This document shows positions 1-64,000 of a stretch of 64,000 nt of DNA, one piece after another. How positions within the stretch are numbered: the stretch's first letter is position 1; every line of letters begins with the position of its first letter. Below the pieces are notes generated by a model. That model was not told the DNA's origin and searched no databases. It was given only the letters and a program-made list of their open reading frames with translations. The translations under genes were made by a program, and so were the position numbers. The DNA lies in the IMG/VR virus record IMGVR_UViG_3300047157_000171; one strand, 5' to 3'. This stretch comes from a virus.

Positions 1-2
1 CT

Positions 3-1541
3 GTTGCTAAACCAATAATAGCACTCGATGGTGCTCTTAGAAAACAAGTAAATGTTAGTCTTGGTTTAACAGGTGGATTGGCTAGAGACCTTAGAACCGA
101 CATGATTGAGGTTGCTGAGGAGACCACAAAATATGGTATTCAAATAGAAGACGTTGCTGCTGCATACTCATCTTTTATAACCGACTTAGGGCTTGCGGTT
201 CCTATCAGTAGGGATGTTGCTGAAGGATTGATGTTACAATCCAAAGCCGTAGGGTTGAGTGCAACTCAAGCAGGTTCTTTCTTAGCTACCTTAACAAATT
301 TTGGGGTTGGTTTAGAAAAAGGACCTGAAACACTCAAAGAAATGGCTTCAACTGCGAGGTCAATGGGATTGTCTACCAACAAATTTATGAACTTTGCCAC
401 TACAAATTTAAAGATGATAAATACTTTAGGTTTTAGTAAGGGAATTAGAGGTTTTACTCAGATAGCCGCAAAGGCGTCTTCTATTGGTTACGACCTTGCT
501 AGTGCACAGTCCGCAGCTGAAAAACTTTTTGATATTGATGGTGCGGTTGAAATGGCGGCACAACTAAATGTTTTGGGGGGTGATTTTGGTAAGTTAGGTA
601 ACGCAATTGATTTAATGTTCTCACCAACGAACGACATGGAAGGGTTTACTAATTCATTAATGGATGCGACTAAACAGTTCGTTTCTTTTAATGCGGAGAA
701 AAACACATTTGATGTTAGTCCTTTAGATTTAAGACGAGCACGTGAATTTGCTAAAGTAACGGGGATGAGTATCGAAGAAGTTATACGAAGTGGTAAGAGA
801 TTGGCGAAGATGGATATGATAAAGGATAAAATATCTTTCTTACCAGATTTATCCGAAGACGAAAGAACATTAATAGGAAATTTAGGGTCTATAAGTGATA
901 GTGGTGAGGTTACTTTAAAAGGTAAAGTTGTTAGTGAAATGGGAAGTGTGGAACTTACAAACACACTTAGGTCTTTAAAACAAGAAGACAAGAAAAAGGC
1001 GATGACTGAGAAAGAAATATTAAACGAACAGTTAAATATGTTTAGTAAATCCGTTTATTATTTAAAGGCAATAGCATTACAGGTTACAGGTGCAGGAGAT
1101 GGTGGTGGCGCCTTTACTGCCGTTGGAGATGACTTAAACGATTTGGTATACGATATGATTAAAGACGATACCAAGAGAGAGGCTATGTTAGATAGTTTTA
1201 TGACGATGTTTGCCAAAAATGATATTAGAGGTATTGAGGCTAGTTTAGAAGCAAATGCTAAAACAGATGACCAAAAAATTGCGGTACAAGGAATTAAAGA
1301 CAAGATGCAGTCTTATATGGATGAATATCAAAAAGTTATGGGGGTATCGGCAAAAAATAGTGGTATCTCAGGGGTTGGTAGTTCTTTGAAAGAGAATGTT
1401 GAGGTTAAGCTTAGTCCAACGACAAATGTTAGTGTTACCATTGATAGTCAATTGGAGAAATTCACTAATGATGAAAGAAAAATACTTAAAAATTATGCTG
1501 CGAAAGTGATTGTGGATAATCAAGGAGATAGCGGTAGATAA
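3..1541 (+). CDS. Tail tape measure protein (5'-truncated)
   Basis: The frame of the 78..1541 ORF stays open to the window edge (VAKPIIALDGALRKQ...). Ala/Gly/Met-rich helical sequence lying directly upstream of tube/baseplate genes. Confidence 0.7.
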   Translation, partial: VAKPIIALDGALRKQVNVSLGLTGGLARDLRTDMIEVAEETTKYGIQIEDVAAAYSSFITDLGLAVPISRDVAEGLMLQSKAVGLSATQAGSFLATLTNFGVGLEKGPETLKEMASTARSMGLSTNKFMNFATTNLKMINTLGFSKGIRGFTQIAAKASSIGYDLASAQSAAEKLFDIDGAVEMAAQLNVLGGDFGKLGNAIDLMFSPTNDMEGFTNSLMDATKQFVSFNAEKNTFDVSPLDLRRAREFAKVTGMSIEEVIRSGKRLAKMDMIKDKISFLPDLSEDERTLIGNLGSISDSGEVTLKGKVVSEMGSVELTNTLRSLKQEDKKKAMTEKEILNEQLNMFSKSVYYLKAIALQVTGAGDGGGAFTAVGDDLNDLVYDMIKDDTKREAMLDSFMTMFAKNDIRGIEASLEANAKTDDQKIAVQGIKDKMQSYMDEYQKVMGVSAKNSGISGVGSSLKENVEVKLSPTTNVSVTIDSQLEKFTNDERKILKNYAAKVIVDNQGDSGR

Positions 1542-1577
1542 AAACAAAAAAATAATTAAGAATACTATATATAATAT

Positions 1578-4500
1578 ATGTCTAATTTAAATTTTACAAA
1601 TACTGAGATATTAAGAAACAGTTTACTAAGTAGGAATCTAGATAATTCTTATGGGGTTAGTACTCCTTTGCCTAATACTTTCACCGATTCCACATATGGA
1701 ATACAAGGTACTTCAGACCTTTCAGTAAATGACCAATTGGATGTTAGTGAAACGGCTGAACCAATCATAGACACGATTGGTGTTTTAAATCAATATGGTC
1801 CTGAACAATATAGTATAACAAGTATTCAAACGGTAATAAGTAGTATTGGTAGTCAATTAGACTATTTACAGAGTTTTGTTCCTTCACCGAGTAGAGGTAG
1901 TTTAGGGTTAATTTCAATATTAACGGGTGACGATAATGGTGAGGGTGATACTGAAATGGTTTCTATCGCACGTGCTCAACTTAGGGGTATGGCATTGGAA
2001 ACGATGGGTGTTAAGTTAAGAGAATCTACTTTAGGTAGAATTAACGCATTAGACGCTATTAATGACCCAACGGCTTTAGACGGGTTACTAACAGGTAGAG
2101 AAAATATCATTGAAAGAGATTACCAAATTACAGTCCCCGGTAATCCGATAACAAGAGCGGCAGAATATTTCGCAAGAGTTTCGGGGACACAGTTACCCGT
2201 TTCTTATATTCCTGGTGAGTTCTTTGAAGAAAATGTTGAAAAAGGTAAAGTTGAAGGGTTTTTAGATAAGGCTGGTTCTGCGATTGGTCAAGTATTAAAT
2301 TTAGACTTTAACAGTCACAAAAAAACATATAGTCAAAAACTATTACAATATACTTCGGGTGGTCAAAAATCAAGACTATTTAAATCCGTAAATTATAACA
2401 AATATAAACCAAACTTTGATAGTAGTGTTGGGGGTGTTTTAAACAATGTTGTTGGGTTTGTCCAAGGACTTGTAGGGTTAGACCCTTCAGATGGGTCTTT
2501 TTACGTTGGTTCGCCAGACTCAGACCCAGGAACAATCTTTAACTATGATAGTCAAAGTAACACACAAAAAGGGTTTATTGTTTCAGGACCGTCTAAGATG
2601 GTTAAAATGTTTGAGGGTGATATACCATTAAACACATACCCACAGAGTGGTAGAAAGTACTTAAACGGTACTAGACCAAGAAATACAGAAACCGATTTCA
2701 TTTGGATTGGTGATGGTAATGATATACCAAGAGGAACGATAGATGGTGTTTCCGTACAATCAAACGAGAAAACCATTAAAGAAGATACTCTTTTAGGGTT
2801 CACAGAAAAAATGGTTCAAGACGCATCCGCATTAGAGGGTGAAGCAAGATTAAAACATCCCGGTACTGTTATAAGTAACGTGGCCTATAAATATCATGAT
2901 GGGTACAAAATAATATCCAAAGGTAGTGGGGTTATAGGTGAGGATGATGACTTCTGTCGTGTATGGACTAAAGATTACGGTTATGACCGTTATGGAAGGT
3001 TGGTTAGACATAAAGGAATACAAAATAATCAGAGAAGGGTTCCTGGTTCTGTAATCAGGTCACAAATGATGTTAAATATCGGACCAACTAAAGATAATGA
3101 TGGAGAAAATATAAATTTTGGAACAGATAAAGAAGGTAAGAACTTAACTAAGTATATGTTCTCAATTGAGAATTTAGCGTGGGTTGGTTCTGACAAATTA
3201 AAAGACCGACCAATATGTGAACAAGGACCTAACGATGGTAGAATTATGTGGTTCCCTCCTTATGATTTAAAATATACTGATGATAATAGGGCGAGTTGGA
3301 CCTCACACACGTTCTTAGGTAGACCTGAACCCGTATATACATATAATAATTCAGAAAGAAGTGGTACTATTAATTTTAAAGTTGTTGTTGACCACCCTTC
3401 AATTGTTAATTTATTAAGAAAAAAATTAGAGAAGAATATACCAGTAGAAAAACAAGAGGAGATAATGACCGCTTTCTTTGCTGGTTGTAAAGATTATGAT
3501 ATTTACGAATTAGCGAGTGAGTTTAGTTCACTATCAATGAACGATGTTGAAAGGCTTGACGAATATTTAAAATTAGAAGGGGACTTAAAATCTGATGTAA
3601 AAGATGGAGAAAGAGTCATTGCTAAACCAGTAGAATCGGTGAAGAAAATTAAGTCTGTTTTTGAAGAAAAATATGATAGTAAAACGAAAGATATTCAGTT
3701 ATATTGGTTTAATGATGTGCCGGGACCAAACACAACGGCAGATAAGACACCTAATTCGGAGTTTGATAATGACCTTAATGGTTATATAGAAAGGTTTGAC
3801 GCACCTCAAGAAATAGATAGTGATTACCAAAAAAAGGTTAACGAACTTACAGACGATGATTTATTTGAAGGAGATGTTAATTGGGGGGAAAATGAATTAT
3901 TGAATTTTAAAGGTATTTTAGATAATATTAAATCGGTTGTTGAAGAATTAAAGACAACGGTTAAGGAGACCCTTAACCAAAAAGACGACGAAAAGGATAA
4001 ATTCACATTTGAAATAAAGATAAAAGCGACCACGTCTGCGGTTGCGACACAAGAATATAACGATGCTTTAGCTAGTAGAAGAGCGGAATCACTTAAGAAA
4101 TATTTGTTAGGGGATAAAGACCAAAAAAGGATATCTATAGTAATAGAATCAACAGGTGAAAATCCTAAATTCTCAGGTTTGAATTGTACTAAACTACAAA
4201 ATACGACTAAAGGTAAAATATACTCAAAATCGGCAACTTATTGTCGTACGGCAACCGCTAGTATTACTGTATTAGGTGAACCAACAGTTCCTGTATATAA
4301 GCCGGGAAAAACAGAACCAACATACAAGAAAGCGATAGATAAAATAGAAAAAAACCCTGAGAATAAAGACGGTTGGGATTTAATATTAAAAACTATTCAC
4401 TCTGAATGTGATTACTTTTTAGAATTAAAAGAAACTGACCCGTTGGTGTTTGGAAGCTTAGTGGAGAAATTAAAATATTTCCAACCAGGTTTTCACTCAA

Positions 4501-6173
4501 CAACACCTGAAGGGTTAAACTCACGATTAACATTCTTACAACAATGTTTAAGACCCGGTGAAACAATAAAAGTTTTTGATGAAAACAAAAATGAAGTTAC
4601 TGACCTATCATCAAATAGTGCGTTTGGGAAACCACCAATCTGTGTATTAAGAATTGGAGACTTTTTCCATACCAAAATGGTTGTTGATAATGTCAATTTT
4701 TCGTATGACGATGCGTTATGGGATATGAACCCTGAGGGTATTGGGATGCAACCAATGATTGCGTCTGTTAATATGGGGGTTAAGTTTATTGGTGGTCACG
4801 GTATTGGTGGTGCGGTTAACGAATTACAAAACGCATTATCGTTTAATTATTATGCGAACACAGAAGTTTATGATTGGATGTCGACTGAGACTGATGGTGG
4901 TAGAGACCCTAAAAAGGTTGAAGAAATTCAAAACGCGTATAAAGATAGAATGACTAAACAATTATCAGACAATTTAAATAACCCAGAAATATCAAAAGAT
5001 GATGACGAATATTGGGGTAATTTAATGGAAAGTGATACTGAAAATATTACATATAATCAGTTTTATAATAACTTTACTGAGAGTATTAATGATTACGCAA
5101 ACGAGTTAATCACACAAACAAATAACCTATATAACAAATTTGGTAACTCTGCAGTACGACTACTTTATGATAAAGAAAAAAGATGGAACATAAAATCCGT
5201 TACAAAATATAGTACGACTGATAGTGTTGAAATAGGGTATATTGGTAGAGATGATTATGATTACAATGAAGCTTATGATAAGATATTATTTCTCATTCAA
5301 TTAGTGGTTGATAATGTAAACGAATTTGCAGACGAAATCTACATCGAACTAAAGAAAACGATAAACTTCAATGAAGAGAAAAACGAAGAATATATAAAAA
5401 TAAATAAACACTTATTAAAAGAGGTTAAAAAGAAATTTTCCGATTTTGGAATACAAATACAGAATTCGATAAGTGAGGTACACAACAAACAGAAATCATT
5501 ACAAGAGTCGTTAGATGCTTTTAATATCATCTTAGGTGATGAAATTGATGGGTATAGAGGTAAAGACAACGAGTTTGTTGTGAAATACCTTAATAATCTA
5601 ACACAGGATAATGGAGATTTATCGGGTGATTTTGAATCTGTGTTAAATAAAACGAAAAAACTTTATGATGATTATGTGTCCACACTATCTGGCGAAAGTA
5701 AAGAATATGAAATAAGTTCTAAATCTGAATTAACAGACATAAGTAAAGGAAACATCACTTTAGATGCTGCTCTTTATTATTACAATGAATTACTACCCTT
5801 ATTTTTAAATGATGGTATACTTGATATTGATGAACAAATCAAAAACAATACGGAATTTGATAGACGTATTAGAAGAAAATTTGCAGAACAGTTAGTGATT
5901 ATAAAAAATAAAAACGTTAAGACTCTTAATGTTGATAGTGTTACTTGGGAAAACGTTGTTAAAACAAACCAAGTTTATGACTTTAGGTTAACCGAATCTA
6001 TTGACCCGTCAAACACTGAGATATTAAATGAATATTATAGACAAGTTAATCCTAATAAAGAGGATTCTAAGGGAATATGGAATCCATTTACAATGCCTAG
6101 TTTAGGTTCTCCAGATTCTGCGGTACTTTATAATCCGCCTAACCAATTTAGTAATGACCCTCAAATGGCCTAA
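1578..6173 (+). CDS. Large baseplate / tail-tube-initiator-like protein with an inserted OmpA-like domain
   Basis: Tube-like motifs WFPPYDLKYTD...W...FLGRPEPVYTY...RSGTINF and PPICVLRIGDFFHTKMVVDNVNFSY...QPMIASV flank an OmpA C-like motif YNDALASRRAESLKKYL. Confidence 0.6.
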   Translation: MSNLNFTNTEILRNSLLSRNLDNSYGVSTPLPNTFTDSTYGIQGTSDLSVNDQLDVSETAEPIIDTIGVLNQYGPEQYSITSIQTVISSIGSQLDYLQSFVPSPSRGSLGLISILTGDDNGEGDTEMVSIARAQLRGMALETMGVKLRESTLGRINALDAINDPTALDGLLTGRENIIERDYQITVPGNPITRAAEYFARVSGTQLPVSYIPGEFFEENVEKGKVEGFLDKAGSAIGQVLNLDFNSHKKTYSQKLLQYTSGGQKSRLFKSVNYNKYKPNFDSSVGGVLNNVVGFVQGLVGLDPSDGSFYVGSPDSDPGTIFNYDSQSNTQKGFIVSGPSKMVKMFEGDIPLNTYPQSGRKYLNGTRPRNTETDFIWIGDGNDIPRGTIDGVSVQSNEKTIKEDTLLGFTEKMVQDASALEGEARLKHPGTVISNVAYKYHDGYKIISKGSGVIGEDDDFCRVWTKDYGYDRYGRLVRHKGIQNNQRRVPGSVIRSQMMLNIGPTKDNDGENINFGTDKEGKNLTKYMFSIENLAWVGSDKLKDRPICEQGPNDGRIMWFPPYDLKYTDDNRASWTSHTFLGRPEPVYTYNNSERSGTINFKVVVDHPSIVNLLRKKLEKNIPVEKQEEIMTAFFAGCKDYDIYELASEFSSLSMNDVERLDEYLKLEGDLKSDVKDGERVIAKPVESVKKIKSVFEEKYDSKTKDIQLYWFNDVPGPNTTADKTPNSEFDNDLNGYIERFDAPQEIDSDYQKKVNELTDDDLFEGDVNWGENELLNFKGILDNIKSVVEELKTTVKETLNQKDDEKDKFTFEIKIKATTSAVATQEYNDALASRRAESLKKYLLGDKDQKRISIVIESTGENPKFSGLNCTKLQNTTKGKIYSKSATYCRTATASITVLGEPTVPVYKPGKTEPTYKKAIDKIEKNPENKDGWDLILKTIHSECDYFLELKETDPLVFGSLVEKLKYFQPGFHSTTPEGLNSRLTFLQQCLRPGETIKVFDENKNEVTDLSSNSAFGKPPICVLRIGDFFHTKMVVDNVNFSYDDALWDMNPEGIGMQPMIASVNMGVKFIGGHGIGGAVNELQNALSFNYYANTEVYDWMSTETDGGRDPKKVEEIQNAYKDRMTKQLSDNLNNPEISKDDDEYWGNLMESDTENITYNQFYNNFTESINDYANELITQTNNLYNKFGNSAVRLLYDKEKRWNIKSVTKYSTTDSVEIGYIGRDDYDYNEAYDKILFLIQLVVDNVNEFADEIYIELKKTINFNEEKNEEYIKINKHLLKEVKKKFSDFGIQIQNSISEVHNKQKSLQESLDAFNIILGDEIDGYRGKDNEFVVKYLNNLTQDNGDLSGDFESVLNKTKKLYDDYVSTLSGESKEYEISSKSELTDISKGNITLDAALYYYNELLPLFLNDGILDIDEQIKNNTEFDRRIRRKFAEQLVIIKNKNVKTLNVDSVTWENVVKTNQVYDFRLTESIDPSNTEILNEYYRQVNPNKEDSKGIWNPFTMPSLGSPDSAVLYNPPNQFSNDPQMA

Positions 6174-6178
6174 AAATT

Positions 6179-6496
6179 ATGCAGTACTACGATAGATATT
6201 CTGAATTTCATTTTAACGGAGAACACAAAGTTGTTCCGGCGATTAATCTGAATAAAAAAGGTTCTGATGTTGTTGTTACCTATAAAAAGGGTGTTTCAAG
6301 ATTGGATAAATTTTCACAACAATATTACGGGACACCGTTCTTTAATTGGTTAATATTACAGGCAAACCCAAAATATGGTGGTTTAGAGTGGAATATTCCG
6401 GATGGTGATACTATAATTATACCATTCCCTTTGGTCCCAACTTTAGAAGAGTATAAGACAAAGGTAGACGAATATTACTACTACTATGGCAGATAA
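6179..6496 (+). CDS. Baseplate LysM-like protein (T4 gp53 / P2 gpX-like)
   Basis: 105 aa with RLDKFSQQYYGTPFFNWLILQANP...IPDGDTIIIP, the typical gpX/gp53 pattern, in the expected position before the hub gene. Confidence 0.7.
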   Translation: MQYYDRYSEFHFNGEHKVVPAINLNKKGSDVVVTYKKGVSRLDKFSQQYYGTPFFNWLILQANPKYGGLEWNIPDGDTIIIPFPLVPTLEEYKTKVDEYYYYYGR

Positions 6497-9400
6497 AATA
6501 CAGAAAGGTAATATCTTTGTTCAGAAAGAGGAGAACAACTTAGTCATTATCGACCCGAATAAAGTACATACGGGTGGTAAGACAGGTGCTCCTGTTGACA
6601 GGTACGTACCTCAAGAAGATTTAGTTTATTTTGTTAACTTAGAAGCTAACCCTGTACCACGTAGTATTTTAGATGTTGGTGGGAACGAAGAAACGGTTAG
6701 GAACGTGGTTGCCTATGGTAAGGTAAATTACTTAGGGCCAAACGGTGGTAAACCAATGGACACTTCATGGACCGAAGATTTTTCGGGTAAAACAAATAGT
6801 AAAACTGCGATATCAGATACTAAGAGAGAATATTATACGGGCAATGTTGATTACGATTTCCAAATGGAGAATCAATATAATACTCAGTTATTGGGTATTA
6901 AAGATATTAAGATTGATACTAAACCCGACAATTTAAAAACCTCAATTATTACGATTAGAATGGTTGACGTTAGGGGACGTGCTTTATTTGATAAAGGACC
7001 TTCTTCGATTTACTCAACATTTTTTCATTTACCATATCCACAGTTTTATTTAACGGTTAAAGGTTATTATGGTGAAGCGATAACATATCAAATGGTATTA
7101 TCGGGACAAGTGAAAACTTCGTTTGAGAGTGATGGTGATTATTATGTCACTGCCTCATTTATGGCGACAAACCAAAAATTATTAAATGATATTCGATTAA
7201 AGGATGCCGAAGTGGCGCCTTATCTTTTTGAATATGTAAAACCAAAGACAGATGCTGACGGGGAGGTTAAAACTTGTAAATCAACCAAAGGGTTCGACAT
7301 ACTAAATCAAGTTTATCTTAATTACGGTAAAGATAATTTAATTAGTGAAAAGTTGGCTAAAAAACCATTAACATTACCACAGTTAAGTAAGTTAGTTAAA
7401 AGGTTAGATACATTCTTAGAGGATGATTTAATGGACGAAGCGGACATTAGTTTTTTCTCTGACATATCGGAGTATGGTAAAGTATTATCACAATTAAACA
7501 CTGCGGTTATTGAGTGGTTTAGTAAATTCTGTAACGTAAATAATCCAATACCTATTGATGACGATAAAGGAGGTCAATACTTTGAATTTAAAAAGGCGTA
7601 TCAGGGTGGGATTCTAAAAACAAAAGTAGGGGATAAGGTAACGGGTTCGTTTAATATCCTTGAAGACAAAAAATATAACCAATCGATATATACGATTATA
7701 GATGGATACCTTAAAAAGTTAAGTGAGATTAAGTATTTTGGTAAACATCAAAAACTTGTGTTAAAAACTGATGAAAAGGGAGGTATGAATGAAATCACAT
7801 ATACCTCAATAAACACGTCTAAATTAAATCATTCGTTATTGATTTATAATTTTAAGAAAAAACAAGTAAGAATTGATTTGTTTATTGATGAGTTAGAAAA
7901 AGTGATTAACACATATACTCGTGAATACGAACAAATTAAAGACCAAGTCGAAGAGGTTTTAAGTAATGTACAAAACAATTACTTAGGGTTTGAACCTACA
8001 CTTAAAAACGTGATGGGTGTTATATTGGCAAACACAGAGACGTTTTTAAAGGTTATGAAATATACTCACGACCTGTCTTATAAGCAAAGGTTTAATGGAG
8101 ACAGAAAAAAGGGTATTGATATGAAAGATAATCCCGATTCTGTTAATGATGTCGTCTATCCGTTTCCTACGATATATGATAAAAACAAAGAGGGTAGGTT
8201 AGAGGAGTATTATCCTGGTGACCCTGCGGTTAAGAGTAAATTAAAGGGTTACGACACTGCGACATGGCCTGAAGTTAAATTGGTTGAAGAGTATCTTTCA
8301 GCAGCAACAACGAATGGGGCTATATCATCAGAATTTTGTGATACCGCAACGACTGACAAAACATCTAAGGTCTCGGATAAAGTGAGATATGGTGTTTTAA
8401 CTAAGGATTTAACCGATAATGAGGGTGCGTTTAACGAGTCATCATTTTCAGGTTTAATATATAGATTATATAATAGAGCAATTTATTCTGTATTAGGTAC
8501 AGGGTTTTCTAAAAAGACTATTGATGTTATTGGTTACGAAGATGCTAATAATGGTAAATACTCTATCAATCGACTACTTAACGGTAAGAACTTATTTAAG
8601 GAAGGGGTAACTAATTTAAACGCATTGTTTGGTGGAGGTTATTTGGGTAAAGATATCCAACTAATAGAAACCGCTAAGAGTTTAATACTTACAAAATCCA
8701 CTGAGAAAGATATAGAAGACCGTAATAGTTTTACGGTAATTGACACAATTGTTGATGAAACCGTTGTTAAGATAAGTCCTTTTGCAAAGGCGGGGGACGT
8801 TTTAATGGAGGAGGTTAAAAAATACGAAACACACGGATTAGAGCCTTATCCATATACTAATGACGAATGGTGTAAAGACAATTTAAAAATTAACAAAACA
8901 AATAAGTTTAACAGAAAGGTTAGTACCACATATACGGAAAGTTTAAGGTATACGGTATCTAACTCGAACAAAGATGTTACAAAAGAAGATTTATTTCTTA
9001 GTTCAGACATAAATCCGTTACAAACACCTAATTTTGTTACAACAGATTCAGATATAACAAAAGCATATTGGTTATTAAATACGATACCAACTAAGTCGAT
9101 GACTGACATTTATGAAGGTGAGGATTCGCTTAAACAAAACTACTTCGCAAGATTTTTAGGTGGGGACATAAAAGAGGTCTCTAATGTACAATTATTAAAG
9201 TGGGGGTCTATGTGGTATAGATATACACATCAACTCGAAACTAATGAAGATATCTTAGATAATGTTTGGGGTGATTTAGACATTAGTGGGTATAGTCAAA
9301 ACCTATATGATATTAAAGGAAACAGTAACGGAGTTACACCTTTTTTAATTACGACATAACAAGTGAGAATATCTCTTTAGGGTTTTACCCTGAATTGATA

Positions 9401-12177
9401 ATTGACAAACTTAACAGGGTTATTAATGATGTTGAATTTGAGGTTGGGGGAATACAAGGGTATATTGATTCGGGTAAACTAGTTATTAAAAAAATAGGAA
9501 ACATTGTAACAACAGATTCTAGTCAAAGTATTGATTTGTATAGGTGTTATTATATAACAGAGGAAGGGATTATTAGATTACCTTCATACTCAGGACCTAT
9601 CACCCCTATTAGTGAAAATAAAATACCTGTGTTGGTTAACCGTTCAGTGTCAGAAGATTGGGACGGTCAGTTTGATAAAGGTGTGTTTGAAGATTTACCG
9701 TTCTCAACAGTAAGTAGACCAAAAACCGATGAGCATGTCATTAACAGTGAGGGTACACATTGTCATTGTCTTATGGTCATATTGAAAGTTTAGTGTCGTT
9801 GTTTAGTTATGAAACGTTAGAAAAGTTTAAAACAATGTTTATGGACTTTGCTAAGAGAAAATCAGACAACAATGTGGGGTCTTATGAGAATTTCTACTAT
9901 GAGTTATTAAAGTCGGATACCGAGTTAGAGGAGTCATTTGTAAAAAACAACATAGAAAACATTTCAAAAAATAAGGGTTTAATTGATGTTATTAAAATAT
10001 CGTTTGATAAAGCAATAGATGTAAAACTTTCGGTATTATCATCATATGTTGATAGTTTTGTAAAAGAACCGATTAAGTTTGCTGAGTTTAAAACAATCGC
10101 AATGGACGACAATTTATTCTTTAAGATAAATGGGTCTGTTAGTAGTGAGTTTGTTAATGGTGTAAGAAAAAGTTTTTTCGAGTTATCGGACATCGCACCT
10201 ACAGAACAAAACTTCAAGGACTTTAAGGGTATTATTAATGTATGGGCGGAATGGAAGTTATCGAACCCAAGTGGTGATATAGATGGGTTTAAGAGTTCTT
10301 TATTACCTACATTGACAGGTTTCATAGGTAAAATAGACGGGTATATTGACAATATATTCAAAAACTTTAGTGAGTTAATAAATGCCGAGGACGGTAACAG
10401 TGCATTGGAAAAAAGTGCTAGTGATATCTCAGGGGTTGAGTTACAGAAAATTACTTACCGTATATTAAAGAATATTAATGATACATGGATTGGTGGGTTC
10501 GATTGGGATAAGGCTAACTTAGCTAAGTTATTTAAATATCTTAATTACCTTAACGAACCAATAGGTGATAAGTTCCTTATGGATGTTAGAGTATTGAATA
10601 AATATTTTAATGAGTCAAATAAGGGAAAACCTATCGCGTCATTTATATCGATGATATTAAAAGATAATGCGTTATCAGAACCAATGTCATTTGCATCAAA
10701 TGTGAATTTCTACGGTAATTTAACTAACGCGGCTGAAAATATTAAAGACGCACAGAAATTAGCCAATGATGTGTTTGGTACACATACAACGGTTAATAAA
10801 AACGGATTACCTGGTTTTGTTGTGTTCTTTAGGTCAAACGAGTCCGAGTACTTAAACATTAAAAAACCAAACTTCAAATACGGTAGTGACGGTTTTGACA
10901 TTGCGGTTAAGAATCCAATATCGGATAAACCCACAGATGTAAAACAATTGAGAGAAGGTAATCGTGGAGTTGCGTTTAATGTTGACTTTGGAATTCAAAA
11001 CCAAAATATGTTTACAGATTTTAGTATTGAATCTTATGATGGGGTTAAATCGGGTGAAGAACTTATTGTTACTGAGAACATTGCCAATATGAGAAAAGGG
11101 ACCACTGCGTCTTCTATTTCTACAAACTTATTGGATGTTATGAAAACGAGAGTTTATCAGTGTTCTATCAAAATGATGGGTAATGCGATGATACAACCGT
11201 TTATGTATTTCAACTTAAGATATATACCGATATATTCAGGAACTTATTTTATTCTATCTGTCGAACATACACTTTCACCAGATTCAGGAATGATTACGAC
11301 GTTTAAGGGTGTAAGAATATCTAAGGCTAGTGTTTCTAACATCGATAAAGGGATGGTAAAAGCACGAAGAAATTTATTAGACAATTTAATAGAAAAATTA
11401 GTAACTAAGAAAAGGGCTACCGAACTTACAAAACCTAATGTTTATGGTGGTGATACTGAAAATCAAGGAAATACGAGTGTTAAACAAACTGCGGACGTTG
11501 GTTGTGTGGTTTCAAACTATTGGACTAATAACGGTAAGAATCCAATACCTAAGTATGATATACCAAACAGTCCTACGAGATTGACTGATTCAGAACTTAA
11601 AGGATTAATAGAGACGGCTGCTAGTCAGTTACCTAATTATAGTGATACTGTTAAGAATGGATTAATGGCAATGACATTTACGGTCTCTAAGAGAGAACAG
11701 GGTAGAGGTAACGGTGTAAGGTTCTTATACGATAACCCATTCGGATTACACTTAGACGGTGGTGGTCAGAGTACCTTTAGAGAGGAAATTAAAGGGTATT
11801 TCTGTCCTTCGACTAGTGATGGATATGCTAGGTCTACGGCAATATTCCATGATGTAAGTAAAGAAGAAAAGGTTGAAGATGGTATTGTAAGCGCATATAA
11901 AGCATTTATGAAGTCAATGAAGAAACGTGGGGAAACTTATTACGGAGCGAATCATTGGGAAAGTGAGAACTCCGCAAACCCTGAATATTTAGCTAGTTTA
12001 TGGGCGTTCTATTGGAATACTAGTTACAAAGCGATTAAAGATGAAGGGGATACGAAAGGTAACTTAATAAGTGAGTATGACAATGGTATGGTATCGTATA
12101 AGAATGGTACTAACAAAGACTATTCAGATGAGTTTGATACCTTTACTAAGTACAACGCTACTTTTAATAAACTATAA
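6486..12177 (+). CDS. Baseplate hub (gp27/gpD-like) with a possible C-terminal muralytic domain; appears split into 3 ORFs by two frameshifts
   Basis: ORFs 6486-9359, 9395-9793 and 9760-12177 join if one T is added at T6 9341-9346 and one G at G3 9751-9753. gpD-like motif MGNAMIQPFMYF...SGTYFILSVEHTLSPDSGMITTFKGVR. Confidence 0.6.
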
Positions 12178-12202
12178 AACCTGATATTTTAATATTTGGT
12201 TA

Positions 12203-12210
12203 TATTTATA
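12203..12210 (+). promoter_or_regulatory. Putative late promoter TATTTATA
   Basis: Motif starts 23 nt before ATG 12226 and recurs at similar spacing before other structural genes. Confidence 0.45.
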
Positions 12211-12225
12211 TATAAACACATTATT

Positions 12226-12432
12226 ATGGAAAATAATAAATTACAAAACGCATTAAATCAGTTTTTAGGTAGAAACGTTGTTGTTGAAGACAAAGGTGAC
12301 TATCAAGAAGTATGTGATTTACAAACAGGTGACTGTTACACTATCAGAACAAAAGACGGTTTAATCGAGAGACAAACAAGATTAGATAAAAAATTTATAA
12401 CTGAGGACGGTAGAACGTTACTTAGAGGGTAA
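12226..12432 (+). CDS. Hypothetical protein (68 aa)
   Basis: ATG 12226 follows the TATTTATA motif and an AT-rich leader, so it is preferred over 12196. Confidence 0.6.
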   Translation: MENNKLQNALNQFLGRNVVVEDKGDYQEVCDLQTGDCYTIRTKDGLIERQTRLDKKFITEDGRTLLRG

Positions 12433-12443
12433 TATTATATATT

Positions 12444-13151
12444 ATGAAAAAAACACAAGAAGAGCTTCTTAACGAGGAGTTAAGTAGGTTTATGTCTATC
12501 AACAAATATGTTGGTACTATTAACGAACAAGAGTTAGGTGGTGAAGAGGAGGTGTCTACTGAATTACCAACAGGGTTGGATACAGAGACTCCTGAATTAG
12601 AGGACGAGGTTGAAACAGAAGATGAAGTATCAACTGAAGAACCAGGTGGTGGTTTGGATGATGCGTTATCGACTACTGAGGAATTACCTATGGGTGATGA
12701 AGAGGAGTTAGAAACAACAGAAGATTCAGATACTGAAGAAGTAGATGTTACTGATTTAGTTGACGGACAAAAAGAATTAGAGGAAAAATTTAAATCAACG
12801 GAAGAAAAGATTAGTCAATCGGTTGAAAAAGTTGATGGAGTATTTTCTAAGTTAGATGACTTAGAACAAAAAATGGGTGAATTGGATAAGTTATATAATG
12901 CGATTGACGACTTAGGTGATAAAATCGAACAAGCTAAACCAAAAACCCCTGAACAAAAATTAGAATTACGTTCATTAGATTCATACCCTTACAATCAGAA
13001 ATTAACAGATTTCTTTGATGATAAGGAAGTTGAAATGGATGTGACAGGTAAGGATGATTATGTATTAACATCTGATGACGTTAAAAATATGTCAGAAAAA
13101 GATGTTAAGGATTCATTCGTAGCACCTGATGAGGTTGAGGAAAACGACTAA
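12444..13151 (+). CDS. Highly acidic coiled-coil protein, possibly scaffold or head-associated
   Basis: 235 aa, Glu/Asp-rich N-half, heptad region LDDLEQKMGELDKL, LNEELSRFMSINKY start. Confidence 0.4.
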   Translation: MKKTQEELLNEELSRFMSINKYVGTINEQELGGEEEVSTELPTGLDTETPELEDEVETEDEVSTEEPGGGLDDALSTTEELPMGDEEELETTEDSDTEEVDVTDLVDGQKELEEKFKSTEEKISQSVEKVDGVFSKLDDLEQKMGELDKLYNAIDDLGDKIEQAKPKTPEQKLELRSLDSYPYNQKLTDFFDDKEVEMDVTGKDDYVLTSDDVKNMSEKDVKDSFVAPDEVEEND

Positions 13152-13172
13152 GAAAAAAACAATCTAAATATT

Positions 13173-13202
13173 AAAAGGGGTACGAAAGTGTCCCTTTTTT
13201 TT
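13173..13202 (+). terminator. Rho-independent terminator
   Basis: GGGGTAC-GAAA-GTGTCCC stem (two G-U pairs) followed by T8. Confidence 0.75.
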
Positions 13203-13223
13203 ATTCTTTATATATTTATTAGT

Positions 13224-14108
13224 ATGGATATTAGAGAAACTATTAAAGAGGATTTGGCCGTTTGGTTCGGGACTAAGAAAAAACCGAAAGGAAGTAAACA
13301 ACCAAAAGGACCATGGGTTAATATTTGTAAAAAGAAAAAGGGAGGTGGACACCCACCTTGCGGTCGTTCAGATGATGACGGTGATGGGAAAAAAGATGGT
13401 GCTTATCCTAAATGTAGAGCAGTCCATGTCGCGTCCAAAATGTCAGATGATGCCAAAAAAAAGGCATGTGGACAAAAAAGAAGGGCTGAAAAGAAAACCC
13501 CTAAAACGGGTAAGGGTAATAAACCTACAATGGTATCCAACAAAAACTTAAAAGAAAATATGTCAAAGACAGTTAAGATTACAGAAATAGAACTATATAC
13601 TATAGTTGAAAATGTTATAAAAGAACAAAAAGAAAAATTATCAAAGTTTGATTCGGTATCGGATATCGCTGAATGGTCTAAAATAGTCTCACAATTTTCA
13701 GGTGACGATTTTAGGTTTGTAGAATATAAAAGATTTAGAGCCGCGACTGATAGTGATGGTGAGTATTTAGCTCATTGGGACCATAAATTAGGAATGGGGT
13801 TCTTTGATGAGATGGATTTAATCCCTGAAGATAGTTTAGAAGGATTAGGTATTGTTAAAGACGATAAAGAGTACGAGTTTTTTGGTGATTTAAATGAGAC
13901 CGACTTACTTGAAGGTAAGAAAAAAAGTAAAAGTAAAAAATCTAAAAACGCTTTATGTGCGAGAGGTAAGTCAGCGGCTAAGGCTAAGTTTGACGTTTAC
14001 CCGTCAGCATATGCTAACGGATATGCGGTACAGGTCTGTAAAGGTACTATAAAAGGTTTAGACGGTAAAAAAAGGTGTTCAGGTAAATATTGTAAGGGTA
14101 AAAAGTAA
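13224..14108 (+). CDS. Lys/Cys-rich basic phage protein
   Basis: Likely start ATG 13224. K-rich termini with GPWVNIC..., YPKCR and YPSAYANGYAVQVCKG motifs. Confidence 0.5.
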   Translation: MDIRETIKEDLAVWFGTKKKPKGSKQPKGPWVNICKKKKGGGHPPCGRSDDDGDGKKDGAYPKCRAVHVASKMSDDAKKKACGQKRRAEKKTPKTGKGNKPTMVSNKNLKENMSKTVKITEIELYTIVENVIKEQKEKLSKFDSVSDIAEWSKIVSQFSGDDFRFVEYKRFRAATDSDGEYLAHWDHKLGMGFFDEMDLIPEDSLEGLGIVKDDKEYEFFGDLNETDLLEGKKKSKSKKSKNALCARGKSAAKAKFDVYPSAYANGYAVQVCKGTIKGLDGKKRCSGKYCKGKK

Positions 14109-14174
14109 TAAACTATTATTCGTTTATTTTTAATATTGAAAGGGTTATATTTATAGATATAATCCTTTTTTTTT

Positions 14175-14720
14175 ATGTCATTTTATTATAAATTTGGTAC
14201 TGTTGAAACTACAACCCCTTGGAATAGACCTACATTGGAGGTGTTTAATGAGTGGTGGGAAGAATTCAAAACATTTGAAGGTGTTTCTGATTATGATTTC
14301 TATCTGTCAGGTAGTTTTCTGACTTTAAGAGATACTGATAAAACATGGGACGTAGATGTTATAGTAACAGGTCCGATTAAAAATTTTGTAAATTTAAGTG
14401 ATATTTTAAAACACGGTAGGTTATTAGGGTTTCAGAAAAAAATCTTTATAGACCTTTTCTATTACGACTCAATAGAGTTTTGTTACGGTGAAATTAGTGA
14501 GGAAAATATTAAGTACTACCTTAAAGGTTTTTTACTTGGGCAAGAACTTAAGATTGTTGATGGTAAAACTGAGGTCGATAGAAAACTTCATAGTACTTTA
14601 ACTCCGGGTAAGCCATATGGTTCCGATGTGGGATTTGTTTACACAAAACAACCAACAATCAAACAGTTAAACAACAAGGAAAAATATCACCCTACAAACC
14701 GAGCAAAAAAACTAAATTAA
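14175..14720 (+). CDS. Minimal Pol-beta-superfamily nucleotidyltransferase
   Basis: hGS-x-DhD motif YLSGSF...TWDVDVIV, with a probable third Asp in FIDLF. Confidence 0.65.
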   Translation: MSFYYKFGTVETTTPWNRPTLEVFNEWWEEFKTFEGVSDYDFYLSGSFLTLRDTDKTWDVDVIVTGPIKNFVNLSDILKHGRLLGFQKKIFIDLFYYDSIEFCYGEISEENIKYYLKGFLLGQELKIVDGKTEVDRKLHSTLTPGKPYGSDVGFVYTKQPTIKQLNNKEKYHPTNRAKKLN

Positions 14721-14744
14721 ACTTCTCTACGTTCAACATATTAG

Positions 14745-14774
14745 TTGACTTATTAATAATAATGTGTATCTTTA
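14745..14774 (+). promoter_or_regulatory. Putative middle promoter upstream of ssb
   Basis: TTGACT-N16-TATCTTTA; the same architecture occurs at 45113 and 54951. Confidence 0.45.
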
Positions 14775-14848
14775 CATTGGGTTAGATAACCAAACACGAG
14801 AACGGGTTATAACCGAACAATAATTTATTAATAACAAAAAAAGTAAAC

Positions 14849-15730
14849 ATGTCAAACATTTTAGACGCGGTTCTACAACAGTACGAATCAAACAAAATCG
14901 AGCCAAAATCAAACTCGAACAGAATGTCTCAAGACGAGAGACTTAAAAAGTATTTCACCACTATCTTACAGAAAGGTGAAAGAGAAGGTCAAAAAAGGGT
15001 ACGTATCCTACCTACTGCAGATGGTACGTCACCATTCAAAGAAGTATGGTTCCACGAATGTCAAGTTGGTGGTAGATGGATGAAAATCTATGACCCAGGA
15101 AAGAACGAAGGTAAACGTTCACCATTAAATGAAGTTAACGAAGCACTTATGATGACAGGTTCTGAGCAAGACAAAGTCTTGGCAAGACAGTACAAGTCAC
15201 GTAAATTCTATATCGTTAAAGTAATCGACCAAGACAAACCAGAAGATGGTGTTAAGTTTTGGAGATTTAAACACAACTATAAAGGTGATGGTATCTTAGA
15301 CAAAATTATCCCAATTTGGAAGAATAAAGGTGATGTAACTGACCCATCGGTTGGTAGAGACTTAATCCTTTCACTTTCATTAGTAAAAGCACCAAACGGA
15401 AAAGAATATACTAACGTTGCGTCAATCATGTATGATGACCCAACACCTATTTCTACAGACGCGGCACAACAATCAGAGTGGACCGATAACGTTATGACGT
15501 GGGAAGATGTATATGCTAAGAAACCTGAAGAATATTTAGAAGCAATCGCTCAAGGTCACGAACCAAGATGGAGTTCAGAAGCTGGTAAGTATGTATATGG
15601 AGATGGTGAAAACATTGTAGAAATTTCAGGAGGTACATCTACAACAACCAAGGTTGAAACAACACCAACACAGGTAAAAATAGAAGATACTCAAGCAAAC
15701 GCTAAGGTAGACGAAGACTTACCATTTTAA
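14849..15730 (+). CDS. ssb: Single-stranded DNA-binding protein, T4 gp32-like
   Basis: RVRILP, VWFH, RKFYIVKVI and GRDLIL motifs; acidic tail ending DEDLPF; sits next to UvsX. Confidence 0.8.
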   Translation: MSNILDAVLQQYESNKIEPKSNSNRMSQDERLKKYFTTILQKGEREGQKRVRILPTADGTSPFKEVWFHECQVGGRWMKIYDPGKNEGKRSPLNEVNEALMMTGSEQDKVLARQYKSRKFYIVKVIDQDKPEDGVKFWRFKHNYKGDGILDKIIPIWKNKGDVTDPSVGRDLILSLSLVKAPNGKEYTNVASIMYDDPTPISTDAAQQSEWTDNVMTWEDVYAKKPEEYLEAIAQGHEPRWSSEAGKYVYGDGENIVEISGGTSTTTKVETTPTQVKIEDTQANAKVDEDLPF

Positions 15731-15742
15731 TAAACACTAATC

Positions 15743-15774
15743 ATATGGTACCGACACGGATGTCGGTACCATAT
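15743..15774. other. Perfect 14-bp hairpin between ssb and uvsX
   Basis: ATATGGTACCGACA-CGGA-TGTCGGTACCATAT, with no U-tract after it. Confidence 0.85.
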
Positions 15775-15790
15775 TATCACACAAACAAAT

Positions 15791-16789
15791 ATGGCATTAA
15801 AGAAAAAAGACTTTAGTAGTATTAAATCAAAATTCTCAAAACAGGCGAAGTTTAAGTCTGACAGATTTTTTGATTTAGGACCATCCTTTTTAGATGCTAC
15901 AGGGTTACCAGGTCCGGCTATGGGTCACATTAATATGTACTTAGGTCATTCAGATACTGGTAAAACAACTGCCTTAGTAAAGGCGGCGGTAGACGCACAA
16001 AAAAAGGGAATATTACCTGTATTCGTCATCACTGAACAGAAATGGGATTTTCCACACGCAAAATTGATGGGATTAGAAATTGATGAAGTCGTTGATGAAG
16101 AAACGGGTGAAATTGAATATGATGGATTTTTCTTATTCAACAATCACTTTGAGTATATTGAACAAATAACGGATTATATTAATGAATTGTTAGATGCTCA
16201 GGCAAAAGGTGATTTACCATACGACCTATTATTCCTTTGGGATTCTGTGGGTTCTGTGCCATGTAAGATGACTTACGATGGTAAAGGTGGTAAACAACAC
16301 AACGCATCTGTATTATCGGATAAGATTGGTATGGGACTTAATCAAAGAATCTCAGGTTCGAGAAGAGTTGATAGAGAACATACGAACACATTATTGGTTG
16401 TTAATCAACCATGGGTAGAATTACCTGATAATCCATTTGGACAACCAAAGATTAAGGCTAAGGGAGGGGAATCGTTATGGTTAAACTCAACATTAGTATT
16501 CTTATTTGGTAATCAAAAAGGTGCTGGAACAACTAAAATTTCGGCAGTAAAAGACAAAAGAAAGGTAAGATTCGCAACAAGAACTAGAATATCTATTATG
16601 AAAAACCACGTAAATGGAATGGGGTATGAAGATGGTAGAATTTTAGTCACTGCTCACGGTTTCTTATCAGGTAAAGATTCGGCGGAAGAGAAAAAATCTT
16701 TAGAGAAATACAAGGCTGATAACGCTCCTTATTGGAAGACGATGTTAGGTATTGAAGGAGAGTTTGGTCTTTCGGTGGACGGAGAGTAG
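15791..16789 (+). CDS. uvsX: RecA/UvsX-like recombinase
   Basis: Walker A GHSDTGKTT, Walker B LFLWDSVG, plus NQ and KGG motifs. Confidence 0.85.
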   Translation: MALKKKDFSSIKSKFSKQAKFKSDRFFDLGPSFLDATGLPGPAMGHINMYLGHSDTGKTTALVKAAVDAQKKGILPVFVITEQKWDFPHAKLMGLEIDEVVDEETGEIEYDGFFLFNNHFEYIEQITDYINELLDAQAKGDLPYDLLFLWDSVGSVPCKMTYDGKGGKQHNASVLSDKIGMGLNQRISGSRRVDREHTNTLLVVNQPWVELPDNPFGQPKIKAKGGESLWLNSTLVFLFGNQKGAGTTKISAVKDKRKVRFATRTRISIMKNHVNGMGYEDGRILVTAHGFLSGKDSAEEKKSLEKYKADNAPYWKTMLGIEGEFGLSVDGE

Positions 16790-16833
16790 AGAGAGTAAAA
16801 AGTATATATGGTTTAACCTTTCAAGGTATATAA

Positions 16834-17874
16834 ATGAAAAACACGTTAGTAGTTGACGGAGACAACTTATTTAGGATTGGATTTTACGGAGTAAAGAACT
16901 TTTACACTAAAGGAAAGCATGTTGGAGCTATATACCATTTCTTAAATACGATTAAGAGACATATTCAGGCCCATAATTATAACAAGATAGTAGTATTTTG
17001 GGATGGGTCTGAAAACTCTTCGTTTAGGAAAAAAATATTCTTACATTATAAAGATAATCGTAAGAGTAGAAACTTATCAGAAGAACAACAAGAGTCTTAT
17101 AACTTCCAAAGACAGAGAGTAAAACAGTATTTAGAAGAATTATTTGTACGACAATCAGAATTTAGTGTTTGTGAGGCAGATGATAATATTGCGTTTTACT
17201 GTCAAAACTCAGAAAACGAAACAAAGGTTATTTTCTCATCAGACAAAGACCTCACACAACTTATTAGTGACGATGTTAAAGTTTTTTCACCCACAAATTC
17301 CTATATGTATGAATTGGGTGATAAGATTGAATTAAATAAAGTAGACATACCAACATATAACGTTGCACTTACAAAAATTTTTGTTGGAGATAAGAGTGAT
17401 AATATTGATGGTATTCAGATGTTAGGTGAGAAGACGTTCGTTAAACTTTTCCCAAAGGTTCTAACGGAAGAGATGACAATCCAACAAGTTCTAACAAGGG
17501 CGGAGGAGTTATTTACCGAGGACAAAAATAATCGATTAGTTAATAACATTCTCACAGGAAAAACAAAGAGAGGTGTGTTCGGTGAAGAATTTATAAATAT
17601 TAACAAACAAATAGTAGATTTAAGCGTACCTTTGTTGACCGACGAAGCAAAAAATGATATACTTGAATTAGTAAACGAACCATTAGACCCGACAGGTAGG
17701 GGATGGCAGAACTTAATTAAAATGATGCACGAAGACGGGTTATTTCAGTTCTTACCTAAACGTGACGATGGTTGGACAGAGTTTTTCACGCCACTCTTAA
17801 AATTGGCGAGAACAGAGAAAGAAACATTTAGTAAAACAAACAAAAGAAGAAGACATGAAAGAAAAAAACGATAA
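16834..17874 (+). CDS. 5'-3' exonuclease / T4 RNase H-like flap nuclease
   Basis: LVVDGDN, VFWDG, EADD, SSDKD and GDKSDNIDG motifs. Confidence 0.9.
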   Translation: MKNTLVVDGDNLFRIGFYGVKNFYTKGKHVGAIYHFLNTIKRHIQAHNYNKIVVFWDGSENSSFRKKIFLHYKDNRKSRNLSEEQQESYNFQRQRVKQYLEELFVRQSEFSVCEADDNIAFYCQNSENETKVIFSSDKDLTQLISDDVKVFSPTNSYMYELGDKIELNKVDIPTYNVALTKIFVGDKSDNIDGIQMLGEKTFVKLFPKVLTEEMTIQQVLTRAEELFTEDKNNRLVNNILTGKTKRGVFGEEFININKQIVDLSVPLLTDEAKNDILELVNEPLDPTGRGWQNLIKMMHEDGLFQFLPKRDDGWTEFFTPLLKLARTEKETFSKTNKRRRHERKKR

Positions 17875-18301
17875 CTCAACAAAATTTGAGTTTCTATTAA
17901 AATTGAATGACAACATTGTGTGTCAAAGATATTTTAATGTCAAAGGATTCAATTCTAAAACGTTAAAATCGTTAGAACTTCACAATGAAGTTGCTTATGT
18001 AGTCAATGAATTAAAAGAGACATTGAAGTACAAAACTAGTGATTATATGGCGGAAAACTATCACTTATTTTTAGATGGTGGTGACTTAGAAAAAGGTAAT
18101 ACTCAGAACGATTATTTCACTATTTCGATACGTAAGGACGATAGAGATGTGATTACTCGTTACTTTGAAGGTTCAATCTACCCACCTAAAGTTAGGTACA
18201 CAGTAGACATCAGACCTACACTAAGAAGAATCTTAAAAAATTTCACCGACACATTGTCAGGAAAAAATGCAACTACAAACTATCTAACATACAAACTTTA
18301 A
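17855..18301 (+). CDS. Hypothetical protein in the replication operon
   Basis: 148-aa ORF overlapping the end of the exonuclease gene. Confidence 0.6.
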   Translation: MKEKNDNSTKFEFLLKLNDNIVCQRYFNVKGFNSKTLKSLELHNEVAYVVNELKETLKYKTSDYMAENYHLFLDGGDLEKGNTQNDYFTISIRKDDRDVITRYFEGSIYPPKVRYTVDIRPTLRRILKNFTDTLSGKNATTNYLTYKL

Positions 18302-18339
18302 TAGTATTTATTTTAGGGTAGTTAATTAAACGAGTATAT

Positions 18340-19734
18340 ATGAAGGATAAAAATTTTGGATATTTAGGACATAGCTTTCAAATATCTCTACTAAATAATT
18401 TAGTGGAAGATAAGAGATTTGCAACGACTATCATTGACGTGATAGACCCTAAGTATTTTGACAATCAGTATTTTAAATTGATTGGTCAAATGGTGAAAGA
18501 GTACCACAGAAAATATGAAACTTCACCTTCATATGATGCACTCGAGCAAATTGCGAGATTAGAGGTAACACAAGAAATGGCACAAAGAAATGTCATGGAT
18601 ATGATACGTCAAATCAAAGAGCACGAATCTAAAGACCCATTGTTTATCCAAGAAAAGGCGACTAAGTTTTGTAAACAACAAGAGTTAGGTAAAGCAATGG
18701 CTAAAGTTAAAGAAATAATGGACAAAGGAGACTTTGAAAATTATGAAAGGGCTGAGGCGTATATTCGTGAAGCATTACAGGTAGGTGAAAAAGATTTGGG
18801 AACCCAAGACGTATTCGACCACTTAAGTACTGTTTTAGATGATGATTATAGACATCCGATACCTATGGGTATTGAGGGGTTAGATAATCTCTTAAATGGT
18901 GGTTTAGCAAAGGGAGAACTTGGAGTGGTATTAGCACCGACAGGTGTTGGTAAAACAACCATACTTAGTAAAATTGCGAACTCCGCGTATAATTTAGGGT
19001 ATAATGTTCTTCAAATATTCTTTGAAGATAATCCTAAGATTATACAAAGAAAACATTTCACTATGTGGACAGGTATCGCACCTCAAGAATTGTCAGACAA
19101 TCGAGATGATGTTATGACAAAAGTAAATGAGATTAAAGCCAATAGTGAAGGTAAGTTAATATTAAAAAAGTTACCATCTGATTCTCTTACATTGGGACAG
19201 ATTAAGAGTCAGGTTAGAAAGATAATCGCAGAGGGCACTAAAATTGATTTGATTGTAATGGATTATATTGATTGTGTGGCGGCTGAGAAGAATTTCAGTG
19301 GTGACGAATGGAAAAGTGAAGGAAATATTATGAGACAATTTGAAGCTATGTGTTACGAATTTGATGTTGCGGCTTGGACTGCAACACAAGGTAACCGTTC
19401 TTCGATTTCATCTGAGGTCGTTACGACTGACCAAATGGGTGGGTCGATTAAAAAGGCACAAGTTGGACACGTAATTATTTCTGTAGCAAAAACACTTCAA
19501 CAAAAAGAATTAGGACTAGCGACAATCGCTATTACTAAGAGTCGTTTAGGACAAGACGGTGTTGTATTTGAAAATTGTAAGTTTGATAATAAATTATTAG
19601 AAATCAGTACTGAACAAACAAATACATTCTTAGGGTTTGAAGAAAACAAAGAAGAAAAAAGAAGGGACCGTGTGTTACAAGCACTACAAAGAAGGAACCA
19701 AACTTTAGGGAAATCAAACAAAACAAATAATTAA
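18340..19734 (+). CDS. dnaB: Replicative DNA helicase (DnaB / T4 gp41-like)
   Basis: Walker A APTGVGKTT, IVMDYID, WTATQGNR, KSRLG. Confidence 0.9.
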   Translation: MKDKNFGYLGHSFQISLLNNLVEDKRFATTIIDVIDPKYFDNQYFKLIGQMVKEYHRKYETSPSYDALEQIARLEVTQEMAQRNVMDMIRQIKEHESKDPLFIQEKATKFCKQQELGKAMAKVKEIMDKGDFENYERAEAYIREALQVGEKDLGTQDVFDHLSTVLDDDYRHPIPMGIEGLDNLLNGGLAKGELGVVLAPTGVGKTTILSKIANSAYNLGYNVLQIFFEDNPKIIQRKHFTMWTGIAPQELSDNRDDVMTKVNEIKANSEGKLILKKLPSDSLTLGQIKSQVRKIIAEGTKIDLIVMDYIDCVAAEKNFSGDEWKSEGNIMRQFEAMCYEFDVAAWTATQGNRSSISSEVVTTDQMGGSIKKAQVGHVIISVAKTLQQKELGLATIAITKSRLGQDGVVFENCKFDNKLLEISTEQTNTFLGFEENKEEKRRDRVLQALQRRNQTLGKSNKTNN

Positions 19735-19743
19735 AACATTATT

Positions 19744-20724
19744 ATGAAACAAGTAGAACCTATTTTACAGGAGAATAAGGACCGTTTTGTCCTTTTTCCA
19801 ATCAAACACCATGACATTTGGGATTGGTACAAAAAATCTGAGGCTTCCTTTTGGACCGCTGAGGAGATAGATTTATCCGCTGACTTTGGTCATTGGGAGA
19901 GTCTGAACGAAGGTGAACAACACTTCGTTAAAAACGTATTGGCGTTCTTCGCGGCGTCTGACGGTATAGTTAATGAAAACTTAGCTGAGAATTTTGTTAG
20001 TGAAGTACAGTATACTGAAGCTAAATTCTTTTATGGTTTTCAAATTATGATGGAGAACATTCATTCAGAGACATATTCTTTGTTGATTGATTCTTATATT
20101 AAAGATAAGGAAGAACAGAATAAATTATTCAACGCAATTGAAACGGTACCAGCGGTTAAGAAAAAGGCTGAGTGGGCGTTAAAATGGATAGATTCAGATT
20201 CTTTTGCTGAGAGATTGGTTGCTTTTGCTGCCGTTGAAGGGATTTTCTTTTCAGGGTCATTCGCATCTATTTTTTGGTTAAAGAAAAGAGGGTTGATGCC
20301 AGGGTTGAGTTTTTCTAATGAACTAATCTCAAGAGATGAGGCGTTACACTGTGACTTTGCAGTACACCTACACAACAACCACTTAAATAATAAAGTACCA
20401 CAAGAAAGAATCAAAGAGATTATTCTTTCAGCTTTAGAAATTGAGAAGGAGTTTATTACTGAATCATTACCGGTATCACTAATTGGTATGAATTCAGATT
20501 TAATGAAACAATACTTAGAGTATGTTACAGACAGATTATTGGATTCCTTAGGGTGTTCAAAAGAGTTTAACTCTTCAAATCCATTTGATTTCATGCAGAA
20601 TATCGCATTACAGAATAAGACAAACTTCTTTGAGAAGAGAGTGTCAGAATATTCTAAGAGTGGTGTTGGAGATAAAAAAGAAGATGAGGTTGACCCATTT
20701 GGTGGAATGGATATTGACTTCTAA
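19744..20724 (+). CDS. nrdB: Ribonucleotide reductase class Ia beta subunit
   Basis: [45 protein letters not shown] and [10 protein letters not shown] motifs. Confidence 0.97.
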
Positions 20725-20738
20725 AAAAAATAAGAGAA

Positions 20739-23216
20739 ATGAGTAAAATGAGAGTATTAAAAAGAGATGGTTCTACTGACATTGTCAGATTAGATAAAAT
20801 CTCATTAAGGATTAAAAAACAGACTTACGGTCTGAATACTGATTATGTTGACTACAATGCAGTTGCTATTAAAGTAGTTAATGGTTTATATGATGGAGTG
20901 ACTACTGATGAGTTAGATAACTTAGCATCAGAAACGGCAGCGTCTATGGCGACAATACATCCTGATTACTCTATACTCGCGGCACGTATCGCAATTACTG
21001 CGATGTACAAAAACATCGACAAACAATTCACGTCGGTGGCAAGTAAATTATATAATTATATTGAACCAAAAACAGGTGAACAGGCAGGTATGATTTCTGA
21101 CGATACTTATTCAGTAATTGAAAAGTATGGTGATAAATTAGATAAAATGATTGTTCATGATAGAGACTTTAACTTTGATTACTTCGGTTATAAAACGTTA
21201 GAAAAGTCTTACCTATTAAAGATTGATGGTAAAATTGCTGAGACACCTCAGCACTTGTATATGAGAGTGGCCGTAGGGATATGGGGGGATAATATTGAAA
21301 AGGTTGAATCGACCTACAATATGTTATCAACAGGAGTTATGACACACGCAACACCAACATTGTTTAATGCGGGAACTAAAAGACCACAACTGTCATCATG
21401 TTTCTTATTAGACATTGACGATGATTCTATTCAAGGAATTTATAAAACATTATCAGATTGTGCTGCTATTTCACAATCAGCAGGTGGTATCGGACTTAAC
21501 ATACATAAGATTCGTTCTAAAGGTTCTTATATTAAAGGGACTAATGGAACTTCGAATGGTATTATACCAATGTTAAAGGTGTTTAATGAAACTGCTAGAT
21601 ATGTAGACCAAGGTGGTGGTAAAAGAAAAGGGTCGATAGCCGTTTACTTGGAACCATGGCATGCTGACATCTACGACTTTTTAGATTTAAGAAAGAATCA
21701 TGGTAAAGAAGAATTAAGAGCAAGAGATTTGTTCTTGGCATTATGGATTTCAGATTTATTCATGGAGAGAGTTAAGACCAATGGAGATTGGACATTATTT
21801 TCACCTAATGAGGTACCAGGATTGATAGATGCTTATGATGATGGAGAGAACAAGGCGTTCAGTGATTTATACCAAAAGTATGAGTCAGAGGGTAAAGGTA
21901 AAACGATTAAGGCTCGTGAATTATGGGCGAAAGTTTTAGAATCACAAATTGAAACAGGTACTCCTTATATGTTATATAAAGACCCTGCAAACGCTAAATC
22001 TAATCAGAAGAATTTAGGTACTATTAAGTCATCTAACTTATGTACTGAAATTTTAGAGTATACCGATAAGGATGAAACTGCGGTTTGTAACTTAGCATCT
22101 ATTGCGTTACCAAAAATGGTAACAATACCTGAAGGTAAAGTACGTTCACAAAATAAGGGGTTAAGAACTTTTGATTTTGATATGTTATATGATGTTGCGT
22201 ATAATACGACTGTTAACTTAAATCAGGTAATTGATATCAACTATTATCCTACTCCTGAGACTAAACGTTCAAACTTTAGACATAGACCAATCGGAATTGG
22301 TATCCAGGGATTAGCGGATGTATTTGCTATGATGGGGTATCCTTTTGATTCTGAAAAAGCCTCAACTCTTAACTCAGAGATATTCGAAACAATATACTTT
22401 GCGGCGGTTACGGCATCTAAAGATAAGGCGATTGAAGAAGGTCACTACGAAACATTTAAAGGGTCTCCTTTATCGGAGGGTAAATTCCAATTTGAATTAT
22501 GGGGGTTAACAGACTCTGATATGTCAGGTAAATGGGATTGGAAATCTTTACGAGATGAGGTTGTGAAACACGGGGTTAGAAACTCATTATTAATGGCACC
22601 AATGCCAACGGCTTCAACGGCACAAATTTTAGGTAATAATGAATGTTTTGAACCATTTACTGCTAACATATATAAAAGAAACACCCTATCAGGTGAGTTT
22701 GTAATGGTAAACAAACACTTAATCCAAGATTTAGTTAACTTAGGTTTATGGAATGATAAGGTTAGGTTACAGATGTTTGCGGGTAATGGTTCGGTACTAC
22801 ATATTGATGAAATACCGCAAGAAATAAAAGATAGATATAAAACAGTTTGGGAAATTTCACAAAAGAAATTAATTGATATGGCGGCTGATAGAGGTGTGTT
22901 TATCGACCAATCACAATCTATGAATTTATTTATGGAAGACGTAAACGCGGCGAAACTAACTGCTGCTCACTTCCACGCATGGGAAAAGGGGTTAAAGACA
23001 GGTATGTACTATTTGAGAACGAGACCGAAGTCTGAAGCACTGAAAGGTTTGGGTATTGATATGTCTAAATTGGAGGAAACACCAAAAGAGGTTGTTGCAC
23101 CACAAATTGAGACACCAAAGATAACGCAACCAACACCGATGACTGATGAACAGTTATTGAATGATATGGTTTGTTCGTTAGACAATCCTGATGACTGTGA
23201 AGCATGTGGTTCATAA
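20739..23216 (+). CDS. nrdA: Ribonucleotide reductase class Ia alpha subunit with ATP cone
   Basis: N-terminal VLKRDG ATP cone, [35 protein letters not shown]-terminal CEACGS. Confidence 0.97.
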
Positions 23217-23234
23217 CCAAAAAAACAGATTGAT

Positions 23235-23261
23235 AAAAAGAGGACTTAGGTCCTCTTTTTT
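23235..23261 (+). terminator. Rho-independent (potentially bidirectional) terminator
   Basis: AAAAAGAGGAC-TTAG-GTCCTCTTTTTT after nrdA. Confidence 0.85.
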
Positions 23262-23301
23262 ATTTATTGACTTTAATAATGGGAGAAAATAGTTAATTTA
23301 A

Positions 23302-23309
23302 TATTTATA
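23302..23309 (+). promoter_or_regulatory. Putative late promoter TATTTATA
   Basis: Starts 24 nt before the gp25-like ATG. Confidence 0.45.
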
Positions 23310-23325
23310 GTAATAAAGCAACTAA

Positions 23326-23784
23326 ATGGCGGATATAAATAATTTTGGGATTGATTTTCCTTTTTCGGATTCTACGAATGGGAAGTATTTAAAAATGACG
23401 AACACTTCAAGTAAAGAAGTAAGGGCGGCATTGATTCATTTGTTATTAACAAGAAAAGGAAGTCGTTATTATTTACCAAGTTTTGGAACCAAACTATATG
23501 ACCATATATTTGAACCAATGGATGAGAGTACTTTCAGTAAGATACAACAAGATGTTGATGAGTCTGTTAAAGAATTCTTACCACAACTAACGGTTAATAG
23601 TATCAAGGTCACTCCGTATTTAGAAACAGAAGAAAGTCCTGGTGAGTTTACTACAGGGTTAGATGAAAGACTTTATAGAATTGCCTCTAAAGGTACTGAA
23701 GAGTACACGGCTAAATTAAGGATTGATTACACAAATAGTATTGGTCAATTCGCAGAAAGAGATTACATTTTAATTAACATATAA
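23326..23784 (+). CDS. Baseplate wedge subunit, T4 gp25-like
   Basis: GIDFPF, LIHLLLTRKGSRYYLPSFGTKLYDHIFEP, FLPQLTVNSI. Confidence 0.85.
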   Translation: MADINNFGIDFPFSDSTNGKYLKMTNTSSKEVRAALIHLLLTRKGSRYYLPSFGTKLYDHIFEPMDESTFSKIQQDVDESVKEFLPQLTVNSIKVTPYLETEESPGEFTTGLDERLYRIASKGTEEYTAKLRIDYTNSIGQFAERDYILINI

Positions 23785-23786
23785 CC

Positions 23787-25622
23787 ATGGCAGATAAGAT
23801 TTCATACGTAGAAAGAGACTTTTTGGGGTTAAGAACTGAATTAGTTAACCTAACAAAAGAGTATTACCCAGATTTAATACAAAATTATAACGATGCGTCA
23901 TTATACTCGGTATTCTTAGATATGAACGCTGCGATTGGTGATAATTTACATTATCATATTGATAGGACAATGCAAGAGACTGTGTTGGACTACGCACAAC
24001 AAAAACAATCAATATATAATATTGCCAGAACTTACGGATTAAAGTTACCGGGTAAAAGACCTTCAGTGACTTTAGTTGACTTTACAGTTAACGTTCCTGT
24101 TTCGGGGGATAAAGAAGATTCTAGATATTTGGGTATCCTAAGAAGAGGAGCTCAGGTGTCGGGTTCGGGACATATATTTGAAACGATTTACGATATTGAC
24201 TTCTCAAGTCAGTATGATTTGAAAGGTAATCCAAACAGGACTAAAATTCCTATTGTTGATGGTTCGGGGACAATATTATCGTATAATATAACAAAAAGAG
24301 AGGTTGTTGTTAATGGGGTAACAAAGGTGTTTAAAAAAGTTATTAGACCTTCAGATGTTAAACCATTTATGAGATTATACCTACCGGATGAAGATGTGTT
24401 AGGGATTGTGGATGTTATAGAAAAACAAGGAACAACATTTAGTACAGTACCGTCAGATGCAGAATTTAGAAAAACTAAAAATAAGTGGTATGAGGTTAAA
24501 AGTTTATCACAGGATAGAATTTTTACTCAAGACCCGACATCTCCTTCAGACCAACCAGGTGTTGTAAGGGGTAAGTATAAAACAGTTGATAGAAGATTTA
24601 TATCTGAGTTTACTCCTGAAGGATTTGCGTTTGTAACTTTTGGTGGTGGTAATACATCGGCTCAAGACCAATTCGATACTTTCGTTGACTTAGAAGGAAG
24701 TTACGATTTATTAGATTTCACAAATAACTTATCATTAGGTAAATCAGTTAAACCAAACACTACTTTATTTATAAAATATCGTGTTGGTGGTGGTATAACA
24801 TCTAACGTAGGTGTTAATTCATTAAACGACTTAGGTGATTATGATTTTTCGGTAACAGGACCATCGTCTAATATCAACACACGAGTTATTAACTCTTTAA
24901 CTGCGACTAACGTAGCAGCCGCGATTGGTGGGGCGGACAAACCATCATTAGAAGAAATTAGAAATATGGTTGCGTTTAATTTCGCCGCTCAAGAAAGAGC
25001 CGTGACATTGAATGATTATAGAATATTAATAAAGACAATGCCGGCAAAATATGGAGCACCATCAAAGGTGAACGTATTTGAAGAAGATAATAAGATAAGA
25101 ATTAATTTATTGTCTTATGATTCTGATGGTAGTTTAACAAATAAAGTTTCTAACGTTTTAAGACAAAACATTGCTGAGTATCTATCAGAATATCGAATGA
25201 TTAACGATTATATTGAGACAGAAGTTGCTGAGATTATTGACTTAGGTTTTGAGATAGATGTGATATTAGATAAGAATGTTAATCAAACAGAAATCATATC
25301 TTCGATTTTATCAGAAGTGTCTTCATATTTGGAGATTGATGGTAGAGACTTAGGTGAACATTTATATGTTGGTGAGTTAAAACAAATTGTTAATTCACAA
25401 TCTGGTGTGGTTAACTTAGTCGATTTAAGGGTTATTAATAAAGTGGGTGAAGGGTATTCAGATACTAAAACTGCTCAACCGTATATTGATGAAGACACCA
25501 AACAAATTCAATTAGGTGATGAAACGGTTTATATGAGAAGTAATCAGATTTACCAAGTTAGGTTCCCAAGTAAGGATATCGTTGTCAGAGTTAAAACAAT
25601 TTCTGCTCCTTTGATTAATTAA
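23787..25622 (+). CDS. Baseplate wedge subunit, T4 gp6 / baseplate J-like
   Basis: DFLGLRTEL, SIYNIARTYG, YRVGGG..SNV, GGADKPSLEEIR, QERAVTLNDY; follows the gp25-like gene. Confidence 0.85.
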   Translation: MADKISYVERDFLGLRTELVNLTKEYYPDLIQNYNDASLYSVFLDMNAAIGDNLHYHIDRTMQETVLDYAQQKQSIYNIARTYGLKLPGKRPSVTLVDFTVNVPVSGDKEDSRYLGILRRGAQVSGSGHIFETIYDIDFSSQYDLKGNPNRTKIPIVDGSGTILSYNITKREVVVNGVTKVFKKVIRPSDVKPFMRLYLPDEDVLGIVDVIEKQGTTFSTVPSDAEFRKTKNKWYEVKSLSQDRIFTQDPTSPSDQPGVVRGKYKTVDRRFISEFTPEGFAFVTFGGGNTSAQDQFDTFVDLEGSYDLLDFTNNLSLGKSVKPNTTLFIKYRVGGGITSNVGVNSLNDLGDYDFSVTGPSSNINTRVINSLTATNVAAAIGGADKPSLEEIRNMVAFNFAAQERAVTLNDYRILIKTMPAKYGAPSKVNVFEEDNKIRINLLSYDSDGSLTNKVSNVLRQNIAEYLSEYRMINDYIETEVAEIIDLGFEIDVILDKNVNQTEIISSILSEVSSYLEIDGRDLGEHLYVGELKQIVNSQSGVVNLVDLRVINKVGEGYSDTKTAQPYIDEDTKQIQLGDETVYMRSNQIYQVRFPSKDIVVRVKTISAPLIN

Positions 25623-25679
25623 TCAAGTTTACATTACTTTGTATTATCTTATTATTAATTAGGAAAATATTTAATTTAA

Positions 25680-25687
25680 TATTTATC
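25680..25687 (+). promoter_or_regulatory. Putative late promoter TATTTATC
   Basis: Starts 23 nt before ATG 25703. Confidence 0.4.
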
Positions 25688-25702
25688 TAAAAAGAAACAC
25701 GT

Positions 25703-28700
25703 ATGTCTAAATCCTATAGAATAAGAACAACACCAGGGGTAGATACTAACATTAAAATCAATATCGACCAAGACTTTGATACGTTAGACATCTTATCCTT
25801 AAAAATGACACAAACAGGTGAGTACACAAGTTTATGTGCTGACTTTGGTGTTGTGGTAGGTAGAGTATTTACTAACGGGGGGTATGGAGTACCAAATACC
25901 CGTGTGTCTATATTTGTACCTATTGATAATATCGATGAGGATAATCCAGTGATTAATGAGATTTACCCCTTCAAAACATCCACGTCAAGAAACGAAAAAG
26001 GGTACAGGTATAACTTATTACCTAATATAAAACAACATTCGGGACATACACCGACAGGTACTTTCCCGTCTAAGGTTGATGTTCTTACACAAGAACACAT
26101 ATTAGAGGTATACGACAAATATTACAAATATTCTGCAAAAACCAATGACTCAGGTGACTTTATGTTATTTGGGGTTCCATTAGGTACACATACAATACAT
26201 TACGACTTAGATTTATCTGACATTGGTTGTCAGTCTTTAGTTCCTTACGATTTAAAATTCGAAGGAGTTTCGGATGAAAAGTTTGAAAACGCATATACGT
26301 TTATGTCTTCAGACAATTTAGATTCCTTACCTCAAATCGTATCTACACAGAAAACAGTAAATGTTGAACCATTTTGGGGTAATCCTGAATTATGTCAAAT
26401 AGGTATAACTCGTTCAGATTTTGATTTAAAAGAAAGAGGTGTTAGGATAGACCCTTATGCTATTATGATGGGTGGTACGTTTACTGATTCAGGTAAAGAT
26501 GCTTTACGAGCCAGTTGTAATGTTGATAATCAGATGGGTGAGAAATGTCGACTAACCACATTCAAAGGAGACGTTGAAGCGATACGTTTTAGTGGTCAGT
26601 ACGAAAGTAAGCCTAATGGTGAGATTGACATGAAAAGACCGATATTAGAAAGTATATCTTTTAGACACTCAGGTTGATGAGAAAGGAGTGTATTTCTTCA
26701 GAGTTCCGATGAATATGAAATACGTTACAACTGACGAGTTCGGTTATTTAGTGGAATCTAAAGATGAGGATGTGGGTATACCGACTATGGGTAACTATAG
26801 GTTTAGAATAAGTTTAAATGAAGATACAGGAGAAAGAAATCGTTTTACTGGTAAGTATTTAATCCCTAACGTTAGGGAATATCACACTGATGATGATACT
26901 AATTTTGTTGGTGGTCGCTCAACGATAGATAGTAAATCGTACTCATTCAGTACGAATTTAGACGATTATCCTGCGGCTGCGATATCTGAGATTGCGGGTA
27001 TGAGCCAAGATGCGATTGACAATAACCAAGTGGGTGTACCACAAGATTATTTTTACCAATACCGTTACGGTAGGGTTTATACTGCGTCTAGCTTTATCAA
27101 CCAATATTGGAAGACAGGTTGGTGGGAGAGAGTGTTTAAGATTTTTGTTAGAGATAGGAATGAATCGTTTATTGGTATAAAAGAGATTTGGCCGTCAGAA
27201 AAAGATGATTGTGCCAACACTAATAACTTCTTTCCGATTAATGATGCAGTTAGGAATCATAGATTTAATTTCTTTATTTTAACGATTCTTAGTTATGTTG
27301 ATTATCTCGGATTAGTTTATAACGTTACTGATAAATGAATTTGTAACTAGGGTGTTGTTTCTTATTGCAGCCGCGTTAGAAAGGATTACAAGAATCTGCG
27401 AATAAGGGCAGTCGGCTAAGATGTATAGAAGGGCGAAAGAATTCCAATTTGATAATATTATGACACTTGAGGTCTAATTACGTATCCCGATTGTTATGAT
27501 TGTACTGAAGATAATGAGGAGAATTCGGTTATTTTTAACGTTGACATTATAAGTCAGGCTGATATTACTGATACAGTAACAGACAACCCTTCGGGTGATT
27601 TCCAAGACGTTATCTTTATTGAAAATTATAATACGGCTAGCGATGATTGTTCTACATATGATATAGAGAATACATCAAGTAATACAGTTACTATTTCTAA
27701 TTGGACGGATTGTGAAGGACAAAATGAGACTATAGTCCTTTCGCCGAATGAAGTATTACTTGCTTATCGAGGAGCGGGAGGTCAAATACCACCAGCAGAC
27801 GTTACATATAGTAATATAATTGACATTTCAGGACCTGAATCGTATGACCCTGACGGTAATCTATATATTCCAAATAGTGTAATACCACCACCCGCTGCGG
27901 GTACCGATGACGGTGAGATTCTTCTTGAATTATGGATTTTTGGAATTGCTGGTTTTGGAGATACTGACCCTGATAGTTTAGGGTTTGTGTATATATCTGC
28001 TGGTCCTGGACAAGCGTATAGTATTGTTTGGGATGAGACTTATAATATGTGGGCAATTCTTGGGGGTTATGACGATGTTAGAGAAGGAATTGCTGAATTT
28101 TATAATAAACCTGTAGATGAAACTGTTAGTGGCTCATGTCATGAAGTTAAAGGTGAGGTTAAAATTTATAGGGCATGGAAATACGAGGAACTAGTCGAGG
28201 AAACCCTTGAAATTATAGAAATTGAAAATGGATGTGAAAAATATGATTTTATAATTGAAGATGAAAAGACTGGACGTGGTAATATGTTATTAAGACCATT
28301 TGTTGGTCCATTTGCAGGTCCCGATGGTAATACATATTTAACCTATAATGATGCTAAAAATATATACCCACAATACAGGCCGACTTCTAGTTATGTTTCT
28401 AATTTTTGGCAAACTGACAATGAGGGAAGATTCATGTGGGAACAATTAGACTCTTCGGAAGAATATTATAATACGATAAATGGGATTGATGAAAACGGTA
28501 ATAATATAGAGGATAATTGTGAAGATAGACCAACATATGATGTAAAAGCGGTTGCTTCATACCACAGTAAATGGCCTTTAGAAAAGGACTCTCGTAAATT
28601 TGATAACAATCCGGCTCACTGTATATATTTAGGAAAAATATTATGGTAAGGTCAAGAAAAGAGGTCCTTATTGGGTAGATTACGATAAAACAAAGAGGGG

Positions 28701-30048
28701 TACTTTATCGGGTTATTCTGAATTTAGAGATGGTGTTTACACCTTAGTTCCTTTGGCCGGAAGAACCGGTGAGATGTTAAACGACTACAGAAGAAGAAAG
28801 TTATTTGGTAAATTAATGTGTAGTGGTGTAGTTTCATATACCTTCTCTAACTCATGGTTAAATGGGGCGTTATATTTCTTTCAGTTTATGAAAAGAGGTA
28901 AAAATAGGTATTGTAAAGATTGTTTATATAGAAAAGAAGATGAAACTGGTGTTCACTACTATTATAGGTCAACGCCATTCAATCCGAACTATAGTCAAGG
29001 AGAAAATCAATATAACTACAGTAATGGAGGGAATAATTTAGGTTTAAATAGTCAATTAACTGAGGACTATATGGATAAAACTAAAGGGTTTTATGGGTCT
29101 TCTCGAGACGGGAAGCATAGAGAAATTAATTACCCAACGACTGTGATGGATTTAGGACCTAGAAATACTTGGTTAAATGAAATTTGTGCAGATAACGAAT
29201 TAGACCCTAACTGTTCAATAAGTAGAAGTATTGGTGCCACCTCATATAAAGGTGTTGATGACCTAATGGAGTATACTATACAGTCAAAAGAAATTAAAGA
29301 GAGAGGTCGATTAAGGGTTAGGGATTTATTTGATAGTAGAAAAGGTAAGATTGATGGAGATATTTCTCAGTTAATGAATTTTAACACACAAACAGGGATA
29401 TATCCGTTTGAAATCGAAGAGGAGGACTCACCATATATGTCCTTATACAATGGTATTTTTGATTCCAAAGGACCTATAGGTATTAAAATGTTCTTTTCTG
29501 AAGATGACCCTGACACTCCTGAGTTAGAACAATTAGGTGGGTTAATAAGGGCGTGTCTTAATGAACCTGGAAGGTTAGGAGATACATCACAAAGAGTTCC
29601 TTATTTTTTATGGAATACTAGAGGTCACGGTTTTGGTGAAAGAGCGGTGGGTGATGGTAGTGGTCTTAACGGATTATTTGATGACGTTGCGTTACCATTT
29701 TTTGATGAACTTGGGACTCTTTTAAGTAGGTCGGGTGAAAAACAAAGTTATTATGAGAATAAGGTTTATAATCAAAGAATACAAATGTTTAAAGCAAATC
29801 TTAATGAAGATTTAAATAATGACCCATCGGATAATGAGTACCTTAAACCTTATTTATTACCCCCAATTATTGACTGTGTTGAGGTTAATGGGGAAAAATT
29901 AAAGGCGAATGACAATTATAAAGAGTATACTGTTAATCAAAAACGAGCCCATTTAATGGAAATTGGTGTTCCGTTCCATTTTCAACTAGGGTTGAGAAAA
30001 GGTTCTACTGCGTATGATAAATTTATTGAAAATTATGGACCTAAATAA
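25703..30048 (+). CDS. Large virion/baseplate-associated protein (~1450 aa) fragmented by several frameshifts
   Basis: Fragments 25703-26677, 26688-27338, ~27471-28649 and 28753-30048 rejoin after removing one T (26659-26662) and one A (28634-28638) and fixing several indels in 27315-27480. N-terminal beta-sandwich-like VGRVFTNGGYGVPNTRVSIF. Confidence 0.5.
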
Positions 30049-30049
30049 T

Positions 30050-30721
30050 ATGAAACGAAACCCGAGTCATTTAATAATATATTTTCTTTATAAAGAGGAA
30101 GAAAAGTTATTATATAGGTTTTTATCCAAAATAACCCATAGTGTTATAGGAACAACAACAAATATTGATGGAATTATACAAGATATAAATAAGTTTGTTC
30201 AAAAATACGATGGTATTAAACTTAAACAAATCAACCTGACTAGTTATGGTTCTGGTTATAGGTTAGTTGAGGGGTTGACTAAAGAAGATGTTATTAAAAT
30301 CATAGACTCATTGAGTTCTGTTATCACTAAAGAGACTAAAATAATGTTTACCACTTGTTATAGTGGGTCTACCTATCGAAAACTTGTGGAATTATCAGAA
30401 CATTATAATGGTATGGATATCTATGGAATGTATAGTAATTACGGATTAACATCTAATATGACCAAGTGTAAATGTAAAGAAAAGGGGGTAAGTCAAAAAA
30501 TAATAAATGAAATACCCAAAAGTAGGTACGGGTTTGAACACGATGAGGTTATGGTGGTGAATACTATTAGAAGAGGTGAAAACGAAGTGATTGATTGGAA
30601 ACGTTGTGGGATGGCATATCAATACGACAAAACTATGAAAGAAAGGGGTATCTGTGAAGAATCTAAACAACCATATACGTTATTAAAATCAATTAGGAAT
30701 TATTTATTTAATATACAGTAA
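30050..30721 (+). CDS. Hypothetical protein
   Basis: ATG 30050 follows the previous stop; TAATG-coupled to the next gene. Confidence 0.55.
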   Translation: MKRNPSHLIIYFLYKEEEKLLYRFLSKITHSVIGTTTNIDGIIQDINKFVQKYDGIKLKQINLTSYGSGYRLVEGLTKEDVIKIIDSLSSVITKETKIMFTTCYSGSTYRKLVELSEHYNGMDIYGMYSNYGLTSNMTKCKCKEKGVSQKIINEIPKSRYGFEHDEVMVVNTIRRGENEVIDWKRCGMAYQYDKTMKERGICEESKQPYTLLKSIRNYLFNIQ

Positions 30722-32470
30722 TGGAGAATAAAAAAATTATATTACCCGAGTTAAGGTTCAAAGGTTCTGAAGAGACAGATATGTCTTTAAAAGTTGAACT
30801 TGCTCAAGAAGGTAGACATATCGTTGAAGGGGATAGAACTGTAATTTTAAGTCAGTCAGAACAATACGATACTGAAAGACAGAAATCGGACAAGTATAGA
30901 TTGACGGGTATTATAAGACCCATATGGAAAAATATTACTGACTTAACAACAACCAACCTTGAGATATTACATAACTTATTTTTTGTAAACGAGAAAATTG
31001 AAGAAATCATTAATGAAACGGAGGATAACTCTCCATCTGATTTAGATTTATCTGAGTTAATAGGTCGAATACCGATGAAAGAAATGTCTTTTATTCGTGA
31101 AGACTATAATGGTGGTATCGCATCTGAAGAGTTTTTCGATATTACAGGGTATAAAAATTATTCGTGGTATAATAACGGTAATGGTTTTGGTTCTGTTTTT
31201 TCTGATAGAATCAATTGGAATTTATACCTAACCTACCCTAGTGAGAAGTTTGTACCTACTGTCGGTGATAAGATTAAATTAAACTTACCTGAACATGAAG
31301 GGACGATTGAATTTGATTTGGCTAATGGGTTACCGTTCAAGGCGACTGATAACGGTTCGTATTTTGAATTTTATACTCCACTTAAACATGGATTAAGTAA
31401 GGACGATTTTGTCGAGATTAGTGGTGTGGTTTATAGTGTTGATGTTATTGGTAATCAAAAATATCGTTCAGAAGATAGAATATTTGGGATTTATAAAGGA
31501 CAGTTTGAAGAAGGTGTCGTATTAGATGAGGGTGGTTTTAAGAGAGTGATTGAGAAAAATAATCCTGAAGAAACGACCTCAGAGTATTATATGATTAAAC
31601 ATAAGATACTTAGAACCCACGAGGCGTTTGAGGTACAAAAAAACGCATTTGAATCTTCAATTTTTGAGGACGAACGATATATACAGAAATACGGATTAAC
31701 TGATGACAATGTACCATCATACGAAGAGCAAGGTGTTGTAAGAACACAAGAAAACGGAAATACCTATATGTTCATCTTAAAGGATGAGGTAGATGTTGAT
31801 GGGTTAGTTGACCATTTAGAAAGACCATTAACAAACATTAACGTTAGTGTCTTACATAGAAACAATATGAAGATGTTCAACCAACAACAATATGGGTTTG
31901 AAAGACAATTCGGTTATGGAAACGAAGATGCGTTAACTAAGGTTGAAGAAAGTTTGTATGAGTGGTAATGATAAGGTGGTTAAAGACTTATCGGTTGGTG
32001 ATACTATTATGGGTGGTATTTATGAGTATAACCCATATGAAATGATAGAAAGAAAGGTAACGGACAGACACTTAAGACTATCGTTTAATGATGATTTTTT
32101 CGATAGAAAAACGATAAATGGGACTACATACCCTAATGGACCTGAAGGTTACTATTATAACCCACATTTTGAATATAAGTTAAGGGTCTATTCGGATTAT
32201 ATTGAAGAGTCTGACACTGGCGACATATATAACTTACCATCATATGCCAAATACTTTCAAAAAGAAAATGTTTGGAAATGGAGAGATATATGGTCAAAAG
32301 GTTATGTTAATGCTGAGGGATTAGGTGTTGATTATCCGTTTATAAATGGATGTCATTACATTAATAATGTTGAAAATTTATATATAAAACCAGATACCAT
32401 TGATGGTGTGACTAATAGTAGAGTAGAAGATACTCGAATAAACCCATTCTTAATTGACGATTGTGAGTAA
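30721..32470 (+). CDS. Virion structural protein, probably one gene split by a +1 frameshift near 31950
   Basis: ORFs 30721-31968 and 31943-32470 fuse by removing one base at gaagaaagtttg (~31945-31956); the second ORF relies on a TTG start. Confidence 0.45.
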
Positions 32471-33380
32471 AGTACGAATAGTTAGAGGTAAGAGTTTAAA
32501 CATCCCTATTAGTTTAGAGACTAAGTTTGATATTACAGGTCAGGAGGATTTGATTGAAAAGTTCTCTGACGATGTATTACAGGATATAATAAACCCTGTA
32601 AAAGATTATGAGGTGTCTAAATTTATACATAATTACGATGATAGTGGGGATAACGGGTTATATATCGCAGCTTCATTTATAGATAAAAGTGGGGAGTCAC
32701 CATTTTGGATTGACGAGTATTATCCACAAGGGTTTGAAGAACGAGAATTAGTATTATTTAGTAATGCGGTTAAAAACAGTTTTTTTAAGTTAGATTTTTT
32801 CGACACAACCTCAAGAGAAAAACAGAAATTACAGTTAACCAAAATAATACCGATATATCTTTCAAATTTATCAATTTATGATGCCGATTATGACGGTATT
32901 GCGGATTATGAGGATGATATGGTGGATATTGATGGTGACGGTGTTGATGATAACACTGCTGGAGGTGTTAGTGGTCCAAACGAGCAGGATTATATCGATG
33001 AGTTTGGGGATAGATTTGAGGATAGTAGTAAATTAACACGAATAGACGTTGGAACGTACATTGTCCCAAATATTTACTCGAATAATGTTAAAAATAATGA
33101 AGTTTCTGATTTATTTGTTTTTAAAAGTTTAAGTACAAAACCCTTTAACGAGTTTTATATGGGTTGTAGATTTTTTAATGCGAAGACAGGTGATGTGGTT
33201 AGAATGACTAATGACCCATTAGTTGATTCAGGGATAAACCCTAAAAAAGATTTTTACTATAAAGTTAAATTAAATAGACAGAAATTGACTTATGAAATTT
33301 ATGATTATAGTGATGGTGTTGAAGGGGAAAGAGTAGGTGATTCAGAAGATAACCCATTAATGTTTTATCAAATGTTATAA
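32454..33380 (+). CDS. Putative virion protein with acidic Ca-binding-like repeat
   Basis: DADYDGIADYEDDMVDIDGDGVDDN resembles DxDxDG / TSP3-like motifs; within the structural block. Confidence 0.5.
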   Translation: MTIVSKVRIVRGKSLNIPISLETKFDITGQEDLIEKFSDDVLQDIINPVKDYEVSKFIHNYDDSGDNGLYIAASFIDKSGESPFWIDEYYPQGFEERELVLFSNAVKNSFFKLDFFDTTSREKQKLQLTKIIPIYLSNLSIYDADYDGIADYEDDMVDIDGDGVDDNTAGGVSGPNEQDYIDEFGDRFEDSSKLTRIDVGTYIVPNIYSNNVKNNEVSDLFVFKSLSTKPFNEFYMGCRFFNAKTGDVVRMTNDPLVDSGINPKKDFYYKVKLNRQKLTYEIYDYSDGVEGERVGDSEDNPLMFYQML

Positions 33381-34339
33381 TGAAAAAGACAATTAAAAAA
33401 ATATCAGACAATACTAATTACCGTCTTAAGGTTTATTTAGAGCAAGATTACGACAATGTTGGTTTATATACTCCGACTGATGGTGATATTGGTCATATTG
33501 ATGTATTATGTAATTTTGTTGTTCAAACCAATGAGAATGATACGACAGTTAAATTACGTGATAGTGTTAATGACGATAAATATAAATTTATGAAAAGTCT
33601 TTCGTATAATGTTGATTGGGGTGACGGAAATCAAAACACATACCAAGTTAACGGTGTATTAAACACACATCAATATAGTGGTAATGGTTCGTATGATATA
33701 ACACTTACAATTGATACTCCGTGGGGTAGAAATAAACAGGTAAAGAAAGTGACAGTCCCTTCAAATATTGATATTACGTTTGACGTTAATGCGACCACTC
33801 CCGAGAGTTTAGGGTATGACTACGAAATGTTATCGTATGTTAATACTTCAGGTGTTATAATATGTGATGGTGGGGTTAGTCGTTTAAATGAATTAAGAAG
33901 ATATGGCGCAAATGGATTACAGGCTACTATTACCGAGGTTGAGGGTAAATCGGGAATTGACGGTATATCTCAGATAACTAGTGGGTTATCAACAACAAAT
34001 ATGGTTTATGTATATTTCATTGATGGGATTAAGTATATGGATGATGAGGAAACGGGATACACCACGATTAGTGTTTATCCGTCTTTATTTACGGATGGAC
34101 AAAATGAAGGATTTACTCACGAACTTTTGAGTATGGATACAGGTCCTGTGGTACATCAAGAGGTATTTCATGGGATAACAAACGAAATTGAGATACAATC
34201 AGATATCTTTATTGAGAGAGGTAAACAGGCTCCATTTGAGTTCTATTATAAGATGGGTGAGGTATCCAATATGAAGGAACTTGAACAGAATGGAAATAAA
34301 TTCTTCAAGATTAACGATTCTGATGATATTAGGGACTAA
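33380..34339 (+). CDS. Putative virion protein with PKD (Ig-like) domain
   Basis: VDWGDG...HQYSGNGSYDITLTI matches the PKD consensus. Confidence 0.6.
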   Translation: MKKTIKKISDNTNYRLKVYLEQDYDNVGLYTPTDGDIGHIDVLCNFVVQTNENDTTVKLRDSVNDDKYKFMKSLSYNVDWGDGNQNTYQVNGVLNTHQYSGNGSYDITLTIDTPWGRNKQVKKVTVPSNIDITFDVNATTPESLGYDYEMLSYVNTSGVIICDGGVSRLNELRRYGANGLQATITEVEGKSGIDGISQITSGLSTTNMVYVYFIDGIKYMDDEETGYTTISVYPSLFTDGQNEGFTHELLSMDTGPVVHQEVFHGITNEIEIQSDIFIERGKQAPFEFYYKMGEVSNMKELEQNGNKFFKINDSDDIRD

Positions 34340-34356
34340 AAAATTTAATAAAATAC

Positions 34357-34364
34357 TATTTATA
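34357..34364 (+). promoter_or_regulatory. Putative late promoter TATTTATA
   Basis: Starts 23 nt before ATG 34380. Confidence 0.45.
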
Positions 34365-34379
34365 ATAATATAAAAAGAG

Positions 34380-35288
34380 ATGGCAACAGGTAATTACGGA
34401 ATAAAGAGACCAGCAGATGTTACACCTTCCGATGTGGAGGTTTTTTTACATTATGCTTCAGATAGAGATTCGAATACGGCACCAGTGTTTAAAAAATTAA
34501 ATGCTAGTGATATTTTGTCACCTGTTTTCCATAACGATGTGACAGGTGGTACTCAAGAAACAGAGATGTTAGGGGGTTTATATAACTTAACACTTGAAAG
34601 TGGAGAATTTTCAGATTTAGGGGTGTATAACTTATACATCAGACCAAAAGAAATAAGAACGAATATCACAGATTGTGGTGTGTTATTAACATTACCAAAC
34701 GTTAAGGGGTTGATATTTGACGTATCAAGTATACCATCAGAAGATAGAGGTAAATTTGTGAATAACGGATTGGTTGGGTACAGAATTGAATACTTAGACG
34801 ATAGTGGTAAAAAGATTAGTAACTTCTATAGAGTTATAACGAGTAGTTTTTTCTGTGAACCGATTGTTGCTAATTTAACAAATACAAATCAAAAATCTTT
34901 AAGATATAGATATACGAGTAATCCTACGAGTTTAGTATATTGTACTGTAACTCCGAGTACTGCTCCAACAAATAATCCAAATGAGATTCCATTTATTGGT
35001 GAACCAAACCAAAATGTTATCTTAACCAATACTTACTTTAACCCTGTACACATGGAGGTTGAGTTAGTAGAACACGACGAACAAACATTAGCATACGCAT
35101 TGTATGGTAATCAAACTAAGTCAATTGAAGACGGAATATACACGATTTACGATAAAGAGAATAATATATACAGACAGTATAACTTATTTGAAATACGTGA
35201 TGAAATTAATAATAAATTATATGAGGTCCGTGAAGATAGAATTGATGACATCGACACGTCCAAAGGTTTTGATAATATAGCGAATTAA
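34380..35288 (+). CDS. Putative virion structural protein
   Basis: 302 aa, preceded by the late motif and TAATG-coupled to the giant wedge/fibre gene. Confidence 0.55.
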   Translation: MATGNYGIKRPADVTPSDVEVFLHYASDRDSNTAPVFKKLNASDILSPVFHNDVTGGTQETEMLGGLYNLTLESGEFSDLGVYNLYIRPKEIRTNITDCGVLLTLPNVKGLIFDVSSIPSEDRGKFVNNGLVGYRIEYLDDSGKKISNFYRVITSSFFCEPIVANLTNTNQKSLRYRYTSNPTSLVYCTVTPSTAPTNNPNEIPFIGEPNQNVILTNTYFNPVHMEVELVEHDEQTLAYALYGNQTKSIEDGIYTIYDKENNIYRQYNLFEIRDEINNKLYEVREDRIDDIDTSKGFDNIAN

Positions 35289-38200
35289 TGGCAAACATTA
35301 GATTTCCTTCTAACGGTAGTGGTACATTCTCAGATGGTCTTGTAGGGGGTCAGAATACTGAGGGTAATGATTTCACGCAGAAAAACTTTTCTGAAGAAGG
35401 AACTCCTGTTGTTAGAGATACTAAAAGTTTTACAACTTCAGATTTTTCTAAACCAATTTCTTTAGAGGACTTAAACAGTGAGGAATCGATTAAAGAGGTT
35501 AGTAAACTATTTGACCAATCATTAAAAATAAAGTTTAACACTGAAAAGGGGTCCAAAGATTTGTTTGGTTCTGCTTTCTTAAGAGCTAAGGTTGCGGTTG
35601 AGAATATCGCAAACACATTTCCAGCGTCTTTAAGAGTGTTTAAAACAACAACCGACGCTCAGACCGTTGATACGGCATATGACGTTGTAAACAATCTACA
35701 ATTTAATACCACGACCTTTAAAATACCATTAAGAGCGATTAGAAATCCATTAGGGATTGAATATAGTAATATTGGTTTAAAAGTTTTCGATGGACAATAT
35801 GATTCTGATAGAAACTTCGCTAAAGAATTTACAAAATATGTTTTATTGTTTTCGGGTGTTGAATATAAAATTAAAAAGGTTTTATTACCAGAAGACAGAT
35901 ATAATGGTGAACTATCAATTACTGTTCACGGAAAACCATTTACAGGTTCAACACAGGAAGAATTCTACATTAAGTTAAACGACATCTTATTTGAGAAGAA
36001 GTTTGAACTAATGGACGATTTTGAACAATTATTATTAGATAGAGAGAACGTTCCATTATACGAGGCTAAGTTTAAAGTCCCTAAAGAAACGAGTGACGGT
36101 AGTTTGTATTTTGGTGATGAAAAGATAAAATGGGAATTGTCCGATGACTTTAACATTGTAGTTGAAGGGGATAAATTTGAAAGATATTTAGAGAAGTTAT
36201 TTGAAACGTGTGAAGTTATTGATAACTACAAGGCGAATTTAATTGCTCGTTTTTTAAGTACGGCTTCTTTACAAGAGTTTGATACGGAAGGTCAAAAAGT
36301 TAAGAAAATATTCCAACTATATGGTAGGTTTTTCGATGATGTAAAGAAATTCATAGACAATATTGCGTATATGAACAATGTTACGTATGATAAGATTAAT
36401 AACGTACCCGATTTACTATTAAAGAACTTGGCTGGGTTATTAGGATTGGATGTGATAACCTCAATTACGGACCGTAACATCGAAGAGTACTTATATAAGA
36501 AAAAAGACAGTCAGTTTGATGGGTTAACAAAAGGAAAAACACCATTTGAGACTGACATTGAAATATATAGAAGAATAATATTAAATTCGGCGTACCTATT
36601 CAAATCTAAAGGTACGAGAAAACCCCTTAGATTCTTATTGAGTTTTATTGGGGCACCTGAATCATTTGTTGAGATAAACGAATACGTTTATAAGGTTATA
36701 AACCGAATTGATTACGATAAGTTTTCTGAAAAATTAGATAACGTTATTGATGGTGAGTGGTTTGAATCTGACGTAGACTTCAAAACGATAAAAGTTTGGA
36801 GTGAAATTAAAGAGGAATGGTTAGATAAGTCGGATTTCCAAAAGAAATATCCAAATGTTGAAATAGACGTATTAGGGTATTTAGAGAATGGTCAACTACC
36901 TGACGGTGAGAATCATGGTGATGCTTATATTTTAGATAAAGAACTGATTAGTGTTGAAGTACAGAAATCGGGTGGGGTATACAATGTTGATGACTATCCA
37001 ATAGAGAGAGTTGGTACTTCAGACAATTCAATACCTAAGACTCCTACGATAACTAACGACTACTTCTTCCAAAAGGGTGCTGGTTGGTTTGAAAGGACAG
37101 ATTCACATAAGTCTGTTTCGGTATTGGATGAAGAAAGGTCTGATTTGACAACTTCACCAAAAACAATTAAGACAAAATTTGAAGATTTCACTTATGGTGA
37201 GAAATTCTATGATAGATATAAAAATTTCCCAAACTTCGATGATGGTTGGGAGTTAAAGGCTGACATCGACAATAAGAAGTCAGATTCAGACACAAACAAG
37301 TTTATATTAAACAGAAAGAACGTTGATATATTCCTTAACCCTGGTCGAGCGGTGTTATTTGATTTTGTAAGAACATATCAAAAACACTCATTATCGTATT
37401 CAGGTGTATTATTAAACAATTTAACATTTGCTCAATTCTCTGAATATGGTTTTTGGAACGGAGTTGAAGTGGGTAAAGGTAAGTACGGAAAGAAATATTG
37501 GGATTTAATCGAATTATTTAAGGATTACTATGAAAGTGGGTTAGGTAAGGCGTATGATTATGACTTAACGTATGCGTACTTAAACAAAATTAGTACATAT
37601 TGGATACGTTTAGTTGAACAGTTTATACCGGCAACTACTTTATGGTTTACTGGTGAAAAAGTTGAGAACCATAATCTACATAGACCAAAGTTTAATTGGG
37701 AAGAACCGTGTAGAAACGATGTTATGTCATTAGACTTATCATTGGCGAAGACATTATATGAGACATTAATTGACTCATTAAAAAAATATAAGAATATACC
37801 TGACTGTTACGAAAGATTATATCGTTATGGTAATTGGTATTTACAGGTAAAAATAAACGACAAAATATACCAAATAGGGGGTAAAGAGTGGACACATTTC
37901 TTTACTTCGACTGAGTCTGATAAGATGGGTTCGTGTAATTTGGATAATGCTCAACCTGGTAGTCCTGACACGTGTCCACAATACGACAATCCGATTTATA
38001 TGTTATGTGATTTTGAAACATACGTAACGTGTTATCCTGATGAATGTAAAGATTTTGTGACCACTATTGTTCAGATGTTGTCACAAATATCTAAAGACAT
38101 ATATAGAGATGAGATTGCTGATAAAGTTAGTGATTGTGATTTTTTATGTGATAACGACGATGGATTGACGTATGTCGCTGACACAGTATTTGGTTCTACT

Positions 38201-41200
38201 ATAAAGACGACTAGTCCAGAGGTTGAAGGGTTAAGTGCTTTTGAGATTGAAGGATTTAAAGATGGTGAGTTTTGTTATGATTGTCATAACGAGATAAAGT
38301 TAATAACCAATAGTTACTGTGGAGAATGTTTCGATATAGATTCGTTAGAAATAGGGATGAAAGTTATTATTAATGAGGGTGAAGGACAAGATGACTGTAA
38401 AGACAGATGTTTTGTGTTGGAGAACATTCCGTTTAGTATTGACCAAAGTCAGTTCGGAGGTGTTCACTATGACGTAAATTACCCTGACCATCATATAGAT
38501 ATGTTAGACCCGAGGGGTACTGTATTTTTAACTGAAAAGTTTGAAGTTGTTAAATGCGTGGACTACGATAAAGTATATCATGGGACGTATCAGTATGTCG
38601 GTGGGTTAGACACAATAGACAGGTTTCCTGTGTATAAACACATAACTGAAGACATTTATCTTTCGTGTTATCCTGATGCGCCTGAATCGGTTAATGGTGA
38701 CTTTATGTTTACTGAAGGACCTAAAGGTTCGTATACTCAGATATATGGTAAATTATCGGATAAAAACTTATTAGACTTCACAAACGTATTCACACATTCA
38801 TTAGAATGGGAAATTGACGACTGTATAACAGTTGATGATTTAGAAGAAGACCAAAATGTTATCAGACACCGTTATGCTACGGGTGATAGTATTGGTATTT
38901 GTGATAGAGTTAATGACGATGGGTTTGATTATGTGAAAATATGGTTACATGGTGGGACTTTTGAAGCTCAAGACGGTACCACTTTACCTTATGATATGTT
39001 CTTTGATTGTAAAGAAGATTTGGTTGAGGGAGAAACTATATGGTATGACGAAGCTGGTGATGTTTTTATAGTTAAGATTAAATCAGGAGAGAATAGGTTG
39101 ATACATGCTTATGACCAATCGGGTGCTCCGATACACATATATTTAAAAGAAAGAAACACCGTGTTGGTGGGTCTTGATTTTGAAACGGACTTAGAAACTA
39201 TCGACGAATATGGTGGTTACGGTCAATATGGTGGTTACGGAGGTTATGGTAGTTACACTTCTTACGGTGGTTACGGTCAATATGGTGGTTACGGAGGATA
39301 TGGTGGTTACGGAGGGTATTTCTGTTACGGAAACGAATATCTTTTTTATTCAAATATAAATCCTTATTGTATTGGTAGACTTGATTATGAGATAAGACCT
39401 GAGTGTCAAGGTTATTTAACGGATACTGAATTTTATAGGGTTAAAGGAGAAACAATACCATACGAAATAACTATTGATGAGGTAATTGTCGGTGAAAATG
39501 TTGAAACAGTTAGGGTTCAGGATATTAATGTCGGTGATTTAATTATCGCTGCGAGTCCTAATTACGGAGAAATGGATTTCTGTGATTACTCGGAGTTCCA
39601 ATATGGGAATGAAAGTATTGTGTGTAATTACACAAAAAACATTAAAATGGTTCCTGTGATGAGTACATCATGTGGGAGAATATATAAATACATTAATATT
39701 AATGAAGGTAGGGTTAAAGTGGAATTCCATCATAATATTTTAGTATTAGAGGATTTAAACAAAACGAATTCAAACGACTTATTAACAACGTGTTATACTG
39801 AAGCACCTACAAAACCAATTGGAACGATTTACAACTTAGACGGGACACCATCACAGGTGTTTTATGATAATGAATATCAGATAGTTGGTAAACCGGCTAA
39901 TGAGATTAGTATCGGTGATTATATAATAACAACAGAAGAGTGTGGTGTAATTGAAGTAAAGAGTTTGGTTTATGATGATTACTGTGATGAGGGTCTGTTT
40001 AATGACAAGTATCAAATTAAGTTTGATGAGGATATGTTTGCGTGGTATAGACCTAAAGACGGATATGATACAATATATATCAACGATAAATGTGTTCCTT
40101 ATTGTGAGTTAATATGTTGTGATGAAATAGAGATGTGTATTGACGACATAAGTATTAGTGGTATTTGTATTGACGATATAAGTTACGTTATTGGTGATGT
40201 ACCAACAACAACTACATCAACTACAGAGGAGGTTACAACAACCACAACTACTAAGGATAGACGTTACTACGACTACTTCAACGACAGAGGAGCCGTTACA
40301 ACAACCACAACTACTGAAAAAGACGTTACAACTACTACGACTACAGAAAAACCATGTGTTTGTTATAAAACAAACCCTTATGATGATAGAATGTTTGTGG
40401 TTTACAAAAATTGTGATGGAAATCAGATAACAATAAATAAAACATGTAACTCTACTATCTGTCAGGGGATTGAATTTTCAGCTACGGAAATATTGAGTGG
40501 ACAATCGGAAGTTTTTATTGTTGATTGTGAAGATAAAACAACAACTACTTCTACAACAGAAGAACCGACAACAACGACTAGTACGACTAAGGATATAACG
40601 ACAACGACTAGTACGACTAAGGATATAACGACAACGACTAGTACAACAGAAGAACCAACAACAACGACTAGTACGACAGAAGATAAGACGACTACCACTT
40701 CTACTACAGAGGATAAGACAACAACCACTTCTACGACTAAGGATATAACAACAACCACTTCTACAACAGAAGAGCCGACAACGACTACCTCTACGACTAA
40801 GGATAGGACTACTACTACTTCTACAACGGAAGAACCGACAACAACGACTAGTACAACAGAGGATATGACAACGACTACTTCTACAACAGAAGTTGAACCG
40901 TTATGTGTTTGTATAGAATTTACACATATTTCTACGGGACCTGGAAGACATATTGGGTATTATGACGATTGTGATGGTATTCAGAGAGAGATAATGGTAA
41001 ACCCATTAGAAAGTGAAAAAGTGTGTGGTACCGGGTTAAATATATCAACATCAGATGGTAAATTAATTTACCAAGTAGGTGAGGAATGTGACATTTATAG
41101 AAAATGTCCAAGCGATGAAACGACAACAACGACAAGTTTTAGAGAACCTGACGACCCAACAACAACCACTTCTACAACAGAAGAGCCGACAACAACAACT

Positions 41201-41626
41201 TCAACCACTATGGGTGACGGTGGTTCGGGTCCGATTACAACGACAACAACTAGAGGAAATAATGAAACAACTTATTGTGTTAATTTTGATTGGTTAGGTT
41301 CTCAGGTAATACCACAATCCTCAGGTAAGGCATATGCTGATAGTACAACAGTTAGTCAAATAACTGAATTCTATTTATATGATGTCGCTTGTGGAAATGG
41401 TGATTTTGATACATTAGCAAACGCATTAACCACGGGTTATGGTCTTACGGTTAGTAGAGGTAATTCGACGGCTAACTTTACTCTTAATTCGTTGACAAAT
41501 AATAGTCAAATGAACTATTGGACTTTAGGGGTTACTTATAATTCAGGAACAGTAACACAGGCGCCCGAAGGGTTACCATGTCATCAACCAAATAACTTCT
41601 GTTTCACACAACCAATACTAAGTTAA
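35288..41626 (+). CDS. Giant (2112 aa) baseplate wedge / fibre protein: gpI/gp7-like core, Cys-rich region, YGG repeat, Hint-like domain, mucin-like Thr repeats
   Basis: P2 gpI-like motif LLKNLAGLLG...IYRRIILNSAYLFKSKGTRKPLRFLLSFIG; the low-complexity segments are directly visible. Confidence 0.65.
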   Translation: MANIRFPSNGSGTFSDGLVGGQNTEGNDFTQKNFSEEGTPVVRDTKSFTTSDFSKPISLEDLNSEESIKEVSKLFDQSLKIKFNTEKGSKDLFGSAFLRAKVAVENIANTFPASLRVFKTTTDAQTVDTAYDVVNNLQFNTTTFKIPLRAIRNPLGIEYSNIGLKVFDGQYDSDRNFAKEFTKYVLLFSGVEYKIKKVLLPEDRYNGELSITVHGKPFTGSTQEEFYIKLNDILFEKKFELMDDFEQLLLDRENVPLYEAKFKVPKETSDGSLYFGDEKIKWELSDDFNIVVEGDKFERYLEKLFETCEVIDNYKANLIARFLSTASLQEFDTEGQKVKKIFQLYGRFFDDVKKFIDNIAYMNNVTYDKINNVPDLLLKNLAGLLGLDVITSITDRNIEEYLYKKKDSQFDGLTKGKTPFETDIEIYRRIILNSAYLFKSKGTRKPLRFLLSFIGAPESFVEINEYVYKVINRIDYDKFSEKLDNVIDGEWFESDVDFKTIKVWSEIKEEWLDKSDFQKKYPNVEIDVLGYLENGQLPDGENHGDAYILDKELISVEVQKSGGVYNVDDYPIERVGTSDNSIPKTPTITNDYFFQKGAGWFERTDSHKSVSVLDEERSDLTTSPKTIKTKFEDFTYGEKFYDRYKNFPNFDDGWELKADIDNKKSDSDTNKFILNRKNVDIFLNPGRAVLFDFVRTYQKHSLSYSGVLLNNLTFAQFSEYGFWNGVEVGKGKYGKKYWDLIELFKDYYESGLGKAYDYDLTYAYLNKISTYWIRLVEQFIPATTLWFTGEKVENHNLHRPKFNWEEPCRNDVMSLDLSLAKTLYETLIDSLKKYKNIPDCYERLYRYGNWYLQVKINDKIYQIGGKEWTHFFTSTESDKMGSCNLDNAQPGSPDTCPQYDNPIYMLCDFETYVTCYPDECKDFVTTIVQMLSQISKDIYRDEIADKVSDCDFLCDNDDGLTYVADTVFGSTIKTTSPEVEGLSAFEIEGFKDGEFCYDCHNEIKLITNSYCGECFDIDSLEIGMKVIINEGEGQDDCKDRCFVLENIPFSIDQSQFGGVHYDVNYPDHHIDMLDPRGTVFLTEKFEVVKCVDYDKVYHGTYQYVGGLDTIDRFPVYKHITEDIYLSCYPDAPESVNGDFMFTEGPKGSYTQIYGKLSDKNLLDFTNVFTHSLEWEIDDCITVDDLEEDQNVIRHRYATGDSIGICDRVNDDGFDYVKIWLHGGTFEAQDGTTLPYDMFFDCKEDLVEGETIWYDEAGDVFIVKIKSGENRLIHAYDQSGAPIHIYLKERNTVLVGLDFETDLETIDEYGGYGQYGGYGGYGSYTSYGGYGQYGGYGGYGGYGGYFCYGNEYLFYSNINPYCIGRLDYEIRPECQGYLTDTEFYRVKGETIPYEITIDEVIVGENVETVRVQDINVGDLIIAASPNYGEMDFCDYSEFQYGNESIVCNYTKNIKMVPVMSTSCGRIYKYININEGRVKVEFHHNILVLEDLNKTNSNDLLTTCYTEAPTKPIGTIYNLDGTPSQVFYDNEYQIVGKPANEISIGDYIITTEECGVIEVKSLVYDDYCDEGLFNDKYQIKFDEDMFAWYRPKDGYDTIYINDKCVPYCELICCDEIEMCIDDISISGICIDDISYVIGDVPTTTTSTTEEVTTTTTTKDRRYYDYFNDRGAVTTTTTTEKDVTTTTTTEKPCVCYKTNPYDDRMFVVYKNCDGNQITINKTCNSTICQGIEFSATEILSGQSEVFIVDCEDKTTTTSTTEEPTTTTSTTKDITTTTSTTKDITTTTSTTEEPTTTTSTTEDKTTTTSTTEDKTTTTSTTKDITTTTSTTEEPTTTTSTTKDRTTTTSTTEEPTTTTSTTEDMTTTTSTTEVEPLCVCIEFTHISTGPGRHIGYYDDCDGIQREIMVNPLESEKVCGTGLNISTSDGKLIYQVGEECDIYRKCPSDETTTTTSFREPDDPTTTTSTTEEPTTTTSTTMGDGGSGPITTTTTRGNNETTYCVNFDWLGSQVIPQSSGKAYADSTTVSQITEFYLYDVACGNGDFDTLANALTTGYGLTVSRGNSTANFTLNSLTNNSQMNYWTLGVTYNSGTVTQAPEGLPCHQPNNFCFTQPILS
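39209..39319 (+). repeat. Tyr-Gly-Gly coding repeat
   Basis: Encodes YGGYGQYGGYGGYGSYTSYGGYGQYGGYGGYGGYGGY; the block ggtggttacggtcaatatggtggttacggagg is present twice. Confidence 0.9.
40538..40897 (+). repeat. 12 x 30-bp coding tandem repeat (TTTTSTT-EEP/KDI/EDK...)
   Basis: Twelve 10-aa units with varied synonymous codons. Confidence 0.95.
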
Positions 41627-41671
41627 ATAAAAATATAAAGACAATAAGTAAAAGATTTAATAGAATAAATA

Positions 41672-41679
41672 TATTTATA
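41672..41679 (+). promoter_or_regulatory. Putative late promoter TATTTATA
   Basis: Starts 20 nt before ATG 41692. Confidence 0.45.
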
Positions 41680-41691
41680 TAATAAAAGAAA

Positions 41692-42786
41692 ATGGGAAAT
41701 ATTAACGATACTAATAACAGGTTAGCCACAGACACTCCAGATACTACTACAACTACTACCACAGGTGGAGTTTCGGTTACGTTTAGTAGTCCTAGTAATG
41801 GACCGTGTAATTTAACATTTACCCCTGATTGTGGTGGGGTAACGACTAATAATAATACATCTAGGGTTGCTACTGACACGCCTGATACACCTACCGTGAC
41901 AATACTGGGTATTAATTTCCCTTACACTTTTTATCCTTCAGAACATGGAGTTGATGATATTTTTGGTACATATACGTTTAATTGTGGTGGTTGTGAATAT
42001 ATAAGAAACATAGAGAGAGTGTGTAACGATAATGATATATCATATACAGTATTAGGTTCTTCTGTTACGACAACAACAACAGAGGATGTTACAACAACTA
42101 GTACGACTGAAGATGTAACAACGACTAGTACGACTGAAGATGTAACAACGACTAGTACAACTGAAGATGTAACGACTACAACCACTTCGTCAGGTTGTAA
42201 AAATTATCTGTTAAAAGCTGATGACCAATTTACGGAGTTTAGATATATTGCGTGTGGTGAAACAAACTACACAACTGTAGGTCTTAATCGAGACACTAGT
42301 AGAGTGGTATGTTCAGAAAATATACCAGTAGTTACTGTTGGTTCGGATAATGCTGAAGTGATTGATACGGGTATAAGTTGTACTGAAGACCCAACAACAA
42401 CGACTAGTACGACTACGGAGATAGAGACGACTCGTTTTTATATTTCAGCAGGAAAACCAATACTTGGGGTGTATGAAGAAGGAACGAACGAAGGTACTGG
42501 GTTCTGTGACAACACATACTTATTATCGGGTGCCCTTTGGGTGGTTGGTAATTTAACACAGACTTCATCTTTACTTAATAAAACAGTATACACCAATAGT
42601 GATATGGATACTTTCATACCTGTCGGATATTATTACGTACACGGAAGTCCGGGTTACCCTAATGGTACCTATGGAGGAGCGGTACCAGGTCAGCAACACT
42701 TAGCAATAAGGGTAGACGCGAATGGTCTTGTTGGTACTGTTGTTAGTCATAATTGTGGAGACCAAGGAGGAGGACAAGACCTTTAA
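41692..42786 (+). CDS. Thr-rich, Cys-module putative virion decoration/fibre protein A
   Basis: TTTSTTEDV x~4 (27-bp units at ~42070-42190), Cys modules, N-terminal region paralogous to 42807. Confidence 0.6.
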   Translation: MGNINDTNNRLATDTPDTTTTTTTGGVSVTFSSPSNGPCNLTFTPDCGGVTTNNNTSRVATDTPDTPTVTILGINFPYTFYPSEHGVDDIFGTYTFNCGGCEYIRNIERVCNDNDISYTVLGSSVTTTTTEDVTTTSTTEDVTTTSTTEDVTTTSTTEDVTTTTTSSGCKNYLLKADDQFTEFRYIACGETNYTTVGLNRDTSRVVCSENIPVVTVGSDNAEVIDTGISCTEDPTTTTSTTTEIETTRFYISAGKPILGVYEEGTNEGTGFCDNTYLLSGALWVVGNLTQTSSLLNKTVYTNSDMDTFIPVGYYYVHGSPGYPNGTYGGAVPGQQHLAIRVDANGLVGTVVSHNCGDQGGGQDL

Positions 42787-42806
42787 AAATATAAAAAATA
42801 CGAGAT

Positions 42807-44114
42807 ATGTCTAATATAAACGAAAAAGAAAACAATAACGGTAGTATCAATAATACGTCTATTGATAGTAATGGGAATGGTGATTTAGCTGCTACTGATA
42901 CTACAACAGTTAATGGGAATGGTAGTTTAGACGCTACTGATACTACTACAGTACAACCTTCAACTCAAACGGTTAGGTTTGAACGAATGAGTAATGGTAA
43001 ATGTGATTTAACATTTACCCCAACGTCTACAACATCTACGACTAATAATACGTCTAAGGCCGCTACGGATACGACTGATACGACAACTACACAACCTAAC
43101 AGTGTTAGTATCCCCAACGTGTCTTTTCCTTACGAGTTTGACCCTTTAGACCATGGGTTTAATAGTGTAAATGGGACATATACGTTTGATTGTTGTGGAT
43201 GTCCTTATGTGTTCGTTATCGATGGTGAAGATAATTCTGTAACAACTACTACTACTGAAGAGGTTACAACAACGACAACTAGTAAAGACACTGACCCAAT
43301 AACGACCACAACTACTACTGAAGAGGTTACAACAACGACAACGACTGAAGATGTGTGTGATAACTGTACTACGGTTAGGGTTCGTAAAAATCCGTTATCG
43401 ACTAATGTTAGTTTTGATTATATAGATTGTGATAACAATAGTCAGTCTTATACCTTCCAAACTAAGGTTGCGGTTATTGATTTATGTGTGTGTACAGGAA
43501 GTATACCAAGTAGTGATGACTATACTGTTGAATTTATCGAAGAATGTACAACAGGATTACCGGTATTAACCTGCGATTTATTACAATTCACAGTTAATGA
43601 TGGGGAGAATGGAGAACTTGTTAGTTTTAATAATGGAAGTGGATTATTTATACCGGCTCAGGTAACACCTATTCAATATAATTTAGGTGTTGGAACCTAT
43701 ACTGTTAGTGTTACAGTACCAGATGGATATAGTAACGCAGGTGATACTTTAGAATGTGTGAGTGATGAGGTTATTGTATCTCAAGGTGGTGGTGATACCA
43801 CGACAACATCGACAAAGGGTTCATCTAATGCGTTTTGTGCTAAGGTAACATATGGACCTAACAGTCCGAATACGCTACAAACGCCACAGGGTGGAGAGAT
43901 ATTGGAATTTCAAATAAACCAGATGTTTACATATTCTAACGAAGATGGGGGAGGATTCTTTAGAATATGTACTGACAATGGAGCGTTCTATGTGGTAGAG
44001 AATAATTCGGTGAGAGTAATTCAAGAGAGTGACGATATTGATATTGAATATAATACGGATGATAGATGTACTACTGATGGTTCTGGAAATATTGACTGTG
44101 TACAAAGAGTTTAA
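42807..44114 (+). CDS. Thr-rich, Cys-module putative virion decoration/fibre protein B
   Basis: Shares SNG.C.LTFTP and FPY.F.P..HG....GTYTF.C.GC.Y with 41692; TTTTTEEVTTTT linkers. Confidence 0.6.
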   Translation: MSNINEKENNNGSINNTSIDSNGNGDLAATDTTTVNGNGSLDATDTTTVQPSTQTVRFERMSNGKCDLTFTPTSTTSTTNNTSKAATDTTDTTTTQPNSVSIPNVSFPYEFDPLDHGFNSVNGTYTFDCCGCPYVFVIDGEDNSVTTTTTEEVTTTTTSKDTDPITTTTTTEEVTTTTTTEDVCDNCTTVRVRKNPLSTNVSFDYIDCDNNSQSYTFQTKVAVIDLCVCTGSIPSSDDYTVEFIEECTTGLPVLTCDLLQFTVNDGENGELVSFNNGSGLFIPAQVTPIQYNLGVGTYTVSVTVPDGYSNAGDTLECVSDEVIVSQGGGDTTTTSTKGSSNAFCAKVTYGPNSPNTLQTPQGGEILEFQINQMFTYSNEDGGGFFRICTDNGAFYVVENNSVRVIQESDDIDIEYNTDDRCTTDGSGNIDCVQRV

Positions 44115-44173
44115 GTGTATACTTAAAGATAGTTTTTATTACATTAATGGTATAATCACATAAAAAATATTGT

Positions 44174-45106
44174 ATGGTAACTATATGTTCACAACCCGAT
44201 AATATATATTTTCATTGGCAAAATCTAATACAGTTCTATAACTTTAAAAAGTTAGGAATTTTAAAAGACCATAGGGCGGTTTTTCTAGTTAGTCAAGGAA
44301 AATCTCCTTCTAAGTTTGTTTTAGAATTTAAAAAACAATATCCTAAAAACGTTTTCATATATATGGACGATAGGATACAAAAACACTACATCCCAACCAT
44401 TAAAATACACGGGGTTGTTAAGTACTTAACGACTGACAGGAAACAACAAGATTTAATGTTAATTGATTCGGACATTATCCTTAACGAAAAAATTGATTAT
44501 AGTAAATTCACAGAAAATAATACGGTATATTGTAGTAACACAAAAGGGTATTTAGGGTATCAATATCTAAAGACTAAGGGGGATGAAATTGTTACAGACA
44601 TGTGTCACTTTATGGGTATTACATTGGACGATGTAAAAGACCAAAATGATAATTCAGGGGGTGCTCAATTATATTATAAAGGTGTTGATGGATTATTAGA
44701 GTATTTTAAAGAGGTTGAGGACAAAGCCCCTAAATTATATGATTTGATGGTTAAACATCCAACGTATAATGATTATAAACCAACAATACAGGCTTGGACA
44801 TCAGAGATGTGGGCAGTGTTATGGTTACTGTGGAAACGAGACGTTAAAACTGAAATACATTCTGAATTAGATTTCAGATGGGCTACTGATGATATTTCTT
44901 TATGGAAGACAAATAAGATACTACATATGGCTGGTGTAACCGCAGGTATGAAAGACGTTTTCTTTAAGGGTGGTTTTATCACAAAGACACCATTTAATAC
45001 TGATTTTGATTATATTAGGGAGAATTCTATCACTAAAATCTATATAGAAGAAATGGAAGAATTAAAGAAAGACCAATCTTTCAAAAACTTAATAGAACTC
45101 CTTTAA
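44174..45106 (+). CDS. GT-A glycosyltransferase resembling plant GT95/GT96 (HPAT/SERGT) protein O-glycosyltransferases
   Basis: YFHWQ, YIPTIKIHGVVKYL, LIDSDII (DxD), WTSEMW and ILHMAG appear in the same order as the plant motifs, as recalled. Confidence 0.6.
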   Translation: MVTICSQPDNIYFHWQNLIQFYNFKKLGILKDHRAVFLVSQGKSPSKFVLEFKKQYPKNVFIYMDDRIQKHYIPTIKIHGVVKYLTTDRKQQDLMLIDSDIILNEKIDYSKFTENNTVYCSNTKGYLGYQYLKTKGDEIVTDMCHFMGITLDDVKDQNDNSGGAQLYYKGVDGLLEYFKEVEDKAPKLYDLMVKHPTYNDYKPTIQAWTSEMWAVLWLLWKRDVKTEIHSELDFRWATDDISLWKTNKILHMAGVTAGMKDVFFKGGFITKTPFNTDFDYIRENSITKIYIEEMEELKKDQSFKNLIELL

Positions 45107-45112
45107 TTTTCA

Positions 45113-45142
45113 TTCACTTTATTTTTTAATTTAATACTTTTA
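45113..45142 (+). promoter_or_regulatory. Putative middle promoter
   Basis: TTCACT-N16-TACTTTTA. Confidence 0.3.
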
Positions 45143-45158
45143 CGTATACAATAGAGCT

Positions 45159-46190
45159 ATGCGAAGACGTAAAAGTAAAATATTTGACATATATATAACC
45201 ACAGGTGCTGGTAACACGGTCGGTGGTGGTTCAGACGTATGGGTTAATAATTGGTTAAAGTTAATACCTAAACATTTGGATATTAAACCAATTCTACTTA
45301 TTGATAATTATAGATTTCAAGGGTTTGAAGAGGACTCAATACCAATAGAACATATTTTCTATAATGAAAGACCTGATGAATCTAAAAGATTATTACAGGA
45401 ATGTCGACACATTCACTTCTTACATAATCATTACACTAAAAGACCTCACTTATGGAAGTATAGGTTTAAGTTTAAGAGTATTGCGGTTCACGCATATGCC
45501 AGAGAGATAGTTGATTCTTATAAGGAGTTAGGATTCTCAAGAGATTCTGTCCCTTTTTTATGGAATGTTGAATGGCAAGACGAATTAATCCGTGAGTGTG
45601 AAACTAAATATTGGGTCGGTTCACAAAGAGGTTTAGTTAACGATATTTTTAACGACTGTATAACAATACCAAATTATTATGAGTTTATATGGAATAAGGA
45701 ATATTTTCATAGTAATGTGGTTGGGTTTGCTGCAAGGGCAGAAACAAGAAAAGCGATTCACTTCTTGGAGAATGTTAGGTCCAATGCTTTTACATCAAGT
45801 AATGGTGTTAAGATATGGGAGAAAAACACTAAAATGAAGTTCAACAATACTAAAATCATTGAGTATAATCCAAACTTAACAGATGAATATTATAATAGTA
45901 GTCTGTTCGGTATATTCCATGGTGCTTATGTTAAAGAACCATTTGGGTATTCAATTCTCCAAGCCGTTGATGCTGGTAAATTACCTATTATATCTAAAGG
46001 GTGGTGTCCAGAGTTTAACTATCCGTATCGAGCGTCGAGTAAAGAAGAGTTTGAAAATATGGTTAAGTTAATACAAAACACAAATAAAGAAACAAGGAAA
46101 AATATCTTTAATTCGGCAAAAGAATTTTTAAAGAAATTTGACAATAAAGACCATTGGGTTGAAAGAATGAAAACAATTTATAATGAATAG
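45159..46190 (+). CDS. GT-B glycosyltransferase (GT4-like)
   Basis: N-terminal GGGSDVW, VGFAAR..RK, and EPFGYSILQAVDAGKLPII signature. Confidence 0.8.
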   Translation: MRRRKSKIFDIYITTGAGNTVGGGSDVWVNNWLKLIPKHLDIKPILLIDNYRFQGFEEDSIPIEHIFYNERPDESKRLLQECRHIHFLHNHYTKRPHLWKYRFKFKSIAVHAYAREIVDSYKELGFSRDSVPFLWNVEWQDELIRECETKYWVGSQRGLVNDIFNDCITIPNYYEFIWNKEYFHSNVVGFAARAETRKAIHFLENVRSNAFTSSNGVKIWEKNTKMKFNNTKIIEYNPNLTDEYYNSSLFGIFHGAYVKEPFGYSILQAVDAGKLPIISKGWCPEFNYPYRASSKEEFENMVKLIQNTNKETRKNIFNSAKEFLKKFDNKDHWVERMKTIYNE

Positions 46191-47136
46191 AAAATTAATA
46201 GTTTCACGAATGTGGACAAAACGAGGTATACAACAGTACTTCTCATTACTCCAAATATCTAAAGAATTTTGGGACTTTGAAATAGAAGCACATATTCTAA
46301 TTGACGATTGGACACACGATGATGATTGGACTAAGGAGATAGAAAAACTTAATAACCCACATAGAGAAGGGTTTCCGATGAGTGTGGAGTTTTACACCAA
46401 AGAAGAGTTAAAACAATGGTACCATAGTAATAATATTATAGATAAGAGTGTCTTTGATAACATGAAAGGATTTTTACATATTTATCATCTTCTGTTGTAT
46501 TTTTATTTATATGTTGAAAAAGGTATCGATTACTTAGTGTCTTATGATGATGATATCGTGTTTAATAAAAAGGTTAGTCCTGAGTTAAATGAAATCGATG
46601 GTTTAATAGCTAATAAGACACCATTTGTTATTGACGAAGAGTACTTCCCTATGTCTGACAAAAGTATGTTTGTTGGCTTATCTAATTATTTTAACCGTGA
46701 TTTAACACCTGATTATTATAGAAATAATGTAAGGGGTGTTGGTGCCAATGCTGGTTTTATGGGTATAGAAACCTCATCGATATTTAGTTCTTTTAAAGAC
46801 AATTTTATGGGATTATTATCTTTGTTTGATTTCAAATCGCCGAACTTAAAATCTATTGATGAACCTTACCATTATACTGATAAGGTTTTATTCGATACTC
46901 AAGAACAAAGTTTTATGAGTATTATGTTACACTGTTTTGCGACAAAAGAATTGTTTAGGTTAGGTGGGGCATTAGGGTATTTCTTTGATACTCCAATACA
47001 AGAGGCGGTAAATAAGTCTAAATTAATACATTTCACAGGAGACAGAAAATACGACCCACTATTTCCAAAGATTATTATAGATTTTCTAAAGAAACACGGT
47101 CATAACAATATCACACCAGATTGGTTTTATTATTAA
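46183..47136 (+). CDS. GT-A glycosyltransferase (GT8-like)
   Basis: YDDDIVF (DxD), NAGFM, EQSFM, LIHFTG..K. Confidence 0.65.
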   Translation: MNRKLIVSRMWTKRGIQQYFSLLQISKEFWDFEIEAHILIDDWTHDDDWTKEIEKLNNPHREGFPMSVEFYTKEELKQWYHSNNIIDKSVFDNMKGFLHIYHLLLYFYLYVEKGIDYLVSYDDDIVFNKKVSPELNEIDGLIANKTPFVIDEEYFPMSDKSMFVGLSNYFNRDLTPDYYRNNVRGVGANAGFMGIETSSIFSSFKDNFMGLLSLFDFKSPNLKSIDEPYHYTDKVLFDTQEQSFMSIMLHCFATKELFRLGGALGYFFDTPIQEAVNKSKLIHFTGDRKYDPLFPKIIIDFLKKHGHNNITPDWFYY

Positions 47137-47142
47137 ATAATT

Positions 47143-48252
47143 ATGTTGGAACCGTTATACAATAAAGAAATATTAGAAGAAGGTATTATTGAAGCATTAA
47201 GGCACATTGATGCTTTTGATGATATTGAAAAGGCGAAAGAATGTCTAAGAACCGCACTATCACCAAATGAAAAATGGGCGATTAATTTACTAAACTCGAG
47301 TGTTAGTGATAATATGAAATTCCACACAATGAATGGGTATAATTTACCGTTTTTTGAAAATGACAGTAATATACCAAAAAGAGCGAAAAATGCTAGATTA
47401 TGTGTCGTATATCAAGTATGGGGTAATCATAACTATTTAAAGTTTTTATACCTATCAATTTTATCACAATTGGCGTATACGGATATTTTAGATTTTGATA
47501 TTAAAATATTTTTAGGAAAAGGATTTGTTAATGATGTAGGTGCGTCATTAATCGACCGATTATTACCTGAAGGGTCTATTATACCTGTTAATGATGGGTT
47601 ATCTTTAAAATATGGATTAACTTCCCATCCACATTTACAGAACTACGACGTAGTTTCTGTTGTTGATACAGACGCATTTTGGTACCACCCTAAAGGTGAG
47701 AAAACTAACGTATACCAAAAAATGTTAGATTTGTATGACTCAGGTTTTGATGGTCTTATTATGGCACCAGACCCTGACTTGGCAAGTTCAGTGTTTTGGC
47801 AAAGAAGAGATACGTTAAACACCAATATACCGGCTGAACATTATAAAAACTATTTCTACAGAAATGCGAATACGGATGAAAAAAGACTTACTGATTTTGT
47901 AGACCATGATAAGAATTGGTTCCTATCATGTCTATTTGTATACGGTAAAAACCAATTTAGAGAACCAGGTTATGGTAAATACGCATTGACCTGTTTATAT
48001 GATGAATTACTTTGTGATGAAACAGTTTGGATGATGTGGGGTCTCGGTCACGATTACGAAATCGAGAACATGAATAATACAGGGTTTTTACGATGGGTTG
48101 GTGCGAATGATTTCGATAGGTATTGGAGCAATGAGAAAAATAGTGAAGATGTTTTGTCTTATATTCATCCTGTACAGGGAGACCATTGTTTTAATATGAA
48201 TTTAATTAAGTTATATGATAAAATAGTAGAAGATTACAAATTAAGTAGATAA
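47143..48252 (+). CDS. Putative GT-A glycosyltransferase
   Basis: VSVVDTDAF (DxD), CDETVW, late YIHP; lies inside the GT operon. Confidence 0.5.
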   Translation: MLEPLYNKEILEEGIIEALRHIDAFDDIEKAKECLRTALSPNEKWAINLLNSSVSDNMKFHTMNGYNLPFFENDSNIPKRAKNARLCVVYQVWGNHNYLKFLYLSILSQLAYTDILDFDIKIFLGKGFVNDVGASLIDRLLPEGSIIPVNDGLSLKYGLTSHPHLQNYDVVSVVDTDAFWYHPKGEKTNVYQKMLDLYDSGFDGLIMAPDPDLASSVFWQRRDTLNTNIPAEHYKNYFYRNANTDEKRLTDFVDHDKNWFLSCLFVYGKNQFREPGYGKYALTCLYDELLCDETVWMMWGLGHDYEIENMNNTGFLRWVGANDFDRYWSNEKNSEDVLSYIHPVQGDHCFNMNLIKLYDKIVEDYKLSR

Positions 48253-49175
48253 TGAAAAGACCCGATTATACTGTAATGTATACTTTACACGTCATGCCAG
48301 AAGAAATACAAGATGTTGGTAGGATAATAAAAGACTTTGAAATATCGACAAAAGAAAACTCAAATGTGGGTGTTACCTTATATATTGATTTGAATTTTTC
48401 AGATGTCTATTATGATTGGACAAATTCTAAAATGACAAAAGAAACTTTTTATAATTTATTTCAAAACTTCTTAACACATTCTAGAAAGAATTTAAATATA
48501 ATACACAATGTAAGAGATACGGGGCATTGGGGTGTTAATTCAACCAGAAGAAACGTGATTAACGAATACAAAGATACGTTTGATTATATTGGTTTTATTG
48601 ATTGTGACATATTTTTTGACCCAGCTGCGATTCAGTATGTGTATAAAACATTAGAAAAAGAGCCGGGAGAATTTATTGTATTCTCTGGTTTATTACCTAA
48701 GATGTGGAACGAACACTTTGATGGTCTCACACATAAAAAATTTAAGAATGTGACTGACAGGTCATTTCCTTTTAAGATTAACCCTTTGAGTGTTTATGGG
48801 TTTCACCAAACTCAGAAAAATGAGGTTGGATATACTTCTGACATTATGATTGGGGGAGGATGGTTTAACGTTTTTTCTACAACGATTTTCGATTACGTAA
48901 CCATACCGACAGAATTAGGGGTTTATGGTATTGATGACCATTGGATTCAAGAATGTTGTCGTTTTCTTAATAAATCAGGGTGGGATATTAAACAATGTTA
49001 TAATAATAAATTTTTAATATTAGAGAACCACGGTCGTAAGTTTAATATGCCAGAGCCTTTTATAGTTAAAAAAATGGTAAATGGGGGTAAATTTGAATAT
49101 GAAAAAAACGCAAAACAAAATTACGAAAGATTATTTAGTGAGTATAAACAAAGTATTATAAGTAAGTATTTCTAA
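48252..49175 (+). CDS. GT-A glycosyltransferase (GT2-like)
   Basis: RRNVIN...YIGFIDCDIFF, GGGWF, YGIDD. Confidence 0.7.
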   Translation: MKRPDYTVMYTLHVMPEEIQDVGRIIKDFEISTKENSNVGVTLYIDLNFSDVYYDWTNSKMTKETFYNLFQNFLTHSRKNLNIIHNVRDTGHWGVNSTRRNVINEYKDTFDYIGFIDCDIFFDPAAIQYVYKTLEKEPGEFIVFSGLLPKMWNEHFDGLTHKKFKNVTDRSFPFKINPLSVYGFHQTQKNEVGYTSDIMIGGGWFNVFSTTIFDYVTIPTELGVYGIDDHWIQECCRFLNKSGWDIKQCYNNKFLILENHGRKFNMPEPFIVKKMVNGGKFEYEKNAKQNYERLFSEYKQSIISKYF

Positions 49176-49177
49176 TC

Positions 49178-50680
49178 ATGAAGTTATTTTTTACTTTTTA
49201 TAGTAAAGAAAGTATTCCTAAGTTACACCACTTCTTCAAACACTACAGAAACTTAGGGGTGACTAATTTTTATGCGATATATCATGCGTATGAAGAATAC
49301 AGTAAAGATGTTTTAGATTATGTGATGGAAAACGCCATGGTTGTTAAGATATGGGACGGGGTCTTTAACGAACATATTAAAGTAAAACACATAAATGATG
49401 CGAGGTTAAAATTCTCAAGTTATGGTGAGTGGTCGTTTACTGTTGATTGTGATGAATTTATAGATATTAGTATTAATGACTTAAATAAGGTGGTTAATAG
49501 TGATGCGAACTATGTGAAGTTTAGTATGATAGACAGGGTATCTAAACCATCACTTAAAGAGGTTACGATTGAAGAAGACATTGGAATAACGTTTCCATAT
49601 TATTCTTTTATTACATATAGTTTATTAGAGGGGGCGATATCTAAAGTGCCTCTATCTGTTCGTGAAGTCATTATTGGTTTAGGTTATCACGATGTCATTG
49701 GAGGGCAAGAACAAGTGGTTAAGTTGAAAAAACATCATTTAAATGGGTATGTTAATCACTTTAAATGGGATAGTGACCTTATCTATACTATGCACGATAG
49801 AGTGACTAATAGGTTAATAGATGACGGAAGTGCTGATGATTACAAAGGAGAATGTGAAGTTGCTTTGTCTTTGGATTATGATAATGTGATTACTTATGAC
49901 AAACCTTTAGAAATGAAATTATTGTTTATTGTTTGGTCCCTTCAGGATTATAATATGTTAAAGCAGTTTTTCATTCATTATAGAAACTTAGGGGTTACCA
50001 AATTCTATTGTATTTTTCATACTTACGGTATGGAAGATAATTTTATTTATGACTTTGTTAAACAAAACGCTGAGATTGTACATCATTGGGATGAGAAATA
50101 TACGACAGAGTGGGAATGTAAACTAAAGAATAAATATAAGAGAGAAATATGTGATGATGAGAACGAATGGGTGTGGTGTGTAGATGCTGACGAATTTGTT
50201 GATGTCTCACCAGACTTTGTAAGGGAAGTTATAGGTAGTGACTCAAATTACGTTAATGGGTGGATGGTAGATAGGTTTTCTGAAGATGGATTAATAGTCC
50301 CATTGGATGATAATATGTTTAAACAGTTCCCAATTAGGACTTACTATACACGGTTTAAATTAAATGGTTCTGCGTCTAAAATTCCACTAACTCGTTCTTA
50401 TGTTATAATTGGTGTGGGTCATCATGTTGTGTTAAATGAAATGTATGATTTTGGTGTAAAGGATGAGAGAGTCTTAATTTCTTATAATGGTAATGAGGAT
50501 GATTGGATTGAAGTTGCTCATATTAAATGGCATTATCAATTGTTAGAGGAGATTTATAATAAATTCACTAAAACAATGAATTTATGTCAATACTCGGCAA
50601 GGGAGATGGGTGTTTTTGTATTGGATTATTGTTATAAGAAAAAACCAATAACTGAAATTATTAAAGACGTGAGAATATGA
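49178..50680 (+). CDS. Tandem two-domain glycosyltransferase (Glyco_tranf_2_4 / GT92-like)
   Basis: Two copies: FFKHYRNLGVTNF...WSFTVDCDEFI and FFIHYRNLGVTKF...WVWCVDADEFV. Confidence 0.75.
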   Translation: MKLFFTFYSKESIPKLHHFFKHYRNLGVTNFYAIYHAYEEYSKDVLDYVMENAMVVKIWDGVFNEHIKVKHINDARLKFSSYGEWSFTVDCDEFIDISINDLNKVVNSDANYVKFSMIDRVSKPSLKEVTIEEDIGITFPYYSFITYSLLEGAISKVPLSVREVIIGLGYHDVIGGQEQVVKLKKHHLNGYVNHFKWDSDLIYTMHDRVTNRLIDDGSADDYKGECEVALSLDYDNVITYDKPLEMKLLFIVWSLQDYNMLKQFFIHYRNLGVTKFYCIFHTYGMEDNFIYDFVKQNAEIVHHWDEKYTTEWECKLKNKYKREICDDENEWVWCVDADEFVDVSPDFVREVIGSDSNYVNGWMVDRFSEDGLIVPLDDNMFKQFPIRTYYTRFKLNGSASKIPLTRSYVIIGVGHHVVLNEMYDFGVKDERVLISYNGNEDDWIEVAHIKWHYQLLEEIYNKFTKTMNLCQYSAREMGVFVLDYCYKKKPITEIIKDVRI

Positions 50681-52128
50681 TAGGGATACATTCGGTTTTT
50701 AGTAACGAGAATAGGGGGTTTATTTATAACGTGAATACTGATATTAGTACGGTTGAGTTATATACGTGGGTTTATTCGATATTGACGTGGAAAAGAGATG
50801 GGCATCCATTATATCTATATTGTGATGATAAAATTAATGAATTTGTCACCAAGTACGGATTCGGACATTTATATGATGAGATAAGGATTAGAAATTATGA
50901 TGATGATATTCACGAATGTTTTTGGTCGTACAATAAAATACGAGTAATAGAAGAATTTGGGGAACCTGTTTGTTTATTTGATGTCGATACGTTTTTTAGA
51001 AACACTGAATTTACTAAGTTACAATATGATATGATAACATATCATTATGAATTATGGGATTCAGAGTTAAAAGATAAAATGTTTAACAGTAAAGATAGTT
51101 TAAAAAACTTAAGTTTCTATCAACCTGTGGATGACAGTGTTGAGATTGTTAATGGTAGTTTATTGATTTTTAATAGTTATGATTTAAAAACAGAATTTTT
51201 ACGTAACGCTAAAGAGGTTGTTGATACCATAAAGACTATAGAGTATGAAAGTCAATTTGAATATGATTCGTATACTATCTTTATGGAACAGGTTAACTTA
51301 GGTTATTTAAATAATAAATATCACTGTGGTAAAGTGTCTAAAAGAAATGAATGGGGAGACTATAGGTTTAATGGTGACGAACCATTTGTACATTTAGGTC
51401 ATAATAAAGAGAGATTGGCTCATGGTAATCCACAGACGAAGGAAAGATACGTCCATATTATTAAGGAGAAGATTATTGAGTTAGGTTATCCTGAGTTTGA
51501 AAAGTTATTCACTCTAACAACATTTGAAGGGGATAAGACTCAAAATTCCTTAATACCTCAAAGGGTAAAACCATTGGCTAGAAATATGGGGAATAAGATA
51601 AATTCTGAGTTATTCACTAAATGGTATGGTGATAATATAGATATAATAACTGATAATCGATTTGATATTGCAATATGGGGTTCTATATTGGGTAATGATA
51701 TTGATTTAATAATATCAACATCTGAAGGGGTTAATATAAGTGATAAAGACTTAGAAGAATTTATGTTACTATTACATAGGTCAGGGAATTATATTGATAT
51801 TACTGTTGAGGTGTTATATACCAACAATATTAACTATTTCAGAGAATTTAGAATGGAAAATTCTCAAAAAGTGAAAGAAGATATTCTTATTGGGTTTGTT
51901 TCTGAATCGGATTATGAACCAAACGGTGAGTTAAGAACGGTGGGTAAACTAAAGTTTTATGAAGGACCATTTAACGATGCTTACTATAAATCAACAAATA
52001 AACATGATGAAGTTCTATTTATAGATTCGGTAAAAGATATAAAAAACAACGATGGATATACACATTTTTCATCAGAGGTTTATAATACCATATATGAAAG
52101 GTTTGGAATTTTCAGTATGTTAGGCTGA
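50677..52128 (+). CDS. DUF6734-like GT-A domain fused to a nucleotidyltransferase-like domain
   Basis: LYLYCD, FWSYNKI, CLFDVDTF and IFMEQ in the N-terminal part; C-terminal IWGSILGNDIDLII...YIDI resembles 14175. Confidence 0.5.
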   Translation: MIGIHSVFSNENRGFIYNVNTDISTVELYTWVYSILTWKRDGHPLYLYCDDKINEFVTKYGFGHLYDEIRIRNYDDDIHECFWSYNKIRVIEEFGEPVCLFDVDTFFRNTEFTKLQYDMITYHYELWDSELKDKMFNSKDSLKNLSFYQPVDDSVEIVNGSLLIFNSYDLKTEFLRNAKEVVDTIKTIEYESQFEYDSYTIFMEQVNLGYLNNKYHCGKVSKRNEWGDYRFNGDEPFVHLGHNKERLAHGNPQTKERYVHIIKEKIIELGYPEFEKLFTLTTFEGDKTQNSLIPQRVKPLARNMGNKINSELFTKWYGDNIDIITDNRFDIAIWGSILGNDIDLIISTSEGVNISDKDLEEFMLLLHRSGNYIDITVEVLYTNNINYFREFRMENSQKVKEDILIGFVSESDYEPNGELRTVGKLKFYEGPFNDAYYKSTNKHDEVLFIDSVKDIKNNDGYTHFSSEVYNTIYERFGIFSMLG

Positions 52129-52144
52129 AAAAATATTAACTGAA

Positions 52145-52152
52145 TATTTATA
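52145..52152 (+). promoter_or_regulatory. Putative late promoter TATTTATA
   Basis: Starts 22 nt before ATG 52167. Confidence 0.45.
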
Positions 52153-52166
52153 ATAAAAGAATATAG

Positions 52167-54278
52167 ATGGCATATCTAAAGAAAAATATAGAAACATTAA
52201 TTGATATTAAAATTACAGACAAAGGTAGAGAGTTAATTTCTACTGGTAAGTTCTGTAACATTGAGTATTTTCAGGTTGGTGATTCTGAATTTGACTATAA
52301 AAACGAAGACATCTTTAAGAGAGATGGGAAGAAGGATACACAGATAGTATTTAGAGCTAAAGATAAAGATTCGGATGTTAAATATCCGATACCTGTCGGT
52401 AGCGAAAGTCCTGATGACCCATTAAGTTGTAATACATATGGTAGGGTTTACCCGAATCATCAAGAAGAGGTTGTAAGTAAGAAAGTAGAGTTTTTAGGTG
52501 TGACACAAAATCAAAATATTAAAACACCGTTAGGTATATGTGTACCATTGATGAACTTTGATGGGACAGATACTTTGGTGACTAACAAGTTAATATCTTG
52601 TGAGTATATTTTAATCAAATTTCCGCAAGACCCATCAAACGTTTTAGATACTGATGGTCCTTGTTTATGGTATAAAGTCGTTTCGTTTATTGATGAGAAT
52701 ACGATTCAATTAGACAGACCTTTACCTAACTATTCTTTTGTTACTGACCTTAGTAAAGAGGCTACATTATTTGAGTACGCAAAAAGAGAGACTACAGAAT
52801 ATTTAGATTTCAATGTTGCGTGGACTGAGGAGTTTGCTGGTTTTGATGTTAACTTACCAAGAACATTTGCTGAAGGGTCTAAATATCTATCGGCTAAAGA
52901 GATGTTTGGTTATACGTCATACGAGCATGGAGATAATTATTATTCATGTAACCCTGAACCAACAACGACCACTACAACAACAATATGTCCTCCTGAGTTT
53001 TTATCATTGGACCTAACAAGAGAACCTACAGTACAATTATTTAGTAATGTTGAAGTAAGTGGAGAGAGCTGGGATTATTGTTCTTCGTATGTTGATTCTT
53101 ACGGTAAAGAGGTTTATGTGTATCCTGACGAACAAAAATTTATTGGTGTAATACATTATACTAAATGGGAAGACTATTATGGAACAGGTGAATGGTGGAA
53201 AGAATTTGACAGTGAATTCGAATTGAACCTACCAACGTTAATGTACCATAGAGATGAAGACAATAAAATGGGACATAAATTTAAAATGGGTTCTATCAAT
53301 AACTACGTTAAGTCGTTAGTGAATGATGAAATGGATTCTGAGGGTGAAGTTTATTTCGATTTAATTGATACGACTACTAATCAAAATATTGTTGGTAAGA
53401 TATTCCCACACAAACAAGCGATTGTTATCGACGATGAAGAGATATTAATGGCGTTATCAATGAAGTCTAATAGGAATTGGACGTTACCAGCACCGAAGGC
53501 GGTTAGAATATCGTCAGATGCTGATTGTATCGATTCTCCTGATGATGTTATGTTACCTAAAGACTTAACAAAACAAGTTTTTATTTCTTATATGTTCTAC
53601 AATAAGAATAATAAAATGTATTCGGCACCATCGGCACAATACGTTAGGGTTGACCCTAGTGGTACTGACGATTTTGATGTTGCGGTTTCATTTAAAGATG
53701 GTTTTAATTTCTTAAGAGATAAAATTATCACGGACAACAATCCAGGATTTCAAGCGACTAATTTCTATATTTTAGTACAACAGGTTGATACTAAAGACAA
53801 ACCACTACCTGACGAATGGAGGTATATTGAGTATACTGATAGTTTAAATGGGTTTGCTGGTGGTAACATATTAAGTTCTCACTTAACGGGAACTAAATTC
53901 ATAGTCAATGCTGAACTATATAATAACGCAGATGCGTTCAATTACAGACAGTTAATTGGTTATCCTAATCAAAATGAAAGAAACAATCTAATATTTGGTG
54001 ATGAATTTATGTTAATGGGTGATGTTACATTAAACAAACAACATAGTGTTTATGTGATGAACTACATAGTAGACCTACCAAGTAATAAGTTTATAAGGTC
54101 ACAAAACCCGACATGGGACCAAGACACTGACGCTAAAAAACAGGATTTATATATTACCGAAGTTGCTTTATACAACGACGATAAGGATATGGTCGCTATT
54201 GGTAAGGTGTCAAAACCACACAAAAGAAAGGTTGACCCTGCTAGTAATCAGGTTATATCGGTTAAAATAGATTTTTAA
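52167..54278 (+). CDS. Baseplate / tail-collar fibre-attachment-like protein
   Basis: N-terminal ITDKGRELI...FQVGDSE and C-terminal YITEVALYND..DMVAIGK resemble split tail-collar (DUF3751-like) motifs. Confidence 0.5.
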   Translation: MAYLKKNIETLIDIKITDKGRELISTGKFCNIEYFQVGDSEFDYKNEDIFKRDGKKDTQIVFRAKDKDSDVKYPIPVGSESPDDPLSCNTYGRVYPNHQEEVVSKKVEFLGVTQNQNIKTPLGICVPLMNFDGTDTLVTNKLISCEYILIKFPQDPSNVLDTDGPCLWYKVVSFIDENTIQLDRPLPNYSFVTDLSKEATLFEYAKRETTEYLDFNVAWTEEFAGFDVNLPRTFAEGSKYLSAKEMFGYTSYEHGDNYYSCNPEPTTTTTTTICPPEFLSLDLTREPTVQLFSNVEVSGESWDYCSSYVDSYGKEVYVYPDEQKFIGVIHYTKWEDYYGTGEWWKEFDSEFELNLPTLMYHRDEDNKMGHKFKMGSINNYVKSLVNDEMDSEGEVYFDLIDTTTNQNIVGKIFPHKQAIVIDDEEILMALSMKSNRNWTLPAPKAVRISSDADCIDSPDDVMLPKDLTKQVFISYMFYNKNNKMYSAPSAQYVRVDPSGTDDFDVAVSFKDGFNFLRDKIITDNNPGFQATNFYILVQQVDTKDKPLPDEWRYIEYTDSLNGFAGGNILSSHLTGTKFIVNAELYNNADAFNYRQLIGYPNQNERNNLIFGDEFMLMGDVTLNKQHSVYVMNYIVDLPSNKFIRSQNPTWDQDTDAKKQDLYITEVALYNDDKDMVAIGKVSKPHKRKVDPASNQVISVKIDF

Positions 54279-54333
54279 GTCTTTATTTAGTTCTAAATAT
54301 AGTTAAGTTTATAACTCAAAAGATATAATATAT

Positions 54334-54948
54334 ATGAGACCTAGTCAGAAAAAGAGCCCAAAAGTTTTGGGTTTAGATATTTCAACAAAGACAATTGGAT
54401 TTGCTTTGTTTGAAAAAGAAGATGTTAGTTTATTAGAACTTACACATTATTCTCCCATAATTAAACCAAGACCGGAAGACCTTATCGAAGAATTAATCAA
54501 AAAAGCGGATGCGTTTGCTAATAAGTTAAAAACGTATAAGGGAATTGGAATCGAAATGGTTGTGATTGAACAACCATTATTAAACTCAAATAATATATAT
54601 ACAGTTGGTACCTTAATGAAGTTTAATGCTTTGGTATCTAAAATCGTTTATGATATATTAGGTGTCGTACCTAAATATATTTCAACTTACGATTCAAGAA
54701 AATATGCTTACCCTAACTTATATGCTGAAAACGCAAGAGGTAAGAAGGTATTGTTCGGAGGATTTCCAAAAGGATGTGATAAGAAACATATAATTTGGGA
54801 ACAAGTCGCAGAGAAAGAACCACAAATCACTTGGTTATACACTAGAAACAACACATTAAAAAAGGAGAACTTTGATATGACAGATGCGTATACGTGTGTG
54901 TTAGGATATCTAAACGTTCTTAAGGAAAAGGAAGAAAAGGGAGAATAG
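54334..54948 (+). CDS. ruvC: RuvC-like Holliday junction resolvase
   Basis: VLGLDISTKTIG, VVIEQP, DMTDA acidic catalytic motifs. Confidence 0.8.
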   Translation: MRPSQKKSPKVLGLDISTKTIGFALFEKEDVSLLELTHYSPIIKPRPEDLIEELIKKADAFANKLKTYKGIGIEMVVIEQPLLNSNNIYTVGTLMKFNALVSKIVYDILGVVPKYISTYDSRKYAYPNLYAENARGKKVLFGGFPKGCDKKHIIWEQVAEKEPQITWLYTRNNTLKKENFDMTDAYTCVLGYLNVLKEKEEKGE

Positions 54949-54950
54949 AT

Positions 54951-54981
54951 TTGACTAGTTAAGGATAATTCTTTATTTTTA
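54951..54981 (+). promoter_or_regulatory. Putative middle promoter
   Basis: TTGACT-N17-TATTTTTA directly before the primase gene. Confidence 0.4.
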
Positions 54982-54985
54982 CCCT

Positions 54986-55927
54986 ATGAGTGAAAACTTA
55001 GACACAGATTTATTATTATCGTTAGTTGAGGATGTTTTAGGTGAATACCGTAAACACAATGACGGACAGGGTCAAATATCGTTTGACTGTCCTACCTGTT
55101 CTTATGATATAAAAGGATTAGATGATGGTGACGGAAAAGGTAACTTGGAAGTTAACTATCATCGTAATGTGTTTAAATGTTGGGCGTGTTCAGAAACACA
55201 CGGTACACATGGTTCGATATATAAGTTAGTCAATATGTGGGGAACCCCATATCAAAAGAAACAACTTTCTTTAGTTATGCCAGACACCTTTATGGATAGA
55301 GGTGAGATTAAGTATGAGGTTGTTAAACTACCAAAAGAATATGTTAGATTTAAAGATGCGACTGTTGGGTTAAAGATGACTCACCATTACAAATACGCAT
55401 ATAACTATCTGAAAGGTCGTGGTATTAGTGACGAGGTTATTGACAAACACCATATGGGTTTTTGTTATGACGGACCGTACTCGGGTAGAATTATTGTTCC
55501 TTCCTACACTCAGGATATGGAGTTAAACTTTTTTGTGTCAAGATTATATGGTAATGGTTTCTTAAAATATAAGAACCCTAAAGCCTCTAAAGACACGTTA
55601 ATCTTTAACGAATATTTAATCGATTGGAATAAAGACATATATATTTGTGAAGGTGTCTTTGATAGTATATTCTTACCTAACTCAATACCGTTATTGGGTA
55701 AGTTTATAAATGATTATCTATGGGGTCGACTTTACGATGACGCAAAAGGTGATATAATTATATGTTTAGACGGTGATGCTTGGGCAGATGCTGAAAAACT
55801 ATATTATAAACTAAATGGTGGTAGACTTTACGGAAGGGTTAAGGTTGTTAAACTACCTGAAGATAAAGACATCGGTGACCTAAGAGGTGTGTTACCTGAA
55901 GGTTCGGTGTTAGAATTAGAAAGATAA
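54986..55927 (+). CDS. dnaG: DNA primase (Zn finger + TOPRIM)
   Basis: CPTC...CWAC, YLKGRGI, KYKNP, ICEGVFD, CLDGD, DKDIGD. Confidence 0.9.
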   Translation: MSENLDTDLLLSLVEDVLGEYRKHNDGQGQISFDCPTCSYDIKGLDDGDGKGNLEVNYHRNVFKCWACSETHGTHGSIYKLVNMWGTPYQKKQLSLVMPDTFMDRGEIKYEVVKLPKEYVRFKDATVGLKMTHHYKYAYNYLKGRGISDEVIDKHHMGFCYDGPYSGRIIVPSYTQDMELNFFVSRLYGNGFLKYKNPKASKDTLIFNEYLIDWNKDIYICEGVFDSIFLPNSIPLLGKFINDYLWGRLYDDAKGDIIICLDGDAWADAEKLYYKLNGGRLYGRVKVVKLPEDKDIGDLRGVLPEGSVLELER

Positions 55928-55937
55928 AAAATAAGAT

Positions 55938-56627
55938 ATGATACATCCAGAAATTTACAGTTATTTTGATGATAAGGAGGCTTGGAAAAGAAAGTATATG
56001 AGACCTGAGGCTTTATCAATGGAGTGGGATATGATGTTGGAAGAAGTCGGTCCTGACGTATTCCAATTCCCATTATTTAAAGAAGAGTTATGTGCTAAGT
56101 TAATTGAAGAAGCTGAAGCGACACAATCGTGGACACATAAGAGACATGCGTTTTATCCCACTACGGATATGTTAGTGGAGACCTTTGGGTTTGAAGAGAT
56201 ATATCATGAGATAATGGATGAATATATTATGGGAGCAGCAAGACACATTTACCAATTAAATGGTCAGAATTGGGACCAAGGAAATGTATATTCCGAGAAT
56301 TTTATGATACGTTATTCACCTGAAGAACAGGGACATTTATCACTACATTATGACCAATCGTCAATATCGTGTAACGTGGCGTTAAATGACGACTTTGAGG
56401 GTGGTGGTACGTATTTCTCAAGACATAAGGTATTGGCGAAAGCTAAAGGAACGGGTTATGTTACATTTCATCCTGGTCAGATAACACACAAACACGGAGG
56501 GATGCCGACAAACAAAGGAACTCGATATATTATTGTTTCATTTATGAATGATGATAAAAATAGAGAAGACCACATTAATGATTTAGAAAGATTTGCTAAC
56601 GAAAACGGATTCTATAATGATAAATAA
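55938..56627 (+). CDS. 2OG-Fe(II) oxygenase, lysyl hydroxylase (PLOD) catalytic-domain-like
   Basis: DVFQFPLF..ELC, PTTD, FMIRYSPEEQGHLSLHYD (HxD), FEGGGTYF, HPGQITHKHGGMPT.KGTRYIIVSF. Confidence 0.85.
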   Translation: MIHPEIYSYFDDKEAWKRKYMRPEALSMEWDMMLEEVGPDVFQFPLFKEELCAKLIEEAEATQSWTHKRHAFYPTTDMLVETFGFEEIYHEIMDEYIMGAARHIYQLNGQNWDQGNVYSENFMIRYSPEEQGHLSLHYDQSSISCNVALNDDFEGGGTYFSRHKVLAKAKGTGYVTFHPGQITHKHGGMPTNKGTRYIIVSFMNDDKNREDHINDLERFANENGFYNDK

Positions 56628-57396
56628 GATAGTACATTTCTCAGATTTACATTTAAGATTATATCAATATCATGCTCAGTATAAAGAAATATTGACTGAT
56701 ATGTTACAACAATTTAAAGACGAGGAACCTGACCGTATAGTTTTTACTGGTGATTTAGTACATTCAAAAAATCAAATTACTCCTGAACTTATTGATGTAA
56801 CAAGGTGGGTATTAGATGAATGTTCTAAAATTGCGAGAACTGTATTAATAATTGGTAATCATGATTTCTTAGAAAACAATATGGATAGGATGGATTCAAT
56901 CAGTCCTATTTTAGATTCTATGAATAATGATAATATTGATTATTATATGGATAAGGGATTATATGAAGATGAGAATGTGGTGTGGGTTGTGTATTCGTTA
57001 AGGACACATAACGAACCTCCTGTTATTGACAGAGTTGAAGGTAAGAAACATATTGGGTTATTTCACGGACCAGTGCATGGATTAACGACTGACGTTGGTT
57101 ATGAATTTTCAGAAGGTTATGACCCGTTTAAATTTAAAGGTTGTGATTTGGTATTGTGTGGTGACATACATAAAAGACAGATATTTGATATTCCTGAAGG
57201 TAAGGCGTATATGGTCGGTTCGACAATACAACAAAACTTTGGGGAGTCAGTTTCAAAACATGGGTATGGTACCTACTATATAGATAAAGATGAATATTCG
57301 TTTACGGACTTAGATAATAAGTCACCGTTCTTACAATTTAAGATTACGGATATTGAGGACATTGAGAATGGGAAAGAAGTTTTGCTTAACGCTTGA
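56617..57396 (+). CDS. sbcD: Mre11/SbcD (T4 gp47-like) metallophosphoesterase nuclease
   Basis: SDLH, GDLVH, GNHD, FHG, GDIH, GSTIQQNFGE motifs; ATG 56617 preferred. Confidence 0.85.
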   Translation: MINKIVHFSDLHLRLYQYHAQYKEILTDMLQQFKDEEPDRIVFTGDLVHSKNQITPELIDVTRWVLDECSKIARTVLIIGNHDFLENNMDRMDSISPILDSMNNDNIDYYMDKGLYEDENVVWVVYSLRTHNEPPVIDRVEGKKHIGLFHGPVHGLTTDVGYEFSEGYDPFKFKGCDLVLCGDIHKRQIFDIPEGKAYMVGSTIQQNFGESVSKHGYGTYYIDKDEYSFTDLDNKSPFLQFKITDIEDIENGKEVLLNA

Positions 57397-58255
57397 TAAG
57401 AACGTTTTAGATTTTTGTAAATTAAATGACATTGAAGATGTTAGGGGATTTGCTATAAAATGTTTTGAAAAGGGTCTGACTATAGAGAAGTATGGTGAGA
57501 CACCTTTACTTATGCCTAAAGAAATACAGACGGTAATCAAAGAAGTGGAGAAAGAGGTCATTAAAGAGGTTGAAATACCTGTTGAGGTGGTTAAGGAAGT
57601 TAAAGTAGAGGTCCCTGTTGAGAAAATAGTGGAAAAGATAGTTGAAAAACCTATTGAGGTGATAAAGGAAGTCATTAAAGAGGTACCAGTCGACAAAATA
57701 GTAGAAGTGGAGAAAGAGGTAGTGGTTTATAAAGAAAGACCTGTAGAAGTCGTAAAAGAGGTTGAGAAGATAATTGAAAAAGAAGTCCCAATAGAGAAAA
57801 TTAAAGAAATTGAAGTAATTAAAGAGGTCTATATAACGGATGACGAACAGGTTGAGGAACTTGGTGATAAAATAACACAATTAGAGAAAGAAAATAAGGA
57901 TTTGTCACAAAAAGTGATTAAATTGATGACAATTCCACCTAAAATTGTGGAAAAAGAAATACCGATTGAGAAAATTAAAATAGTCGACAGGGAAGTCCCT
58001 GTTGAAGTAATAAAAGAGGTTGAGAAAATAGTTGAAAAACCTATTGAAGTGATAAAGGAAGTCATTAAAGAGGTAAAAGTGGAGGTTCCTGTTGAAAAAA
58101 TCGTCAAGATTAAGGATAACTCTGAAATAGAAAAATTGACTAAACATAATAAAGAATTAATTGAGTCATTAGCTAAATATGACGAAATGTTTAGTAAATT
58201 TGAACAGAAAATAAGCGTTAAAAAATCAAAAAGAGATAATTTATATGATGAGTAG
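57368..58255 (+). CDS. Protein with EKIVE/EVIKEV/EVPV repeats (alveolin/IMCp-like) and coiled coil
   Basis: About 200 aa of V/I-E/K alternating repeats; internal ~45-bp nucleotide direct repeat at ~57645 and ~58033. Confidence 0.7.
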   Translation: MGKKFCLTLDKNVLDFCKLNDIEDVRGFAIKCFEKGLTIEKYGETPLLMPKEIQTVIKEVEKEVIKEVEIPVEVVKEVKVEVPVEKIVEKIVEKPIEVIKEVIKEVPVDKIVEVEKEVVVYKERPVEVVKEVEKIIEKEVPIEKIKEIEVIKEVYITDDEQVEELGDKITQLEKENKDLSQKVIKLMTIPPKIVEKEIPIEKIKIVDREVPVEVIKEVEKIVEKPIEVIKEVIKEVKVEVPVEKIVKIKDNSEIEKLTKHNKELIESLAKYDEMFSKFEQKISVKKSKRDNLYDE

Positions 58256-58565
58256 TTTAATATTATTTGCGTTTGTGGCATATGGTATGACCACAATAAT
58301 AGTTTACGGTTCTATATTTGAAGGAATTCGTAATTTCATACATAAAAAGGGGAAAAATAGTTCGTTTATGAAGTTTTTCTCAGACTTAGTAGGTTGTGTG
58401 TTATGTACATCGACATGGGTAGGGTTCTTCTTATCAATAACGATGTTTTCACCAACTAACACTATTTATGGTATATCCCTACCAATGACAATATTCTTTG
58501 ACGGAATGTTTTCAGCGGGAATAGTATGGGGAATAAACACACTTATAGAGTGGTTTGAAGATTAA
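58245..58565 (+). CDS. Small membrane protein (DUF1360-like), possible holin-region protein
   Basis: Three hydrophobic segments and a CVLCTSTW motif. Confidence 0.5.
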   Translation: MMSSLILFAFVAYGMTTIIVYGSIFEGIRNFIHKKGKNSSFMKFFSDLVGCVLCTSTWVGFFLSITMFSPTNTIYGISLPMTIFFDGMFSAGIVWGINTLIEWFED

Positions 58566-58569
58566 TATT

Positions 58570-59181
58570 ATGATTAAATTTTTAAAGAAATTATTTAGTA
58601 AAGATGTTTTATTTGACTTATCAAAGATTGATGGGTTTGTTAAAAACTATGAATTAGATTTAGATAGGTTTGAAAAGGACTGGATGACAGGTGATGGTGT
58701 TTCTGATTATGTTAAAGGTGTTAACTACGAATGGTTATCTCCTGAATCGGTAAGTTTGGAAAATGAAGAAATACACATAACGTCTATACATAGACCCACT
58801 AATGTTGAGGGAGAAATATTTGACTATAAAACAGGTTTGGTAACAACAACACGTTTTTTTAGTTATGGTTATTATGAGTTCTCAGTAGACTTACCAAACA
58901 AAGGTTCACATACACCGACTGTTGAGATATTCAACCCTGAAAGTAACATTGAATTAGTTATAGGTAATTACGGGGTTAAAAAAATTGGTTTATTATATTT
59001 AAACAATAAAATAGAACTTTACCACGACAATCTTTTAGTTAAGAAAATTAAGAATGGGGATATAGGTTCTGAAGTCAAGATAAGAATTAAACATGGGTTA
59101 AATCCTTCGGTTGAGGGTACACACATTAAAGGTAGTGATACTTTAAGGTTAATTAGTTTAGACTATTATAGAAAAAAATGA
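58570..59181 (+). CDS. Degenerate GH16 / ConA-like beta-jelly-roll protein
   Basis: YKTGLVTT.RFFSYGYYEFSVDLP matches the GH16 core, but there is no ExDxxE catalytic motif. Confidence 0.5.
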   Translation: MIKFLKKLFSKDVLFDLSKIDGFVKNYELDLDRFEKDWMTGDGVSDYVKGVNYEWLSPESVSLENEEIHITSIHRPTNVEGEIFDYKTGLVTTTRFFSYGYYEFSVDLPNKGSHTPTVEIFNPESNIELVIGNYGVKKIGLLYLNNKIELYHDNLLVKKIKNGDIGSEVKIRIKHGLNPSVEGTHIKGSDTLRLISLDYYRKK

Positions 59182-60107
59182 TACTAAAGTTAGGTTCTAA
59201 AGGTGAGAGTGTTAAAGAAATACAAGAGTTTCTCGGTATTACAATGGATGGAGATTTCGGTCCAAAAACTGAGAGAGCGGTTAAAGAATGGCAAAAGACA
59301 AAAGGACTACTTGTTGATGGTATTGTTGGTCCTTCCACTTGGAACGCTATGGGTATTGCTACTACTGATATATCGGAAATTGCGTTAACAGATGAAATAG
59401 TTATCAATAAGTCCTATTTACCTGACGGTGAATATTATAAAGGACCTGTAGATAAAGAATACTTATTTTTACACCACACTGCTGGTGGTAATAATCCATA
59501 TCGAACTATAATACATTGGGGTAGAGACAGTAGAGGTAGAATTGCTACTGAATTTGTTATTGGTGGTAAGTCAATTGATGGTGATGACCAATACGATGGT
59601 GAGATAGTTCAATCATTTCCTGAAGGGGGTTATTCATGGCATTTGGGTAAGAATGGTTCACAACATATGCACGTACACTCAGTAGGTATTGAGGTTTGTA
59701 ATTATGGTTATCTAACTAAAGGTGGGTACAAAAAGAAAATTAATGGTAGACGTGTCTGGGTGGATAGAGACCCTGATTCTTATTACGCATACACAGGTAG
59801 TAAAATACGTGAAGAGGATATTGTGTTTACTGAGGAATTTAGAGGTTATACTGCGTGGCACGCATACACAGACAAGCAAATTGAGTCTTTAAAGGAGTTA
59901 ATACTTTACATCAAAGAAAGAGATGGTATTGACATACAAAAGGGATTAATTAGTGAATATAAAAAAAATGGTTTGGATTCATTTGAATGGAATTCAGACG
60001 CTTATTATGGTAAAATTAAGGGTATGTGGACACATACGAATACCCGAAAAGGTAAGTCGGATATGTCTCCCCAACCCAAACTGATTGAGATGTTACTCAG
60101 TCTATAA
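59178..60107 (+). CDS. Endolysin: PG-binding domain + N-acetylmuramoyl-L-alanine amidase (Amidase_2)
   Basis: LKLGSKGESVKEIQ...DGDFGPKT...DGIVGPSTW; LHHTAG, TEFVIG, SVGIEVCN, HTN...KSD. Confidence 0.9.
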   Translation: MILKLGSKGESVKEIQEFLGITMDGDFGPKTERAVKEWQKTKGLLVDGIVGPSTWNAMGIATTDISEIALTDEIVINKSYLPDGEYYKGPVDKEYLFLHHTAGGNNPYRTIIHWGRDSRGRIATEFVIGGKSIDGDDQYDGEIVQSFPEGGYSWHLGKNGSQHMHVHSVGIEVCNYGYLTKGGYKKKINGRRVWVDRDPDSYYAYTGSKIREEDIVFTEEFRGYTAWHAYTDKQIESLKELILYIKERDGIDIQKGLISEYKKNGLDSFEWNSDAYYGKIKGMWTHTNTRKGKSDMSPQPKLIEMLLSL

Positions 60108-60124
60108 AAAATACAAATACTAAT

Positions 60125-60150
60125 AAATCCTGTCAGAAATGACGGGATTT
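60125..60150 (+). terminator. Hairpin / probable terminator after the endolysin
   Basis: AAATCCTGTCA-GAAA-TGACGGGATTT; weak U-tract. Confidence 0.55.
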
Positions 60151-60163
60151 CAAGTTTAATATA

Positions 60164-60595
60164 ATGAATATGGAAAGTTATAATATTAGAAAGGCGGTCT
60201 TCGAAGATTTAGAAGACATTTGTCGATTATTAAGCGAATCGTTTATTGAAACCAAAGAACCGATTAGGTATTGGTGGAGAATAATGGAGAACACATCGAT
60301 ACATACATATGTGGTTGAGAGTGAAGGATATATTGTGGGTACGGCTACATTACACGTATTAGAAAAACTAATCGGTGGAGGTTCATATGTTGGGCAAATT
60401 GAGGATGTTTGTATATCAAAATCACATAGTGGTAAAGGGTTAGGACAAATGTTAGTCAACCAATTAGTCGAAACCTCAAAAGAATTACGTTGTTATAAGG
60501 TTATTTTAAATTGTGATGAAAAATTGGTACCATTTTATGAGAAAAATGGGTTTTACCAGAAAGAGATACAAATGCGTTTGGATAATAAAAAATAA
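60164..60595 (+). CDS. GNAT acetyltransferase, glucosamine-6-phosphate N-acetyltransferase (GNA1)-like
   Basis: VGTATL...GQIEDV......GKGLG...CYKVILNC....FYEKNGF. Confidence 0.75.
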   Translation: MNMESYNIRKAVFEDLEDICRLLSESFIETKEPIRYWWRIMENTSIHTYVVESEGYIVGTATLHVLEKLIGGGSYVGQIEDVCISKSHSGKGLGQMLVNQLVETSKELRCYKVILNCDEKLVPFYEKNGFYQKEIQMRLDNKK

Positions 60596-60608
60596 AGTCA
60601 TACATTTG
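60577..60608 (+). promoter_or_regulatory. Bacteroidota-type early promoter
   Basis: TTTG-N20-TACATTTG. Confidence 0.65.
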
Positions 60609-60632
60609 TGTTCTAATTAAAAAGACACTTAT

Positions 60633-60869
60633 ATGACGACAGTAACATTTAGCATTTGGGACGGTGGGAAACTAATCACTGAATATCCTTTAGACATTCA
60701 AGAAGAAAACATAGAGAAAACACATATTGACGCATCGTCAGTATGGGATGAGTATACCGTATTGGCAGAATGGGGTGACGGTAAAACTGCCACTATCATG
60801 CCGTTTACATACTCCAACTCACTTAATGGGGTGGTGTCTAATAATCAACCAATTGAAATCTTATTGTAG
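60633..60869 (+). CDS. Hypothetical early protein
   Basis: 78-aa ORF downstream of the promoter. Confidence 0.55.
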   Translation: MTTVTFSIWDGGKLITEYPLDIQEENIEKTHIDASSVWDEYTVLAEWGDGKTATIMPFTYSNSLNGVVSNNQPIEILL

Positions 60870-60871
60870 TT

Positions 60872-61120
60872 ATGATTAATAGAAATGATATATATTTGTT
60901 ATTGGTTGTATTGATGGTTATTACAATCATGGGGGTTTCTTTAGGTATTATAACCTTATTGGTGTTTTTTGTATCAAATCTGTCGTTATTACTGTCTTTA
61001 ATAGTCGCGGCTTTTACACATGTTATTTTGTTTTATATGTTATATCGTAAAATCATTTCAGAGTTAAAGGAAATGGATGTTGAAGGATTAGATTTTGATG
61101 ATATGGAGGACTTAGGTTAA
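60872..61120 (+). CDS. Small two-TM membrane protein
   Basis: Long hydrophobic stretch with an acidic tail. Confidence 0.55.
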   Translation: MINRNDIYLLLVVLMVITIMGVSLGIITLLVFFVSNLSLLLSLIVAAFTHVILFYMLYRKIISELKEMDVEGLDFDDMEDLG

Positions 61121-61127
61121 AAAAAAA

Positions 61128-61159
61128 TTTGTGAGGGTCAGATATTTAGCTTATCTTTG
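61128..61159 (+). promoter_or_regulatory. Bacteroidota-type early promoter
   Basis: TTTG-N20-TATCTTTG. Confidence 0.75.
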
Positions 61160-61180
61160 TAGTATCAAAATAAGGAAACT

Positions 61181-61729
61181 ATGACAAGACAAATAATCGA
61201 AAATACAACTGTGAACTATTGGGGTCAAACTCAGGATACTAAGAAAATCAAGGATGAGTTATTCTGTGATAGTAACACAATCGCTCAGAACGGAAGTTCA
61301 TTAGCGATGTCAGAAAAGAATGACTGTGTAGTACGTGCGTTTATGGTTGTTTTAGATTTGTCTTATGATAAGACTCACAAATGGGTTACAGATAACTTTA
61401 ACAGAGTTCACCGAAAAGGGACGTACACTAGTCGTTACTTAACTAATATCTTAGGTAAAAGAAAAAACTACAAAAAGATTAGTTTGTTCGGTGTGTCACC
61501 AGGTCGTAGATATTCTTTCGGTAAGAAAGAGTTGTACAATCCTAAGTACAAAGGGAAAAAGACTTGTTATACAGTTAAGTCTTTCATGGAAAACTATCCG
61601 AAGGGACGTTATTTCATCATCGTTAAAGGTCACGCATTGGCTTTGGTTGACGGAGTATTATATGGTAACGGTAGTGAGCAGTTTAACGGATTTCGTAGAA
61701 GAATCCACTATGTGGTAAAGGTAGGGTAA
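61181..61729 (+). CDS. Hypothetical early protein (possible Cys-His papain-like fold)
   Basis: NDCVVRA and VKGHALA motifs. Confidence 0.5.
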   Translation: MTRQIIENTTVNYWGQTQDTKKIKDELFCDSNTIAQNGSSLAMSEKNDCVVRAFMVVLDLSYDKTHKWVTDNFNRVHRKGTYTSRYLTNILGKRKNYKKISLFGVSPGRRYSFGKKELYNPKYKGKKTCYTVKSFMENYPKGRYFIIVKGHALALVDGVLYGNGSEQFNGFRRRIHYVVKVG

Positions 61730-61983
61730 TGGAAAAAGAATACGGATATGAAAATAACCAACATATAATGGACGTGGTCCTAGACGAACTTATGTTGGTG
61801 AGGACGATACAGGAAATTACGGATTTCGATAAAGCGGTTATGATGGTTTTCTTATCGATGTTTCCAACGGTAAATCCACAGGCAGATATCATTGAGAAAA
61901 TGTTTAAGGATTATTGTGAGGATTACACGGTTAGGGTGTGGTATGAAAGTTTATTTAAAATACCTATTGAAAAGATTGTGTAA
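61729..61983 (+). CDS. Hypothetical protein
   Basis: TAATG-coupled 84-aa ORF. Confidence 0.55.
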   Translation: MEKEYGYENNQHIMDVVLDELMLVRTIQEITDFDKAVMMVFLSMFPTVNPQADIIEKMFKDYCEDYTVRVWYESLFKIPIEKIV

Positions 61984-62006
61984 TACAAACATAAATGTTA
62001 TCTTTG
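61976..62006 (+). promoter_or_regulatory. Bacteroidota-type early promoter (28/31 identical to 62628-62658)
   Basis: TTGTG-N18-TATCTTTG. Confidence 0.75.
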
Positions 62007-62049
62007 TACTATCAATAAGAAAGATATAAACCTAAAAAATCCGATTCAA

Positions 62050-62583
62050 ATGACAAACGCCAAAAACATCATCGTAAAAAAAGCAGAAGAATTAATCGAC
62101 TACTTAGTTCAGAAAGAAGAGTCTCGTTTCAACGACATCAAAGAAAGTTACGAACTTTTCTTAAAGGAAAATCCGTCAGTATATCAGTACGGTCCTTATG
62201 ACAGAAAGAAGTACTATAGTCTATCTAAGAATGGAGAATCTGACTATACAAACGTAAGGTATTTCTACCACAACAGAGGAGCGGTTAAACTACTTGAAGA
62301 GGTAAGAATGGCGACTGATACGAAAGGGATAGTTAAATACCTTGAAAACTACAGAGAACTAAACAAAGTTAAATTGGTTCGAGCGATTGAGAAGTACATC
62401 ACTGAAGACATGACTGTAAAAGGTGAGGTATACATCAACGAAGGTGTGAAAGGTGTTGAGGTGTCAGCGGAGGTTAACACAACTGAAGGGTTAAGAAACT
62501 TTAGAACCAACGCAATATTCGCAGGAGGATACATCCAAAGATATCACTACCGATACAGAGGAGGTCTTCACTTAGTGAAGTAA
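62050..62583 (+). CDS. Hypothetical early protein
   Basis: 177 aa with its own promoter and terminator; C-terminal AIFAGGYIQRYHYRY. Confidence 0.6.
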   Translation: MTNAKNIIVKKAEELIDYLVQKEESRFNDIKESYELFLKENPSVYQYGPYDRKKYYSLSKNGESDYTNVRYFYHNRGAVKLLEEVRMATDTKGIVKYLENYRELNKVKLVRAIEKYITEDMTVKGEVYINEGVKGVEVSAEVNTTEGLRNFRTNAIFAGGYIQRYHYRYRGGLHLVK

Positions 62584-62588
62584 GACCA

Positions 62589-62617
62589 AAGGGGGACGAA
62601 AGTCCCCCTTATTTTTT
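62589..62617 (+). terminator. Rho-independent terminator
   Basis: AAGGGGGAC-GAAA-GTCCCCCTT-ATTTTTT. Confidence 0.85.
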
Positions 62618-62627
62618 GAAATAATGG

Positions 62628-62658
62628 TTGTGTAATACAAACATAATGCTTATCTTTG
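62628..62658 (+). promoter_or_regulatory. Bacteroidota-type early promoter
   Basis: TTGTG-N18-TATCTTTG. Confidence 0.75.
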
Positions 62659-62685
62659 AAGTGTTAAACAAAAAGAGATAGAATT

Positions 62686-62925
62686 ATGATTAAGAGAGGA
62701 CAATCGGATGGTACTAAGAACCCATATAAGAATGGTTTTTTACCAAAAATTGCATACCACATAGCGTCTAACAACCCTGAAAAGGTTTCATACTTCTTCA
62801 ATCGTCAGGCGGAGGTTTACGGTCCCATCACCGGTGAGAATATGGAATTCATCACTAAAGAGGTGAATAAGATACAACGTATTTGGGATATGGAAATGAA
62901 AGAATTTAATAGTCACTTAGGGTAA
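62686..62925 (+). CDS. Hypothetical early protein
   Basis: 79-aa ORF after the promoter. Confidence 0.55.
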   Translation: MIKRGQSDGTKNPYKNGFLPKIAYHIASNNPEKVSYFFNRQAEVYGPITGENMEFITKEVNKIQRIWDMEMKEFNSHLG

Positions 62926-63667
62926 TGGAAGGATACGTATACATAGCAAGAATCATTGACCACGGAGGTAAATTCGTAAATGGGTACCATAAGATTGGTA
63001 CCATAAGATTGGTCTCTCAAAACAATATAAAGTCCGTGAGACACAGTTAAATTCCACACACTTACCTTTTGATGTTATGATGGTAAGAGTCTTTGAAACG
63101 GAAGATATGAACAAATTAGAGGGTATTCTTCACGTTTGTTTCGAGGACCATAGAGTTATCAAAGAGTACGATGACCGTAGGAATATCACAACAGAGTGGT
63201 TTGATGTTTCAGACATCGACACCTTTCATTCGAGATTGGATAAGATGGTGAACTATCTTTCAGTTAAGGAATTGGATTTAGGTCTTAGTATTGATAATGA
63301 CGAAACTCTAACGTATGAAGAAAAGGTTGAGGTTAAAAACAAAATAGGTAGAGCAAAGTCTACGAACCTTAAGGTTACCATTGGGGATAGAGTTATCACC
63401 AACAAAACGGCAAAAGAGACGTATGTGTCAGTTATCAATGAAATCACTAAAGGAGTTGATAGGTCAGTTATAGAATACAATTTCTCGTCTTTCTTTAAAA
63501 ACAGTGAGGAGGATTTTAGAGACTCACTTAGTGACCACAATAAGGTTATGATGGGTTGTGGGATGTTTATGTCCACATGGGGTTCTAATGTAACCAAAAT
63601 CAAACGAATTAATATGGTTTGTGAGAAGTTGGGAGTGGAAAATGTGAAGTGTGAAATTATCGATTAA
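62925..63667 (+). pseudogene. T5orf172 / GIY-YIG-like protein disrupted by a 14-bp tandem duplication
   Basis: Removing one GGTACCATAAGATT copy (62983-63010) gives MEGYVYIARI...YHKIGLSKQYKVRETQLNSTHLPF...LEGILH.CF...EWF. Confidence 0.7.
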
Positions 63668-63677
63668 CTGAGAAAAT

Positions 63678-63711
63678 AAAAGACCCTCACTATTGAAAGT
63701 GGGGGTTTTTT
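63678..63711 (+). terminator. Rho-independent terminator
   Basis: AAAAGACCCTCACT-ATTGAA-AGTGGGGGTTTTTT. Confidence 0.75.
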
Positions 63712-63739
63712 CTGTTATATTTAAAACAAAATACGATTT

Positions 63740-64000
63740 ATGTTAGATAAAGATAAATTGGAAAATCCAAAGATAAAGATAGTGTGGGAAGACGTTGCTG
63801 AGTCATTTACTCAAGAACGAATCGCTCGTATTAAATCTTATTTTGCGAAGAAGTACAAATCAAAGAATGTTACGGTTGTGACCAAAGTAGTGGTATCCAA
63901 AAATGAAACAAAATTGGATTCCATTGATATGGCTGATAATATCTTAGACACACAATACCAAAAAGAGTTGGTAAAGGACTACATAAAGACTAATGAGATT
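63740..64000 (+). CDS. 3'-truncated CDS, probably the N-terminus of the SbcC/gp46 recombination ATPase
   Basis: Open frame MLDKDKLENPKIKIVWEDVAESFTQERI... to the window end. The call rests on recalled homolog N-termini and the nearby sbcD. Confidence 0.4.
   Translation, partial: MLDKDKLENPKIKIVWEDVAESFTQERIARIKSYFAKKYKSKNVTVVTKVVVSKNETKLDSIDMADNILDTQYQKELVKDYIKTNEI

What the first reader, a model, noticed from the sequence alone, without database searches (positions are those of the whole stretch)
44174..45106. Phage glycosyltransferase resembling plant extensin O-glycosyltransferases (GT96 SERGT / GT95 HPAT)
The motif string YFHWQ ... YIPTIKIHGVVKYL ... LIDSDII ... WTSEMW (nt 44795) ... ILHM parallels, in order, the motifs I recall for plant peptidyl-serine galactosyltransferase and Hyp arabinosyltransferase (YFDWQ, YPAINKP.GV..WL, LDAD, W.SEMY). 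Those plant enzymes initiate glycans directly on protein hydroxyls. This is the first gene after the mucin-like genes, so it is the best candidate for the priming enzyme.
Basis: partly seen in the sequence, partly recalled or inferred. Interest (0 to 1): 0.8.

Follow-up and report, generated by a model that had tools for sequence, protein, structure and literature searches.

The report
Phage sugar-transferase paired with poly-threonine tags
This jumbo-phage gene encodes an unannotated sugar-transferring enzyme, distantly like the plant enzymes that glycosylate cell-wall proteins. Across unrelated phages it is gained and lost together with poly-threonine tags on capsid, tail and fibre proteins, so it most likely starts a sugar coat on the virus particle, though no experiment has shown this.

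Summary
The 310-aa ORF at 44174-45106 (+) is real. All five quoted motifs are present and fall on family-invariant positions. It folds with high confidence (pLDDT 96.5) as a soluble GT-A glycosyltransferase with a DxD motif (D98/D100) and a distal His (H251).

Its nearest solved structures are all retaining GT-A enzymes (GT8, GT24, GT77; Z 13-14). The only named family it approaches is plant/algal HPAT (PF23452, GT95). That signal comes from a sub-threshold HMM hit (14 vs 23.9 bits), predicted structure (TM 0.75) and language-model neighbours (18 of 30). It is therefore HPAT-like but not a Pfam-level member. It belongs to PHROG 4417, "unknown function".

The functional reading rests on co-variation. 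In two siphophage lineages the gene is present exactly where orthologous capsid or tail-tube proteins end in a poly-Thr tail (12/12 vs 0/15; 37/37 vs 2/32). Presence and absence differ by one clean ~1 kb indel: tail codons plus this gene. In the window, Thr-tract proteins bracket the GT cluster and occur nowhere else.

Best reading (~0.7): a cytoplasmic protein O-glycosyltransferase that primes Thr tracts. There is no biochemical evidence and the sugar is unknown. This scan's follow-up agents reached the same reading on at least eight other genomes. Those are AI notes, not independent evidence.

The parts
44174..45106 (+). 310-aa soluble GT-A glycosyltransferase of PHROG 4417. It is the HPAT-like putative protein O-glycosyltransferase, i.e. 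the finding.
   Evidence: ORF. PHROG 4417 at E 4.7e-68. AF2 model pLDDT 96.5, pTM 0.92. Retaining GT-A neighbours at Z 12.9-14.4. HPAT is the nearest named family.
44465..44473 (+). DxD motif (D98-S99-D100), the presumed Mn2+/UDP-sugar binding site.
   Evidence: D98 and D100 are invariant in A1 and A3. The motif follows strand 94-96 of the model, which is the canonical GT-A position (established knowledge).
44924..44926 (+). H251 in ILHMAG, the presumed third metal ligand.
   Evidence: Invariant in A1 and A3. It sits at the end of strand 249-251. It is followed by invariant G254, F263 and K265, which resembles the GT8 HxxGxxK pattern (inference from knowledge of GT8).
35288..41626 (+). 2112-aa fibre-like virion protein with 19 Thr tracts (TTTTSTT-type units) between about nt 40205 and 41260. 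Putative acceptor.
   Evidence: ORF and translation. Tract count. No Pfam family. It follows baseplate-wedge genes.
41692..42786 (+). 364-aa protein with 6 Thr tracts. Putative acceptor.
42807..44114 (+). 435-aa protein with 5 Thr tracts, ending 59 nt before the GT gene. Putative acceptor.
45159..52128 (+). Six co-oriented downstream ORFs, several weakly GT-like. Candidates for glycan extension or decoration.
   Evidence: Pfam: Glyco_tranf_2_4 at 2.2e-13 and GT92 at 4.8e-4 in 49178-50680; sub-threshold GT2 (0.01) in 48252-49175; sub-threshold Glycos_transf_1 (0.092) in 45159-46190; the other ORFs have no hit. The same gene order occurs in a 77%-identical relative (L300).
52167..54278 (+). 703-aa protein with one Thr tract, directly after the GT cluster. 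Putative acceptor.
   Evidence: An equivalent 701-aa protein with one tract occurs in L300.

Best explanation
The gene encodes a soluble, cytoplasmic, metal-dependent GT-A glycosyltransferase, probably of the retaining type. It uses a nucleotide sugar to attach the first sugar to threonine (and serine) hydroxyls in poly-Thr tracts of phage structural proteins before or during assembly.

In this jumbo phage the acceptors would be the Thr-repeat linkers of the three fibre-like proteins upstream and the 703-aa protein downstream. The six downstream GT-like genes would extend or decorate the glycan.

The enzyme is a distant relative of the plant/algal HPAT (GT95) / SERGT (GT96) peptide O-glycosyltransferases. 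It lacks their membrane anchor and almost certainly differs in sugar and acceptor.

Shown here: the ORF, the conserved motifs, the GT-A fold, nearest-family HPAT, and co-variation with poly-Thr tags.

Inferred: the protein acceptor, the priming role, the retaining mechanism and the cytoplasmic site.

Unknown: the donor sugar and the biological benefit.
For: 1. Fold and motifs. The AF2 model has pLDDT 96.5. DxD and the distal His are invariant. The ten best solved neighbours are all retaining GT-A enzymes: glycogenin, LgtC, GlyE, LARGE1, UGGT, AgtA and WbbM, at Z 12.9-14.4. Several of these act on proteins or protein-bound glycans.

2. HPAT signal by three methods.

3. Co-variation in the phiFL1-like lineage. 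Of 27 loci with a phiFL1A-like major tail protein, 12 end in a poly-Thr tail and all 12 carry this GT directly downstream. The other 15 lack the tail and none has the GT (Fisher 5.8e-8). Both states occur within the 79-100% and within the 64-68% identity groups, so there were at least two independent events.

4. Co-variation in the PLE3-like lineage. Of 69 loci, 37 have both GT and tract, 30 have neither, 2 have a tract only and 0 have the GT only (Fisher 1.6e-17). Capsid proteins 94-99% identical to the PLE3 query end ...VLIPKP without the GT and ...VLVPGKTTTTTTTSHG with it.

5. Clean indel. GT+ and GT- sister phages differ by one clean indel: about 0.95-1.0 kb in GT+ loci, made of the tail codons plus the GT gene, replaced by about 0.1-0.4 kb in GT- loci.

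6. Background rate. 71 of 80 viral loci holding the family carry Thr tracts, 70 on the GT strand. By contrast 0 of 80 baseplate-wedge loci (711 kb) and 0 of 14 GT-less sister loci carry one.

7. Sole GT in a simple phage. In phiFL1A both the capsid protein (gp45) and the tail-tube protein (gp50) end in poly-Thr. No other GT was found among its ten largest unassigned proteins. There the enzyme must act without a phage-encoded partner GT.

8. Other phages. Poly-Thr sits beside the gene in Lactococcus phage 1706, Lactobacillus phage PLE3, Staphylococcus phage SA2, Lactobacillus phage Semele and Chryseobacterium phage MA9V-3.

9. The window. Thr-tract ORFs occur only at 35288-44114 and 52167-54278, bracketing the GT cluster. 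A 77%-identical relative keeps this layout although its tract-bearing proteins differ.

10. Independent peptide context. Bacteroidota chromosomal homologues sit with a C39-peptidase/VKOR/thioredoxin gene. In one locus they follow a double-glycine-leader peptide whose core starts with a Thr tract.
Against: - No biochemical or mass-spectrometric data exist for any family member in the literature I could search.
- The HPAT hit is below Pfam's cut-off (14 vs 23.9 bits). 0 of 86 family representatives reach E<=0.01. The HPAT model finds nothing in five bacterial genomes that do carry family members.
- 9 of 80 family loci have no Thr tract within 6 kb. A marine myovirus whose GT is 59% identical has none within 10 kb.
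- Most Bacteroidota chromosomal homologues have no Thr tract nearby.
- In the window itself six other GT-like genes are present. The priming role is transferred from single-GT phages, not shown here.
- Co-variation counts are not phylogenetically independent. Only a few gain/loss events underlie them.
Confidence: 0.7

Rival explanations
1. It is a protein-directed glycosyltransferase but not the primer. A host enzyme, or in this jumbo phage one of the other six GT-like genes, puts on the first sugar and this enzyme extends it.
For: The window has six further GT-like ORFs. Close solved neighbours such as GlyE, AgtA and LARGE1 extend existing glycans. Many family members are fused to a second GT domain, which shows multi-step chemistry but does not say which step comes first.
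Against: In phiFL1-like and PLE3-like phages the gained/lost cassette holds only this one gene plus the tag. No other GT was detected in phiFL1A. The hosts span Bacillota and Bacteroidota, so a common host primer for cytoplasmic poly-Thr tails would have to exist in all of them. The nearest named family, HPAT, consists of initiating enzymes (PMC8012813).
Confidence: 0.15
2. It glycosylates a non-protein acceptor, such as phage DNA bases, host cell-wall polymers or a lipid carrier. The Thr tracts would be plain flexible linkers that merely travel with it.
For: Phage GTs are best known for DNA glucosylation and serotype conversion (summarised in PMC12619734). Some family loci lack Thr tracts. 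Most Bacteroidota chromosomal homologues have none nearby.
Against: The near-perfect presence/absence coupling with tags on orthologous capsid and tail proteins, and the two-part indel, are not expected for a DNA or cell-wall enzyme. The gene sits inside late structural operons, between the tail-tube and chaperone genes. Small temperate siphophages such as phiFL1A show no hydroxymethyl-base synthesis genes in their annotation.
Confidence: 0.06
3. It is an inactive or structural GT-like protein, for example a lectin-like assembly factor that binds the Thr tails, and not an enzyme.
For: No activity data exist. The position between tail-tube and chaperone genes could fit an assembly factor.
Against: The catalytic signature is invariant across about 1000 clusters: DxD, the distal His, and the SGGAQ and QxWxxxMW blocks. 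That pattern indicates purifying selection on an active site. Frequent fusion to other catalytic GT domains points the same way.
Confidence: 0.04

Closest known systems
Plant/algal hydroxyproline O-arabinosyltransferases (HPAT1-3; Pfam PF23452; CAZy GT95) and the related extensin serine alpha-galactosyltransferase SGT1/SERGT1 (GT96)
   Same: Both are GT-A enzymes that put the first sugar directly on side-chain hydroxyls of repetitive structural proteins (PMC8012813). HPAT is the only named family reached by HMM, predicted structure (TM 0.75 over 285 residues) and language-model features.
   Different: The hit is below Pfam's threshold (14 vs 23.9 bits). The phage protein has no N-terminal membrane anchor, since strand 1 starts at residue 2, so it would be cytoplasmic and not Golgi-located. 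The inferred acceptor is Thr runs, not Hyp or Ser-Hyp4. UDP-L-arabinofuranose is an unlikely donor in bacteria (inference). GT96 was not tested directly.
Mycobacteriophage virion glycosylation (Che8, Corndog, Myrna; Freeman et al. 2023, as summarised in PMC12619734 and PMC12363180)
   Same: In both cases phage-encoded glycosyltransferases are associated with the C-termini of capsid and tail-tube subunits. The siphophage relatives here carry poly-Thr tags on exactly those two proteins.
   Different: The enzyme family differs: no Mycobacterium phage is among the 77 tblastn-positive records. The hosts here are Bacillota and Bacteroidota. In the window the tags are internal linkers of fibre-like proteins, not C-terminal tails. 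Glycosylation is demonstrated for the mycobacteriophages but only inferred here.
Retaining GT-A enzymes of the GT8 type (glycogenin, LgtC, GlyE) and GT24/GT77 (UGGT, AgtA)
   Same: These are the best solved-structure matches, at Z 12.9-14.4 over 210-250 residues. They share the DxD plus distal His layout.
   Different: Sequence identity is only 6-11% and Foldseek TM is about 0.4-0.5. There are no Pfam GT8 hits. The extra helical elements and conserved blocks (SGGAQ, QxWTxEMW) are family-specific.
Glycocin-type RiPP systems (such as the sublancin sun cluster: glycosyltransferase, C39-peptidase exporter, thiol-disulfide oxidoreductases; from general knowledge)
   Same: Bacteroidota homologues of this GT lie with C39-peptidase/VKOR/thioredoxin genes and thioredoxin-like genes. 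In one locus they follow a double-glycine-leader, Cys-containing peptide.
   Different: Known glycocin transferases are GT2 enzymes, which often make S-linkages. Here the acceptor motif would be a Thr run. This applies to cellular relatives, not to the phage gene itself.

Membership tests
Pfam PF23452 HPAT / CAZy GT95 | Whole-protein score above Pfam's gathering cut-off (23.9 bits) | tested here: not met
   14.0 bits, E 0.034, residues 182-259 against profile positions 169-245. 5 of 41 relatives hit at E<=1. 0 of 86 hit at E<=0.01.
Pfam PF23452 HPAT / CAZy GT95 | Shared overall fold with bona fide members | tested here: met
   TM 0.75 (285 aligned residues, rmsd 3.9) to a Chlorophyta cluster that is 99% PF23452. 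TM 0.73 to a bacterial PqqD+HPAT cluster. Both sides are predicted models. 18 of 30 nearest named language-model clusters carry PF23452.
Pfam PF23452 HPAT / CAZy GT95 | Type II membrane anchor and Golgi location | tested here: not met
   There is no N-terminal extension. The catalytic-domain strand begins at residue 2 and the whole chain is one compact domain. Plant HPATs are Golgi type II membrane proteins (PMC8012813).
Pfam PF23452 HPAT / CAZy GT95 | Transfers L-arabinofuranose to hydroxyproline | not testable with these tools
   This needs an enzyme assay. Context argues for Thr, since Thr runs are the only feature common to all the tags.
CAZy GT96 (SGT1/SERGT1) | Sequence or profile similarity to GT96 members | not tested
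   No GT96 profile or sequences were available. The only link is the statement that GT95 is related to GT96 (PMC8012813).
PHROG 4417 (unknown function) | Full-length profile match | tested here: met
   E 4.7e-68, residues 1-298 against profile positions 1-292 of 293.
GT-A fold, metal-dependent glycosyltransferases | Rossmann-like GT-A fold with a DxD motif after strand 4 and a distal His | tested here: met
   Model. Z up to 14.4 to GT-A structures. D98, D100 and H251 are invariant.
GT-A fold, metal-dependent glycosyltransferases | Retaining stereochemistry | not testable with these tools
   Only suggested: the ten best solved neighbours are all retaining enzymes.
Mycobacteriophage virion-glycosylation transferases (Che8 gp110 type) | Sequence homology to those transferases | tested here: not met
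   tblastn of the protein against 50,697 phage records gave 77 hits, none from a Mycobacterium phage.
Mycobacteriophage virion-glycosylation transferases (Che8 gp110 type) | Modified C-termini of capsid and tail-tube subunits | tested here: inconclusive
   Poly-Thr C-terminal tags on capsid and tail-tube proteins co-vary with the gene in relatives. The modification itself has not been observed. In the window the tracts are internal.

The most novel reading that the evidence does not exclude
The poly-Thr tag and this single transferase form a minimal, horizontally mobile two-part O-glycosylation cassette. Phages of several bacterial phyla would use it to sugar-coat capsids, tails and fibres. 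Bacteroidota would use a version of it to glycosylate ribosomal peptides. It would also be the prokaryotic/viral sister of the plant GT95/GT96 enzymes that start extensin glycans. That would link mucin-like glycosylation in viruses, bacteria and plants through one enzyme lineage.
Probability: 0.35. Interest if true: 0.85.

Novelty: new variant of a known kind. Interest (0 to 1): 0.7.

Why it matters
Virion glycosylation by phage-encoded enzymes has so far been demonstrated only in mycobacteriophages. There it shields particles from antibodies (as summarised in PMC12619734 and PMC12363180).

If this reading is right:
- An unannotated family of about 1000 sequence clusters does the same job in phages of Enterococcus, Staphylococcus, Lactococcus, lactobacilli, Clostridium, Bacteroidota and aquatic jumbo phages.
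- It uses a very simple recognisable tag, a run of threonines.
- This bears on phage therapy (immunogenicity and stability of Enterococcus and Staphylococcus phages) and on dairy phage biology.
- It would allow correct annotation of thousands of "hypothetical" genes.
- A short tag plus one soluble enzyme would be an attractive tool for cytoplasmic protein glycoengineering.
- The distant link to plant GT95/GT96 gives those structurally unsolved families a soluble, easily expressed relative.

Tried and rejected
1. Profile search of the Protein Data Bank by sequence. The only hits were TAL-effector repeats, produced by many sub-significant matches of one 31-residue segment (NSGGAQ-like against the TALE repeat). 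I rejected this as a repeat artefact.

2. Megablast of 40000-52000 against phage records found no match. The window's own assembly is not held. The nearest IMG/VR record carries a 98%-identical copy.

3. I tried to obtain bona fide HPAT sequences for a profile-profile test. The PF23452 model found nothing in five bacterial genomes with family members, nor in 401 genomes of one phylum and 401 of another. Relatives cannot be drawn for a virus record. No hhalign against HPAT could therefore be run.

4. I considered that the transferase carries its own Thr tract, suggested by tracts about 340 nt past the match. Rejected: 0 of 80 GT ORFs contain a tract, and the tract lies in the next gene.

5. I considered hydroxyproline or hydroxylysine as the acceptor, because the enzyme is HPAT-like and a 2OG-Fe(II) oxygenase lies at 55938-56627. 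This is not favoured. The siphophage tags share only the Thr run, and Pro or Lys next to it is inconsistent.

6. Ten literature searches found no paper describing this family or a poly-Thr tag in phages. The Freeman 2023 paper itself is not held.

7. Complex prediction was not used. An enzyme with a disordered substrate is a poor case for it.

Full report
**Observation.** The window is a stretch of a large, probably jumbo, tailed phage. All long ORFs are on the + strand and GC is about 33%. It encodes a DnaB-like helicase, a ribonucleotide reductase and T4-type baseplate-wedge proteins. The nearest held record is a 54.8-kb IMG/VR fragment rated 17% complete, with a 98%-identical copy of the gene. 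These motifs are the conserved core of a real family. In a 41-member alignment the invariant columns include F13, W15, Q16, Y72, D98, D100, G162-Q165, Q206, W208, M212 and H251. Most of these stay invariant among 86 representatives (>=400 aa, 26-38% identical to the window protein) drawn from 50%-identity clusters. An exhaustive profile search finds 1011 representative clusters at E<=0.001. The protein matches PHROG 4417, "unknown function", end to end at E 4.7e-68. None of the 57 close homologues has a precomputed Pfam domain or an informative name.

**What kind of protein it is.** AlphaFold2 with the family alignment gives a single compact domain, pLDDT 96.5 and pTM 0.92. An all-against-representatives structural comparison puts ten retaining GT-A glycosyltransferases on top: glycogenin, LgtC, UGGT, WbbM, AgtA, GlyE, a GT8 protein and LARGE1, at Z 12.9-14.4 over 210-252 aligned residues. 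Inverting enzymes appear only lower in the list. Foldseek agrees, though TM is only 0.4-0.5. D98-x-D100 follows strand 94-96 and H251 ends strand 249-251, which is the canonical GT-A metal and nucleotide-sugar site (established knowledge). There is no N-terminal anchor. I therefore take it as a soluble, metal-dependent and probably retaining glycosyltransferase. The fold and motifs are shown. The stereochemistry is inferred.

**The plant connection.** Pfam gives one hit only: HPAT (PF23452), at E 0.034 and 14 bits against a cut-off of 23.9. It covers residues 182-259, the WTSEMW-to-ILHM region.
- HPAT is the commonest weak hit across the family, in 5 of 41 members; every other family hits one or two.
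- No member among 86 reaches E<=0.01.
- Against ESM-Atlas predicted structures, the nearest clusters with a name are a green-algal ShK+HPAT cluster (99% PF23452; TM 0.75, 285 residues) and a bacterial PqqD+HPAT cluster (TM 0.73). That is far closer than any solved GT-A.
- By language-model features, 18 of the 30 nearest named clusters carry PF23452.

Three different methods thus point to HPAT and to nothing else. The protein nevertheless fails Pfam's own membership test and lacks the plant enzymes' membrane anchor. It is best described as a phage/bacterial sister family of GT95. GT96 (SERGT/SGT1) is reported to be related to GT95 (PMC8012813) but could not be tested here. I could not get true HPAT sequences for a profile-profile comparison.

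**What it acts on.** The strongest evidence is comparative. tblastn finds the family in 77 phage records, mostly siphophages of Enterococcus, lactobacilli, Staphylococcus, Lactococcus and Clostridium, plus Herelleviridae and a Chryseobacterium phage. In these phages it sits inside the structural operon, typically right after the major tail protein. In every case inspected, the neighbouring structural protein carries a threonine run:
- phiFL1A tail-tube gp50 ends ...NGTTTTTSTTTTTTSSTTTTTTTQASSK, and its capsid protein gp45 also ends in Thr runs.
- Phage 1706's tail protein ends in ten threonines.
- PLE3's capsid and tail-tube proteins and a small decoration-like protein are all tagged.
- SA2, Semele and MA9V-3 show the same pattern.

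*Natural experiments.* Among 27 IMG/VR loci with a phiFL1A-like tail protein, the 12 with a Thr tail all have the transferase immediately downstream. The 15 without the tail have none. Both states occur in each of two identity groups. Among 69 loci with a PLE3-like capsid protein, 37 have tract and gene, 30 have neither, 2 have a tract only and none has the gene alone. Nearly identical capsid proteins end ...VLIPKP or ...VLVPGKTTTTTTTSHG accordingly. Fisher tests give 5.8e-8 and 1.6e-17, but the loci are related, so only a handful of independent events underlie these numbers.

*The indel.* Pairwise alignment of GT+ and GT- sisters shows one clean indel of about 0.95-1.0 kb. It consists of the tail codons plus the gene, within flanks 72-97% identical.

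*Background.* Such tracts are essentially absent elsewhere: 0 of 80 baseplate-wedge loci (711 kb) and 0 of 14 GT-less sister loci carry one, against 71 of 80 family loci.

*Sole GT.* In phiFL1A no other glycosyltransferase was detectable among the ten largest unassigned proteins. There the enzyme has no phage-encoded partner, which argues for a priming role.

**In the window.** Thr tracts occur only in four ORFs: 35288-41626 (19 tracts), 41692-42786 (6), 42807-44114 (5) and 52167-54278 (1). These bracket the GT cluster exactly. A relative with a 77%-identical transferase on a 307-kb contig keeps the same layout of tract proteins, this gene, six downstream genes and another tract protein. Its tract-bearing proteins are different, one being a DUF285 protein. 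That fits selection on the tag-enzyme pairing and not on particular acceptor proteins. The downstream genes are only weakly GT-like by Pfam, apart from the tandem Glyco_tranf_2_4/GT92 protein.

**Exceptions and limits.**
- Nine of 80 family loci show no tract within 6 kb.
- A marine myovirus with a 59%-identical enzyme has none within 10 kb; there the gene follows a tape-measure-like protein.
- Most Bacteroidota chromosomal homologues have no tract nearby.
- Nothing here shows a sugar on any protein. The donor sugar is unknown.
- For this jumbo phage the priming role is extrapolated from simpler phages.

**A side result that bears on acceptor type.** The chromosomal Bacteroidota homologues are about 510 aa, with an extra domain. 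They lie in a conserved cluster with a C39-peptidase/VKOR/thioredoxin protein, thioredoxin-like proteins and a GT2. The C39/VKOR/thioredoxin gene recurs in at least nine loci from Sphingobacterium, Pedobacter and Dyadobacter. In one Sphingobacterium locus a small ORF 293 nt upstream reads ...EVLGG|VSWTTTTTTSS... followed by several cysteines. That is a double-glycine-leader peptide with a Thr-tract core, resembling a glycocin-type ribosomal peptide (my inference from general knowledge of the sublancin system). The atlas's PqqD+HPAT clusters carry PqqD, which is a peptide-recognition element. One family member carries a radical-SAM/SPASM fusion. Both point the same way: this enzyme lineage works on peptides.

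**Comparison with known systems and novelty.** Functionally the closest demonstrated system is mycobacteriophage virion glycosylation (Freeman et al. 2023, known to me only through PMC12619734 and PMC12363180). In that system phage transferases glycosylate the C-termini of capsid and tail-tube subunits. The present family is unrelated by BLAST, occurs in other host phyla, and comes with a recognisable poly-Thr tag. No paper in the searchable library describes it. I class it as a new variant of a known kind.

**Earlier scan notes.** Follow-up agents of this scan reached the same reading on at least eight other genomes. I saw those notes only after my own analysis. They are AI notes and not independent evidence.

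**Verdict.** My odds:
- glycosyltransferase: about 0.97
- remote HPAT/SERGT kinship: about 0.8
- acts on poly-Thr tracts of virion proteins: about 0.75
- is the priming enzyme: about 0.65

Noticed in passing
L093:2815-10456 and L095, L097, L103-L106, L108, L114 (Sphingobacterium, Pedobacter, Dyadobacter chromosomes); small ORF in L108 about 293 nt upstream of position 6001: Bacteroidota chromosomal homologues of the transferase (about 510 aa) lie in a conserved cluster with a C39-peptidase/VKOR/thioredoxin fusion protein, thioredoxin-like proteins and a GT2. In L108 a double-glycine-leader peptide whose core begins with a Thr/Ser run and contains several Cys lies just upstream. This looks like an undescribed glycocin-like RiPP system.
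   Followed up: partly
window 55938-56627 (+): The 229-aa protein matches OGFOD2-like (1.3e-8) and 2OG-Fe(II) oxygenase (1e-5) above Pfam cut-offs, about 4 kb past the GT cluster. Whether it hydroxylates a protein residue that is then glycosylated, or acts on nucleic acid, is open.
   Followed up: partly
L007:5117-5930 (Staphylococcus phage SA2): The major tail protein ends in a Thr run. An overlapping ORF in another frame continues with about 60 residues of Thr/Ser-rich sequence. This may be a programmed frameshift inside the Thr-codon run that yields a long-tagged tail-tube variant.
   Followed up: no
window 44627-44719 (residues about 152-182 of the protein): This segment (…MCxxxGIxxxxVKxNxxNSGGAQ…) gives summed weak HMM matches to every repeat of TAL effectors in the PDB search (E 1.4e-6 overall, each repeat insignificant). 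It is almost certainly a repeat-summing artefact, but the resemblance to the 34-residue TALE unit is curious.
   Followed up: partly
alignment A3 / proteins P0059-P0204: More than half of the family's best 147 cluster representatives are 400-1369 aa. Some carry a second catalytic domain: Glyco_transf_7C in 8, GT2 in 3, GlcNAc PF11397 in 2, GT25 in 2, and O-FucT, GT6, sulfotransferase, methyltransferase and radical-SAM/SPASM in 1 each. That implies built-in multi-step glycan synthesis in many relatives.
   Followed up: partly
L020, L021, L026, L036, L039 and similar loci, about 340 nt downstream of the GT stop: In a large group of aquatic viral contigs, the gene immediately after the transferase (about 446-473 aa) has a mixed Thr/Ser run about 110 residues from its start, and an 830-850-aa protein 3-4 kb further on has repeated Thr runs. 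This is a conserved alternative acceptor arrangement.
   Followed up: no
L075 and L085 (contigs labelled GVMAG in IMG/VR): Family members 32-34% identical to the window protein occur on contigs binned as giant-virus MAGs. I did not check whether these are true eukaryotic-virus genes or mis-binned phage.
   Followed up: no
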